From positions 3,355,404-3,419,403 of the forward strand of contig CAJFCJ010000007.1 of assembly GCA_904063045.1 (NCBI GenBank): a stretch of DNA of 64,000 bases. Reading direction: 5' to 3'. This stretch comes from Dimorphilus gyrociliatus (lineage: Eukaryota; Animalia; Annelida). The notes under the pieces were generated by a model. It worked only from the letters and a program-made list of their open reading frames with translations. It ran no database searches and was not told the origin of the DNA. The position numbers were made by a program, and so were the translations under genes. The first letter of the stretch is position 1. Every line of letters begins with the position of its first letter. Positions 1 to 64,000 of this stretch are shown piece after piece.

Positions 1-332
1 TCTGTTTCATAATCCACTCATAATATTATTTCTCTTCCTCGATCTTCTACGAAAACACTATTGGCATCACCAATATTACTTGCTCATTTTATTCTCTGTA
101 CCATTCGTTTAAGTCAATTTTTTCTCTTAGTCATCCCCTTACTTTTTGCAGCTTTTTTTCTCTCTCTTATTTCTACTTCTCTCATCTTTCAACTCTTAAA
201 TCAGTTTTTATTCTCTAACATCTCGTATGTAATTATTTTCTTATATACACTGCAATTTTATGTACTTTTCATCTTATTTTGGATATGTAGACACTCTAAG
301 TAGAATATACATAAGGATTTATACAGTATATG

Positions 333-363
<31 letters not shown>

Positions 364-1899
364 TTCGTTGCCCCCGAAGGCATCTGTTGCAGTCGGCCGT
401 GCTGTGGCTCCATCTGTCATAATCGGCGCATTCCGTAGAATAATCTCATCCGTTTCGTGTCCCGCGGGAGGCAACGTTTTTAGGCAAAGGCGTCCTACTA
501 TTAATTAGGAACCGTCGAGTTGACCACGCGTCTAACGCGATGAAGGCGTGAGCAATTCAGGCGTCACTTTGGCTAAATTAGCCGAAATATTATATTTAAC
601 CAGCACTAATATTATTACACAGTGCACTATTTTACTGCTATCTATCGAAGTGTGTATGCCACTGTATGCAAGTGTATATTTATATAAATATATATATATA
701 CCGGTATATTTTTTGAGATGCATGCACGCATGCATGCGTTGGCTTGGCGTGGAGATCGTGAACAAATAGCGCGCCGAAAAAATTTGCATATGAACCGACG
801 CCCCGTCGAGATCGGCTTCAAACAGCCTCGTGATTAACTTGAGGTCACGCCGCTGACCTGAATAATTCCCGCCATTTGTTCTGTCCATCCGACCTCTAGG
901 CGACCTTCTCGCGCGCTTTTCCTATCGTCTCATTTTCCGTTTCCCCACCTCTTCATCACTCTGATTTTCTTAATCTTTAATTGATTATCTCCCAATAAGA
1001 CAGACAATCGATATATTTTCTGACACCACTTTCTTACCCTCTCTATCTCTATCTCTTTTCGCCTCTTTCCACCATTTTTGCTAATCAACAAATTTTAAGG
1101 AGTATCCTATTGGCCAGCGCAGTAAGCATCATATTGTACAAAAACGCCTATCACACCCCACCCACCCCATTTCCATTACGCGTTAGCCGAGCAGTTCCAG
1201 AAAGAGAAAAATAAAGTATCTAATGTGTTTTATTTAAAAAAATGTGCCCGCCAAAAAACGATTACGGTAATTATAAACCGTTTTGACGGTGCTGCCGCCC
1301 TTCTTTAGTTAAAATCCTTAGGCCTAAGAGTAAAAGGGATAGAGTGAGAGAGAGTGGGGGGGAGGGGGAGGTCGGTGAGTGTTCAGTTTTAAAGGTAGAA
1401 AAGAGTAGAACATAGAGAGAGAGAGAGAGAGAGAAAAAGAAGAAAAAGAGAAAAAAAAGTAATTTAAATACGCGACAAAAGCGTTGCCAATTAAAAGAGT
1501 CTCGAGTCGTGCTTGAACAAAGAAAGAAAGCGCTTGAGAAAACAGAGGCCGTCGCAATGGCCTAACCGATCGCATTTCCTGCGCTTCGAAAAATTATTTG
1601 AACGGCTTTTGTATATACACAATCAAAAAAGGGTGGAAGGCGGATTTTTTTTGAAGAAGAAGAAAGGGAAAAAATTAGGAGGGGTTTACCAAAATGGGGA
1701 AGTTAAGAGATAGAAAGATATATTTATATATTTACATTCATGAAAGAATGGTATTGTACATTGTATAGAAAGGGGAGGAGGAGGAAACAGAGAGAAAAAG
1801 GAGAACGAGATGGTAATAAAAAAAGGATGTGAGGGAAAGAGAATACGCGTATTTTCCGTTTAGTGTCTAGGAAAGAAAGGAGAATGAAAAGGTAAAAGA

Positions 1900-2110
1900 A
1901 TTGCAGCTAATTAGCGAGCTTGACCGTTGGCTAGTTGAACCGTCGTCTTTTGTCTACTCGTAATTTCGCTAATGGGGAGGCTCGGCGTGAAGCCCTTTTC
2001 ACTTTTAATTCGATCTGTCGTCCATTTCGACGATCGTGGGAACGCCTGATTAGCGATGCTCACGACGACCGATGACGTAACAGTCGAGCCAATTAGGCCC
2101 TAATGACCGT
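1900..2110. promoter_or_regulatory. Candidate enhancer upstream of zfhx (homeodomain TAAT cluster plus CRE-like site)
   Basis: GC-richer non-repetitive island with GCTAATTAGC 1906-1915, CTGATTAGCG 2046-2055, TGACGTAA 2073-2080 and CAATTAGG near 2090. Confidence 0.4.
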
Positions 2111-3797
2111 TCGCCCCTACTCCATGGCGCAATCACGGCGAAAATGGAATATTTCCGCTATTTACCATTATACGAATATTGATAATTACATCGATAATTG
2201 CCTGTTTCATTTGCACTCGATATTATAACATATAGCTTCATAGCCGAAGAGAATGCAAGAGTATATTATACACCTTATAAAATAGTACGTATACTTATTA
2301 ATATGTATAAATATGATTATACATATTTAAGATACTGGTTGTACATAATATATCTATAATCTTAAGAATTAATTTAATACCTCTCCAACAATCTAAAGAT
2401 AGTTATGTATACTGCACATGTATATATCTATCCATATAATAAATATGTTATGCGTGTATGCACGTTATGTATGCCAGTGTCTGGTTTGTCAGTATATACG
2501 GTATTATATTTACTTTCTCCTTTTTTGTTTTGTTATCAAAGTTAAGCCATCGCAACAATTTACGACCGCCTTGTATACGTTTTATAACTGTTTAATTAGC
2601 AGCAATTTTACGACTAGGTTTTATTGTTTAAACGTGAGTGTAGATAAGACAAGGTGGCTAATCATAGAGAACAACAGTACACAACAAAGGCGTGTTGTAA
2701 ATGTCGTTAGTGGAAATTGATATTTGAGCAAATAGGGCGCTGTCTTCATTAGACTTTGCACTTTTCTCTTTATATATTATTTTTTTTAACGCGGTGGAAA
2801 ATTTCTCTCCTAGTACTTTTTTTCCTTTTTTTTTATCTATTATTCTATCTTTCTATCTATCCCTATATCATACTACTCTACTACTACTACTATGTTTTAC
2901 TATAAATCATATAGAGCTTTCCTCCTTTTTTTTCTCTTGCTTGCTCGCTCTCTCTCTCTCTGTCTCGCTCAAACGCTTTCCTTCTCTCTTTCTATATCTG
3001 TCTGTCTGCCTGTCTGTCTATCTGTCTGTCTGTCATTTGTTTTTCTAACTATTATTTCATTATTTCATATAATACTTTCATTTAAAATCAACTATCTAAT
3101 CTCTCTCTCTCTCTCTCTCTCTCTTACTCATCTTCTCCCTTTTAATAAAAAAAAACAAGTTATTTATCGCCTTTCGTCCTTAAAAATCCAATTCGTTCCT
3201 CTCTATCAGCCAATCCATCTCTTCCTCCCTCTACCACATACCTTTAATTTTTCTATCTCAATCTCATTTCTTTAAATATATCTATCTCTGTCTTTCACTC
3301 CTCATCCATCTCTTATTCTTTTTCCATCTTTTCATAAAAAAATTCATCATCATTCTTTTTTTTCTTTTTTTTTTTTTTACAGTTTCTACGTGAGTAATCT
3401 ATAAGTAATCTCGTATTGTCCTGTGCCCTGCACCTGTGTCTATGATTCTTTGTTCTCTTACGTATTCGTGCTTTAATTACGTGTGTAGCACGCGTTAGTG
3501 TCGAATTTCACGCGCGTTTGAAGTTTGTCTTTTTTTTCTCCCCAAAACGCTAAACAGTTTACCATGACGTGACGCGCGCACTAGAAGAAGGAAGAAGAGG
3601 ACGATATCATTATAAACACAAATATATATTTATATATATATATATATCTATATATATATATATATATCTATATAAACGCACAACTAACGAAGACGAGGAT
3701 AAAAGAACTTAATAGGAAGAATAAGTGAAAGAAACCAACAAAAACAACAAAGGAAAATATTATATTAAAATTTTCTGGAAAAAAAAAACAGAGGATA

Positions 3798-5990
3798 ATG
3801 GAGGTTTATACGAATGGTGAAATTAATGGACATGACGAATTTGATGAAGAGGATGGCGAACCGTTCGATGCAACCATAATCTATAATCCGGATGGTTCTG
3901 CTTACATAATTGAGGCGGACGATGATGATGATGAAGACCTTCTTCAATTGCCAAAGCAGGATGGTAGCATTATCGTTAAAAAGAAAGCTCCTTTGCCGGA
4001 TGATGACGTCTCCATTCCGCAAATCGCTTCCGCTCTTTTCCTCCACAGGTCGAACACCACATTATATAATACGCTATTCTCCCGTAGGACACCTCCGCCG
4101 ACGCCTACTATGCATTCATACCGTGTTTATGACGTTCGGCATCCTCCTCCAAGAATAGACAACAGAACAACTAACCTTCCTAACGTACCGGTAACGGTGC
4201 CAACTAGGCCTATCCTAATGTGCTTCATATGTAAAATGTCGTTCGGCGTGAGCAAGTCGTTTATCAGTCACGCGATCGGCGAACACTCTATGGACTTGCT
4301 ACAAGCCGAGGAGGATATTCTGTCACAAACCAATTCGTCCGCCATTATACAGGCGGTCGGAAAGGACAAAACTCCCTTAATGTCCTTTTTGGAACCTTAC
4401 TTTCCGCCACCTCCCCCATCAACATCTCCTATAAGCGATGTTGAATCATCAGCCTCATCTGCCAATTCACCACCGCCCTCAGCGGCGGTTACTTCGCGTG
4501 CCATGCCACCTCTGTTAGCCGCCGCAGCGGTAGCCAGCTTCCCGCCTCCAATGCCTCCGCCTCCATCGATGGCCGCAATTGACCTGGCTACCTTATCGCC
4601 ATCGAGGAGTTCATGCAAGACGCTCAAGTGTCCCAAGTGCAACTGGCACTACAAGTATCAGGAGACACTGGAAATTCATATGAAGGAAAAGCATCCAGCC
4701 GACGGCGAGTCGTCGTCGTGCGTCTATTGCGTCACTAAAGCCGCTCATCCGCGTTTAGCTAGAGGCGAAGCTTACACTTGCGGCTATAAACCGTACAGAT
4801 GCGAAGTTTGCAATTATTCGACGACTACAAAGGGAAACCTTTCGATTCACATGCAAAGTGATAAGCACATCAATAACATGCAGGACTTACAAAATGGTTC
4901 AACTCCGGCACCTCCACCAACTACCGCACCGTCAGCCCCACCCACACCCCCTTCTTCTCTGGCCACATCATCTACGACAAACCAAGCAACTTCTTCGAAT
5001 CAAAGTTCAGAGAAGAATAAATCAAAGCCAGTTTGGAGGTGCGATGTCTGCCAGTATGAGACCAACGTCGCTAGGAATCTTAGAATTCACATGACGTCCG
5101 AAAAGCACACACATAATATGATGATGCTGCAGCAATCAATGCGTATGGCCCTGCCTCCTCTCCTTTTTCCGCCCACTACAGACCCCTATTACTCAACTCC
5201 CCTTTTAGCCTCAACGACGGCCATGGTTGAACCATTACCGGACGTATTCGAATGCTGTGTCTGCAATGTTTTTGCAACTGACAGCGTCGAAAGCTTACAC
5301 GGTCACATGCAATTGGATAGAACAAGGGTTAATGGCGCTGATGCTGAATTTGTAAGCGTCGTTGCAGGCCAACACACCTGCTCCCTTTGTTCTTACAAGA
5401 CGCCGCTTAAGGCCAACTTCCAACTGCATTCGAAAACCGACAAACACGTTCAACGGCTTCAGTTAGCCCTACATGTCCGAGAAGGAGGTCCGGAAAATGC
5501 CTGGAGAGGCAAGTACGTCAACGTATCTAATCCGGTACAAGTCCGATGTTCAGCCTGTGACTTCTATACTAATTCATTACATAAATTGCACGCCCATTCT
5601 ATGACACCCGCCCATGGGGCGGCAGTACGAATTCTACAGCATGTTCAAATGGCTGAAAGTCATGTGCCGGCCGACAAACGACTCTACGTTTGCCCAGTTT
5701 GTTCCTATTCAACAAGATCTAAGAATAAAATACTACAGCATTCCCGAACTCCTCAACATGCTTCTAATTTACAAGGCAGATCGGAGGACGAATTGGGTAG
5801 TGTTTTACGAGTTCGCCAAGCGGATGACAACAATACAGGTGAGTGGTGCTAATCCTGACGACAATCAGGCCTAAGGCTAGGTTAATTACTGCCGCACCTG
5901 AGCATTGATTGTGTTTTTACGTTGTATGCTCGCTTTAGGGAAAAGTTTGAGTTGCCGGAAATATCGTTATATAGCGTCATCGAAAGTACA

Positions 5991-6041
<51 letters not shown>

Positions 6042-9000
6042 GCATATAAATATAAAATATATATGTTATATAACTACGAATATATATATAATTTGTTATA
6101 TAACGTATATAGTTGCGTATGACGTGCGTCAATTTAGGCAATTAGGAACGTTCAAAGAGTTGGGTTAAACGTGCGTTAACAATAGTGCGGCGTCGATGCG
6201 CCTATCTATATCTATAGATGAGAAATTACGAGCACTTTATGAATTTACGATGCAGGTGCGCAAAATTTCGGCCTAGACTTTTAATGACACATTCAGTAAT
6301 TACGCTGCTTTCTTATCGAAATGGCGCCTGAGGCCTAATTAAAGCCTTCTGCGAGTGTGTTGTTTGAGAGCAAAGTTCGAACAGGAACGATATTTAGTTG
6401 TAGTATACGGTATGTCCTCTTACTTTTTTTTTTTTAATTATTTTTTAATTTTCTAAACCTTTTAACTTTAATAGAATAACATCCTCTTCCACCTTTCCCA
6501 ACCCCCTACCCTTAAGCTGCCCCATTTTAGCCTATATACTCTCCATCAACCATATTTTCCCCACTCCCTGTTCCCTCTTTTCTCTCTATCTCTCTCTCTC
6601 TCGCTTGCTCTCTCTACACGCTTCTTAGAGCAGATGCTGAAATCGATGACGTCACGCGGGCGTTGTGTGTGCGATATTGCAGAGCGCTGCGCAATAATGT
6701 CCAATCACCATTACGGCCCTTTAAAGGCGAAGAGCGATAAACGGTAATGGCGTTTGGACGGCGTTTAATCCCTTCTACCGCGTAACGGCGTTGTGTGCTT
6801 GGCTGCCCCAATCAGTGACGGCGCGTTGACGTGGCTGCTCTACTGCAATACTGCAATACCGCAATAGAGATAAGCAGACTACGAATAGCCCCCGCGTTTA
6901 ATTAAGAACACTAGCGCTCAGTACGATTCGGCACTCTGTCGACCGATAAGCGTTATCTGAGCCGAACCGTGCTTTATGGCGGGGGCTGCTTACAATTAAG
7001 GGCGCCTGCTATTCAGGTCATCCGTTCGCCGCTTGTTTACACAAAATGCGATGCGTGCTGGCGTTTTTGAAAGGCGAGACGTTTGCGCGAAAAGAAGAAC
7101 GCTTTTTGCCCTCTCGACGAATGTTGTAGCTTATTTACATACGGCCAATAACAGCTGTGTATTCTCATTATGGTTTGATCCGCCTGCCAATTAGCATTTT
7201 ATTGAACCGAGCTGAAATTTTATTTCAATTATAAAAGCCGTACGTATATTGTACAATATTAAACTTTAATACAAAGAATATATACAATATATAGGTATAT
7301 ATCATCGTGTCTTCATACCAATATAATGTATATACTGTATGAAGATACTTGTATATTAACTGTATATACTTCTTTCCATATCTATATGAATGCTTACGAT
7401 ATCCATATCTATACATTCATATAGATATATTCAAGTTAATATATAGAATATGTAACTTGTATATATTATATATAATCTATTGATATATTCAACTTTTCCC
7501 CTCCGACTTTCTTCATTAACTATATAATATAAGAAATAAATTTAAATACAATTTAAATATCGTACGTCTTAAAGAGTATAGTGTACACTTTATATGGTTC
7601 ATTGTGTATCTTTTACTATACACTGTACATACTGTTTTAGTGCGCCAGCGCACATATGTCGGCGGCATTCGTCTATATAACACGACTATTCACTTTGGCA
7701 CGTTTTTCGTTTTACAGATCGGGAATCTCAAGAAGAATGTACGCCACCTGGCGACGATAGAGACAAAGGTATGATTTCGTACCCAGTAGGCCTTAAAAAA
7801 TGTATACAACTATATAGATTGTACATATGATATACATTCATACTTTATACATCTATATATATATATATATATATATATAGTTGTATATAAGAGCGTTTAT
7901 TAATAAGCCGTAAAAGTTGACTGCGGCCCCCAAGATCAAACGGTAACGCTAAAGACGCTCGCTAGCTAATTAGCCTACACCTCATTAGGCGGCTCTGATT
8001 AGCGTGAGAGTTTAGGCGTCGGCCTTAGCAATTAACTCGACGAGTCGGCTTTTCTTTTTCCTCCCCGAGTTTGGCCGGAAGTAAGACGGGCGCCATGTGG
8101 CCGCGTAGCGCCATGTTTGTTAATCATTGATCGTAGATTAGTGTTACTGTATGGCGAATCGTCAGCTGCTCCAGTATAGTTTTATATATATAATTTCATA
8201 GATATACGTATGAAAAATACACATACGTACAATAGCACTTGTAATTATTATTTATATAGATAAAAATTTTAAAAAACAGATAATTTTTATTCCTAACAAT
8301 TTTCTCTAGTGCCAAAAAGTGCTTTCGTGTAATAAATAACAGTATTATTTCTATATAATTGCTATAAGAAAAGCAATATACTTATAGGCCTATCTTCTCT
8401 CAATATATATATATATATATATATAAATATGTAGGTATGTGTGTGTGTGTATGTACATACGTACGTTTTATGTGAATGCATATGTATGTGTGTATGTGTG
8501 TTTTGGTGTGAATTTTATCTATTGATGTGTATATATGAGTATTTTGATATGAATGCATTTTGAGTAGGTAGGTATGTGTACTACTACTATTTGGGATGGG
8601 TTAGGTGATTTCTTTCAATCTCTGTACCATTACAAGCCTTAACCTTAACCCTTTTTTCTCTCTCTTTCCCCTCTTGCTCACCCACTCTGCCCCCCTCCCC
8701 TCCAACCCCCCCCCCCTCTCTTTTTTACGTATTGGAGTTCGCGCCGTTATAGACCATTAACTGTTTAATGTACACTACTACTTTCTCCCTGCGTCTTTAT
8801 AACATCCACAATAGAGGGCGCTTGAATCGAAAGGAAAGTCGTCTTTTCGTTTCGTATACTTTTTTTACGGACGTTCTCTTATCTAATACGAGATGTTCCT
8901 TATCGATCTATACGATTGCGGCCGCTTCAAGTCGAGTATTAGCTATCGATCGGCCGCAACTATATAAAAGTCATAATGAAAACACTTTCTATCAATTTTC

Positions 9001-12000
9001 CCGCCGTTTTTTCCCTTTAACCCCTCTCCATTCTTGTGTTTATCACTAACCATATCACTAGCGGATTACTACCGTTGCCTCTAATGCTTTTTAACTACTC
9101 TCCCTGAAAAACGTGTTTACAGTTAAACTCTTGATAGAAAGATATATTTAGTGTTATAATCGGGTTCCCCCCTCCACTTCCATAACTTTTTCTCCCCACC
9201 CCGTCCCTTTTGCCTTATAAAGCAGCGTATATAGAAAACAATCGTATTGATACTCAAATTGGGTGGCGGCGCCGCCATCAACCGAGTCATTTGCATGTGC
9301 ATAGAGCCGCAGCCTGCTTTCCATATGAATAAGACTGGCCTGAGTTCGAACGCTTGCTTTTGCTCGGTCGCCAGTGTCTTAAGCGCCTAGCTCAATTGTT
9401 TAACGACGATCTAAGGAATTCTCGTTCAAACAAACATTCAACCGATCGCCCTCTTCCATTTTAAATACAATTTATTTTATGAAAAAGAAGACACTGGCAA
9501 AATCATTTTACCTATTAAAAACTTATTAAATAGGATACCTCTCATCTACAGATGCTAGTAAGTTCTATCTATACCTTTTACTACATATATCTATATATAT
9601 ATATAACTTTGTGCATATATATATATATAGTATGGATCTATGTATTAATATGTACAAGTGTATTTAGATTGTATATAATTGATATAAAGTATTTGAAATA
9701 TTTCTCTACGTATAATTAATAATCGTTAAACGTGTAACGTATGCATTGTATGAGTTATGCATTATTCGTGTTCTTAAGAATGGAGAGAAGATTGTCTAGG
9801 TTAGGGTAATGTAGGCATTGAAATCGCCCATTTCTACCCCTTGGTCCGATTAGTATCCAGGGAAAAGAATGTTATCTCGACACCTTGACGTCTTTTCTAA
9901 TAGACGGAACAAATGAAATTTAAAAGAAAAAAAAATAAAAAAAAGAGTAAAAAAACTAGACGAAAGTGATGACGACGACTCAGACATCTGAATTGGTGAC
10001 GCTTTTGTTGATTTTTTATTCAACAATCACCTTGTTTTTTGGTCGCTAAACTCAATCAACGAAAGAGAATCCGCCCCGCGTTCATTTAGTGTTTAGTAAG
10101 CTTCATGTCTACCGTTCAAATTAGGTCAGCGCCATAATAATAAAGCGAAGCATACACCTGTATAATATAGGCGATCGCGCGCGCATTGGCGTTTCGGTTG
10201 GCCTATACAAATGGCGGTTTTCTTTCTTTATTTTTTCTCAACCAATCTCAGTTGATTCCGTCTACTGTGTACCAGTTGATCAACTTTCTATATATCTTCA
10301 CTTACTATCTTGTCACACGCCGTTTTCGCTCCGTGGGAAAAATATTGGGAAAGGAAACGGTGAAGAGGGAGTGGTAGCGGTGTCCGTTGACCGATAGATA
10401 AGTCAAAAAGAGAGAGAAAGATAGAAAGGAAGAAAGAGAATAGGAATAATTCTACAAAAAAGGAAACGGATTCGTCGCCTTTAGTTTTTTTCGACTTTCG
10501 CTTTAATAGCGCAGCGTCGTCGTCGTCGTCACCGACCGACTCATGCCCTTCTCGTGACGTCAGATGACGTAAGTAAACAGGACTGATTGGACGAGGCCAC
10601 GTTGATTACATCACGGAATGTATTGTCTCTTGAATAGGTGCTTTGTCTAGGGCCGACTCTCGCTGTAATTCGCCGCCGATGCGTGAGTGCTGCTTGTCAC
10701 TGTTGGTAGGGACTGAGAGGGGGACGAGGAAAGATAATTAAGGGACTGGGAACTGTAGTTTTTTATCAAAAGGCCGCGAGACGAGAACGATACAACAATA
10801 GATTTAATACCATTTAAAAAATTCTTCAATACATTAATCTCTCTTAAACAACGATATTAAATAGTAAAAGAAAAAAATAGCCGAATCGGATTTTATCAAC
10901 GTTTTTAATTAGGAGATAAATTATGAGTTCGAATCTACGCAGATAACAACGACGGAGGCCTAACGAGCTACGAGAACGAAGTGGTCAATGAAGACGGAAT
11001 GCGACCGCGGACTGAAGAAGAGGACGAGGAAGGAGTTATCGAAGCTCTAGAGGCGGCCGAACAAGGTAAGCCTGGCACGTACATCTAATATGGTAGGACG
11101 AACGCGGACAATAGTTGACGGGTTAGGGCGTCTAACGGCTAGAGATTCTCAATTGAAAGAGTAAAAAGGTTGCTATATACTGTACTCAAATAACGTACAT
11201 AGAGTAATATATATGTACGATTTACATTAAAAAGGGTATGCGTGTTTAATGTGGTACACAATTTAGATGAAAAAAAAGCATAGCGACGTCTATTGTCTAG
11301 CTCGGTTAAGCCGGTCGAGTCCGGTGCAAGGAGAGGTCAAGCGCAACTAGCCGGGCCTCTTTTCTTCTTTTCCCTTTTATTTGGTCCCCGCCGTTCTTTT
11401 GACTAAAGGGGGCAGGGGGGGGGGAGCGGAGAGGGGGGAAAAGCGGCGGTCAAACGCGAAAAAATTAATCCGCGCCGCATATGCAAAGCATCTCGACGAT
11501 GGCGGCGCCTCGGCGTCTGTCAATTGAAGCGTTTTTTTTTTTGGCGCGCAAATCATTGAGAGTGATCAGTGAGCAAACGTAATTACGGCGGCGTTCTGTT
11601 GCAGCAACAAAGGAAGGCGTTACGGTCGACGAGCAGGACGAAGATGATTGCAAATGTCATACGTGTTCCAATACGTTTCCGACGCTCGACGCCCTCTACA
11701 ATCACCAAAACGAATTGGGCCATTTGGAACTGAAGCAGACACCTAGGGGTCCTGGCTACCTGTGCTGGAAGAAGTCGTGCAATCAGTATTTCTCAACCGC
11801 TAACGCTCTACAGGTCCATTATAGGGAAATTCACGCCACACCCACCGCCCAAAACTCTTCGACCAGTAGGCGTCACGCCTATAAATTCCGATGTTCCCGA
11901 TGTTCCTTGGCGTTCGTTACTAGGGATAAACTACAACTTCATCACACTTATCACGTGATTAGAGCAGCAACTAGGTGCCCTGTTTGCGACAAGAACTTCC

Positions 12001-14957
12001 GTAGTATAGGCGCCTTGCGCAAGCACGTTGATAACAGTCATTTAGATAAGATGAGTGACGAAGAGATAGCAAAGTATCGGGCCACTATAGCTGAAGTCGC
12101 CCCGCTAATCGGTTTGAAATTAACCGACGATCCGTCGGCTAATAACGAGGATATCAACGCCAATTCAGTTATTACGCAAGACGCCTCCTATTCGGATCCT
12201 GCTTGTAAGTACAAGTGCCACCGATGCAGAGTCGGCTACGCACGCCAATCGGCGCTCGTAGAACACAATAAGAGTGCAGAACACAAGCGTTCAAATAGTT
12301 CAGTTTCTACAACTTCCGGTAGTAGTACGCCGACTTTGGCGACTACGGCTACTACTACTACTATAACCGGTACTACTCAAGAATCCGAGTCTTCCGCCGA
12401 TGAAAAATTTAACGATCCGTCAAAACCGTTCAAGTGCCATGTCTGTGTGGAAGCCTTCGCGCAGAGGAACAATTTGGAGGTGCACGAAGGTTCCAATTCG
12501 CACAAACAGCGTGTAAAGGAGGAGGAGAGCGGGAGCGAACCTCCTATTGCCCCTCTTGGCTGGAACTTCAACGATCCGAATAAACCTTACAGATGTAATT
12601 TGTGCAAAGTATCATTCGCCAATTCGCCAAATTTTGACATACACAAGAGATCCGTGCTTCATATGAAGCACATCTCCAGATTACCTGATTACATTAATCG
12701 AAACTGCTGGCAAAGCGACGATGTCGTATTGGAAACGCCTGATGGTAAAATATCTGCCGAAGATCTTATAGAATCATCGACAAATACCATAAAAAAGGAA
12801 GAACAGATATCTTCACCCCTTCCATCTACCCTTCCAACTGCTAATCCAACGGCCACTTCTCTTCCATCAACTGTTATACCAAATCAGAATGCTATTTCTG
12901 GTATAAATACAGGGAACAACGACGAAATCAACCTAAAAATGGCTGTTGCTAAGAAGAGAAAGGACTGCCTAGAGAACAAGGAAAACAATACTCCCAAAGC
13001 TTTCACGTGTTCCCGGTGTTCGTCTGTTTTTAAGACGGCAGATAGCTTGGAAAAGCACGAAGGCGGCGAATGTCTTGGGCCACCAATAGTGAAATTGGGC
13101 CGAGTAAAGCCGGCCTTACAACGTCATCTCCTCGAATCATTTGGCTTCGAATGTGTCATGCAGTACAATGAAAATCAGAAGAGGGAGGTTCTAAAACCTT
13201 GCCCAGATGAGGAGACTGTTGGTAAGAAACCACCAGAATTACTAGAAAAAAGAACATGTTCAAAATGCAATAAGAACTTTTCCTCCGTTTGGGTGCTAAA
13301 AGCGCACGAAGAAGAAATTCACGAGAATCTAGTTCCACACGATATTGTTCAAAAAGTGGCAACTAAATTTAGGTCGGATTATGATAAGAAACAACCGTCT
13401 TCCTCTATGCCGAATGAAAATCGATCTTCCGGAACGCCTACTCCCACCGCCCTACAAGAGGAGAAGATTCTAACATCAACTAGTTCTTCCGGGTTTTCTC
13501 AGGCGTCGATTAAGGATGAGATGCCCAACGTTAGCTGCACTGATATAGCTAGCCAAATGATGCAGATGCCTATGCTTATGCCATTTGCAGGAATGCCCTT
13601 ATTTATGCCACCAATTTTACCTTATCCTGGTATGGAATTGGCCTATGCTGCTGGTTTGGGGCCGACCTCGAACGCTGCGGCCATCTTCGATCCGTCTTCA
13701 AACGCCAAGCAGCAAGCGGCCGCCGCCCAACTGGCGACTTCTAATCCGAAACGGGCGCGAACCCGCATTAACGACGATCAATTAAAAATACTCAGAGCTC
13801 ATTTCGACATTAATAACTCGCCAACCGAGGCGCAAATCGAACGAATGTCTAGAGAATCCGGATTACCGCCCAAAGTGATTAAGCACTGGTTTCGTAACAC
13901 GCTCTTTAAAGAACGACAGCGTAATAAGGATTCACCATATAATTTTAACAATCCTCCTTCAACAACCCTGGATTTGGCTGAATATGAAAAAACTGGAAAA
14001 ATCAAGAGTGAGGCTACAGCTAAGAATGAACATTTAGCAAATAGTGAAAATATGAAATCGATCGAGAAGGACATTGATTCTCAAGCTGATGTAGAATCGG
14101 TAGCTTCATTTTCGGAGAGCGCTGTCAGTTCGGCGCCGTCTACCCCCGTTCCACCACAACCATCAAACGAAATTATGAACGCGTTAACTCAAGCCAATAT
14201 AGCTAAGGCAATGGCGCCTTTGACACCGGAAATGCTTATGCAAGTTACTAGTATGACGTCTCAGGATGGTACAATCCCTGGTTCGAGTACAACTCCTAAA
14301 AGAGCTAATAGAACAAGGTTAGTTAGCTCCATTTCATTCTTAAATGGAATTAATCCGACTTTTCTAACCCTATTTTTAACCGTTAACCGCTGTTTTTATA
14401 TCCCTTCTTTTTCGCCTTTGGTTATAAAAACAAAAACGTTTTCGGATCGATAAATTCGTGCAAAATAACGAGATTAAGCGAGTTTGATAGTATTACAAAG
14501 GAAAAGATCGGAAAACAGGCAAAAAAAAAATCAAGGCGTGCCCTTCTCTACCACCATATTCACTTGTTTATATTCCCGTATCAGATATTGATAACAGATG
14601 AATAAATCGTACCCAATAATGTGTATGTTATTCTATATACATATATATATATATATGTATATTTAGAATATATACTTAAATAAATGGGTATGTAAACCAG
14701 TTGACATTTTAACTGAGGTCATGTATTTCTAAAGTAGAGATGCCTATATGTAAATATGAGAGCGAATTTTATATGTATATAGCTTGATAACCTAAATAAA
14801 CACACACATATATATATATGTAGGTATATATATATATATATATATTGAGCATGTGTAAAGGATGCTTAATTGCATCCTTTACTCTACTGAAGTGAACATA
14901 CATGTAAATATATCTTCTATACAAATGTATATATCTATATACAGAAAGAATATAATA

Positions 14958-14990
<33 letters not shown>

Positions 14991-17900
14991 TTATATATAT
15001 TAGTGCGCATATGTGTAATAATTGTTTTGAGCGCGCTGACTAAAACAAATATTGATTTTTCTTATTGATTGCTCTAAAATTTACTCATAAAAAAACTTAT
15101 TATGCATGCTGCAACTGTTAACGTGTTAGATTCGGACATCGAAAAATTACATAATAGGTTATAGAGAGGTTGCGCAATCTTGTTTAGTGAGGCCCCCTCG
15201 GTTCGGTCTAGATACGCCATTTACACAGTGATTAACGCCACTCAAACCCGGCCTATGTAAAGGCGGTTGATTATATAATATTCTCAGACTTACGTAACTT
15301 ATTCAACGCGTTTATCCTCAGCGCATACATTTGTTAATTATTCGCTTATTTAAATTCTTGCCTTTTACCTCCCTCTCTCTCTTCTAATTATCTTTCATCT
15401 TAGGAATCATTTCTCATACAGATTTACTGATCATCAAGTAAAAACCCTTCAAGAATACTTTGAGCAAAACGCCTATCCAAAGGACGACGAATTGGAACAC
15501 CTGTCCAAGACTCTTCAACTATCGCCTCGGGTTATTGTCGTCTGGTTCCAAAACGCTCGACAGAAGGCGCGCAAGAGTTACGAAAATCAACCACCTTCGT
15601 CGTCGGAAAAGAACGCCACTAATAGCCATTCTTCATCTTCAAATGAGGATGAGCGTTACATAAAAACTCCAGGCTCCAATTATCAATGTAAAAGATGCTC
15701 AACGGTATTCCAACGCTATTACGAACTAATTAAACACCAGAAAAGCGTTTGCTTTAAAGAGGAAGAGACACCATTATCAAGTTGCAATAATAGCAATGAC
15801 GGAACTAGTTCATCACCTCCCTCTAAGGCTGATGTGAGTTCGTCATCCAACGGCAGAGATCAACTACAACAACAACAATCGCAACCACAACAAAAGGTTT
15901 ACGATTGCGAAAAATGTTCACAATCATTCGGAGACACTGAATCGTGGAGGGAGCATCAAGCTCTCCATATAGCTACACCTGTCTTTACACCAGCTTCTTT
16001 CGATTCGGCATTCGCTATTTTACAAAACGTTGCGAAACACGCCGAAGCAAAACAATCCAAAAGGAAAAGTGACGACGATCAAGACTCAAATAATAGCGGT
16101 GAAAGTTGCCCTTCTAGGGATAAACGTCTACGAACAACAATTTTACCGGAACAGTTGGATTATCTCTATCAGAAATACCAGGCGGACAGTAATCCGTCTA
16201 GGAAACAGTTGGAATCGATTGCCGACGAAGTGGGCTTGAAGAAACGAGTTGTACAAGTTTGGTTCCAGAATACGCGAGCCCGCGAAAGAAAAGGTCAGTA
16301 CAGAGCGCACGCGCAACTCATACATAAGAGATGCCCCTTTTGTCGAGCCCTGTTTAGAGCTAAGACGGCCCTAGAATCGCATTTAGCTACGAAACACCCA
16401 GAAGAAATGGCTAAAGGCGAAGTTAATGTTGATAATATTCCTGATTGTCCTATTGAACCTCCAGCTCTGAAGGACAAAGAATCGCCAACGCCAGCATTGG
16501 ATATGACCAAGCTTTTATCTAATCCGTACAACGTTCCATCGAATCCTGTACTATTCCCACCTAGCCAAGCGGCATCTTTTAAGAAAATGTATGAGGAACA
16601 TTTAAACAAATTTATAACGGAAGCATCACCCGCCGCGACAATATCGTCTGGTGTTGGGACGTCGACACCTTCGTCAACTTCAACGCCATCGGCTCAGACA
16701 CCTATCAGCGCGTCGTCTAAAGTTGACCGCCGGAAATCGGCAACACCTCAGAGGGCTATCCCAACAGTTCCAACTGTTTTAGAGGACCCTTCCGCTCCTT
16801 TGGATCTTAGCGCTAGGGCACCATCAATTCCTGCTTCACAAATTACACCTATAAGGCATTACGATGATGATAATAGATCGGAAACGTATAGCGAGAGTAC
16901 AACGGATGGTGTTGATTTTATGGACGAAGCATCAAATCCGTCGTCACCACCAAGTTCACATATGGCACATGGGCATGGGGGCTCAAGTGGCGGTCTATCA
17001 GGAGGCTCGCATCGACCCGCTAAAAGATACAGGACCCAGATGACCTCGTTACAAATAGGCGTCATGAAATCGCTATTTGATTGGTATAGAACGCCTTCTA
17101 TGTCGGAATGCGAACTATTAGGATCCGAGATTTCCCTGCCTAAAAGAGTTGTTCAAGTCTGGTTCCAAAATGCCAGAGCTAAGGAGAAGAAAGCTCGTCT
17201 AGCTCAGGGTCAACCAGTTGACGAGCCGCCAAGAACACCGGACTCGTGCAGCCTTTGCAATTTTACGTTCACCCACAACTACAGCGTTCAAGATCATATT
17301 TTCACTAAACGTCATATACAGAACGCTATGAATCATATGCGAAAACAATTGGAAAGCGAAGGTGTCCGTGACACGTCGTTACCTAAGGTCGAAACGCCAA
17401 CAGGAAGTACCAATGCTCGAAGCAAACCCTCGAAATTGGAGATGGGCGATAACGAAAGTACGTAGTTTATATTTATTACGTAATACAATACGAGAGGCTA
17501 ATCTTTTTTAAATGTTTTCCCCTTTGAACTTGTACCCATTATAGAAAGCAGACGGACCGGAAATACAAGCGGAACAGGTGGAACCTCGCCCTTGGTTTCT
17601 GCCGGTTTAAACGCCCAAATGATGTCGATGTTAGGAATGCCCGGATCCGACCTAATGATGCCCTTGTTTTTACCAAGTAGTGCTCCCGGGTTTCCCTTAA
17701 CTGCTGGAGGTCTAGCGCCTTTTATGTCCGGTTTAGCGCCTGGTAAGTGAATAACGAAAGGGAAATTGTTCTTCGGATAGGCAGATAGAGTTAGGGGGTT
17801 GAGGAAGACGAAGAAAAAAAAAAGCGAACCTGATATAAGCAAGAAACGCATTGACACTTTGATGAATGTACATTAAAAGTGACAATTCAGACTGTGCTGG

Positions 17901-19007
17901 TACTCAGCTGGCGTGCTTTATGCGAGCGAACGTAGGCTTAAATTACGGCGCCTTTGTCGATTTCTAAATTACGCGCGCCGGCTCGCCTATATTAAGGCTC
18001 GACGCTTTTGTTCAACGTTCGCTTAATTGCCGTATAAACGGTATGAAGCGGCGGCCGTATAATTACAACCGCTCCTCACCTACTCCCTATTTCTCTCTTG
18101 TATATTAATATACGCCTCGTACAGACGCCGTGTATCGACAATGTATAGAGTTGTTATTTTTTTAGCTTGTAATTCATAAAGATTGCCCAACGTTGACTTA
18201 TTTGCATTAGAATACTAGTCTGAATGGAGTAAATTTAGACTAAACATATATTTATATATATATTCAATAAATATGTATATCATATATGTAATAAATGATA
18301 ATAGATTTACTGTATATGCTTTATGCATTAAAAGTGTGTAATCTACAATTTATTTAGATATTTGGGTACTGTATACATTCATATATATATAGTTATATAT
18401 TTTTATATATATATGTACTGTATATATATATATATCAATATAAAAAGAGAGACTAAAGAGCCGCCGGCGTCTCTATAGTCATTAAGAGTAAAGGACGCAA
18501 TTAAGGTCTCAAACAAAAGCTCTATTCTATCCATTGATTACTTTTTACGCTGCAGGTGACTTGATGTACGACCCTACAAGGTTCGGTACGCCTTTGCAAA
18601 TGCTTCAAATACCGCAAGCGGCCATTAGCAAGGTTCAAAAGCAGTTAAATACCGCCAATGCAACGTCGGCCTATTATACACAGGATTGCAGTAGTATAAA
18701 GGAAGTTAGCGAACAAGTAGGCGACGATGTCGTCGCGCCCTCTTCCGTGGACGTTGGTTACATTTGCCGAAAGTGTCAAATGGTGTATCCGGCGAAGGAG
18801 GGATGCCTTCAACACCAATCTTCAAGCTGCTACGCCGGTCATACACCGAAAGCAGAGCATATGCTGAAACTGGAACAGAGACTTTACAAGTGCGTCGTCT
18901 GTTCGGATAAGTTGCCAACTAAGAAAGATTTTCTTCGCCATTGCACTTCCGAATCGCATAAGACGCAGGCACCACCTAGTGCGAAAAAGATTAAGTTGAA
19001 CAATTAG
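3798..19007 (+). CDS. ZFHX3/4: Zinc finger homeobox protein ZFHX3/ZFHX4/zfh2 orthologue (multi-C2H2 zinc finger, four homeodomains), about 2537 aa, 7 coding exons
   Basis: Exons 3798-5838, 7718-7768, 10943-11065, 11605-14317, 15422-17457, 17545-17742 and 18556-19007 all have GT-AG boundaries, are phase-compatible and sum to 7614 nt (2538 codons). Family motifs: [66 protein letters not shown]. Homeodomains: [25 protein letters not shown]; KRANRTR|[17 protein letters not shown]; [23 protein letters not shown]; [22 protein letters not shown]. Confidence 0.96.
5994..6036. repeat. (TA)n microsatellite, representative of dozens in the window
   Basis: Uninterrupted TA dinucleotide run in zfhx intron 1; similar runs near 340, 7855, 14820, 14960, 19160, 19600, 20590 and 56970. 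Confidence 0.95.
7960..8045. promoter_or_regulatory. Candidate intronic enhancer of zfhx (homeodomain site cluster)
   Basis: GCTAATTAGC 7965-7974, CTCATTAGG, CTGATTAGCG 7995-8004 and GCAATTAAC within about 80 nt. Confidence 0.4.
10555..10572. promoter_or_regulatory. Tandem CRE (CREB/ATF) sites in zfhx intron 2
   Basis: Perfect TGACGTCA 10555-10562 followed by TGACGTAA 10565-10572. Another perfect TGACGTCA lies at 6647-6654. Confidence 0.4.
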
Positions 19008-19154
19008 ATCTGATCGCCGAGCGATGATTATGTACATATCGAACAGAACAAAAAAACCGTAGTCCAGATTTGTATATGTTTAGAAGCAGGAAAAGAACGT
19101 TATATCATATGTATATATACATTGTATGCGTATGCATGTATGTGTACAAATATG

Positions 19155-19198
<44 letters not shown>

Positions 19199-19451
19199 CT
19201 GTATATATATACATTCATATACATATATATATATATATATATATATTGCTTATTAAAAATTTTACATATATACATGTTTTTTCTTTATTTGTTTTTTTTT
19301 TCTTTATTCTTTTTATTGTTAGAGCCTGACAGTTGTATACGTACAAGAGTATACGTATTTATTATATAAAAAAAGAGGAAAAACGCCTGTTGTAGTTTAT
19401 GTCTACTTGGAAAAAAGAGAGGAAAGGTTAGAAAGAAAGAAAGACAGAAAT

Positions 19452-19482
<31 letters not shown>

Positions 19483-19601
19483 AAGTCTAAATGTTTACGT
19501 TTGTTTTTCTTCGTTTGTTGCTCAGAACAGCGCCAGCATTTGTTGAAAAAGAAATTTGTGTTGACTTATTAAAAAACTTGGCGTACTATTGTACTATATA
19601 C

Positions 19602-19636
<35 letters not shown>

Positions 19637-20589
19637 ATCTATATCTATATATTTAAATATATACATGCATATATATATACGAATGTATGTATGTATGTAT
19701 AAACATACATTTTTTTCTTTATGTATATTTTTTTGTGCTTAAAAAACTAAAAAAAAGAGGCGAACGTTATAGCGCCAACTGCAGTGAGAAATGGTGCGAC
19801 ACTGCAGCTAATAACAAGAGCGGATCGTACAAATCTATAAGCAAAAATTATAAAATGATTCATAGACAGAGAGATAAGAGGATAATAATATTAATAATAA
19901 TAATGATGATGATGAGGAAGAGGGGGAATGAGGAACAAAATATACATTTTCTTTTTAAAAGATAAAAAAAATAACAGATCACTTAAAAGTAACAACATAT
20001 TTTTATACATAGCAAAAAAGAGAAGGGGAGCAGGAAAGGAAGTAAAGAATGTGGGAAGGACAGAAAAGAAAATAAGAGAGAGAGAGAGAGAGAGAGAAAA
20101 TGAATGTAACAACACTGTAAACATAAAAAACAAAGTTATAAAAAAAAAACAAAAGAGCCTTTTTCCCATTGAAATAAAATATTTCTATTGATATTAAATC
20201 ATAAGCATAAAAAATAAAATATACATATATATTATTAAAAATTTATAGTTAGTTTTTTTTTTAAAAGAAAATTAAAAGAGAAATAAGTTAAGACGAAAAA
20301 CAAATATGGTTTCCTTTCTTTTTTAATATTAATATTATCTTTCTTAAATAAAATCGAATATAGCTTCAATACATCCTGTTTTAAGGGTTTTAGAAAGGGG
20401 AGGAAAGGATAAAGAGGAAGAGAGCGTGAGAGAGAGAGAGAAAAAAAAAGATATAGAAACGATCTGACTCTGGTTTTACGCATTCGCCCATTTTTTCAAT
20501 TAAGACTTGTTTTTATTTTAAATGACCGTTCTGCTTTCACTTTCGCCAAAAAATCTCAATGTTTTACAGTATATAAAGTATATATATGC

Positions 20590-20638
<49 letters not shown>

Positions 20639-21598
20639 TATATATATAATTTGTGTATATATATATATATACTTATAAAATTATTGGTATACATACAAAA
20701 AGTAGTTTGAAAACGAAAGTATAAAGAGATACCCATACACAAACATATATACATTAATGTATATATTAATATGTATATGAGTTTATACGTATAATAATAT
20801 AATATATATTTTAAATAAGTAAACAAATCAAAGCAATCGTTCGGTAATTAACATCCATACTATATATACAGTATATATACACATCATATCATATCATATC
20901 ATATCGTATCGTATCATAGATACAATATATATATATATCATTTTTTTATATAAAAAAAAATATAGCGTGTTTTTCGTCAAAGAACAATTAGCAATGCGTA
21001 CAAAGACTAGAAGGAATTTTTTTTCGCCGACACAATCGTTTATTAAATCCCTCTGTCAACATTCATTTATTTACCGTGCGTTAGATAAGTTCAACTAGTT
21101 CACGTTTTTGATCAAGTAATGGTTTTTTTTTTCCTTTTTTATAACTTTTAGGCAACAACAAAAAAAAAATAACAAAAAGTAGTTATTTTCTTTTTATTTG
21201 AAATTTTCTATATCGTCTATCTTCCTCTTCTCTCTCTCTCTCTCTCTCTCTCTTTTTGTTATAACAACACAACACTTTGAGTTTAGAAGGAATTTATGCA
21301 TTTATATATTTATGTATATGAGGATTGAATTAAAATAGTAGGATGACGATTGCGAGGGGGAAAATACCCATTATCAACATAGTCATCATCACCTTAAGTA
21401 TCCCTGTAGGAGCTATAAGTTGGCTTGGTATTAAGTAAGATTTTATTTAAAAAACATTCGTATAAGGGAGGAGAGAAAGAGGAAAAAAACCGCTGGCTAT
21501 CGATTGTAAAAGCTATGGTTTCTAATTTCATACCCTCTGCCATCGTAATACGCTGTTAAATAATTCGTTACCATTTTCCCCAATAATTCCTAAAACAA

Positions 21599-21612
21599 CC
21601 GCTAGATGGCGC
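21599..21612 (+). promoter_or_regulatory. CTCF-like motif downstream of zfhx
   Basis: CCGCTAGATGGCGC closely matches the bilaterian CTCF core (CC[A/G]C[T/C]AG[A/G][T/G]GGC[G/A]C). Confidence 0.55.
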
Positions 21613-23383
21613 GTAATTAGGAACTATTAAGAAATGGCTAGGGGGGGTGGTAGAAGGAACAAGGGGGTGGGGGTAGAGGGAGGCGTCTACGCCGGACTAA
21701 ATTACTTCGGAAAAGGGAATATTTTCGGCGCCAGAGATTCTCGGGGGACAAATGGAAAAAAAGAGTTTTTCTCACTGTTCCATTTGACTATTTCCGGTTA
21801 GGCTAAGGAATGCTACCATAATTCTCGAATAAATCAGAAGGGGCGCTTGATTAATTAGATTCATTTTTTTTTCCGGCGAGAAATTAACTTAATTACTGAG
21901 TTATAGCACCAAAAAATGGATTAAAAGAGGATAAAGGGCGACGAAATATGAATGGAATTTATTAAATTGAATTAGAATAGTTGTGTTCCATTCCCCCTTT
22001 TCTCTTTCTTTCTTTCTTTCTTTAATTGTAAACTCTGTCCGCTTTTATTTACTTCTTCATCGCCCTACTCTTCATCTCATTCCTCTTCGATTCCATATAA
22101 ATTTTTCTCTTCTTTCTCAGCTAGTTTTTTTCTTTTACAACTCTTATCTTAAATCCAAGGATTTCTTTCATTTTCCTCTCATCTTCTTCATAACCTTCAT
22201 TATAACAATTATCATTATCTTCTCCTTCTACTTCTATGTTCCTCCGAGCGAGAAGCGTCGAACGTGCTTGACTCTTTGTAACTTTCAAAGATGGAAGAGA
22301 ATTTTTAATTAGAATTTAACACAAAAAAGGGAGAGAAAAGAATGAATGAAAGGAGGAGATATAAAGAAAAGAGAAGAAGAATAAGAGACGTAGTCAGTGG
22401 AGGCGGGGGGGCGAGTGGAGAGGAAAGAGATAGAGGAAAAAGTGAAAGAGAGAGAAGAGAGCGAAGTGAGCGGGTGAGAGAGAGAGAGAGAGGGAGAGAA
22501 AGCCCATTCGCAAATCTTAATTAAAATCTTTACATCCGGTTCCTAATACGTTATAGGCTTTATTCTATCGCCTAGGAATATTTATTAATATTCATTAGCA
22601 TAGTTCTTTTCTATTTTTAATAATAAAGAGTCCCATTTGATTATTAACCTATAAACTTTCAACAATTCAATTATACTTTTTCCGTCGGCTGAAAAGTTAA
22701 CAAAACAAAAAAAACAATAAAATTCAAATAATAAAAAATAATGAAAAGTTTTTTTTTAAAAAAAACAAAAAACAAAAAAAAAATAATAAACGAGAGAGAG
22801 AGCGGGAGAGCTGAGAGAGAGCGAGAAAAAAGGTGAAAGGTATTACGTAATACAATAAAGAACTACGTAGGAGCTATCCCATCCGATTACATTAACTTTA
22901 ATTGATTTGTATTTATTTCCTTTAGAAAGAAAAAAGGTGGAATACGAAATTACATTATTCTCGTGATTATTGATATTATTATTTTTAATTATTATTACTA
23001 TTAATATTAATAAGACTATTATTAAAATAATAAAGAATTAAACAAATCGGATAGTATTAATCTAAGGAGTAGTTAGAACAATTGGAAGGAAAAAAAAAAC
23101 AACTGGAAGAAGGGAAATATAGGGTACAGGAGGGGAAAAGAAAAAAAAAAGGTCAAATAGGAACAGGAAATAGCGAAAACAAAAAGAAAAAAAAATTATC
23201 ATAACTATAGGGAGATGTAAATGAAATAATGAAGGAAATTAATAGAACTATACAACAACCCCCTTCTACCCCTTGTCAAATATTTAATGTGTAGAAGAAT
23301 ATTCCTGAATTGTGTGGGACGGTGGCTAAATCGGGGATTGGAAATAATATCGTGGACAAAAAAAAGAGAAAAAAAAAAAGATG

Positions 23384-23417
<34 letters not shown>

Positions 23418-23911
23418 CAGTTAGATAGATTTGTATAGGATAGAGATAGAGCAAGAAAGAGAGGAAGGGAGGGACGGGGGGAGGGAGAGACGAGAGAAGG
23501 ATAAGAATATTATATATAAAATTGATGACCCCAATTTTTACGATTTGATACAATAGGTTGCATATTTATATAATAATTAATGAAATTATTAGGCTTATAT
23601 AGAAATCGTATAAAATCATTTATACAGCCTCTTCATGAAAATTCCAGGCGTTACACAACTTTCGTAACATCGTTTCGGACATTATCGATTTAAGAGGTTG
23701 CCATTCGGCATTGCAAAAGCGCTATATCTATATATAAACGTTCCAGAAGTGCATAATGGAAAAATCTGCAAAAAAGAAAAAAGATTGTCAGGGTGTCGCC
23801 ATCTATTAGCTCAAATTGAATACAAAAACAGATTACGTATAAATATTAATATTAAATTGATAATCATTCGTTTCCTTTCTAATGTGTTTTTTATATTCAT
23901 TTTCTATAATA

Positions 23912-24265
23912 TTATGTAGATAGACTATATTTCTTTCTTATATCAGCTAAATTAACGCCTTTCTTCTCTAAACTCAATAATTGCGATTTAAGAGCGTCGT
24001 TCTCTTGCTGAATTTCGAAACTCTTCCATCCCATATTCCTAATATCCATCCTTTTTTCATTAATTTCGCTCCTCTTTGCCCTAATTTTACCTTTAATTTG
24101 ACATAATTTCGTACCCAAATCCGACATTTCCGCTTTGTATTCTATAGCTTTAGAATCTAGTCTTTCACCACCTTTTTTTATATCCCCAATCTCTCTTTGA
24201 AGTTCCTCAACTTCCAATTCTATTTCGTTCCTTAATTCAAATAATTTTTTACTTGATTCGTCCAT
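23912..24265 (-). CDS. Uncharacterised 117-aa coiled-coil protein (single coding exon)
   Basis: ATG at 24265 preceded by an in-frame TGA. Non-repetitive E/K/L/I-rich sequence with continuous heptad pattern (LFELRNEIELEVEELQREIGDIKK...ENDALKSQLLSLEKK), unlike the microsatellite ORFs around it. Confidence 0.7.
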   Translation of the reverse strand: MDESSKKLFELRNEIELEVEELQREIGDIKKGGERLDSKAIEYKAEMSDLGTKLCQIKGKIRAKRSEINEKRMDIRNMGWKSFEIQQENDALKSQLLSLEKKGVNLADIRKKYSLST

Positions 24266-24889
24266 TTTTTCTCACTATTCTTATATTTCTATCTAGTATT
24301 TTACGCTTTGTTTTTCTATTTTATCGTCTAAAATATACGAAGGATTAAGAGAGAGAGAGAGAGAGAGAGATGATGATGGTAAAAGGGAAAGGAGAGGAGG
24401 AGAAATGGATGGATGAATGAAGAAGAGAAAGAGAAAATTGGCGAAAATAAATTGTTTTTCTTTGGTGTTTAACTTTTCGTTTTCGAATTTCGAAAGTTTT
24501 CCTAATGATGTTTGATTTTATACATTTAAAAAAAAGGAGAGAAAGTAAAATCATCATCATCATCATCATTATTTCCGTTCTATTCTTCTTATTTTAACTC
24601 TCTCTCTCTCTCTCTATTAGCCTACTTTACCATTACAACATCATTTCTCTACTACACTATATTGAAAACAAGAAAAAAATAGAAAGAAAAAAAAAACAAC
24701 ACTAGCCTCTATTCACCATCATTTTTTTAAAAATTTATTAATAAATTAACTTATAGGCCTATGATAATTAATTAATTATTGACTTATTTAATTTTTTCCT
24801 AATTATATCAAATTGTTTCAGTTGGTTTTTCTTTTTTTTTTAATTAAAAAAAAATTTTGCTAGAGTAAGACAAACAGATATACTGTAAA

Positions 24890-24932
<43 letters not shown>

Positions 24933-27797
24933 GCAGAACAGAAGAAGAGAAAGATGTCTTAAGTCGTCCTTGAACAAATAAAGTACTACAAATTAATGTC
25001 GATCGCAATTAGACTTTAAGAGAGTAGTTAATTGTAAATAGCTTTATAGGCCTATTTACACCTAAGTAAAATAGGAAATACTCATCAATTCTACCCTCCA
25101 AGAAGAAAATTAGGTAATTAAGAAGACGACGTAGAGAGTAGGTAATTAAGAATTACATAATAGCTAATTATGCTGAATGAGATGGAATCCTTATAAAGAA
25201 ACAAGTACTACTTCTAAACGAAACATTGAAGGTTTTTTAATTGCACTCATTTAAAAAATAATTCCTTTGGCTGTATTACTTTAAAATAGGCCGAAGAAAA
25301 TTATACTTCCTCTTTTCTATCCCTTTAGTGAGATTAAGGGACATTTTGGATTAAGTTAAGGGAAAAGCGAGTAGGAATCGGTCCGTAAAGACCTTGTAGC
25401 ACAATGGAAAATAATTAGCTCATTCATCACTTTGGATAGATGTAGTTTATCTTTGCTAGATCATTTAAAAGTTCTTTAACTATATACATAAAAAATATGT
25501 CTTATATTTATATTGTATACGCTTGCATATGCATAATCAATGGATAATTATATATAAAGATGAGATAGGATAAGGCGAAGAAAGCGAGACAGAAAGAAGA
25601 ATCTGCTATAACACTTATTAACAGAATCTTTATCTCTTTATACTTTGTTCTTTCTTTCTCCAAATAGTAATCCGTATTATTCTTCTCCTCCTTTTCTCTC
25701 TCCTTCCCAATCTATCTCTCAATTATTCGCCCCAAAAAAACACTTAAATAACGCTCATTGAACTTTAAATGACATAAAAGTTTTATATAAATAATTCTTT
25801 GATTAAATAGTAAAAAGAGTGTATTCAATTCGATCATTCAATAATTGTATATATCTTAGATAAACAAACTAGACAACTCTTTCTATAAAAACTTAATCAA
25901 CTTGTTCTTTTTGTCAAAAGATTTATACTCAAACACTCACCAAAAACTTAACTCTTATACAATTCAACTATCATGTCTTATTCATAGTGTATATCTCTTT
26001 ATCTCTCTCTCTCTCTCTCCTTCATTCAATCTATTTATCTCTTTTATTCATTGATCTATGTAATGTCCTCTTATAAATCCCTATAAACTTTTCATTCTTT
26101 ATTTTTCTACTAATATTTGCTGTTATTTATTGTGCTTTCAATAGGCTTTTATTTTATGTTATTTTGCAGTACCGTCCGAATGATGGCGCTACCGTACGAG
26201 AAAGATCAATTCGCACCATTTTGCAGTATGACTACGTTTACTAGCTGGAAATTTGTATAGCGCAGGGGATGAAAAGAATAGCGATTTTTTAAAAAAAAAA
26301 TTCTAATAGAGAAAATAAGAAGAGAAGAAAAAAAAGGAATCAAATACAAGAAAATCAAAATCAAAACAGGCGAAATTTTTCCTGGAATCTTGTTAAATAT
26401 AAATAAAAAAAAAGAAGCAGAGAAAAGGAAAGAATAATAGACAGACAGAGAGAGAGAGAGAGAGAGGGAGAGAAATAAAAGAGGGAGCAAAGAGAGAGAA
26501 GGACGATAAATTAATAAAAAAAAATTCGATTGGACGCCCCTAGTCTGAGATCTGGCAATTGCCATGGTTAAGTAAGTATTAACGTGCAAATAAAGCGTCG
26601 AAAGATGGCGTTTTTTTTTTATTAAAATTGTATAAATTTTTACGTTATAAATGAGTTTTTTTAGATGTAAGATGAATAGAGGGATAAAAAACAGAGAAAG
26701 AGAGACTGGCAGGTTCGAATCAATAATAGAAGGGGGGAAGATATAGAAGAAAAGAAGAAGGGGGTAGAGGGTGGGAAAGGTAACATGTTTTAGGATAGAA
26801 ACGGATAAAAGGGGAGGTAGGGATAGAGCATTATGGGATAGTGGAGGGACGAAGGAAGGAAGGGGTATTATCGGAGTAGACTTACAAGATGTAGAATAAC
26901 AGAAACTAAGGGAATACGTACTGTTAAAGATTCTAATTAATAGAAAAATCCTACTTTTAAGTGTAGTTTGTTAGCAATTTTATAAAAGGTTAAGATAATT
27001 AAATAGATAAAATAATTGACAAACCAAACAAAAACAAGATTCTGTTATCAGGATAGTTAAGAGAAAAGAGAGAATGAGCGTATAAGCCGAGAAAAGAAGA
27101 TAAAAGAAATGAGAAAGAGACAAAAGTAGACCATATACATGTATTACTATCTTTTTTTTGAATTTTTATTATATATTCATCTGCAATTATGATCAACTAC
27201 TATATTACACTTTATTTCCAATACTAAAAGTTATAGGCCTGTTTTTTTTTTAAACAACATTAAAGTAATAAATAAGAATCTTCACTATTCTAATCAAACC
27301 TTAAATAGTTAATAAGGTAATAAAGTAGCTATATACAGTATGTAATATAATTGATACCAGTTTATACTTGTTAATTTATATATAAAAAAAAAGAGCACTT
27401 GGAAATTGTTTTAACTAAAGAGAAATTAAGGGAGGAAGAGTGGGAACAAAGAGAAAAACGAGGACATGTAATGTTGTACGCTATATAGACAGACAGTTAG
27501 ATAGATGGATAGATAGAGAGGTACGTAGTTTGGTAGGTAGGTAGGCATAGGTAGGCAGATAGATAGATAGATAGATAGACAGACAGAGAGAGAGAGAGAG
27601 AGAGAGAAGTAAAAGTAAAATAAAATTGGCAATTGTCCAGACAAAATAGAAAACTTTATCTGAATTTCTCATTTGAATATTAATAGGAATTATTTATTTA
27701 TATAAATATATACAAACATACAAATATAGATATAAATATAACTGGTATATTTTAATATATTTTAAATATCATTCTCTTTTTCTTTCTTTTCTTCTAG

Positions 27798-28405
27798 TGT
27801 AAAATATACAGATAAGGAAGAAGTAGAGGCAGAAGAAGAAGAAGAAGAAGAAGAGAAATTAAAAACTAAGAAAAACGAAAAGAAACAAGTAAAAATTATT
27901 GATAAAACAATGGAACGTTGCGATAAGAATAATTGTTTTAAACGAAATATTAAAAGTCCTAGTTTTCACGAATCTTGGGATAGGAGTTTACCTACTATGG
28001 ATCCTAATTCACCAACTGATAGGCCTATTTCTGGAATATTAAAGAATAAAGTGGCCAAGTATGAAAAAATAAAAAATAGTATGAAAATTAAATTAATTGT
28101 ATTATTATCATTTTAATAGAGAGGAAGAATATCAGGAAAATCCGTTTAAAAGCGATGGAGAACTTTCAAGAATAGCCGACTATATCCTAAGGAATTCTTT
28201 AATTAGCCGTACAAGTGTTTATATAGCAGATCCCGATATTGATAAACCGGAAGTGGAAGATGAAAATTTAATAGATCAAACAATCACCGTCCCAAATCAA
28301 CAATCCGCACCGTCAGATAATTTACAAACTGCATTAAAGTCACCGAGAAAAGATAACCTTCAATTAAAAGATAAAAAGAAGAAATCTTGTTGCGTAATAT
28401 CGTAA
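27798..28405 (+). CDS. Uncharacterised CaaX-box (prenylated) protein, probably 5'-incomplete
   Basis: The frame is open from acceptor ttcttctag|27798 (VKYTDKEEVEAEEEEEEEEK...) through the ATG at 27910 to a donor at 28059. A 61-nt intron (28059-28119) joins in phase to EEEYQENPFKSDGELSRIADYIL... The protein ends KDKKKKSCCVIS*. It is 144 aa from the ATG at 27910. Confidence 0.8.
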
Positions 28406-31400
28406 CAGAACGAGGAAAAGGATGAAAGAATATCGCTTGATTTTCTACCTGTATATTATATATCTTATGTATAGTCTCTTTGATTTAATTAACGTCTCTC
28501 TCAACTATATTAAGTAAATTAATTATTTCCCTTCCCTTCAGCGGGGGCATAACCCTTTTATCTCAATGCTTATCTTGTTTATACACGTCTTTTAAAATGG
28601 TAAATAGTATTTTTATAATAAGCCTTAAGGATTTATTTTCACTCAAGATAAGTTCGCTCATCATCTTTCTGTACCTCTGCTCTTTATGAAGAATTTCTTA
28701 TTATTTCTTATTATTTCATATATACAATTAACCTCGATTAATTAATTAATTAGTTAATTAATTAATCAATCACCATATTCGTTTAATACGATATTTGATG
28801 TCTACACATGCGTATATAATACAATATGAGTTACACTGTATATTATAAAGTGATTTTCTTATTGTTTCATTTATAGATATAGACCTAATTCTTTTTTATA
28901 TTTCAATTTATAGTATAGATTAAGTAATTTATTACACTTCCTCTTTATTTATATAATTGATAAGGCCTATAGCGAAAAATGTATAATCTAAACCAGAGAT
29001 ACGTACAGAATTAATGATGGAATCTGTAAGGAATGTTACGATTTTTTAACGAAAGATACATTTTCTATTATCTTGTTCTTATAACGGTCAAGTATATATA
29101 TAAACTATCTAACCAATGCCATTTCGAAAGAGAAACTATTGAAATAATTCAAATTCCTTCTACTTATCCTACATTCAAATTCACTTTTTAATCTATTTTC
29201 AAGCCACGGGGTGGCGCGTTTGTTCAATTTTTTTTTCCATCACTCTATTATGTATATAACCATGTTACTTTAGTTAAAAAATTCTTATTAAAAACTCATT
29301 TCATCAAAGTAAATGGACATTAAAAAGATGAAATTGAATAGATTCTTCTCGTGTTAAAACGTCTCTCTTTTTACTCCTTTACCCTTCTCCTATAGTTAAA
29401 TGATGTTTATCGTTTTATTACGACTACAGGCCTATAACGATTTATAGCATTATACGTAAAAAAATTATTAGAACAGCCTGAGGACTTTATTACCGGTCAG
29501 CTCTTGCCTTCCACCCCTACCCCCCACCGCTACTCTAAGGGTTACGATATCCCGAAGGCAAAGATGTTGGATAGAATGTACGTAAAGGGGTATAACTGAA
29601 ATTCTAGTGATATAAAAGTAAAAGAACCTCCTCGGAGTGGGTGTTTCTCTCGATGGGGTGTTCTAATGACAACTGCCAAAGGCATTCCAACAAATCTCTA
29701 CTTCTCTTTCCTCCCCCTAAACGTATTCCCACCCACTACCCCTTTTTAACCTTTTATTCCAATTTTCACCTTCTCCCCTTACTCCCATTTCCCTTATTGG
29801 TATTCGATCGTTATAATTTGAAACAAGAATAACCTAATTAAAATAACTATGAGAGGATTGGAGAGAGAGAGAGAGAGAAAAGGGCAATGATGAAAGAAAC
29901 GAAGAAAAAATAAAAACAATGAAATAGCGGTATTCATGAATATTTAATTATAATACTATACAAACAAGAGTACATTAGCAATAATAAAATTAGTTATTAA
30001 TATATCCAGCGTTTCCATTTTTAGCTGTTATAGACTTATTTCTATAGGTTAATATAGGATTTATATATCTATATAAATATATACATATACTGTATACTAT
30101 ATCTATATATCATTTTATCATGCTCTGTAACTAATAAATTTAATTAGTTAGCGTTCAATTTATACTGAATTCACTAAAACAAGCATCTTAGGTATTTCTT
30201 TCCATTCCCCACTCACCCGCTCCTCTTACTCTCTTTGCAGAGTTTTATAATAAACTGTATATACTGTATAAAAGAATAGGGTATTAGTTTTTTTTACAGT
30301 TGAGTTGAGAAATATAGAAAATGAAAAACAATATTGTTTACGCATTCCTCGCTGCATTCATCGCTCAAATCAACTATTTTTCCCTCTCTTTTTAACCTGA
30401 TTAGAAGGCAGGGGAGTGGCGGAGAGGGGAGGGGGCGAAAAAAGTTGAAAAGTTGAGACGGGAGAGCAAGAGTGGGAGAGAGATTTAACTTATATGTTTC
30501 TTCTCTTCTTCTTACCTTTACTTAGCATCTTTACGATCTTTCTTCTATTCTAGTAAACAAATAAACAATGTTAATGAAAACAAATTAAAATTCTTCTCCT
30601 CCCTCTTCCTTTCTTTTTCCGACATCTTCCATTTCAAATCTCCTCCCTCTCTCTTTCCCTCCCTCCCGCTACCTTCAATCTTCTGTTTTCTCATCTTACG
30701 ATCAAACTTTTAACCTTTTCCTATCTTCAGTTAAATTCAATAACTTCCATATTGTTAACAGACAAGAACCTTTCGCTCCTTTACAAATAAAGTACGGAGA
30801 GTACTGTATATACTGAAATCTATGTTCGACAGTTGTAAATCTTCTCTCTCTCTACGCCCACAAAAATATTCGAGTTGTAGATATCTAGTAAATAATAGAG
30901 ATAAGAACATTGTTTACATACTTGTTTGGGCAAATAGACAACAGATGGCGGCAGAGTAGCAAACACCCCCTTCCCCCAGAGAAGAAAAGAGAAATAAAAG
31001 CAGTAAATATTAGAGAAGGAGGGTTGAGTAACAAGAGAAGAGTATTATTCATTGAAAAAGATTTATTTCAACTAAATGAATGACGTACTTTTTAATTGAT
31101 TGAGTGACGTTAAATAACAACTTCCTATATTTTACTTTCCTTCCTTTCTTTAATTTGGAACCCACGCAAAACGAACTTAATTAATAGAAGATACACAAAA
31201 AGGAGAACAAAAAACAGAAAGCTAGAGAGAGAGAGAAAGAAAGAAAGAAATAAATAAATAAATATTCACAATGATAAAGAAAGAAGAGAAAAAGAAAAGG
31301 GATATACAATCTCCGAGTTTTGTCATTTAATTTATAGTTTTAACATCTAAACAATAGAAGAAAGAGAAAGAAAAGAGAATATCATTCGCTTCTATCATTG

Positions 31401-31980
31401 AAAAATTACGAAATCCGTCACGTTTAGACGCTAATATCAAATTGAAACGTTTAACTTATCCCAGTCAACCAAGATTCCGTCACCTATTTCCTTCTGATAG
31501 AAGTTGAAGAAAATCTTTCTTCCCTTTTTTTCTTCTTATCTATTAGGTATTTGAAAGATATTTGCTGAGTAAAACAGTTTTAGGCCTTGTTGGTATGAAT
31601 GACTATAAATAATACATAAAACTATATAAACTCATGATTGATGAATGAAGGGGATAGAAGAAATTAAGGTTATGAATGACAATCAAATGAAACTAAACAA
31701 CTACTAAACGGCCTATTTAATAGTCATAGAGCTCATAAGAAGTAATCTAAATAATGGTGTATTATATAACATAAATATGTTAAGCATATACGGCACATAT
31801 GGTTATGTATTAGTATCTGTACAGGTATTTTATAAACTATAATAACATATTGTATGTACTCCTTCTGTTATATATCTATGTATATATATATATATATAAA
31901 TATATATATTAGACGCAAGAGGAGTCTATGCATATTTTATAGAGAAATTAATGAAGCAATTAGCATATTCGAAGGAAGAC

Positions 31981-32047
31981 TATTTAAATAGACTATGTGA
32001 CGTCGTTTCGTTTATTACAGTTCACTTTTCAACAGACAAAGATACAG
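31981..32047 (+). promoter_or_regulatory. Core promoter and non-coding first exon of the neuropeptide gene
   Basis: TATTTAAATA 31981-31990, CRE-like TGACGTC 31998-32004, Inr-like TACAGTT about 35 nt after the TATA, donor CAG|GTAGGA at 32048, and matching acceptor tttcttttttcag ending 32455, 27 nt before the ATG. Confidence 0.5.
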
Positions 32048-32482
32048 GTAGGATAAGTTAAAGTAAATTTCTTTTTTCTATCTCTTCCCTTTCTCATATT
32101 TTCAAAAGAAAAGAATAAAATAAGTAGGGAAGAGAGGATGAAGAAAAGAAACTTTTTTCTTTTGCTCTTTTACATTTCTTTCCTCTCTGTATCATTCTAA
32201 ATTAATGAAAAATAAAAAATGAAATTCCCTATCTTTTATTATATAAATCTAATTATTTTATCTATGTATCTCTGTATAGATAAAGATAACATTTTTTGTT
32301 TTACCTTTAACTTTCGAATATTAAAAGGAAGTATAAGTACTTCCGACTCTAAATGATATCTCTGCTTCAAGATTTGATAGCTGATCTATATATATATATA
32401 TATATATATGCATATGTAATTGTAACTTTTAGTGTAGTTTCAATTTCTTTTTCAGTCTCAATTCTTTTACCATCAACAAGCT

Positions 32483-32812
32483 ATGACGAGCTTTAAACTC
32501 ATAACTTTTGTTACCTGTATCCTACTCTTAAACTTCTCCGAGGAGCGTCCACTATTTGAAGATAATGACAACCTTAATTTAGAAGATTTTCGTCAATTTG
32601 TAGATTGGCAAAGTATAGCAAAAAACTTGGCAAAACGTCAACCAAATTGGATGAAAGATGACTTATCAAGGTTTGGACTATTACAGCCATTTCGTCACCT
32701 GGATCCCGCCAACGATGAGGTTGCTAGACATAGATCGAATATGAGAAATTTAAAGAAAAGAAGCGTTTCCCAAGTTGGGAAAAGGCTTAATCGTATGAGA
32801 ACAAGGATTTAA
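32483..32812 (+). CDS. Secreted neuropeptide/prohormone precursor, 109 aa, family not recognised
   Basis: Hydrophobic signal peptide MTSFKLITFVTCILLLNFS, basic cleavage sites KR, KKR and GKR, Gln after KR (possible pyroGlu) and Gly-Lys-Arg amidation signal. AATAAA near 33078. Confidence 0.8.
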   Translation: MTSFKLITFVTCILLLNFSEERPLFEDNDNLNLEDFRQFVDWQSIAKNLAKRQPNWMKDDLSRFGLLQPFRHLDPANDEVARHRSNMRNLKKRSVSQVGKRLNRMRTRI

Positions 32813-33449
32813 TTGATTAACAGGACAAAAATGTATCAGTTCGCATAATTAACTTATTTAATTAATTAGTACTCTTCGCCTTTTGTTTCTTTATGTTTTA
32901 AATGTAAAATCATTTTCTTAATATACTCTTTATTACTACAACAACAGCAGATTCTCTTCTTCTTCTTCTTCTCAAACTGTAGTATTCTATCCGGATATCT
33001 TTTTCTTTCAATAATCTTCGACTTTATAACCTTTGCCAAGCCTTATCCTAAACCTTTTTAACCCTTTTATATTTCTAATAAACGTGTTTTGTTTATTCGC
33101 ATATCGATTTGTATAACAATGTAAATGGAAAAAGCATTTCAACGTTTAAAAAAATTGAGTGAGCAAGAGACAGAGAGGGAGAGAGAGAAGCGTCAACAGC
33201 TTTCCCCGTTATTTTTACCCGTTCATAACTCCAATTAAGGAGATATTTCAATGGAAGTTTCTAGTTTAAACCTAAAACCCTGTTATTTACATTTAGTAAA
33301 TATTTCCAGTGACATTTCTCTTTTCCTTATCCTTGATTTATATTCTAACTAAAAGACACACCGTATTTCCTTAAATTTTCTTGATTTTTAATGATTTTTT
33401 TCTTGTTTAATAAAGTCTCCCTTCCCCCTTCATATCAAGACGTTAGAGA

Positions 33450-33463
33450 CTGCCATCTGACGG
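33450..33463 (-). promoter_or_regulatory. CTCF-like motif between the neuropeptide gene and the GPCR gene
   Basis: Reverse strand reads CCGTCAGATGGCAG, close to the CTCF core. Confidence 0.45.
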
Positions 33464-34161
33464 TAATATCCTTCTATCTGTAAGCCCTCCTGTGGTTCTC
33501 TTTCGTTTCATTTCTTATCGTTAGGAGTAGTTGAAAGAGAAGAAAATACTTTCCCACTTTTCAATAAGAAGAAAAAGAGATTAAATTACCTTAATTTCTC
33601 AAAATAACAAAATATAATCTACTCTGTTGCTCTCAAATAAAAAAATAGACGCCTTTTGTGATGACAACTAGGGTGGTTGATTACTTGCCTAATACTCAAT
33701 TTATTTTGCGCTTTAATTAAAAATAGACGCCAAAAGTGCTTTAATTATTCGAAACAATTTTTTACGACATAAATATATAGTATATTCTATCTACTACATT
33801 TACACATATGAACTCTCTCTCTCTCTCTAGATTTTCAAGTATGAAAAGATTCGATAGGTGGATATAAGGACGGGGCTTGTGAGAAGCGTCTCCTATTAAC
33901 AATATCATAAACTGGAAAAGCAGTAAACTAGAGACACCTGTCGTCAATATACCTTTATGGCCTGTCTAGCGTTGAGGGCGCGAAAAGTTGTTCCGACGTT
34001 GCAGTTGTTAATTAACATTTCTCTCGGTAAGTACAATTTTTCTCATTTTCTTTACCTTTTCCGTACAACTATTTTCCCTTCGTTTAGCAAGATACAACTG
34101 TTTCTAAAGATAGTTAAACCTTTTCATCAGTCTTTTTCGGCGTTCCGTCCAAACTTCTCTA

Positions 34162-34164
<3 letters not shown>

Positions 34165-34207
<43 letters not shown>
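34165..34207. repeat. (CT)n/(AG)n microsatellite, representative
   Basis: Uninterrupted CT run; a comparable (AG)n tract lies at 38702-38752 and many shorter ones occur throughout. Confidence 0.95.
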
Positions 34208-34209
<2 letters not shown>

Positions 34210-35400
34210 CCTTCCTTCTTGCCTCCATCTCCTTTCATTTACTCTACTACTGTTTCGCTATACGATCTCCGATACAATCGACCACACAAACTATTCAATC
34301 ATATAAGAAAATATTAGACAGAGGAAGAGAGAGAGAAAGAGAAATAAAGAAATTTTTCTTTCGATAAATAACAAAATACTTATTCTATTCAGTTGATTAA
34401 CAATTAATCGTTAACAGCGTGAAAGTTAATAGATCAATTTCAACTGTTTATAAGGGGGAAAAAAATCAGTGCCTTTGAAGATAAAACGCCAAGGAAAGCT
34501 GACAAATAATTCGTTTCGGAAGTGTTAAAAAGAAATATTTTACATGTATTTTATTAGATCAAGCGAATAAACAGATGTTTGTATTTAAAATCAATGTAGA
34601 TTTAATTGATTAAAGATACCAAAATCATTAAAGTGTAGAGATTAGGAAAAATGAATTTAAATATATGACAAGAAACGTTCTACATACAATTTATTATAGG
34701 ATGTTAGAGGGGAAGGAACAAGGTGGTAGAGGAGAATTGATAATTTAGGCCTAACTGTTTGAATCGTGTTCTTCCCTTAAATATTCCGCATTAAAACAAA
34801 AAATTGTGAACCTTTAATCGATGACGTAATTAATAATATTGAGAGTAGAAAGAAAAGACGATCCTAACCCTTCAATAGATGGATAAGTGGTGAAGAATAG
34901 ATTGAAGTATTCGTTAGGAACAAATAAAGGAGAGAGGAATGAAGATTTTGTAAAACGCTTTGAAATCTAGATTGAAATGAAGATAACAAGATATGACAAG
35001 GTGGAAGATGGAGAAAAAAGAAATAAATGGATAAGTTAAGAGATGAAAATAGAAAACAGGGAAATAATTAAGGAAGGAAGAAGATATTAAAATAGTCTTT
35101 GATATTGAAAAGAGCGTCCATTTTTCTCTATCCTGTAGTTAATTTATTTAAAATATCTTCCTGTATATTCCCGACGTTTAGAAGAAATAATAAGCATATA
35201 ATAACCTACGGTTTACATATTCGATTAACCGCCTATCCGCCTACTCGCTTAACAAATCGGCAAATACAAAAAAAATCTCTCTCTGTTCAATAATAAACCG
35301 CCTTTTTCACCCGCCCATTACATTGACCTTGTCTTTCCACCCTCTTTCTTCTTCCAAATGCGGATAGTACGCGATAGTAGGAGCATATACACTCCCTCTG

Positions 35401-35437
<37 letters not shown>

Positions 35438-35768
35438 CCACTCCCTCTCTCTCTTTCATTCACACTTGTCAACCTCCTTTTAGGTCTACAGCAAAAATTC
35501 CTTTTTTTAAAATATATACTTCCTTATTTCCTTTGAAGGGCAAAGGAACATTGGAGTCGGCTATCGATGTTTTTGACGTTTCTCGTTTTATCTCTATAGG
35601 CCTATATTGTTTTCATTCTAAATTCTTTGCGGAAAACGCTGTGTACATACTAAACGCTGGCGGGCATCGAAGGGGCGTACGAAGTTTTTATGCTTAAATA
35701 TAGGCCTAAGTATTAAAATGTTTCTTTTTCTTTCTCTAGAACCTGGTGTTTTCTTTTATTCAAAATAG

Positions 35769-37073
35769 ATGGGGCCGTTGCCTTTCAAGAATTTAACGTC
35801 AAATGAAACGTCACCAGTCGATTATGATGACGCTTTGCTGAGGGAAGTACTGGATCGTTTAGTAACTCCAGTATTGTGTTCGTTAGGCGTCATCGGAAAT
35901 CTATTGAATTTATACGCTTTGAGCGTTGTTCACTTCTACAAGTCATTGAACGGTGTAAGGCATAAAGAAACGGCAACTCACTTTGGCTTAGTGACACTAT
36001 CCATTTCCGACATATTCTTTTGCCTCTTCCTAATCCCACGCTCGTTTACAAACACAAAGGCATCAATGTTCTCCGACTGCGATAATACATTCTCTGGCTA
36101 TTATCAAATGTATAGCACGGCGTTAATAAGCACCTGTCTTACTAGTAGCACCTGGATAACCGTTGCGATGGCCCTTTTAAGATACGCCGCCATATGCCAT
36201 CCATTCAGCGCCGTAACGTTCAGTGGGAGGTCGGCATCTAAGATAGCCTATGGCGTCGTTCTACTATCTTCCATAATATTTTGCCTACCATTGTTTTGGG
36301 AGTACAAAACTCACGTTATTCCTTCAACAAAAGACAATTGCAAAGACTATATTTTAGACGTAGGCTATATGAACTACAGTAAGACTCCTGGTCAAATTTA
36401 CCTTTGGATTAAAGTGGTTGTAGCTACATTCATTCCGGCCATACTATTAGCTTTCTCGAATTTGGCCTTAATCCGAGCCCTGAGGCGTTCTTACCGGATG
36501 AGGAGATTATGTCATGTACGATCGGACACGACGACAGTCAGTTCTCGAGTAACTCTGACACTAATTGTTATCGTTGTCGCTTTTATAGTTTTAGTATTTC
36601 CAACCGAATTGATGGATTTCTTTGTGCATATTTTGGTAAATAACGAAACCACCGAACAATTCTTGATTGCTAGATCGGTAGCAAATCTCCTACAAGTATT
36701 CAATTTCAGTTCAAATTTCCTTCTCTACTGCGCACTTAACCCTATGTTCAGAAGCGTCATTTGCGATTTGGTTAGATGCAGGTATTAATCAATTAAAAAA
36801 ACTTAAATAAGCTATATTTATATCATATTTGACAACTTTCCCCATTATTTATTTAAAATCTATAGGAAGCTGTCTAGAACAAGACAAGCTATGCCTAACG
36901 AAGATGTCAGAAACGTTTCTTCACGATTTACCAACGTAACGGCAACTGCTGTTGGAAGAAAGAAATCATTTACAACTGCCAACCATCCAAATGAACATAC
37001 CAAGTTCTTAGATACTTACGCTTCGAACTATCCAATGGAAACACTGGACAGAAGTTCCGAATGTTATAATTGA
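35769..37073 (+). CDS. Rhodopsin-class peptide GPCR of the FMRFamide/sex-peptide-receptor-related group, about 406 aa, 2 coding exons
   Basis: Exons 35769-36781 and 36866-37073 (84-nt phase-2 intron). Seven hydrophobic segments with GVIGNLLNL (TM1), LSISD (TM2), ALLRYAAICHP (TM3), VFP (TM6) and NFSSNFLLY..NPMFR (TM7). A probable 5'UTR intron runs from donor G|GTAAGT 34027 to the acceptor ending 35739. Confidence 0.92.
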
Positions 37074-37783
37074 CTTAGCGTTTCTTTTTCTTTTCTTTTT
37101 TGCTGATGAATACTGAAAAAAAAGAGATTATTCTTATATTTGAATAGATAAAAAAGGGTCAGACAAAAACGTTAATTCTCACAATCTGGAGCCATTTCCC
37201 TCCTCTTACGAACTCTTTTCTTTTTCTCTTTCTACTTCTTCTTTATAGTCTTTATTCCTTTCTCTTTCGACGTCTTTTCCATTAATTAGTAATTTACCAT
37301 CATTCTTTATCAAATTGACCTTTATAAGCCTATATAACGATTAAGAATCAATTCAAAAGAAAGAGAAATAATGCCTGATAAAAAGGTGACAGAGTAGAGA
37401 AGGTTATATTATATCTATTTAGGCTTTTCCTCCTCTCCTTCTTTCTTTCTATCTTTCTCTCTTCAAAGTAGGTTTTCTTTCTTTTAATTAGAAATTTTAT
37501 TTAAACAATCTTATTTAAAATTTACAAATAGATGACGCTACGTGTTAAAAAAAAAAAGCAATCTCCTTCTTAACTTTGTCGCTATGAATAGGCCTACTTA
37601 TTGGTTGCTATGTACGACTCGATTACAAGAGATCAGACGAATAGTTGGGTATTTTCCTATTAATTTTATATTGAAAAACACACCAAAGGTTTGATTAAAA
37701 GTAAAATATTAAAAAGATTATAATAAAAAAGGTATTTTTAGGTTAATTAACATTTAATTTAAATAATAAAGCATTAAATTAGT

Positions 37784-38455
37784 ATGTCAAAGACGGAGAA
37801 TAGTGGAAAGAAGAAAAACCTGTTACAGCGTACAGCCGATAAATTAGGAAGAAAAAAGAAGAAAAAATCCAAAACTGGTAAATCAGCTGCAAAAGAGAAA
37901 TCCGATAGTAATGATATCGAATCTGGTAGATCTACAGAAATAGATTTTACTTGCGAAAATGAACCGGAAACTCTAGTATCCTCTAAGAAATTACATAATA
38001 AACCTGTTATTAAAAAAGATGGACAATCAAAGAAAATTTCAACTGAAGCAGATTCCAATCGAAAATCCAAATACGCTTCCATTCCCGTAACTACTGTGTC
38101 AACAATAACAAAAACGCTGTCACCAACCTCAGCGCCTGCAAGTACGACGACCACTTCCAATAATAGAGCCAAATTCTCCCTAGACACGCTAAGATGGGAA
38201 GGAAAATTGGGTGATCCGGTTGCGGAGGATAAGCGCATCGAGGATTATAAGGAGAAAAGGAGACGCAGATACGAAGAGGCTGCCTATAAATTGGGTGTAC
38301 TATCTGTAAATTCTATTAATCCTGCTCAAGAAGTACAAAAAGTTAATCTACCTGGATTAACAATATCGCAACAAGCCGATTCAAAACTTAATAGATCAGT
38401 TCAATCCGTAAATTTGCCATCTCTCGTTAATCATACGCCAATTTCTTCGTATTAA
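37784..38455 (+). CDS. LIAT1: LIAT1-domain protein (ligand of ATE1-like), 223 aa, intronless
   Basis: N-terminal poly-Lys (RKKKKKSK), low-complexity S/T/K linker, then LRWEGKLGDPVAEDKRIEDYKEKRRRRY. This matches from memory the Liat1/CCER1-type domain (LRW[DE]G.L.DP.AE..R...YK..RR.RY). Confidence 0.7.
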   Translation: MSKTENSGKKKNLLQRTADKLGRKKKKKSKTGKSAAKEKSDSNDIESGRSTEIDFTCENEPETLVSSKKLHNKPVIKKDGQSKKISTEADSNRKSKYASIPVTTVSTITKTLSPTSAPASTTTTSNNRAKFSLDTLRWEGKLGDPVAEDKRIEDYKEKRRRRYEEAAYKLGVLSVNSINPAQEVQKVNLPGLTISQQADSKLNRSVQSVNLPSLVNHTPISSY

Positions 38456-38701
38456 ATGCCTTTATTCTTAATATAATTAATTCTTATTTTCTTTTGTTTT
38501 ATAAATAAAACAATAATCAATTGCTGCTTCACCTAATTAACAGGATCATGCGATATTTTAGATATTTGTTGTTAATGTCAGATCTTCTCCCTTCTCTCTC
38601 TCTCCCGTCCAGCTCATTGATCAATCTTATTCATGATTAATAAGATTAAACTTTCCTCCTAATGGTAGGATGGAAGGAGGTAAGAAAAGGGACAGACAGA
38701 C

Positions 38702-38756
<55 letters not shown>

Positions 38757-39280
38757 TGCTAAAGAATAGGACTAATTCAAGAAATATAATCTATTTGTTC
38801 AAAAATTTCATGGCATTCCCTAAATTGACTTTGGAAAAAAAACTATATTAATATATAATAATATATATTTATATAAAAAGAGATACTAACGTTACGTTGG
38901 GACAGGTGCAAAAATAGGCCTATAATCTCGTGCCCTAAAACGCAAATATTTGTAAGGGAAATAGGAGGAGGAGTGGTTAAAAAAAAATCGTGGGAGAGGG
39001 ATCACCTTACGCAAAATGTTGGATGTTATCATTTTATTCTACTCTTCAATTGGCCTTTAACCCTCCTTAAGCAGTAAAGGTCCCTTTCAAGAGTAACACT
39101 CTTTATTTAAGACTTACGTAAAGAAGAAAGGAGATTACCGTTTTCTTAATACAATCGTATTTATCCTCTTATTCATTTATTAGGATTCATAAAGAAAATA
39201 AAAACAAAAAATATAACAAAGCTGTACAAGAGAATAGTTTATAAAATCTGCAATATTCCAATCTTTCTTTCATTAATTAA

Positions 39281-39954
39281 TTAGTACGGAGAGTAGGCTG
39301 CCCTGTGTTCAAGTAGATTTTGCGGTACGTAATCCGAACGAGTCGACAAAGCAAAGGGGCTTGTAAATTGACAATCGGGATGAACGTACGAGTAGGGTAC
39401 GACAGGAGCCTGAGGGGTTTGATGAAACCACGGAGCAATTTGGTGAAGTGGACGAACTTCGAAAGGCTTTTGACAGACCACCTCGTTAAGCTTGTCTTCG
39501 CTGTAGGCAGCATCTTGTTTACCTCTCCTCTTTAGACGTCCTCTACGATTTTGGAACCAAACCATGACTTGTTTAGCTGTTAGTCCTAGTTCCTTGCCCA
39601 ATTTTTGTCTTTCATCTCGACTGATAAAAGTAGACTCGCTAACAGAATAACGAATGATTATTATTATTATCAATAACTGGGACAAAAATTCTATAGTATA
39701 TCTTCTACTTACAGAAATTTATTCTCCAGGGCTTCAACCTGAGCTCTAGTGAATGTTGTTCGTGCTTTTCTGACTTTGCCAATTTTATAAGGTGAATCAG
39801 GAGGAGTTTTTCCAGCTAGAACGTGAGTACTATCCGCTTCAGCAAAAGATTTCGCTTTATTGCTACGAAGTTTTTCTTCAACGGCACAAGCCGATCTTAA
39901 CTCGGCTTCGGCATGAAATTCGTTAGAATAAAAGTTAAATGTTTCTCCATCCAT
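39281..39954 (-). CDS. Divergent ANTP-class (NK-like) homeobox protein, about 199 aa, 2 exons
   Basis: Exons 39954-39713 and 39638-39281; a 74-nt GTAAGT..TTAG intron splits homeodomain codon 21. Spliced homeodomain: VRKARTTFTRAQVEALENKFLESTFISRDERQKLGKELGLTAKQVMVWFQNRRGRLKRRG. Confidence 0.9.
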
Positions 39955-40999
39955 TTTCCACACAGAAATGACGAATAATTCCCAACTGGAGCCATTATGT
40001 AAGATTCAAGTCAAGCGACGAAATTAATAAGACCAACGAACCAAACAACTTTGAAGTTGAACAAACCGTTTGTTCAACCATTCAAATAATAGTAAATTTG
40101 GCCATTGTTTTCCCTCAAACCAACCTTTAAAAAGGTAAATAGAAGTAGCTATCCTAAGCGGCTACTTTAATAAAATGTTTTATGCAATAAGACAGAGAGA
40201 GAGAGAGATAGAGAGAGACGGATGAGGGGAAGAAAAAAAAACAAAACAAAACAAAAAGAGACGCCCGATATTCTAAACGTTGTAAACGTTAGTTTTGATT
40301 ATAATTAATATAAAAGGTAAACATCAAGCTATCCATTTATATAGGAAATAATCATTAGGTTAATATATAAGGCATTAAACAGTCCGCTTTCTAGGAAAAT
40401 AAACAACTGCACATAGTTAATTATCATTTTCCAGTTTATATATTCATATAAAAAAAGCAGCAAAATTTTCTACAATTATGCTCATCTTTCCCTAATTGAT
40501 GTCTATAGGGAGAAGACCACGCAAAGCTTGTTTATACTCTTTGCACGTACTAATAACAATGTACTTGATAGTCATCTTTTTCACGCCATTAGATTGTTTA
40601 ATTTTTTTTACTACCTAATTTACATAATTTCTTAAGCCTATAATGTAGGCTAATTCATTAATAAAAAACTATGTAATGTATAATATAGATAGATAGATTG
40701 ATAGATAGAGAGAGAGAGAGAGAGAAACTTTTAATTACGCGAAAAATACGGAACTCTCCTTACGTAATTATGATGTAATGAAATGTGGGTAGCAAGCAGA
40801 GGTTTGAAGGGTGTTGAAATTCTCTAAGGGTAGCTATTTAATGATAAGAAATCAGTGAAAATTTCAGATTTTATTTATTTATAAGAGCTAATTGAGGGTA
40901 TAATGTAACAGTTTGCTTTAAAAAAGAATGGAATTTTTCGGCTTTTACTAAAAGGAAAACGAACTAATTATGGAATTTTATATTACCCTTTTCTACCCT

Positions 41000-41041
<42 letters not shown>

Positions 41042-43847
41042 TCTCTCCCCGCAGCGTCTCTCTTATTTTTTACTGCACTCTTATTTCTATATTAGTATCA
41101 CTACGCGTAAATTATTGAACATAGTTTGGTCGATATAATGATTTGTCTGGAGAGGTTGAAATGATAGTTAAAAAAGAAAAACACGCGGAAAAGATAGCGA
41201 AGGCTGGAATAGGGGAAAGAAAAAAAGGCAAAGTACTGAGTAGATAAAGTAAAGATCTAGTCATTTTTACTAGGAGAATAAAGTTGAATAGTGGAAGGAA
41301 CACGAAGCCTATCTATTAATGATCAATTCCCTATCATAATATTAAGAGGTATCTGATTTTCCAACAGTTACAATAACGTTTTCATGCGCTCGTACACACG
41401 CATAAAAAGGGGAAATAAAGAGATTCCTGCTGTTGTTAAATGTAACGATAATGGATATAAATAGCAAATTGTCATTGCGTCTCCAAATTCTCCTGCGTAC
41501 ATAAACAGAAAATTAGGGTTTCGATTGAAGTTTATCTATTCTATACGGCGGATGCCGTGAAATAGACACCATTAGTGATGACGAGCTCCAGACAGTTAAA
41601 GAATTAATATTACATAATCTATCTGATAATGGTCTGAAAGTTCCATTATTAAACTCTCCATATACAAGAGTTATCTTAATTTAGCCGTAACTGTCAAATT
41701 AATGTTTTATATAATTAATGCGCGTGTTCTTTTTGGATCATTTATCTTGGATCAACTGTTAAGAGATCTATGTCTCTTGGCAGGGGAGCTATTTTTTAAA
41801 AGGTTCCCTATCTATCTGTCTTTCTATATCTCTCTTTCTCCCTCCCCATTCTCCTCGTTCTCGCCTTGTGTCAACTTGTAACTAACTTAGGGAAAACAAA
41901 CTCTAACCGTCAGAGAGTGTGGGTCATCGCAAACCCTTTTAAAAGGCAGTACAGTATACTTTTACAGTGATTATATTAAAAACACACGTACGGACCTGTC
42001 GCCCGATGTCATCTATACACTTTAGAGGAAGATGCGTTACGTTATATAAAACTACCTCAAATCTACTATTGATAAAGTTTGTGAAATGTTAATTCCAGAT
42101 CTTATGGACGGCTCCTTTCATGTAGTCTTTTTTTAAATATTCATATCATGATGATAAGTAACGGTTGTAGCCATCAGCTTTCGCTCCCTTTAACATTTCT
42201 CCTCTCTTCGCCTTCCTTATAAACTATGAAAAGGAAAAGAAAAACTTGATAATCATTTTTCTTAGTTTTCCAACAAAACTCTGATAATTTCTTAAAACGG
42301 AATAGCGGAGAGTAGTTCATTAGAAGTTGTACCGTTATCGATAGTGCCTGGGGGTACCCTGAAGGGTATGGTGAGAACGCTCAGGGGTCGATTAACGGCT
42401 CCACCAACATTGAACCGCAGGAGGTTATTGCTCGAATGGGTTCGGAATTGGCGGAGTTAGTTATCGATAAGGGTTTACAATTGGAATATCGTGTCAAGGG
42501 CCATCTAAATACAATTAAGAAAAATAGTGGGCTGATAATTTTACTAAATCAATTTTTTTTATATCTTCTCTTTTCTATACTAAGTTTCTCTTTATACAAA
42601 AAAGAGAAGGCAATAAAATAAAAAAGAGACGGTGGGAGGAAGTGTGGGCGTTAAAGGTAAAGAGTTCTCAGTTTGGCGGCGGTGTAGGAAAAGAATTAAA
42701 GGTAAGAAAAAGAATTTCAAAAAGAAAATTAGCATGGGGTAAGGGAGAAAGGAAAACGGGATACCCTTTAAACAGTATATCAGCGTCTAGGCGACGGTAG
42801 CCGAAATATTTAAATAATAAATAGGTTGTTAGAGAGAAAAAAAACGTAGGTGAAACACATCAAGATAACATTTTTGACTTGGATGAAAAAAACGATCTAA
42901 AAGAAGAATTGAAGGAGAGGAAAAGTAAGATAAACGAATTCTCTATTGTTACGTAAGACCAACAAAATTGATATGATTCTTATTTGTATTACTTTTGCCT
43001 AAGGGTTTCATACTTGGAAAAAAATACTCTCTTAACGGAATAAACAACAAAAAAGGCCTTTTTTTATTATTAAATTCTTTTAGTTTCTTTTATTCTCTTT
43101 ATAAACAAATATGAATTTTCCATTTATATAAATAATTGTATTATATATACAAAGGTACAGAAATATAACCTATGTAAAATATATATATACAATATACGTT
43201 TACGATGATGAGGAGGAGGAAGGTGATGAAGAGATGTTAGGATTGATTGGAGAAGGAATAGGAGTAGGAGAAGTTGAAGATAAAAACGAAAACAAACAAA
43301 CAGGCAAACAAACATAATTCAGCGTATATAATAACAAAAATACTGGAATGCCTAATTAGGCTAACAATATAGGTAAGAGATAATAATAAACTCGTTATAT
43401 CGTTTGGTTTTTTTAAGACCAAAGTGTTTCCTTTCATTTAAGCACCATTCGATCACGTCACAAAGAAGAATAAAGAACAAAGCAACGACCTTAGTGAAAA
43501 GTAAATAGAACAAGTACAGATAGGAACAAACAGAGAAAGAAAATAGGAGAAATAAACCGAATGAGGAGAAAATGAACGAAAAAAAGAAACTTAATAAAAA
43601 GTAAGTATCGTTTTTTCTTTTATTCTCTCATTCTTCTTGTCTATTCTTCATTTCACACATGCGCTCTCTCTCTCTCTCTGTCTCTCGCCTTTTCTTTCTT
43701 TTGGTTGTTAAATACATAGACGCATTCTCTCTCTTCCTTGTGTAAATCTTACAATATGAAGATATTTATATAATTTCTTTTCCTAGCTTCCTTTACTCTT
43801 CTGTCCTTCTTTGCTTTTTTTTTTCGACTCGATGTAACGCTCTCGTG

Positions 43848-46259
43848 CTAATGAACTTCCGTTTGAGGGGTTAAGGCACTAATGAAATCCTTTCTTACTA
43901 GTTGAATTATTTTAGATATTTTATCCATCCAATCATCCCTTTCTTCTTCGCTACTTGCGCACAATTTGTATACTTCGTGTCGGCCAATGTGAACGCTGCC
44001 GTCAGATGTTTTCTTACAAGCTTTAATTGACCTGCTTCTATTATGGCTTTGATAGATTTCGAAGGTATATTGACCGTACTTTTCCAATGAGGCGTCACAC
44101 TGTCGGACGCTCAAGTTCTCTCCCAAAGGTATTATACCTTTAGGCTCTTTATCGGTTGAATATTGGAAATAGAATAGACAACTATTAGCCAAAACGAACC
44201 ATCGACGTTTCCAAGTTTTCAAATTTCCACCTGTAGATGGCGCCAAATTGTTACTCATTATTGAACAAACATATTTTTGAATGATCATACCTTGTTTAAG
44301 CATCCAACCTTCCTTTTCAGCCTCAAAGAAAGTCATGTTCAGATCGTCGGCATCATCAGAGTCGAGTTCTAATGGTTCATTTTTTAATGTTTCATAATAG
44401 AATGGCAAACTATCTTCGACGTTAACCAAACTACTTTCTTTTTTTACCATTTCCATAACAACTCTCTTATATTGACCAAAAGTCATTTTCTCTTTGACGC
44501 TCGGATTATGCAAATCGGTATTTAGCATTATAAAACTAAAGCACAACATAAATAATGCGTCATTTGTCAACGCTGTTGGATTGACTTCGTTATACCGTTT
44601 GGCAAACATTTCAACAATTCGGCCTATAACCTGAGATTCTCCAGGAATTCTGAAGCTGTATAAAAATTGTCTCAGAGCTTGTAAAATGTTCAATCTCTGA
44701 ATGGGTTGCGCATCTATAAAACATCTCAGCACCTGCCGATTATAATCGTTGTTCTCTCCCAAATATTTTCCTATCTGCGTCTTATTTAAACCTCCCGTCA
44801 TCAACAAGTAGTTGGCAATGGATTCCGCCTCATTTTCAATAATATCCGATTCGATCAAGTGTTCAATTCCCTATTTACAGAGCATTTTGAATAACCGTTA
44901 TGCGTATAAAAGCGTAAGAGAGGCTTTTTATAGAGCCTTAATTACCTTTTTCGGGTCTACGTTAAACTTCTTTCTGGCTTCGCACGCTAGCCTTTCTCTT
45001 TCAATTTCACTACAGGAAGAGTAAAATAACGATAGAATAAAGCAATAAAAATGATAAAAAGAAAAAGGAAGATCAAGATAAGAAACGGATTTCAAATCGA
45101 TAATAAAAAAAAGCGTTGGAGAACCGGAAGATTTCGAGTGGGAAAAGACGCCAAAAGGAATCTTTTTTGTTAATTTATATATCTATAGCGAAAAAAAAAA
45201 GAAGAAAAAAAGGTAAAGGAACGCCAAGGTCAGATAGGAGCGGGCAGAGAGGGGAGGAAAGGGGAGAGAGGGGAGAAGGAGAAGGAGCAGGTGCAATTTT
45301 TACGTCTCTTCACCTCCTCGCCCACTAACCCCCCCTTACGAATTACACAATGTAAAAAAGTCGAAAACATTCCGATGTAACTCAAATAACCCAACGGCAA
45401 TGATCGCCTTAGACGAGAGCAAACTTTACTAAAAACCTTACATCAATTATTTCTTGCTCGCCGCCTATTTATGTCCTTTGAACACAACAGATGTTTCTTA
45501 TATATTGACCACTTTTAAGTCTACGAAGCCAGTTGTAAATATAAAAAGACGATTCCTTTCTTCCCATTATTGGTTAGAATCGTTTAAATTGATCTTAAAA
45601 GTGTTTTATTTGTTATTGGAAGGAAAATTTGTGGACAGTTTTAAAAAGAAAAAAAAAGCGTCTAAACGCTCTCTCTTTCCCTCTCTTTTATCTTTTGCCG
45701 CTAATCTTAATTAATGATAGGTTCAAGCATTCTTTTCCATTTAATCTTTTAAAACCTTTTGGTCTTTTCTTGCTCCACTCAAAACCTCCCTCCCATTTCT
45801 CCTTAGCGTGCCCTTTAATTAAAATACTAACTCGTCTAGACGATTAATGTTGTTGTTATTGTTGTTGTTGTTGTTGTTGTTGTTAACGTTGGTCGAATAT
45901 TTGTCAATTGTCTTTTGTTGTGGTCTCGTTAGAGATGAAGAATTCTGTAAATAGAACGGCAGGGTATAAAAAATAAGTTAGATAAAAATAGGAAACGCTT
46001 TACACGGTCAATTTGGCGCCGAAACTTATGAAAAAGGCGCCGATCGCCGTTGGACGCCGACTGAACGCTGCCAGAGTTGACAGAATAAACGTTACAATCA
46101 TTTATAAATGGGAAATTTATAGAGCGAAAGTTTATACGCCGGGAAAGATTAAACAAGGGTTTTTTTCTCCCTATTTTTTCTCCTACTCGTCCGACTCCCC
46201 ATATCGAATAACACGGAGAAGAAAGGCGGCTACCTGACCCTAAAAGGTCGCCTGAACAT
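43848..46259 (-). CDS. CYTH: Cytohesin-family Arf-GEF (Sec7 + PH), divergent, about 409 aa in the best model
   Basis: Firm exons: 45009-44946 (ARKKFNVDPKK), 44870-44291 (GIEHL..FRIPGESQ..MLNTDLHNP) and 44230-43848 (GGNLKTWKRRWFVL..). Phase-compatible upstream exons 45944-45832 (poly-Asn), 46067-46004 and 46259-46234 are less certain. An alternative first exon at 47565-47476 is possible. Confidence 0.9.
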
Positions 46260-46752
46260 AAGGTTATGAAAGACGGACGTTGGCCGGTTAACAATACTAA
46301 GGGCACCTCCCGAGCGTCAATTTTCAATTCGATATAATAATGAAAAAAAATCCTACTTCAAAACCGTCTCTTAAATAGGACAAGAATAGAAAGATTGCCC
46401 TTGAATACATATAATTATATGTATAAATCTTGGACGGTTAAGAGCGTCTATCCATACGTGGTGGCACTTTAAATAAGGCAGAGAAATAAATAAAAAAAAA
46501 AACTAACGAGGACCTCCCGCAGGTTCAAAAATACAATTTTACGATCTCTTAACGTACTTGCCTTATTTCTTAACTAACCCTGCAGGTGCACTGACACGCG
46601 CCCGTTAAGGAATATTAAGGAAAAATTGCGCTAATTGCCCAAGAAAAAAAAAAAAAGGAAAAAAAAACTCTACCGCCCCACCTGCGACAGGTTTACGTAA
46701 GGGTAAAATACTGAAGAGGGGATTGACAACTATGCTTTTTTAGGGAGAAGAG

Positions 46753-46786
<34 letters not shown>

Positions 46787-49157
46787 AAACGTTATTAGGC
46801 ATACGATGATGATGCCTAGTATAAGAAAAAAATAAGTCAACTCTTATCTTCCTTTCAACGACGTTAATATTCGTTTAAAAAGTAATAAGAAAATGGAATA
46901 TTTGAATAAAAAGAATGAAATAATAGCCTAACCGGGAGGTGTTTTGTATTTTTTTTTCACACGGTTAAGCGAGCTACCTGAAAAAAGGTCTAATTTACGC
47001 GCGAATAATAAAATTGAATTGATAAGAAGATGAGGTAGAACACGTGCGTCGAGTAAAAGAACGTGCTCAATCATCTTAGGCCCCGCGTGACAGTGGATCA
47101 TTACGAATTCGGGAAACGCCCCGGGCTTCCGTCGTCCAAATTCGAACTAGTACTCATTCTATAACCGAGCTTCCGGCAAACTATAGAAGAGTAGGCGGGG
47201 AAGCGTTTATATTTATTATAGTGGCCCCGTATAGGCCTGTTGACTGTGGGCATTCGTTATATTTATAAACATTGTATACATATTTATATATAAATACATA
47301 TGGATATGCGTATAAATCGCTTACACGGACAACAAGGTATGCATGATATGCTTAGCGTATATATGCATAGCATATATATAAATAATATATATGTGAACGA
47401 CTCCGCATATTTAAATATCAATTAGGGAATTTTTTTACCAAGCGTTGAATAAGAAAGGAAAATACTGCCGCTTACCTCTAGATGACGTTGTCTCTTCACC
47501 GACTTTGATGAGACGCATCCGCAAGAGAAATAGGAGATAACGTGTTCCAGTAAACCGTTTTTCATGGTTGTTGTATTATGTGTTTTTTCTCTCTCTTCTC
47601 TTTTTCTCCTTTTTTCCTTTTTCCAATTTTAAACAGCTATTCCAAAGTTGTTTTGAAATTTAAACAAGCTTTCTTTCCTTCTCTTTCTCTCTCTCTCTCT
47701 CTCTCTGTCTGTCTTTTTCTATCAAGTAGGTAATCTCGGAATGTGAAAAAACTCTTTGTTTTTATCTGTTCATTCGATTCCTCTTATCACACAGGGTATC
47801 TGTTGTTTTCTTCCTTCTCTTTTAGGAAACAAACCAATTTATCTTTCTCACTTTCAGAAGGCTATCTTTGATGAAGGACAACTATCTTGTATGGCCCGTG
47901 AACTGGGTCGTTTATACAAGAGAAATGCGGCACGTAACGACGAAAGCGCCACCTGCTCACAGGCTGGTGTACTAAACAATTATCAGATATACTAGACGAT
48001 TCGCGTTTTTTCCCAAAGCGTTTCCCGAGGTGACAGCGCCATCTACATACGTCGGTTTTCAACTCGCCGAACCGGTTGAAGAGTCAAACACTCGAAGCGA
48101 AAAAAATTGTTTGAGAAACAATACGGTTAGACTGGCCTGACCCCTAAATGACCCTACTTTAGTCGACCTAAAGTAAATAAGGCCGGGGCTATTTGGGGTT
48201 TTTTTAGCCAGTTTCCGATTACACTCGATCGGGCTTATTCTCATTGTCGACGCTTGGTTCAATGAAGATTGTTGAAAGACTATCCAATTTACACTTCCTG
48301 CTAGAAAGCAAATCGCACACAAATATATAATATATGTATATTATACCGGTTGTTCATGGGAAATCTAGGGCCGATAAAGCATCCCTAATGAATTACTTTC
48401 CCCTTCTCTCCCTCTCCCCCTCTCTCTCTCTCTCTAACCCTTACCCCCCCTACGTTCCGTTACTCTACATAGCGCGCGCGCCGACCATAATTTGAAACAA
48501 AATTGCATGATAGGCCCAATAAAGGCTACCGTTACATTGAAAAAAAGTTAAAAAACAACTTGCAGGTGTTTGACATTTTCGACACATAAAAATATTGTTA
48601 TCCCTTAGCTAGAGGCGCCTTGCTGGGCATTCTATACAGGTCTTTAAAAGACTTTTACAATTTTTTTACGGCCTACCGTCCTATTCAATCCGCATCACCC
48701 CCTCCTGTATATAGGCCTGTAATTCCTCTTTTTGTTCAGTCATAACCGAAAAAGGAAAAAAAAATCCCACCCACTTCCCCACCTACTAACCAACAGTAAA
48801 CATTCAATAAATGTATAAATAACTATTAAATAGAAATCTATCCAGGTGAGATTTACGCGTAATTCGATTTGATAGAAGATGCGTAAAAAAATTCTGCCTA
48901 CTTAGAAATAAAAAGGAATACAATGAAAAGAACGGTTCCTTTTTTTTATTATTCTTCAAATATACACACATTGAACATTGAACAGCCCCGTTTTCAAGTA
49001 CATTCTTCTACCCTTTCAAAAATGATTTACGCGTCTGATAAAAAAAAAAAGAGGATAAAAAAATAGGGATATTGAATAAAAAATCGGGGTAAAGGATAAG
49101 AAGAGAGAGAGAGAGAGAAATAGAGGCGGAAAGATAAGATTTACCTGGAGATTGGAA

Positions 49158-49188
<31 letters not shown>

Positions 49189-49722
49189 AGGACGGGTGGG
49201 TAGGCAAGCGAGCGAGCGAGCGAGAGAGAGAGAAGAATAGGAAAAATGAGGTAAAGAAAAGGTGAGAAAAAAAAGAAATACCTAAACGTCACAACATGTC
49301 AAATTTGCAAAAAAGAAAAGACGAGAGAGAGAGAGAGAGGAGGAGGAGGAGGAAAGAAAGAAAGGGAAATGGACATTACCATAGCGCTTATTAAATATTT
49401 TGTTAAAACAAATCAAGATGAGATAAGATAAAAAAAATCTGGATGAACTCTTTTGTAATCCTTCTTGATGAAATTATGCTCTGTAGACAAAAAGTTTTAC
49501 TAAACATTAGTTAAAATTGAATAAGTTTGAACATGTTATCATTACATTCGTTTACTTAGACACATTTATATATATATATATATATATATTAATAACAAAT
49601 TTGATTAACTAGTACTCTGTCGTTAGCAACGCCTAGATTCATCAAACAAAGAGTAACTTTGATATTTCCATTTTAAAAAGGACATTTGTTTAAGTGAGAG
49701 AAGAGAAGGATATAATAGAAAA

Positions 49723-52700
49723 ATGTCTAATCCGTTGACAGAGGAACGTTTAAATAAAATAAAAGGTATTCATTCAAAAAAATTGAATTTATAGTTGTTG
49801 TCATCCTCTTCTATTCTGTTTATTCAGATAGCGCAGCATCTTTTCTAGAGTCTTTTGGTGTTGAATTCACAAAAAGCTATGCATTATCTTTAGTGATTTC
49901 CGCTCAGGAAAAGGTTCAAGTTTACGAAGAATTAAGAAAGTTATTATACAGAGACGTAAGTTATATAACTATTTTATGAATTGTTATTCTTATTTATGAT
50001 CTATATTGTTATTAATATTCCTCTTTTTGTAATAATGAAAGTAATAAAACAATCATAAATTTCCCAAGCACGATATAATAAATTCTATGTTTTTATTGCC
50101 ATTGGAAATAGTTTGGAAGCGTACCAAGAAAGAATCTATTCTCCGGTTACGTTTATATAAAGGAAGGCGAAGGTCCAGGTTCATTCTCCGATAAATGGCA
50201 AAGATTGTTTGTTGCCGAACAACTCGACTATAATTTGGCTATTTATAACTCAGAAGAGGATTTTAAAAATACTAAGGACAAACCGAAAAAAGTTATTAGC
50301 TTAGCCGGTTATCAATTGACAAAGGAGCCGAGAAAAAGTTATGAGAAGGTGGCGAGAAAGCTATCAAACTCCTTAGGTAGGAATTTCTATTCAATATGTC
50401 GAAAGCGGTCGACTGAACATCGTCCTTTGAACAGGGTTAGGAGACGACGGCATACCCATAAGCTTTTCGCCCTTTAGCTGGGCGTTGACCCATGATATTA
50501 GGGACAACTACGTCATGCAAATGCATAAGGGAGCTAGTGTAAGGATACATATATATATTTTTTAATTTTCGCCCCTTTAATTCAATCATACGTAACCTCC
50601 TTTTCATAAAAAAACCGTTACTAATGAAAAATACATAAAAAATGGTGAACGTCACCCCATCTTTTTTAGATTTTTCATACTTTCTTTTTCAACTTCAACT
50701 AACTCTAGACCATAAAAATATTCAATAGGCCAAGTTTTGTAGTTGTATAAGAGGGCCGACGGTTGAGCCTGAGGATGTTGGAAAAGCGGAATACGATAAG
50801 GATGGAATGAAATGGATAACGACCATCGACAGATGCGTAAGACGCGTCAAAGGTATAATAACAATAATAATTAAAGTGACGTTAAACAGTTTTTTTATGT
50901 AAAAACTTTTTTTTATCTATTCAATTTTTATTTACTAATAAAAAAATGTTTTTTGAATAAAAGCGAGGGATTTAAAGAGTGTGACTGGTCGGGCTTTTGA
51001 TATGGCTGTTAAGAGGGCCATTCAAACCAATTCCGAATTAAAAGGTTTCAAAACTGATGGTACTGAAGAGGAAATTCTTATGGATTTACTTGCTGAATTA
51101 TGCGTTAAACCAGTCTTTGAAGAAGCTTGTAAAGATATTGATGCACCTGGAGGAATGAGAGCTTTTATATATTATAAAGTAGGTTTAATTAGCTTTTATG
51201 AAATTAATTAATATTAGTTTTTTATCAATAGATGAGAGGAGTAACTTTCCAAGCTTTAAAGAAAATGCTAGATGAAGCTTGGTCAGCTCTGAAGCAAACT
51301 GTCGATAAAATGACCGAAAAATTAGAGGAAAAGATATCTTCATTATACAACAAAATATCCAATATTAAGGAGGATGGAAAGGCTAAGATAAGAGGTTCTT
51401 TACTGATATAATACTTTTTAAAATTTAATTTGATATCTCATATCTTATCTTTTAAAAAGTCGACTCAATTCAATATTTTATCTTAGTTATTTTTTTACAT
51501 AGGAGCGGTCACTGATAAAATAAGTGAAAAATTGAATGAAGTCGTTAAACCAGCAGTTAAACCAGTTTTTGAAGTTTTTAATAATCCACTTAAACAAGGA
51601 CTTGTCGAAGTTCGTAATGTTCTTAAAAGTGAAATTGGAAAGTTAAAGAAATTAACTAATAATGACCTAGATAAAATCCCTAGAAGTAAAACAAATATGG
51701 CGGGTTTTAAAAAATTAACTGCAGACACTCTTAAGGCTTTAGAAGCCCTTAAGAAAAAGTTCCCGCTATTATTCGAGCACGTGGAAGTTATGACTTTAAA
51801 GCAATCTATACAAGATGTTCTTTACAGAGTGAGTATAATATATTAAAACCCATAAAATTCCAAACGTTCCATTGTACTCTTTTTTTTTTCTTTTTTTATT
51901 TACAACATTAACAGACAGCCGACGCCGTCGTTAATACTATCGAATTAAGATTGAAAGATAACGCCGAAGCCAATTCAGATCAATTATTAAACGACACTCT
52001 AAAGGTAACAATAAATTATTATTAAGTGGGAGGAGTGTACATTTATATATATACAGTATATATATATATATACTGTATGTATGAGTGTACATTAACAAAA
52101 AAAGAATAAAGAACATTTTCGTTTCCCGCCAAAAACGAACATTCTTCTTTCATGTTCGTAAAAGAAAACATATTAATGTAGCAACTTTTCTTGTCACCTA
52201 TTAAGGAATTCGACTACGATGCTGAAATAGTACAAGCGCAATTCTTAGTCAGCGTTATGCAATTGGTATTCGTCGGCGGCTTCAAAAGAATCGTTAACCC
52301 GATAGTTGAACCGGTAAATATTACGCTTACTTCGAATATATTAAATTTAATTTTTTCCCTTTTTTCCCCTCTTTTCATCCTAAATCCTTTTATAATATAG
52401 TAAATAATTAAAAGTAAACTCTAGCTAGACTTTTTTCAATTGTTTAAATACGAAAATACTTGTATTATTATTAAAAAAACAAAACCAATATGAATATAAT
52501 TATCATATGTCTGCGTCTTATCAGATTTTGGACACCTTAACCGGTTTTATACCGGACGAAGTTGAAGAATTTGTTAGCATTCAAGCCTTGTACGACGATT
52601 TTATCGAACTTTTCGTATCGGAACCAATACATTCAGGTATGATTAATTAGAGGATGGGTTTTTTTTTCTATTGATAAGATATAGGCCTAATGTTGTTGTT

Positions 52701-52982
52701 ACGTTTTCAGTTGTATATCAAGAATACCCGTCCGCTAAGCCTAGGAGAAAAGGTGAGAAAGCCGCCGAAGAGGAGGCCGTCGGAGAGGAAGCCGCCGAAA
52801 AGGAGGCCGCCGGAGAGGAGGCCGTCGGAGAGGAAGCCGCCGAAAAGAAGGCCGTCGGAGAGGAAGCCGCCGAAAAGAAGGCCGTCGGAGAGGAAGCCGC
52901 CGAAAAGAAGGCCGTCGGAGAGGAAGCCGCCGAAAAGAAGGCCGCCGGAGAGGAGAAAGAGATGCCATTAGAGGAAATTTAA
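49723..52982 (+). CDS. Niban/FAM129-like PH-domain protein, about 649 aa, 12 exons
   Basis: Exons 49723-49765, 49828-49955, 50112-50376, 50435-50538, 50729-50852, 50964-51178, 51232-51394, 51503-51828, 51915-52004, 52206-52313, 52525-52636 and 52711-52982 are GT-AG and in phase (1950 nt). Motifs recall Niban: KWQRLFVAEQLDYNLAIYNSEEDF..PKKVISLAGY, KWITTIDRCVR, GTEEEILMDLL, EFDYDAEIV. Confidence 0.8.
52755..52949 (+). repeat. Coding minisatellite: 13 x 15-nt units with a 30-nt higher-order repeat, encoding (EEAAE-KKAVG)n
   Basis: Units of the form RAG-RAR-GCC-GYC-GRA from 52755 to 52949. The 30-mer GAGGAAGCCGCCGAAAAGAAGGCCGTCGGA is repeated identically three times. Confidence 0.95.
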
Positions 52983-53421
52983 ATTTTATAGTATGATTCC
53001 TCTCTTTGACATTAATAAGATTTGAAAATTGGTTTCATCCAACCAATCCTTCTCTCTCCTTTTTTCTTTCTCTCTATCTCTTTCTGTTATATTTTATCCC
53101 CTCCCCCTTTTTCTATCTTTTTACCTATTATGCTCCTGCCTTCCCCCACCTCTTTCCCCCCCCCCTCACCTACCCCCCGCCGCTCCTGCTCTATAACGAA
53201 ACTACATTAGCATAGAATTAATTGTTAATTACTAATTGATAGCAATCAGAATACAAAAAAAAATCGTTAGACGCTTAATTTAAAGACGATCGAAATAAAT
53301 TGAATAACAACATAATAAAACTCTACATTTTGAAAAAATGACAAAAAAAAACAGATGATAAGACAATCAACTAAAAGATGAATATAAAAGAGAAAGGTGA
53401 CAGGGAATAATGATCTTAATT

Positions 53422-56400
53422 CTAGTAATCCGTGAAAGCGTTACATAATCTCTTCCTTAGTAGAGTAAGTCTTTGAGATTTCCTTCCGACCCTGGGGGTA
53501 AGTTCCAGATTGAAAGCCAAAGGTGGACTAGCTGTGCTATGCCTATTAAAATTTCGTCTTTCTTTAATCAATTCGCAAGCGTCTTTCATAAATTGTGGCG
53601 TAGGCCTACTTTTGGAAGCATTCAACCAAAATGTTTGAATAGGGCCTTTACCCTTAACGTCTGTAGCACCACGACTAATTATCGAATAATCAGACGCATT
53701 TTTAGCTTCCATTAGAGCCTCTGCAGTAGTTGAACTTATATGAGCTTTTGACGCTTCACCCGTAGATTCCATTCTAGACGCTAAATTGACCGTATCACCA
53801 TAAATGGTATAGAATCTTCTCTCGCTACCAACTAAGGCCGCTATGCAAGGACCGGTACTAATTCCTATACGCAACTCGGCTCTAGCTCCATTTAATTGTG
53901 TCATTGAAGCGGCCTGAAACCATAATAGCAAATCAATGGCTGTATCGGCAGCAATGGATGCATGACGATCCGTTCTCTGTGGTAGACCACTAACATACAA
54001 ATGCATCTGTCGAATTGTATCAACGTGGTAGACTTTGTGACGACTCGTTACCTCGTCGAGTATGTCAAAGATGATATCCAACAGTTCTATCAAATCTGCC
54101 GGATGTCTTACTCTGGCGTTTAAAGCTGAGAAATTGCTTATATTCACGAAACATATTGTAGCCGAACTGAAATATTCAGGGGGGACGTCATCTTCGCTCA
54201 AAAGCCTCTCGACACAGGCCGACGGCATCATACGGGACAATAGTAATTTTGTTCTCGATTTCCCTTCTTCTAAATCTTTCATGCGTTGTTCTACTACGGT
54301 TTCCAGCAGTTCGTTATACCTTTGCATATTTTCAATTGACTCGGCGGTTGATTTCGTTCCGCTAATCATATCTAATGTCTCTTTCAATTCAGCAACTTTT
54401 GGTCTTCTATTCTTCTTCTCTCTCCAGCACCTTCTCATTATTCCCAAAAGACTGTACGGAGTGTCTTCTTGTAGATGATACCTAGCAATTTCCGGTCTGC
54501 AAAGGTATCTTTTCCTATCCGCCACCTTTCTAACAATTTCTTCATCGGTAAGCATCCCGAAGAAAGGTTTAGCGCAAAACGCAACTTCTTGGCAGATGAT
54601 ACCAAAGCTATAAATATCTCCCGCCTGAGTTCCGTTGCCCGTCTCCAACGACCTAAGTAATTCGGGAGCTCTCCAAACCCTATAATCAAATTCGCAAATT
54701 GTAGATCTTGACCTAGCCTCCTCCAAACCGTAGTCGCTAATTCGAATATTCCATTGTAGGTCTACAAGACAACAATGACTCGACAGCCTTCCGTGGCAAA
54801 TCAGATCAGTCGAATGTAAATAGCCTAAACCTTGTACAAGATTACGTAAAAAGGACAATTTTAAATGAGCATCAATAATTTTATATTCTAAGATTGTACT
54901 GAGACGTCCCTTCTGACAGAATTCGTATATTGCGCAGGCGTCACCAGATACTGAACTTATGCCGTAGAACGTTGCCAAATTATTGTGTCTTACGCGAATT
55001 AAGTCGTTCTCAACCCAATTATTTTCAATTATGGACATGGAACTTACTCCATGAATAGTGTCTGCCGTCACCCATAGATTCTTCGTTTGATAAAAATAAT
55101 AATTTGAATAGTTGGACCATTTTAGGCTTTCTCTTTTCGTATCGTAGAAAATCATTGACATGGAAGCGCCGAATATAGTACTGGCGGAAGTACCCATATT
55201 TTTATCATATGTATCCGATTCTTGCTCCTCCCCACGTCCCATTATAATTGCTAATAGTCTACGTAACCTTGCCCCTATGGAAACCATCTCCCGATTTTCT
55301 TCCATTTCATTTAACTCGTCGGCATTTAATATATCCGCTTGTATAAGATTTACGGAGTCAATTTTCCAAGGTGGGTCATCTTTTCCAGTCGATTTGGGAA
55401 TTCTTTCAAAAATCCATAGGATGATTCGACTCCTAAGTAGGAAAATCAGAATACAAATACCCAAAATAATTCCAACTAAAAAGGAAAAAAATGATGATTT
55501 ATCCTTATTCGAAATACACCCGCCCATTTCCCAATCATGTATACAAGAGGGAGACGGAAGAGAGGCATTCCATTCCTTAAATCCTTTCTTCTTTGTAGGA
55601 CTAATTTTATACGTATTCCTTAATTGATCATATGTAAATATCTGATACTCTTCCGCCTTAATATCGTCCTTTTCATAAAATCTTAACATTTGAAATTTTT
55701 TGATTACCCTAATAGAATCGACAAGATTGTAACTTGTTGGCCCTCTAGCGGATAACCTAGAAAATAATTTTGAATTCCTTAAACTGTTCAAGTCGTCGGC
55801 AATTTTCATTAGCTGACAAATAAAATCGGAAGCTTGATAGAGTGAATTTGATAAAGGGAGATTAATTTGGGGATTATTGTCATATTGAGAAGAGAGTATA
55901 TTCCCTCTATCGTGACGTTCGTTGTTGATTGAATAGACCTTATTAAATGACCAATTAATAATTAAAATTTTCCTTAAATCAATTCCAGAAATTGGTTTAA
56001 TCCCTTCGCCCATTAAATTTAGGTGTATAAAGGTAAAATGATTATCTTTAACTGCTGTAGACGCCCTTAAAACTTGATAGAGTAGTCTAGAACCTCCACA
56101 AATTAAAATCATTCGGCAATCCTTTTTAATAGAATTTAAGGTTTTTTTTAATAGGTTCACACTATTCTTCGATTTATCAACGACATCTCTATGGATTAGT
56201 ATTAATCCTTTCTTATAGAATCTTCTTAATTCTTTGTCGTCGTTGTTATAGTTACTCTGCTCGCACAACTCTTTATCTTCGAATAAAGAGAAACGATTCC
56301 AGCCTATATCTTTCATAAATCTCATAAAAACTGTAAAAAAGTACGGTATCGTAGGACCAATCTTAATAAAATCCCTTTCGTACAAGCCTACAGTTCCTGG

Positions 56401-56817
56401 AGCGATAGATACAAAAGGGATTTGTAGATATTTAAATAGAGGTGTCAAACGATAAGCTGTTCCACTTATAGGTAATCCAATAATAATATTAGCTTCATCC
56501 AAAGATGTGGAAGATAACAGTTTAGTTTTAATATATTTCATCGATTCTACGGAAGACCAATTCTTTGAAGAATGAACCAAAACCGTATACCTTGTCTTTA
56601 GGTTATCCTTATCAAAACAATTACTAAATGGGGAATAAGCTGCTAAAGTTGATATTCTATTTTTCAAATAGTTGGGTCTATCAACCATTAGGAAGATATT
56701 TATGCTAACATTTCCATATCCATATGTCCTTGTCATAATATTATTATTAGAATAATCATGATTACTCTTGGATGCTACTTTTAGAGTGTTAACATAGATT
56801 ATGAATATAAAAAACAT
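53422..56817 (-). CDS. Receptor-type guanylate cyclase-like protein with degenerate catalytic site, 1131 aa, apparently intronless
   Basis: Signal-like N-terminus, ANF-receptor-like ectodomain, TM FFSFLVGIILGICILIFLL, kinase-homology domain (HGRLSSHCCLVD..ISDYGL, GDIYSFGII), hinge coiled coil (NMQRYNELLETVVEQR) and cyclase domain (SGLP, RIGISTGP, GDTVNLASRMES, RG..DVKGKG). Confidence 0.93.
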   Translation of the reverse strand: MFFIFIIYVNTLKVASKSNHDYSNNNIMTRTYGYGNVSINIFLMVDRPNYLKNRISTLAAYSPFSNCFDKDNLKTRYTVLVHSSKNWSSVESMKYIKTKLLSSTSLDEANIIIGLPISGTAYRLTPLFKYLQIPFVSIAPGTVGLYERDFIKIGPTIPYFFTVFMRFMKDIGWNRFSLFEDKELCEQSNYNNDDKELRRFYKKGLILIHRDVVDKSKNSVNLLKKTLNSIKKDCRMILICGGSRLLYQVLRASTAVKDNHFTFIHLNLMGEGIKPISGIDLRKILIINWSFNKVYSINNERHDRGNILSSQYDNNPQINLPLSNSLYQASDFICQLMKIADDLNSLRNSKLFSRLSARGPTSYNLVDSIRVIKKFQMLRFYEKDDIKAEEYQIFTYDQLRNTYKISPTKKKGFKEWNASLPSPSCIHDWEMGGCISNKDKSSFFSFLVGIILGICILIFLLRSRIILWIFERIPKSTGKDDPPWKIDSVNLIQADILNADELNEMEENREMVSIGARLRRLLAIIMGRGEEQESDTYDKNMGTSASTIFGASMSMIFYDTKRESLKWSNYSNYYFYQTKNLWVTADTIHGVSSMSIIENNWVENDLIRVRHNNLATFYGISSVSGDACAIYEFCQKGRLSTILEYKIIDAHLKLSFLRNLVQGLGYLHSTDLICHGRLSSHCCLVDLQWNIRISDYGLEEARSRSTICEFDYRVWRAPELLRSLETGNGTQAGDIYSFGIICQEVAFCAKPFFGMLTDEEIVRKVADRKRYLCRPEIARYHLQEDTPYSLLGIMRRCWREKKNRRPKVAELKETLDMISGTKSTAESIENMQRYNELLETVVEQRMKDLEEGKSRTKLLLSRMMPSACVERLLSEDDVPPEYFSSATICFVNISNFSALNARVRHPADLIELLDIIFDILDEVTSRHKVYHVDTIRQMHLYVSGLPQRTDRHASIAADTAIDLLLWFQAASMTQLNGARAELRIGISTGPCIAALVGSERRFYTIYGDTVNLASRMESTGEASKAHISSTTAEALMEAKNASDYSIISRGATDVKGKGPIQTFWLNASKSRPTPQFMKDACELIKERRNFNRHSTASPPLAFNLELTPRVGRKSQRLTLLRKRLCNAFTDY

Positions 56818-56964
56818 GATAAAATAATAAATGGAGAAGAGAGAGAGAGAGAAGGGAAAGAGAAGATATGATAACTAATTCATCAATTCTTGAGAATTGT
56901 CAAAAAAAGTCTATTGTTGTTATTGTTGTCCTTAGTTTTCTATATATATATAGATATATATATA

Positions 56965-57006
<42 letters not shown>

Positions 57007-57166
57007 CATACAACTACACAAGCAGTGGTATATACTTTCATTCATACATATATTTGAATATTTATATATTCATGTTTACATCTTCATTGTATATAAATAA
57101 TATTAAATCTAAATAAAAGTCATAGGCTAGGTTTTAATAGGCTTTATTAATTCAACAGCCTACTCT

Positions 57167-57231
57167 CCTTAGTTACATCGCTAGGTTATCTGCGCATGCG
57201 TTTGTGTTGATTAGCAACGACAGTTAGCAAC
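57167..57231. promoter_or_regulatory. Shared divergent promoter of the rGC-like gene and CFAP20a, with RFX (X-box) half-sites and an NRF1 site
   Basis: CCTTAGTTAC 57167-57176, TGCGCATGCG 57191-57200 (NRF1 consensus), GTTGATTAGCAAC 57206-57218 and GTTAGCAAC 57223-57231. Further CTTAGTAAC 57452-57460 and CTTAGCAAC 57465-57473 lie in CFAP20a intron 1. Confidence 0.6.
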
Positions 57232-57320
57232 GACTACAGTGGCTACCGTCATTAAACCTTTAGATACTGTAAAGGACAGGAGTTAAATTTGTAAGAGGAA
57301 AGAGGAACTTTAAGTGGAAG

Positions 57321-58350
57321 ATGTTCAAGAATACATATCAATCGGGCTTTCTTTCAATTCTCTATTCAATAGGACAGAAACCACTACAAATTTGGGAGAG
57401 GAAGGTAAGAGAAAAAAGCCGGTTTTGCTTCTATATACATATACTAGCGTGCTTAGTAACACGACTTAGCAACGACCGCACGTGCATTTATTACTATTTA
57501 ATAGATGTTAATTGACTAATTATAACTATTAACTAGGTACGAAATGGACATATTAAAAGAATTACAGACCAGGATATTCAATCTCTAGTTTTAGACATTG
57601 TTGGAACAAACGTTAGGTATGCATCATTCCACTTTCCTTCGTTTCATTCTTATTTCTCTTCTTTCCTTTTATACTTTAATTTTATTACGACTATTCCTTC
57701 TCTTAGTCTCTTAGTCATTCTCTCTCTCTCGCTCTTTCTATGTCATTTCATTTCTACTTCCTAATTTGAGTTCATTAATATTCATACTTCCCTTTACAGT
57801 ACAACTTACATCACTTGTCCGGCTGACAATAAAAAGACGCTTGGTATAAAACTGCCTTTTCTAGTGATGATAATCAAGAACCTAAAAAAGTACTTTACCT
57901 TTGAAGTTCAGGTAAATAACGAATATTTTTGTCTCAAATGAATAAAATATAATACCAACCTTTTTCTCAGGTGCTAGACGATAAGAATGTTAGACGACGA
58001 TTCAGGGCCAGTAATTATCAAAGTACTACCCGAGTAAAACCATTCATTTGCACTATGCCAATGAGATTGGATGACGGATGGAATCAAATTCAATTTAATC
58101 TATCAGATTTTACCAGAAGGGCTTACGGAACGAACTACATAGAGACACTTAGAGTACAGGTAAATAAATTGAATAATTTCTCTTCCTCCCCTTCAATCCC
58201 TTAAAATAAAATTCATAATTTTTTTGTTTCAAATAGATTCACGCAAATTGCCGAATCCGACGTGTCTACTTTTCAGATAGATTGTATTCGGAAGATGAAT
58301 TACCAGCCGAATTTAAATTATTCCTTCCCGTTAATCAACCAAAGTCATGA
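57321..58350 (+). CDS. CFAP20: Cilia- and flagella-associated protein 20 (Bug22/FAP20), copy a, 192 aa, 5 exons
   Basis: Exons 57321-57404, 57537-57616, 57800-57911, 57971-58159 and 58237-58350. Protein [28 protein letters not shown]|[10 protein letters not shown]...[37 protein letters not shown]. Confidence 0.97.
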
Positions 58351-59072
58351 ACATTTAGACAAACAAAACATTAAATGAGCAAAAACAACCTCTAAAAATA
58401 TTTTTTTCAAATTTTTATTTGTAAATAATAATGGCCATAAAATATTTTGTATGAATGAAAACTCTCTCTATCACTGAATGCGTTAATTTGTAATGTTTAT
58501 GTCTCTTACTGCTGTTAAAATATATGAATATATTTATATTAATTATAATATATGTTATATATTTCATATATTAATTCTTTCAAAAAAAAACACACACACA
58601 AAAGGTCAACCTTTTTATTTATTTTTACTTTAATTCTTTGTTTGTTATGAGAATGGAAAGTGTACTTCTTTTTTTTTTTTTTCAAAATTGTTCGTCTGCT
58701 AGAAAGAAAAAATAACAACAAACATGTGGCTATTAATTTATTATTATTATTATTATTACTGATATTAATTACACTTATATGAATATGCATGTCCTTAGGT
58801 TTATAAACCGAAAATGATATAATACAATATTTTTTTTAAAAAAAAATATGATAAACAATATGAAAAATGTTTGTCTTTTTCTTTTATTATATAAAAAAAA
58901 TGAAAAGAATAAGAATAAGCAGAAGAAGAAGAAGAAGAAGAAGAAGAAAAGAGGAAAAACAGAACAGTTTGTTTTGATAATAATGGTAATACTTATGGCG
59001 GGAAAAAAAAAGAGAATATATTAATAGAATGATTAAAATATCCTAACCCAATTAGGCGTGATCATGCCAACT

Positions 59073-60651
59073 CTACCTATCCATTGATTCGTGATGTCTA
59101 GTCCCGATGGACGACCTCTTAAACTTTTTAAAAGCTCCCCTTATATCTGTCGATTTCCTCTTGGAGAAGCGTCGCTTTTCGGTACTCTTTCCCTTCAACG
59201 ATAGAGTTGCCCAATTATCTTCTGTGCTAAAGTTAGGAACGACAGTTTTGTTAGCATAGTCTCTAGCGGAACATTCGGGCATATCCTGTATCGGTATTGT
59301 ATCGTGAAAGTCTGAATAATCAATTCTGTAGCGGCAGTTAAACTTTTGATAAGTGATTAAAGGTTTGAGCTTGTGTCCCCAAAGAATTTCTCCCGGTAGA
59401 TAGGAAGTTCTTACTTGTGCAGTCATTCCCGATGCCTCGATAGTTCCCTCTTGAATAGGAAGAAAAGAAATCAAATTTCATCGCTATGCTTGATTATAAA
59501 CTATTGATAGACTAACCTAGAATGACGACCAACTCGAAACATTCTTCAAGAATGCTATCAGCGCTGAGATTAAAGAGAGGCGATTCGCTAGTTATCTTAT
59601 GAATAATATTGCAAGGCCACCCTAAAAATATTGAATTATCATCGGAATTTTCGGAGAGCATATGAAGAGTTTCCTGTTTAATTGGAACGTTTTCTCCATT
59701 ATCCGACCGTTTATTCCGAAGTAGAAGACCTTTGACGGATGCGGCTATAAAGTGTTGATTTCTCATATCTCCCATTCTAAAGATGAGACAATAGATTCCA
59801 TCTCGAAAGCAAATAACTGCCCTCTCCGAAAACATAATTGTTTCACCTCTACGCTTTGGCCTTGACAATTTGGCGAATATTAAACCAGTAAATAATGACT
59901 GAACTAGTAAACCAAAGCAGGATTGAAGACATAATGATATAATGGCAAAACGACATTTGGTATTAATAACCCTTCTCCCATAACCAATTGTATGTTGAGT
60001 TTCAATAGAAAATAAGAATGCGGAAGTGAAATCGTTAACGTATTGAACGCAGGCAGCCTCCAAATCTTCATCATTGTCGAATTTCCTATTAGTGTCTCCA
60101 TTTGCTAAGGCAATTAGAAACCAATCAACCGCAAAGATTAAGAATGAAGACAACAATACAAATATGCATATTAATAGTGTATAAGTCCATTGCATATCTA
60201 ATAAAGTTGTAAAAATGTCTAAAATAAACCTAAAGCTCTTCTCGGGTACATTCGTATAGGCTAAATTACATTCACCATTTTTATGCACAAGCCTCTCTTT
60301 GTGCCTATTTGCCCAGAGCCTGGCTCTAGTCATCATTGAATTTACCATAAGAGAATTCTCAGGCGTATTCAATTCTATTTTATTGTCATTATCATTATCG
60401 TTTGTTGTTGCCTCAAATTGATCTCTTTCTAATCTGCTTTTCGAAGTATTTCCTCTTTTGAAAAATTTACCAAGCGTTGAACTAGCAGGTTTCTGGGATA
60501 AATCATATTTTAATGGCTTTACTATTAAATCATCCTCTCCGTTTACGCTTTGATTATCTACAATACAAGTATTTAACTGGTCTGAATCATTGTTATCGCA
60601 AGGCTTTTTTAGGTTCGTCACGCTTCCTTTCCCTTTACACGACTGTAACAT
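59073..60651 (-). CDS. Inwardly rectifying potassium channel (Kir), about 503 aa, 2 coding exons
   Basis: Exons 60651-59517 and 59449-59073 (67-nt intron in VVIL E|GTIE). Motifs: RLVHKNGECN, DIFTTLLDMQW, SAFLFSIETQHTIGYG (selectivity filter), AKLSRPKRR and ARTSY-like VRTSYLPGEILWGH. Confidence 0.96.
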
Positions 60652-61129
60652 TGTATTTTTCTACAGGTAAACTTTCTTTCTTTGAGTACAATAAAAGTGT
60701 TTCAAAATACCGCCATTTCAAAAAAATAGCATGGTTAGTAATCCGATTTTTAAAATCTATAATATTGAAAAAATTCATACAGGTACACGGCTAATGTTTG
60801 AGGAAAGTAGTACCAAATAGTACCTTAGCAATGACTTGTATAAATTGAAAATTCAATTTCAAAATTATTCAAATGCTATTGAATTCGACTTAAATATATA
60901 AAATACACAAAATTTCGTTTGCTTTTTAACTTAAAGCTTTCGAAAATAATAGCGTATTTTGAAAAGCTGAGGCCGTATAACTCCCACTATCAGTAATCGT
61001 ACGCTCGCCTTGGAGACATGCCGATTTAGTATCTATGATGCTGTTTTAGCGCCTTCTGGAAAAAAAGTTTCTATATCTACAACAATTAGCTACTTATTGC
61101 AGACCGGTTCTTCTTTCAAATAGCACACC

Positions 61130-62043
61130 ATGTTCAAGAACACGTTCCAAAGTGGATTCTTGTCTATACTCTACAGCATTGGCAGTAAACCCTTGCAGAT
61201 TTGGGATAAGAAAGTAAGTATCTCTTCATATGATGGGCTATAACAAGCGTATAGTTTGTCTATTAATGTATTATTAGTTTCCGTATTGTAAATACGTAAA
61301 CAACGCCTAAAAACTTTCAATTTGTTTTTACGAAAAGGGTGTATAGTAGGGATGGGAGATGTTCATTGTAACCATAGTAACTCTGTTGACATTTTCCAGG
61401 TTCGGAACGGACACATCAAGAGAATTACTGATAATGACATACAATCACTCGTTTTGGAAATTGTAGGAACTAACGTTAGGTAAGCGACCTGCTCCAGTTT
61501 TGACTTACTCTTACCAAAAAAAAATTCTTATGTTACCCTTAATATACTATAGCACGACATACGTCACGTGCCCGGCTTGCCCGAAAAAGACGCTTGGCAT
61601 AAAGTTGCCTTTCCTCGTTATGATAATAAAGAATTTGAAGAAGTACTTTACGTTCGAGGTTCAGGTGCTAGACGACAAGAGTGTAAGAAGGAGGTTTAGG
61701 GCGAGCAACTATCAAAGTACAACTCGCGTCAAACCGTTCATTTGTACAATGCCCATGAGACTGGACGATGGCTGGAACCAGATTCAATTTAATTTATCCG
61801 ATTTTACTCGTCGAGCGTACGGAACCAACTACATAGAAACGTTAAGAGTGCAGGTATAAATTGAATATTTACCGTTAATGTATACTTTAGATAAAATATT
61901 AGTAATTTTTGTTTGTCGATTTGCAGATACACGCTAACTGCCGCATTCGTCGAGTCTACTTCTCTGACCGCCTTTACTCGGAGGATGAATTACCAGCCGA
62001 ATTTAAACTGTACTTACCCGTACAACAGCAACAAAGAAAGTAA
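61130..62043 (+). CDS. CFAP20: Cilia- and flagella-associated protein 20, copy b, 193 aa, 4 exons
   Basis: Exons 61130-61213, 61400-61479, 61553-61853 and 61927-62043. Protein [28 protein letters not shown]|[15 protein letters not shown]...[14 protein letters not shown]. Confidence 0.97.
61368..61381 (+). promoter_or_regulatory. RFX X-box in CFAP20b intron 1
   Basis: GTAACCATAGTAAC is a full match to the 14-bp X-box consensus RTHNYYWTRRNRAC. Confidence 0.6.
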
Positions 62044-62379
62044 TAATACACGCGCTACTAAAGACTTGATTTATCTTCATTGTTTAATAGTGTTAACTGC
62101 ATTGGCAGTTATATATACCTATAGCCGTGTCATCCGAGAAAAGTCCATATTTTATTATTTTTACGAATATACATAACGAAATAACTAAAACAGCCACAAG
62201 TATCGCCGAATACAGTTTTATATTCCAAAAAGAAATCAATTTGGAGTAACAAACGGAGAAACAATATCGCAAACACAAGCTTACACAATAATTTAACTGT
62301 TCTTTTTTTAAATCTGATTTCTTTAATCGTCCAGTTATACAAATACGACGAAGTGGCTCTCTTTTTTTTTTTTCACTTT

Positions 62380-63999
<1,620 letters not shown>

Positions 64000-64000
64000 G

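Follow-up and report, generated by a model that had tools for sequence, protein, structure and literature searches.

In the 64,000-nucleotide stretch of DNA analysed here (the window), which comes from the small marine annelid Dimorphilus gyrociliatus, a receptor guanylyl cyclase-like gene on the minus strand lies head-to-head with a CFAP20 gene on the plus strand, and the start codons of the two genes are about 500 bp apart. The features of the locus are listed below in window coordinates, with residue numbers of the cyclase protein.

57321-58350, plus strand: CFAP20 gene, head-to-head with the cyclase gene (context)
53422-56817, minus strand: receptor guanylyl cyclase-like gene, a complete ORF (1131 codons and a stop) without introns
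56767-56817, minus strand: putative signal peptide, residues 1-17, a short hydrophobic N-terminus inferred from sequence and hydropathy
55495-56766, minus strand: ectodomain, residues 18-441, from a weak ANF_receptor match and sequence searches
55423-55494, minus strand: sole transmembrane helix, about residues 442-465 (Kyte-Doolittle, 19-residue window, peak 3.0)
55000-55422, minus strand: juxtamembrane region, residues 466-606, at the expected site of the kinase-homology N-lobe
54373-54999, minus strand: kinase-homology domain, residues 607-815 (PK_Tyr_Ser-Thr, PF07714, E 1e-27)
54181-54372, minus strand: helical linker or dimerisation helix, residues 816-879, aligned to NPR-A 785-840
53620-54180, minus strand: class III cyclase-homology domain, residues 880-1066 (Guanylate_cyc, PF00211, E 1.5e-40)
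54142-54144, minus strand: N892 at the first metal-binding Asp position, codon aat
54007-54021, minus strand: D933 (guanine-specifying Glu position) through Q937 (second metal-binding Asp position)
53806-53814, minus strand: F1002 (Arg position of the PRYCLFG motif) and T1004 (specificity Cys position)
53764-53799, minus strand: intact GDTVNLASRMES block, residues 1007-1018, with the transition-state N1011 and R1015
53644-53655, minus strand: KGKG, residues 1055-1058, kept
53425-53619, minus strand: C-terminal tail, residues 1067-1131, without a family match

Gene structure, domain layout and expression

No stop interrupts the 1131 codons of the cyclase ORF (53422-56817), whereas each of the other five frames has 51-111 stops and shuffled sequences have 82 on average. 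The view of the initial annotation that the intact frame argues against a decayed pseudogene was thus borne out, and the deposited assembly also annotates the gene as protein-coding. The deposited gene model begins at Met28 (56736), and the putative signal peptide is therefore absent from it.

The encoded protein has the layout of a receptor guanylyl cyclase, with an ANF_receptor-type ectodomain (assigned on a weak match), a single membrane helix, a kinase-homology domain, a linker and a C-terminal class III cyclase domain. The ectodomain contains 7 Cys and 4 N-x-S/T sites, and its residues 99-264 (window 56026-56523) matched the Pfam profile ANF_receptor (PF01094) at 27.7 bits against a cut-off of 25.4. 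Sequence searches found no relative of the ectodomain, and its single-sequence fold prediction, with a pLDDT of 37, was unusable. The kinase-homology domain comprises the C-lobe and part of the N-lobe, and NPR-A 558-781 could be aligned to it with 106 bits. Residues 466-606 gave no alignment to NPR-A or the Pfam kinase profiles, so that no Gly-loop or VAIK Lys is recognisable in this region. A clearance or decoy receptor of the NPR-C type was ruled out, since the 660-residue intracellular region carries kinase-homology and cyclase domains and is not a short tail.

In the RNA run, the CFAP20 transcript was spliced at four GT..AG introns and reached a depth of 716, whereas the depth over the cyclase ORF was 3-5 and the signal was unspliced, so that DNA carry-over is possible. 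RNA-derived contigs with 100% identity to the window were found inside the cyclase ORF and were absent from its flanks. The 500 bp that the gene shares with CFAP20 contain no X-box/RFX motif, and across the whole window the number of such motifs is at chance level (16 versus 15 expected). The genome of D. gyrociliatus retains many ancestral introns (PMC7854359). We also considered a processed pseudogene. The gene is intronless, but neither a poly(A) tract nor a target-site duplication or flanking direct repeat was found near it, and with no stop in 1131 codons this candidate was rejected. The gene may have originated as an ancient retrogene.

Active-site residues and predicted fold

For the active-site motifs, human NPR-A (9bcv) was used as the reference, and the phmmer alignment was gap-free and of high confidence across the three motifs. 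TICFVNISNF of the annelid protein pairs with TIYFSDIVGF of NPR-A, VDTIRQMH with VETIGDAY, and SERRFYTIYGDTVNLASR with LKMPRYCLFGDTVNTASR. The first metal-binding Asp position is occupied by N892 and the second by Q937 (codon cag, 54009-54007), the guanine-specifying Glu position by D933 (54021-54019), the Arg position of the PRYCLFG motif by F1002 (53814-53812), and the specificity Cys position by T1004 (53808-53806); Gly 936, between D933 and Q937, is replaced by Arg. In contrast, N1011 (codon 53787-53785) and R1015 (codon 53775-53773) are kept, as is KGKG, which we take to be the phosphate-binding Lys motif of the C2 role, assigned from AC C2 (K1065). The alignment confirmed the replacement of both Asp, the Glu, the Arg and the Cys and the retention of Asn and Arg as initially annotated, and the codons given there for N892 (aat, 54144-54142) and Q937 were correctly placed. 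At the seven key positions the annelid protein reads N-D-Q-F-T-N-R instead of the canonical D-E-D-R-C-N-R, with five of the seven replaced. Among 187 cyclase-domain matches taken from the closest database proteins, the canonical set is present in 149 and N-D-Q-F-T-N-R in the annelid protein alone, and its Asp/Thr base-reading pair (D933, T1004) is absent from all relatives compared.

The AlphaFold2 model of the cyclase domain (residues 831-1075) has a pLDDT of 93, and the linker helix lies at residues 2-33 of the model with a pLDDT above 90. Its best structural match is the GC-A cyclase domain, with a TM score of 0.89 (normalised to the target) and an rmsd of 2.4 A, and on this model the cyclase fold is retained. 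N892 ends strand beta1 and Q937 lies in the beta2-beta3 turn; with this placement and the gap-free alignment, it is unlikely that the Asp residues are present in a shifted register.

In class III cyclases, the loss of either metal-binding Asp abolishes activity. The seven residues of a competent homodimeric guanylyl cyclase are not found on this one chain, and a homodimer should be unable to perform canonical two-metal cyclisation because both metal-binding Asp and the PRYCLFG Arg have been lost. The initial proposal that the protein is inactive as a homodimer is therefore supported for the canonical two-metal mechanism, as judged from sequence. Asn, Arg and the KGKG lysines are the residues supplied by the chain in the C2/beta role, and the protein shows the half-site combination in which the metal-binding Asp are lost and Asn, Arg and the phosphate Lys are kept. 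However, neither canonical base-specifying pair (Glu/Cys or Lys/Asp) is present on the same chain. The statement that the protein retains exactly the beta/C2-type half thus holds for Asn, Arg and KGKG, but not for the base-specifying residues, where Glu is changed to Asp and Cys to Thr. Altogether, we are highly confident that the gene is real, intact and single-exon, that its product is a type I membrane protein with the complete domain layout of a receptor guanylyl cyclase, and that the cyclase domain has kept its fold but lost all three C1/alpha-role residues, namely the PRYCLFG Arg and the two metal-binding Asp.

Relatives and divergence

The best sequence matches of the protein are canonical receptor cyclases, including insect GC-D-like and mollusc NPR1-like proteins, and NPR-A matched with 138 bits. 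No orthologue was found among 1.84 billion representative proteins. An exhaustive HMMER search detected none, word-index protein searches with the whole protein or the cyclase region returned nothing beyond the protein itself and cyclases that were generic or distant, and no close paralogue was found in any protein search. The top HMMER match (P0030) was rejected because it joins two canonical receptor cyclases in tandem, a fusion that is an artefact. The grouping with divergent tardigrade receptors obtained with FastTree dissolved under a site-heterogeneous IQ-TREE model; we treat this grouping as long-branch attraction and assign the protein to no subfamily. In the literature, we found no paper that pairs D. 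gyrociliatus with guanylate cyclase, and none on pseudo-cyclases.

Compared with the canonical receptor cyclases, the protein is strongly diverged. Its cyclase domain has 38% identity to canonical domains, which share 61% among themselves, and its branch in the tree is about 7 times the median length. Of the positions that are at least 95% invariant, 35 of 54 are kept, whereas bacterial adenylyl cyclases keep 40-41, so that the annelid protein is further from the receptor-cyclase consensus than these bacterial enzymes. Other invariant pocket residues are also altered (K931H, G936R, Y939H, M1000R, P1001R and F1006Y), while residues 1007-1018 keep 10 of 10 invariant positions. This unbroken retention of the Asn/Arg block is marginal (P about 0.05), and clustering of the changes was not significant (P = 0.11). 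The extreme divergence and long branch are compatible with relaxed constraint after the loss of catalysis, which, as an account of these sequence data, is a serious rival. On the other hand, 1131 codons that stay open despite massive divergence need selection on the coding frame.

The alignments called for initially (NPR-A, sGC alpha/beta and AC C2) were performed, and the protein scored higher with beta1 than with alpha1 and higher with C2 than with C1. The scores were 104 bits against sGC beta1 and 69 bits against alpha1, compared with 153.5 and 151 bits for a canonical mollusc receptor cyclase used as the control, and 63-65 bits against AC C2 and 48 against C1, compared with 94 and 85 for the canonical control. 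A beta/C2-like similarity bias is thus measurable in the sequence comparison, but its statistical weight is marginal.

Several other cyclases with unusual residues can be compared with the annelid protein. The mollusc Gyc76C-like receptor cyclases P0053, P0047, P0113 and P0109 are spiralian and share its Thr at the specificity Cys; unlike the annelid protein, they retain the Glu and the Arg along with both Asp, and they do not group with it in the tree. From their residues, they are presumably active guanylyl cyclases. In the tardigrade proteins P0076 and P0157 the first Asp is changed to His or Arg, but the second Asp, Glu, Arg and Cys are kept, and the amphioxus protein P0134 (N-D-D-R-S-G-T) lacks Asn and Arg as well and, unlike the annelid protein, is completely dead. 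Like the annelid protein, all three have the intact layout of a receptor cyclase in which catalytic residues have been lost sporadically. P0005, a protist-type two-domain cyclase, was rejected as a relative and serves only to illustrate the C1/C2 split. In its domain 1, the Asp positions are occupied by E and Q and DTVNTASRMES and KGKG are kept, whereas domain 2 keeps both Asp and has lost Asn, Arg and KGKG. The Asn/Arg block is decayed in P0005 domain 2 and in P0134, which indicates that the block erodes where the C2 role is dispensable.

Proposed heterodimer subunit and rival explanations

We tentatively infer that the protein pairs with an Asp-bearing receptor cyclase and forms the beta/C2-type half of the resulting heterodimer. 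In this arrangement, the partner would give the two Asp and the Arg, and the annelid chain would give Asn1011, Arg1015, the KGKG lysine and the altered base-reading pair Asp933/Thr1004. Of the two pseudo-symmetric sites of the heterodimer, one would be catalytic and the other dead, an arrangement shared with soluble guanylyl cyclase, membrane adenylyl cyclase and C. elegans DAF-11/ODR-1, and the output of the partner would receive a second input through the orphan ectodomain of the annelid chain. The heterodimer is favoured by the N-D-Q-F-T-N-R pattern and its rarity, by a C1/C2 split of the same kind inside the single protein P0005, by the 1007-1018 block, which is whole though only 35 of 54 invariant positions survive overall, by the asymmetry towards beta1 and C2, and by the retained fold, the open ORF and the RNA contigs confined to it. 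Obligate heterodimeric receptor cyclases also provide a precedent (PMC5225109; PMC8045692). However, the Asp/Thr pair is non-canonical, further invariant pocket residues are altered, the protein is divergent with a long branch, the block retention is marginal, and the RNA is of low depth and unspliced. We regard a more specific version as unlikely, in which the protein is a dedicated beta/C2-type subunit whose partner, a receptor cyclase lacking Asn and Arg, is encoded at another place in the D. gyrociliatus genome. The pair would make up an asymmetric receptor like sGC, with two different ectodomains, a single catalytic site and a regulatory pseudo-site; Asp/Thr would move the product away from cGMP, and this two-input receptor cyclase would have evolved independently outside nematodes.

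Half-site heterodimeric receptor cyclases have already been described (C. elegans DAF-11/ODR-1), so the concept is established and the gain is incremental. Morton reportedly predicted in 2004 that further gcy genes encode heterodimeric receptor cyclases. DAF-11/ODR-1 are obligate heterodimeric receptor cyclases, each monomer of which supplies essential catalytic residues (PMC5225109, PMC8045692), and for such cyclases PMC8045692 cites Morton 2004 and Murayama 2013. Like DAF-11/ODR-1, compared here by description, the annelid protein combines the full receptor layout with an incomplete catalytic set, and a single site must come from two chains (PMC5225109; PMC8045692). Unlike them, it belongs to another phylum without detectable orthology, and has lost all three C1-role residues with the base-reading pair altered as well, and its heterodimer is a prediction from the sequence. 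Like sGC beta1 and AC C2, it lost the metal-binding Asp and kept Asn, Arg and the phosphate Lys, and a pseudo-symmetric dead site is predicted as in sGC and membrane AC (PMC8196705). Unlike these, it has an ectodomain, a membrane helix and a kinase-homology domain rather than H-NOX/PAS domains or twelve membrane helices, and the base-reading residues are Asp/Thr, as opposed to Glu/Cys in sGC beta1 and Lys/Asp in AC C2. With the canonical homodimeric receptor cyclases (NPR-A/GC-A, GC-C and the retinal GCs), it shares the domain order, but its identity over the kinase-homology and cyclase domains is 35-39% and its gene is intronless. If the protein is a working half-site subunit, the two-chain split of sGC and AC arose repeatedly among receptor cyclases, beyond nematodes, and the annelid would offer a compact system for the control of one catalytic site by two ectodomains.

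Nearly as likely as the catalytic heterodimer subunit is a non-catalytic pseudo-cyclase, which would fold and dimerise with itself or with active receptor cyclases and make no catalytic contribution. It would serve as a scaffold or trafficking partner, have a dominant-negative effect or be a receptor that works independently of cGMP. The replacement of five of seven key residues together with many pocket changes would be expected here, as would the 38% identity to canonical domains (61% among themselves), the branch of about 7 times the median, the unrecognisable N-lobe of the kinase-homology domain and the marginal significance of the block retention, and degenerate receptor cyclases are scattered over animals (tardigrade P0076 and P0157, amphioxus P0134). 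However, Asn, Arg, KGKG and the whole GDTVN-ASRMES block are intact, the block has decayed in proteins and domains where the C2 role is unneeded, and a plain scaffold does not predict the beta1-over-alpha1 asymmetry. If it is a pseudo-cyclase, the protein is a clear animal case of a receptor enzyme made non-catalytic with its frame and fold maintained. Either way, an unqualified guanylate cyclase annotation (EC 4.6.1.2) of the gene is unwarranted.

It is rather improbable that the gene is a lineage-specific, functionless or nearly functionless drifting copy, for example an old retrocopy, whose ORF is still open while the gene is being lost. An intronless coding sequence in a genome that has kept many ancestral introns (PMC7854359), next to a CFAP20 gene with four introns, would fit such a copy, as would the extreme branch, the very low RNA signal and the lack of an orthologue or close paralogue in any search. 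However, a frame without stops in 1131 codons (51-111 in the other frames), kept in a protein that differs from each of its relatives at more than 60% of its residues, is unexpected under neutral drift; moreover, every domain can still be recognised, as can the membrane helix and the residues that determine the fold, no poly(A) remnant or target-site duplication was found, and the deposited annotation treats the gene as protein-coding.

Thr at the Cys/Asp position also occurs in class IIIb adenylyl cyclases, and the initial annotation took it as a hint of their specificity. This hint did not hold, as the partner Lys position is Asp and mollusc receptor cyclases share the Thr, and membership in class IIIb was rejected on the Asp at the Lys position and the loss of both metal-binding Asp. 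An autonomous homodimeric enzyme that would cyclise with Asn and Gln as metal ligands and in which Asp/Thr would give a new base specificity (cAMP, cCMP or cUMP) could draw on the class IIIb Thr and the kept Asn and Arg, but it is highly improbable, since both carboxylate metal ligands are gone, the PRYCLFG Arg is changed to Phe, the class IIIb partner Lys is absent and mollusc receptor cyclases that are otherwise canonical carry this Thr too.

Receptor layout and active-site substitutions

In the miniature annelid Dimorphilus gyrociliatus (assembly GCA_904063045.1, contig CAJFCJ010000007.1; PMC10212961), the query protein is encoded by a single open frame of 1131 codons (window 53422-56817, minus strand). 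The gene is deposited as this one exon, with its start placed at Met28 (1104 amino acids). The deposited model omits 27 in-frame codons (56736-56817, minus strand), including a hydrophobic N-terminus. This short segment, added by a start at Met1, looks like a signal peptide and would act as that of a type I receptor. Judged from its domains, the predicted protein has the full layout of a receptor guanylyl cyclase:

Residues 99-264, ANF_receptor domain (Pfam, weak but above threshold)
About residues 442-465, one membrane helix
Residues 607-815, kinase-homology domain (Pfam)
Residues 880-1066, class III cyclase domain (Pfam, E 1.5e-40)

The kinase-homology domain could be aligned to NPR-A from residue 609 onward only, and its N-lobe was unrecognisable. 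In the cyclase domain, the phmmer alignment to human NPR-A was gap-free and of high confidence over all three motifs; it reproduced every substitution listed in the initial annotation, and the codon coordinates quoted there were correct. When the seven key positions (Asp, guanine-reading Glu, Asp, Arg, specificity Cys, Asn and Arg) were mapped onto 187 cyclase-domain matches among proteins returned by database searches, 149 carried the canonical D-E-D-R-C-N-R, and N-D-Q-F-T-N-R was found in the query protein only. An AlphaFold2 model of residues 831-1075, with 60 homologues as input, had a pLDDT of 93, and the PDB structure closest to it was the cyclase domain of GC-A (rmsd 2.4 A; target-normalised TM 0.89). 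N892 ends strand beta1 and Q937 falls in the turn between beta2 and beta3, the usual site of the metal-binding Asp, which with the gap-free alignment leaves little room for a shifted register hiding the Asp. The earlier proposal that a homodimer would be inactive is well founded, judging by the loss of both metal-binding Asp.

Lost and retained residues of the active site

In class III cyclases, the chain in the C1/alpha role supplies both metal-binding Asp and, in guanylyl cyclases, also the Arg that stands two positions ahead of the specificity Cys; the chain in the C2/beta role supplies the base-reading pair together with Asn, Arg and a Lys that binds phosphate. In the query protein, all three C1-role residues are lost (N892, Q937, F1002) and all three catalytic C2-role features are present (N1011, R1015 and KGKG at 1055-1058). 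The claim that exactly the beta/C2-type half is retained holds for these catalytic features, but its wording fails because the base-reading pair is altered (Glu to D933, Cys to T1004). The GDTVN-ASRMES block keeps 10 of 10 invariant positions; it is decayed where the C2 role is unneeded in P0005, a protist two-domain cyclase with a textbook C1/C2 split inside one chain, and likewise in the dead amphioxus receptor P0134. The query cyclase domain scored 104 bits against sGC beta1 and 69 against alpha1, and the same comparison gave 153.5 and 151 bits for a canonical mollusc receptor. In a permutation test, the length of the uninterrupted run of retained invariant positions was only marginally significant (P about 0.05), and the changes were not significantly clustered (P = 0.11). 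Through the residue pattern, the block retention and the beta1-over-alpha1 score bias, the case that a C2-type face may be retained is suggestive, not strong.

T1004, which had also been read as a sign of class IIIb adenylyl cyclases, is no evidence of such behaviour, since the Lys partner is missing and Thr also occurs in near-canonical mollusc Gyc76C-like receptor cyclases. In this group (P0053, P0047, P0113 and P0109, which are molluscan, together with P0172), Thr replaces the guanine-specifying Cys, and the other six key positions are canonical.

We tentatively place first the reading that the query protein is a catalytic heterodimer subunit. The half-site mechanism is already described in principle and is not new in kind, because obligate-heterodimer receptor cyclases, with both monomers contributing residues needed for catalysis, are described for C. 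elegans DAF-11/ODR-1 (PMC5225109; PMC8045692) and backed by chimera experiments (PMC8045692), and one active site with one pseudo-site is the established design of sGC (PMC8196705). A literature search found no publication on guanylyl cyclases of D. gyrociliatus. It is nearly as likely that the protein is a non-catalytic pseudo-cyclase, a reading to be weighed with the altered base-reading pair on one side and the intact C2-role residues on the other.

Other degenerate receptor cyclases turn up here and there in tardigrades and amphioxus. One or more catalytic residues are lost in the tardigrade proteins P0076 and P0157 (first Asp to His or Arg), in P0134 (N-D-D-R-S-G-T at the seven key positions) and in the acorn worm (Saccoglossus) proteins P0110 and P0068 (Asn to Gln, or Arg to Ile), all of which are otherwise of normal length and align over the kinase-homology and cyclase domains.

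Divergence, open frame and transcription

An exhaustive HMMER search across 1.84 billion representative proteins returned 45,036 relatives, with neither an orthologue of the query protein nor any match to its ectodomain. True matches level off near 280 bits, with identities of 35-39%, and span the kinase-homology and cyclase domains only, and the named best matches are insect GC-D / retinal-GC2-like and mollusc NPR1-like proteins. The 501-bit best match, P0030, was set aside. This protein of 2050 amino acids holds two complete canonical receptor cyclases head to tail, which inflated its score, and is probably the product of a gene model that joined two tandem paralogues.

The median cyclase-domain identity of the query to canonical proteins is 38%, compared with 61% among canonical proteins, and of 54 positions with an invariance of 95% or more it retains 35, fewer than the 40-41 retained by the aligned bacterial adenylyl cyclases. 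The terminal branch of the query measures 2.2 in FastTree (median 0.33) and 3.5 in IQ-TREE with LG+C20 (median 0.47); the FastTree grouping with tardigrade receptors was gone under this better model. With so long a branch, a drifting copy might be considered, but this is improbable, as the frame has stayed open in a protein that differs from every relative at more than 60% of its amino acids, and neutral drift at such divergence would be expected to leave dozens of stops. The argument that the intact 1131-codon frame speaks against a decayed pseudogene was borne out: it has no stop, while the five remaining frames have 51-111 and shuffled sequences of matched composition average 82.

RNA data came from the one public run containing the query sequence (X1, 2017). 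It is RNA-derived, because its contig for the neighbouring gene skips four introns:

57321-58350, plus strand, CFAP20 gene, four GT..AG introns confirmed (59-183 nt)

In this run, the cyclase gene is represented by unspliced contigs that match it at 100% identity with a depth of 3-5, in five pieces over 53403-55067, and binned depth gave one further covered stretch near the 5' end (56496-56863), with no coverage in the non-repeat flanks of the gene. These contigs are weak evidence of low-level transcription, with DNA carry-over as the alternative source. The cyclase gene is intronless in a genome that retains many ancestral introns (PMC7854359), which points to an ancient retrogene or to the loss of every intron; neither a poly(A) remnant nor a target-site duplication was found at the gene.

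Neighbouring features in the window

CFAP20 reached a depth of 716 in run X1, about 150-240 times the contig depth of the cyclase gene, with which it lies head to head; coverage of the two genes is thus dissimilar in spite of their common upstream region. Other features of the window are as follows:

56941-57010, (TA)n microsatellite in the gap of roughly 500 bp that separates the cyclase gene from the divergently oriented CFAP20
52722-52985, plus strand, 15-nt tandem unit repeated 12 times inside the ORF 52671-52982
53080-53200, minus-strand reading, purine-/G-rich tract containing long runs of G
3798-17465, plus strand, three long ORFs of zinc-finger-homeobox type with C2H2 fingers

No X-box/RFX consensus was found in the gap of roughly 500 bp. 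An exact palindromic match, GTAACCATAGTAAC, is present at 61368-61381, and window-wide counts are those expected by chance. The tandem unit encodes an acidic, Ala/Glu-rich five-residue repeat, and the purine-/G-rich tract separates the cyclase gene from a Niban2-like gene, the two facing it with their 3' ends. The second and third of the three long ORFs also carry homeodomains (ZFHX3-like), and a single large gene may include all three as exons.
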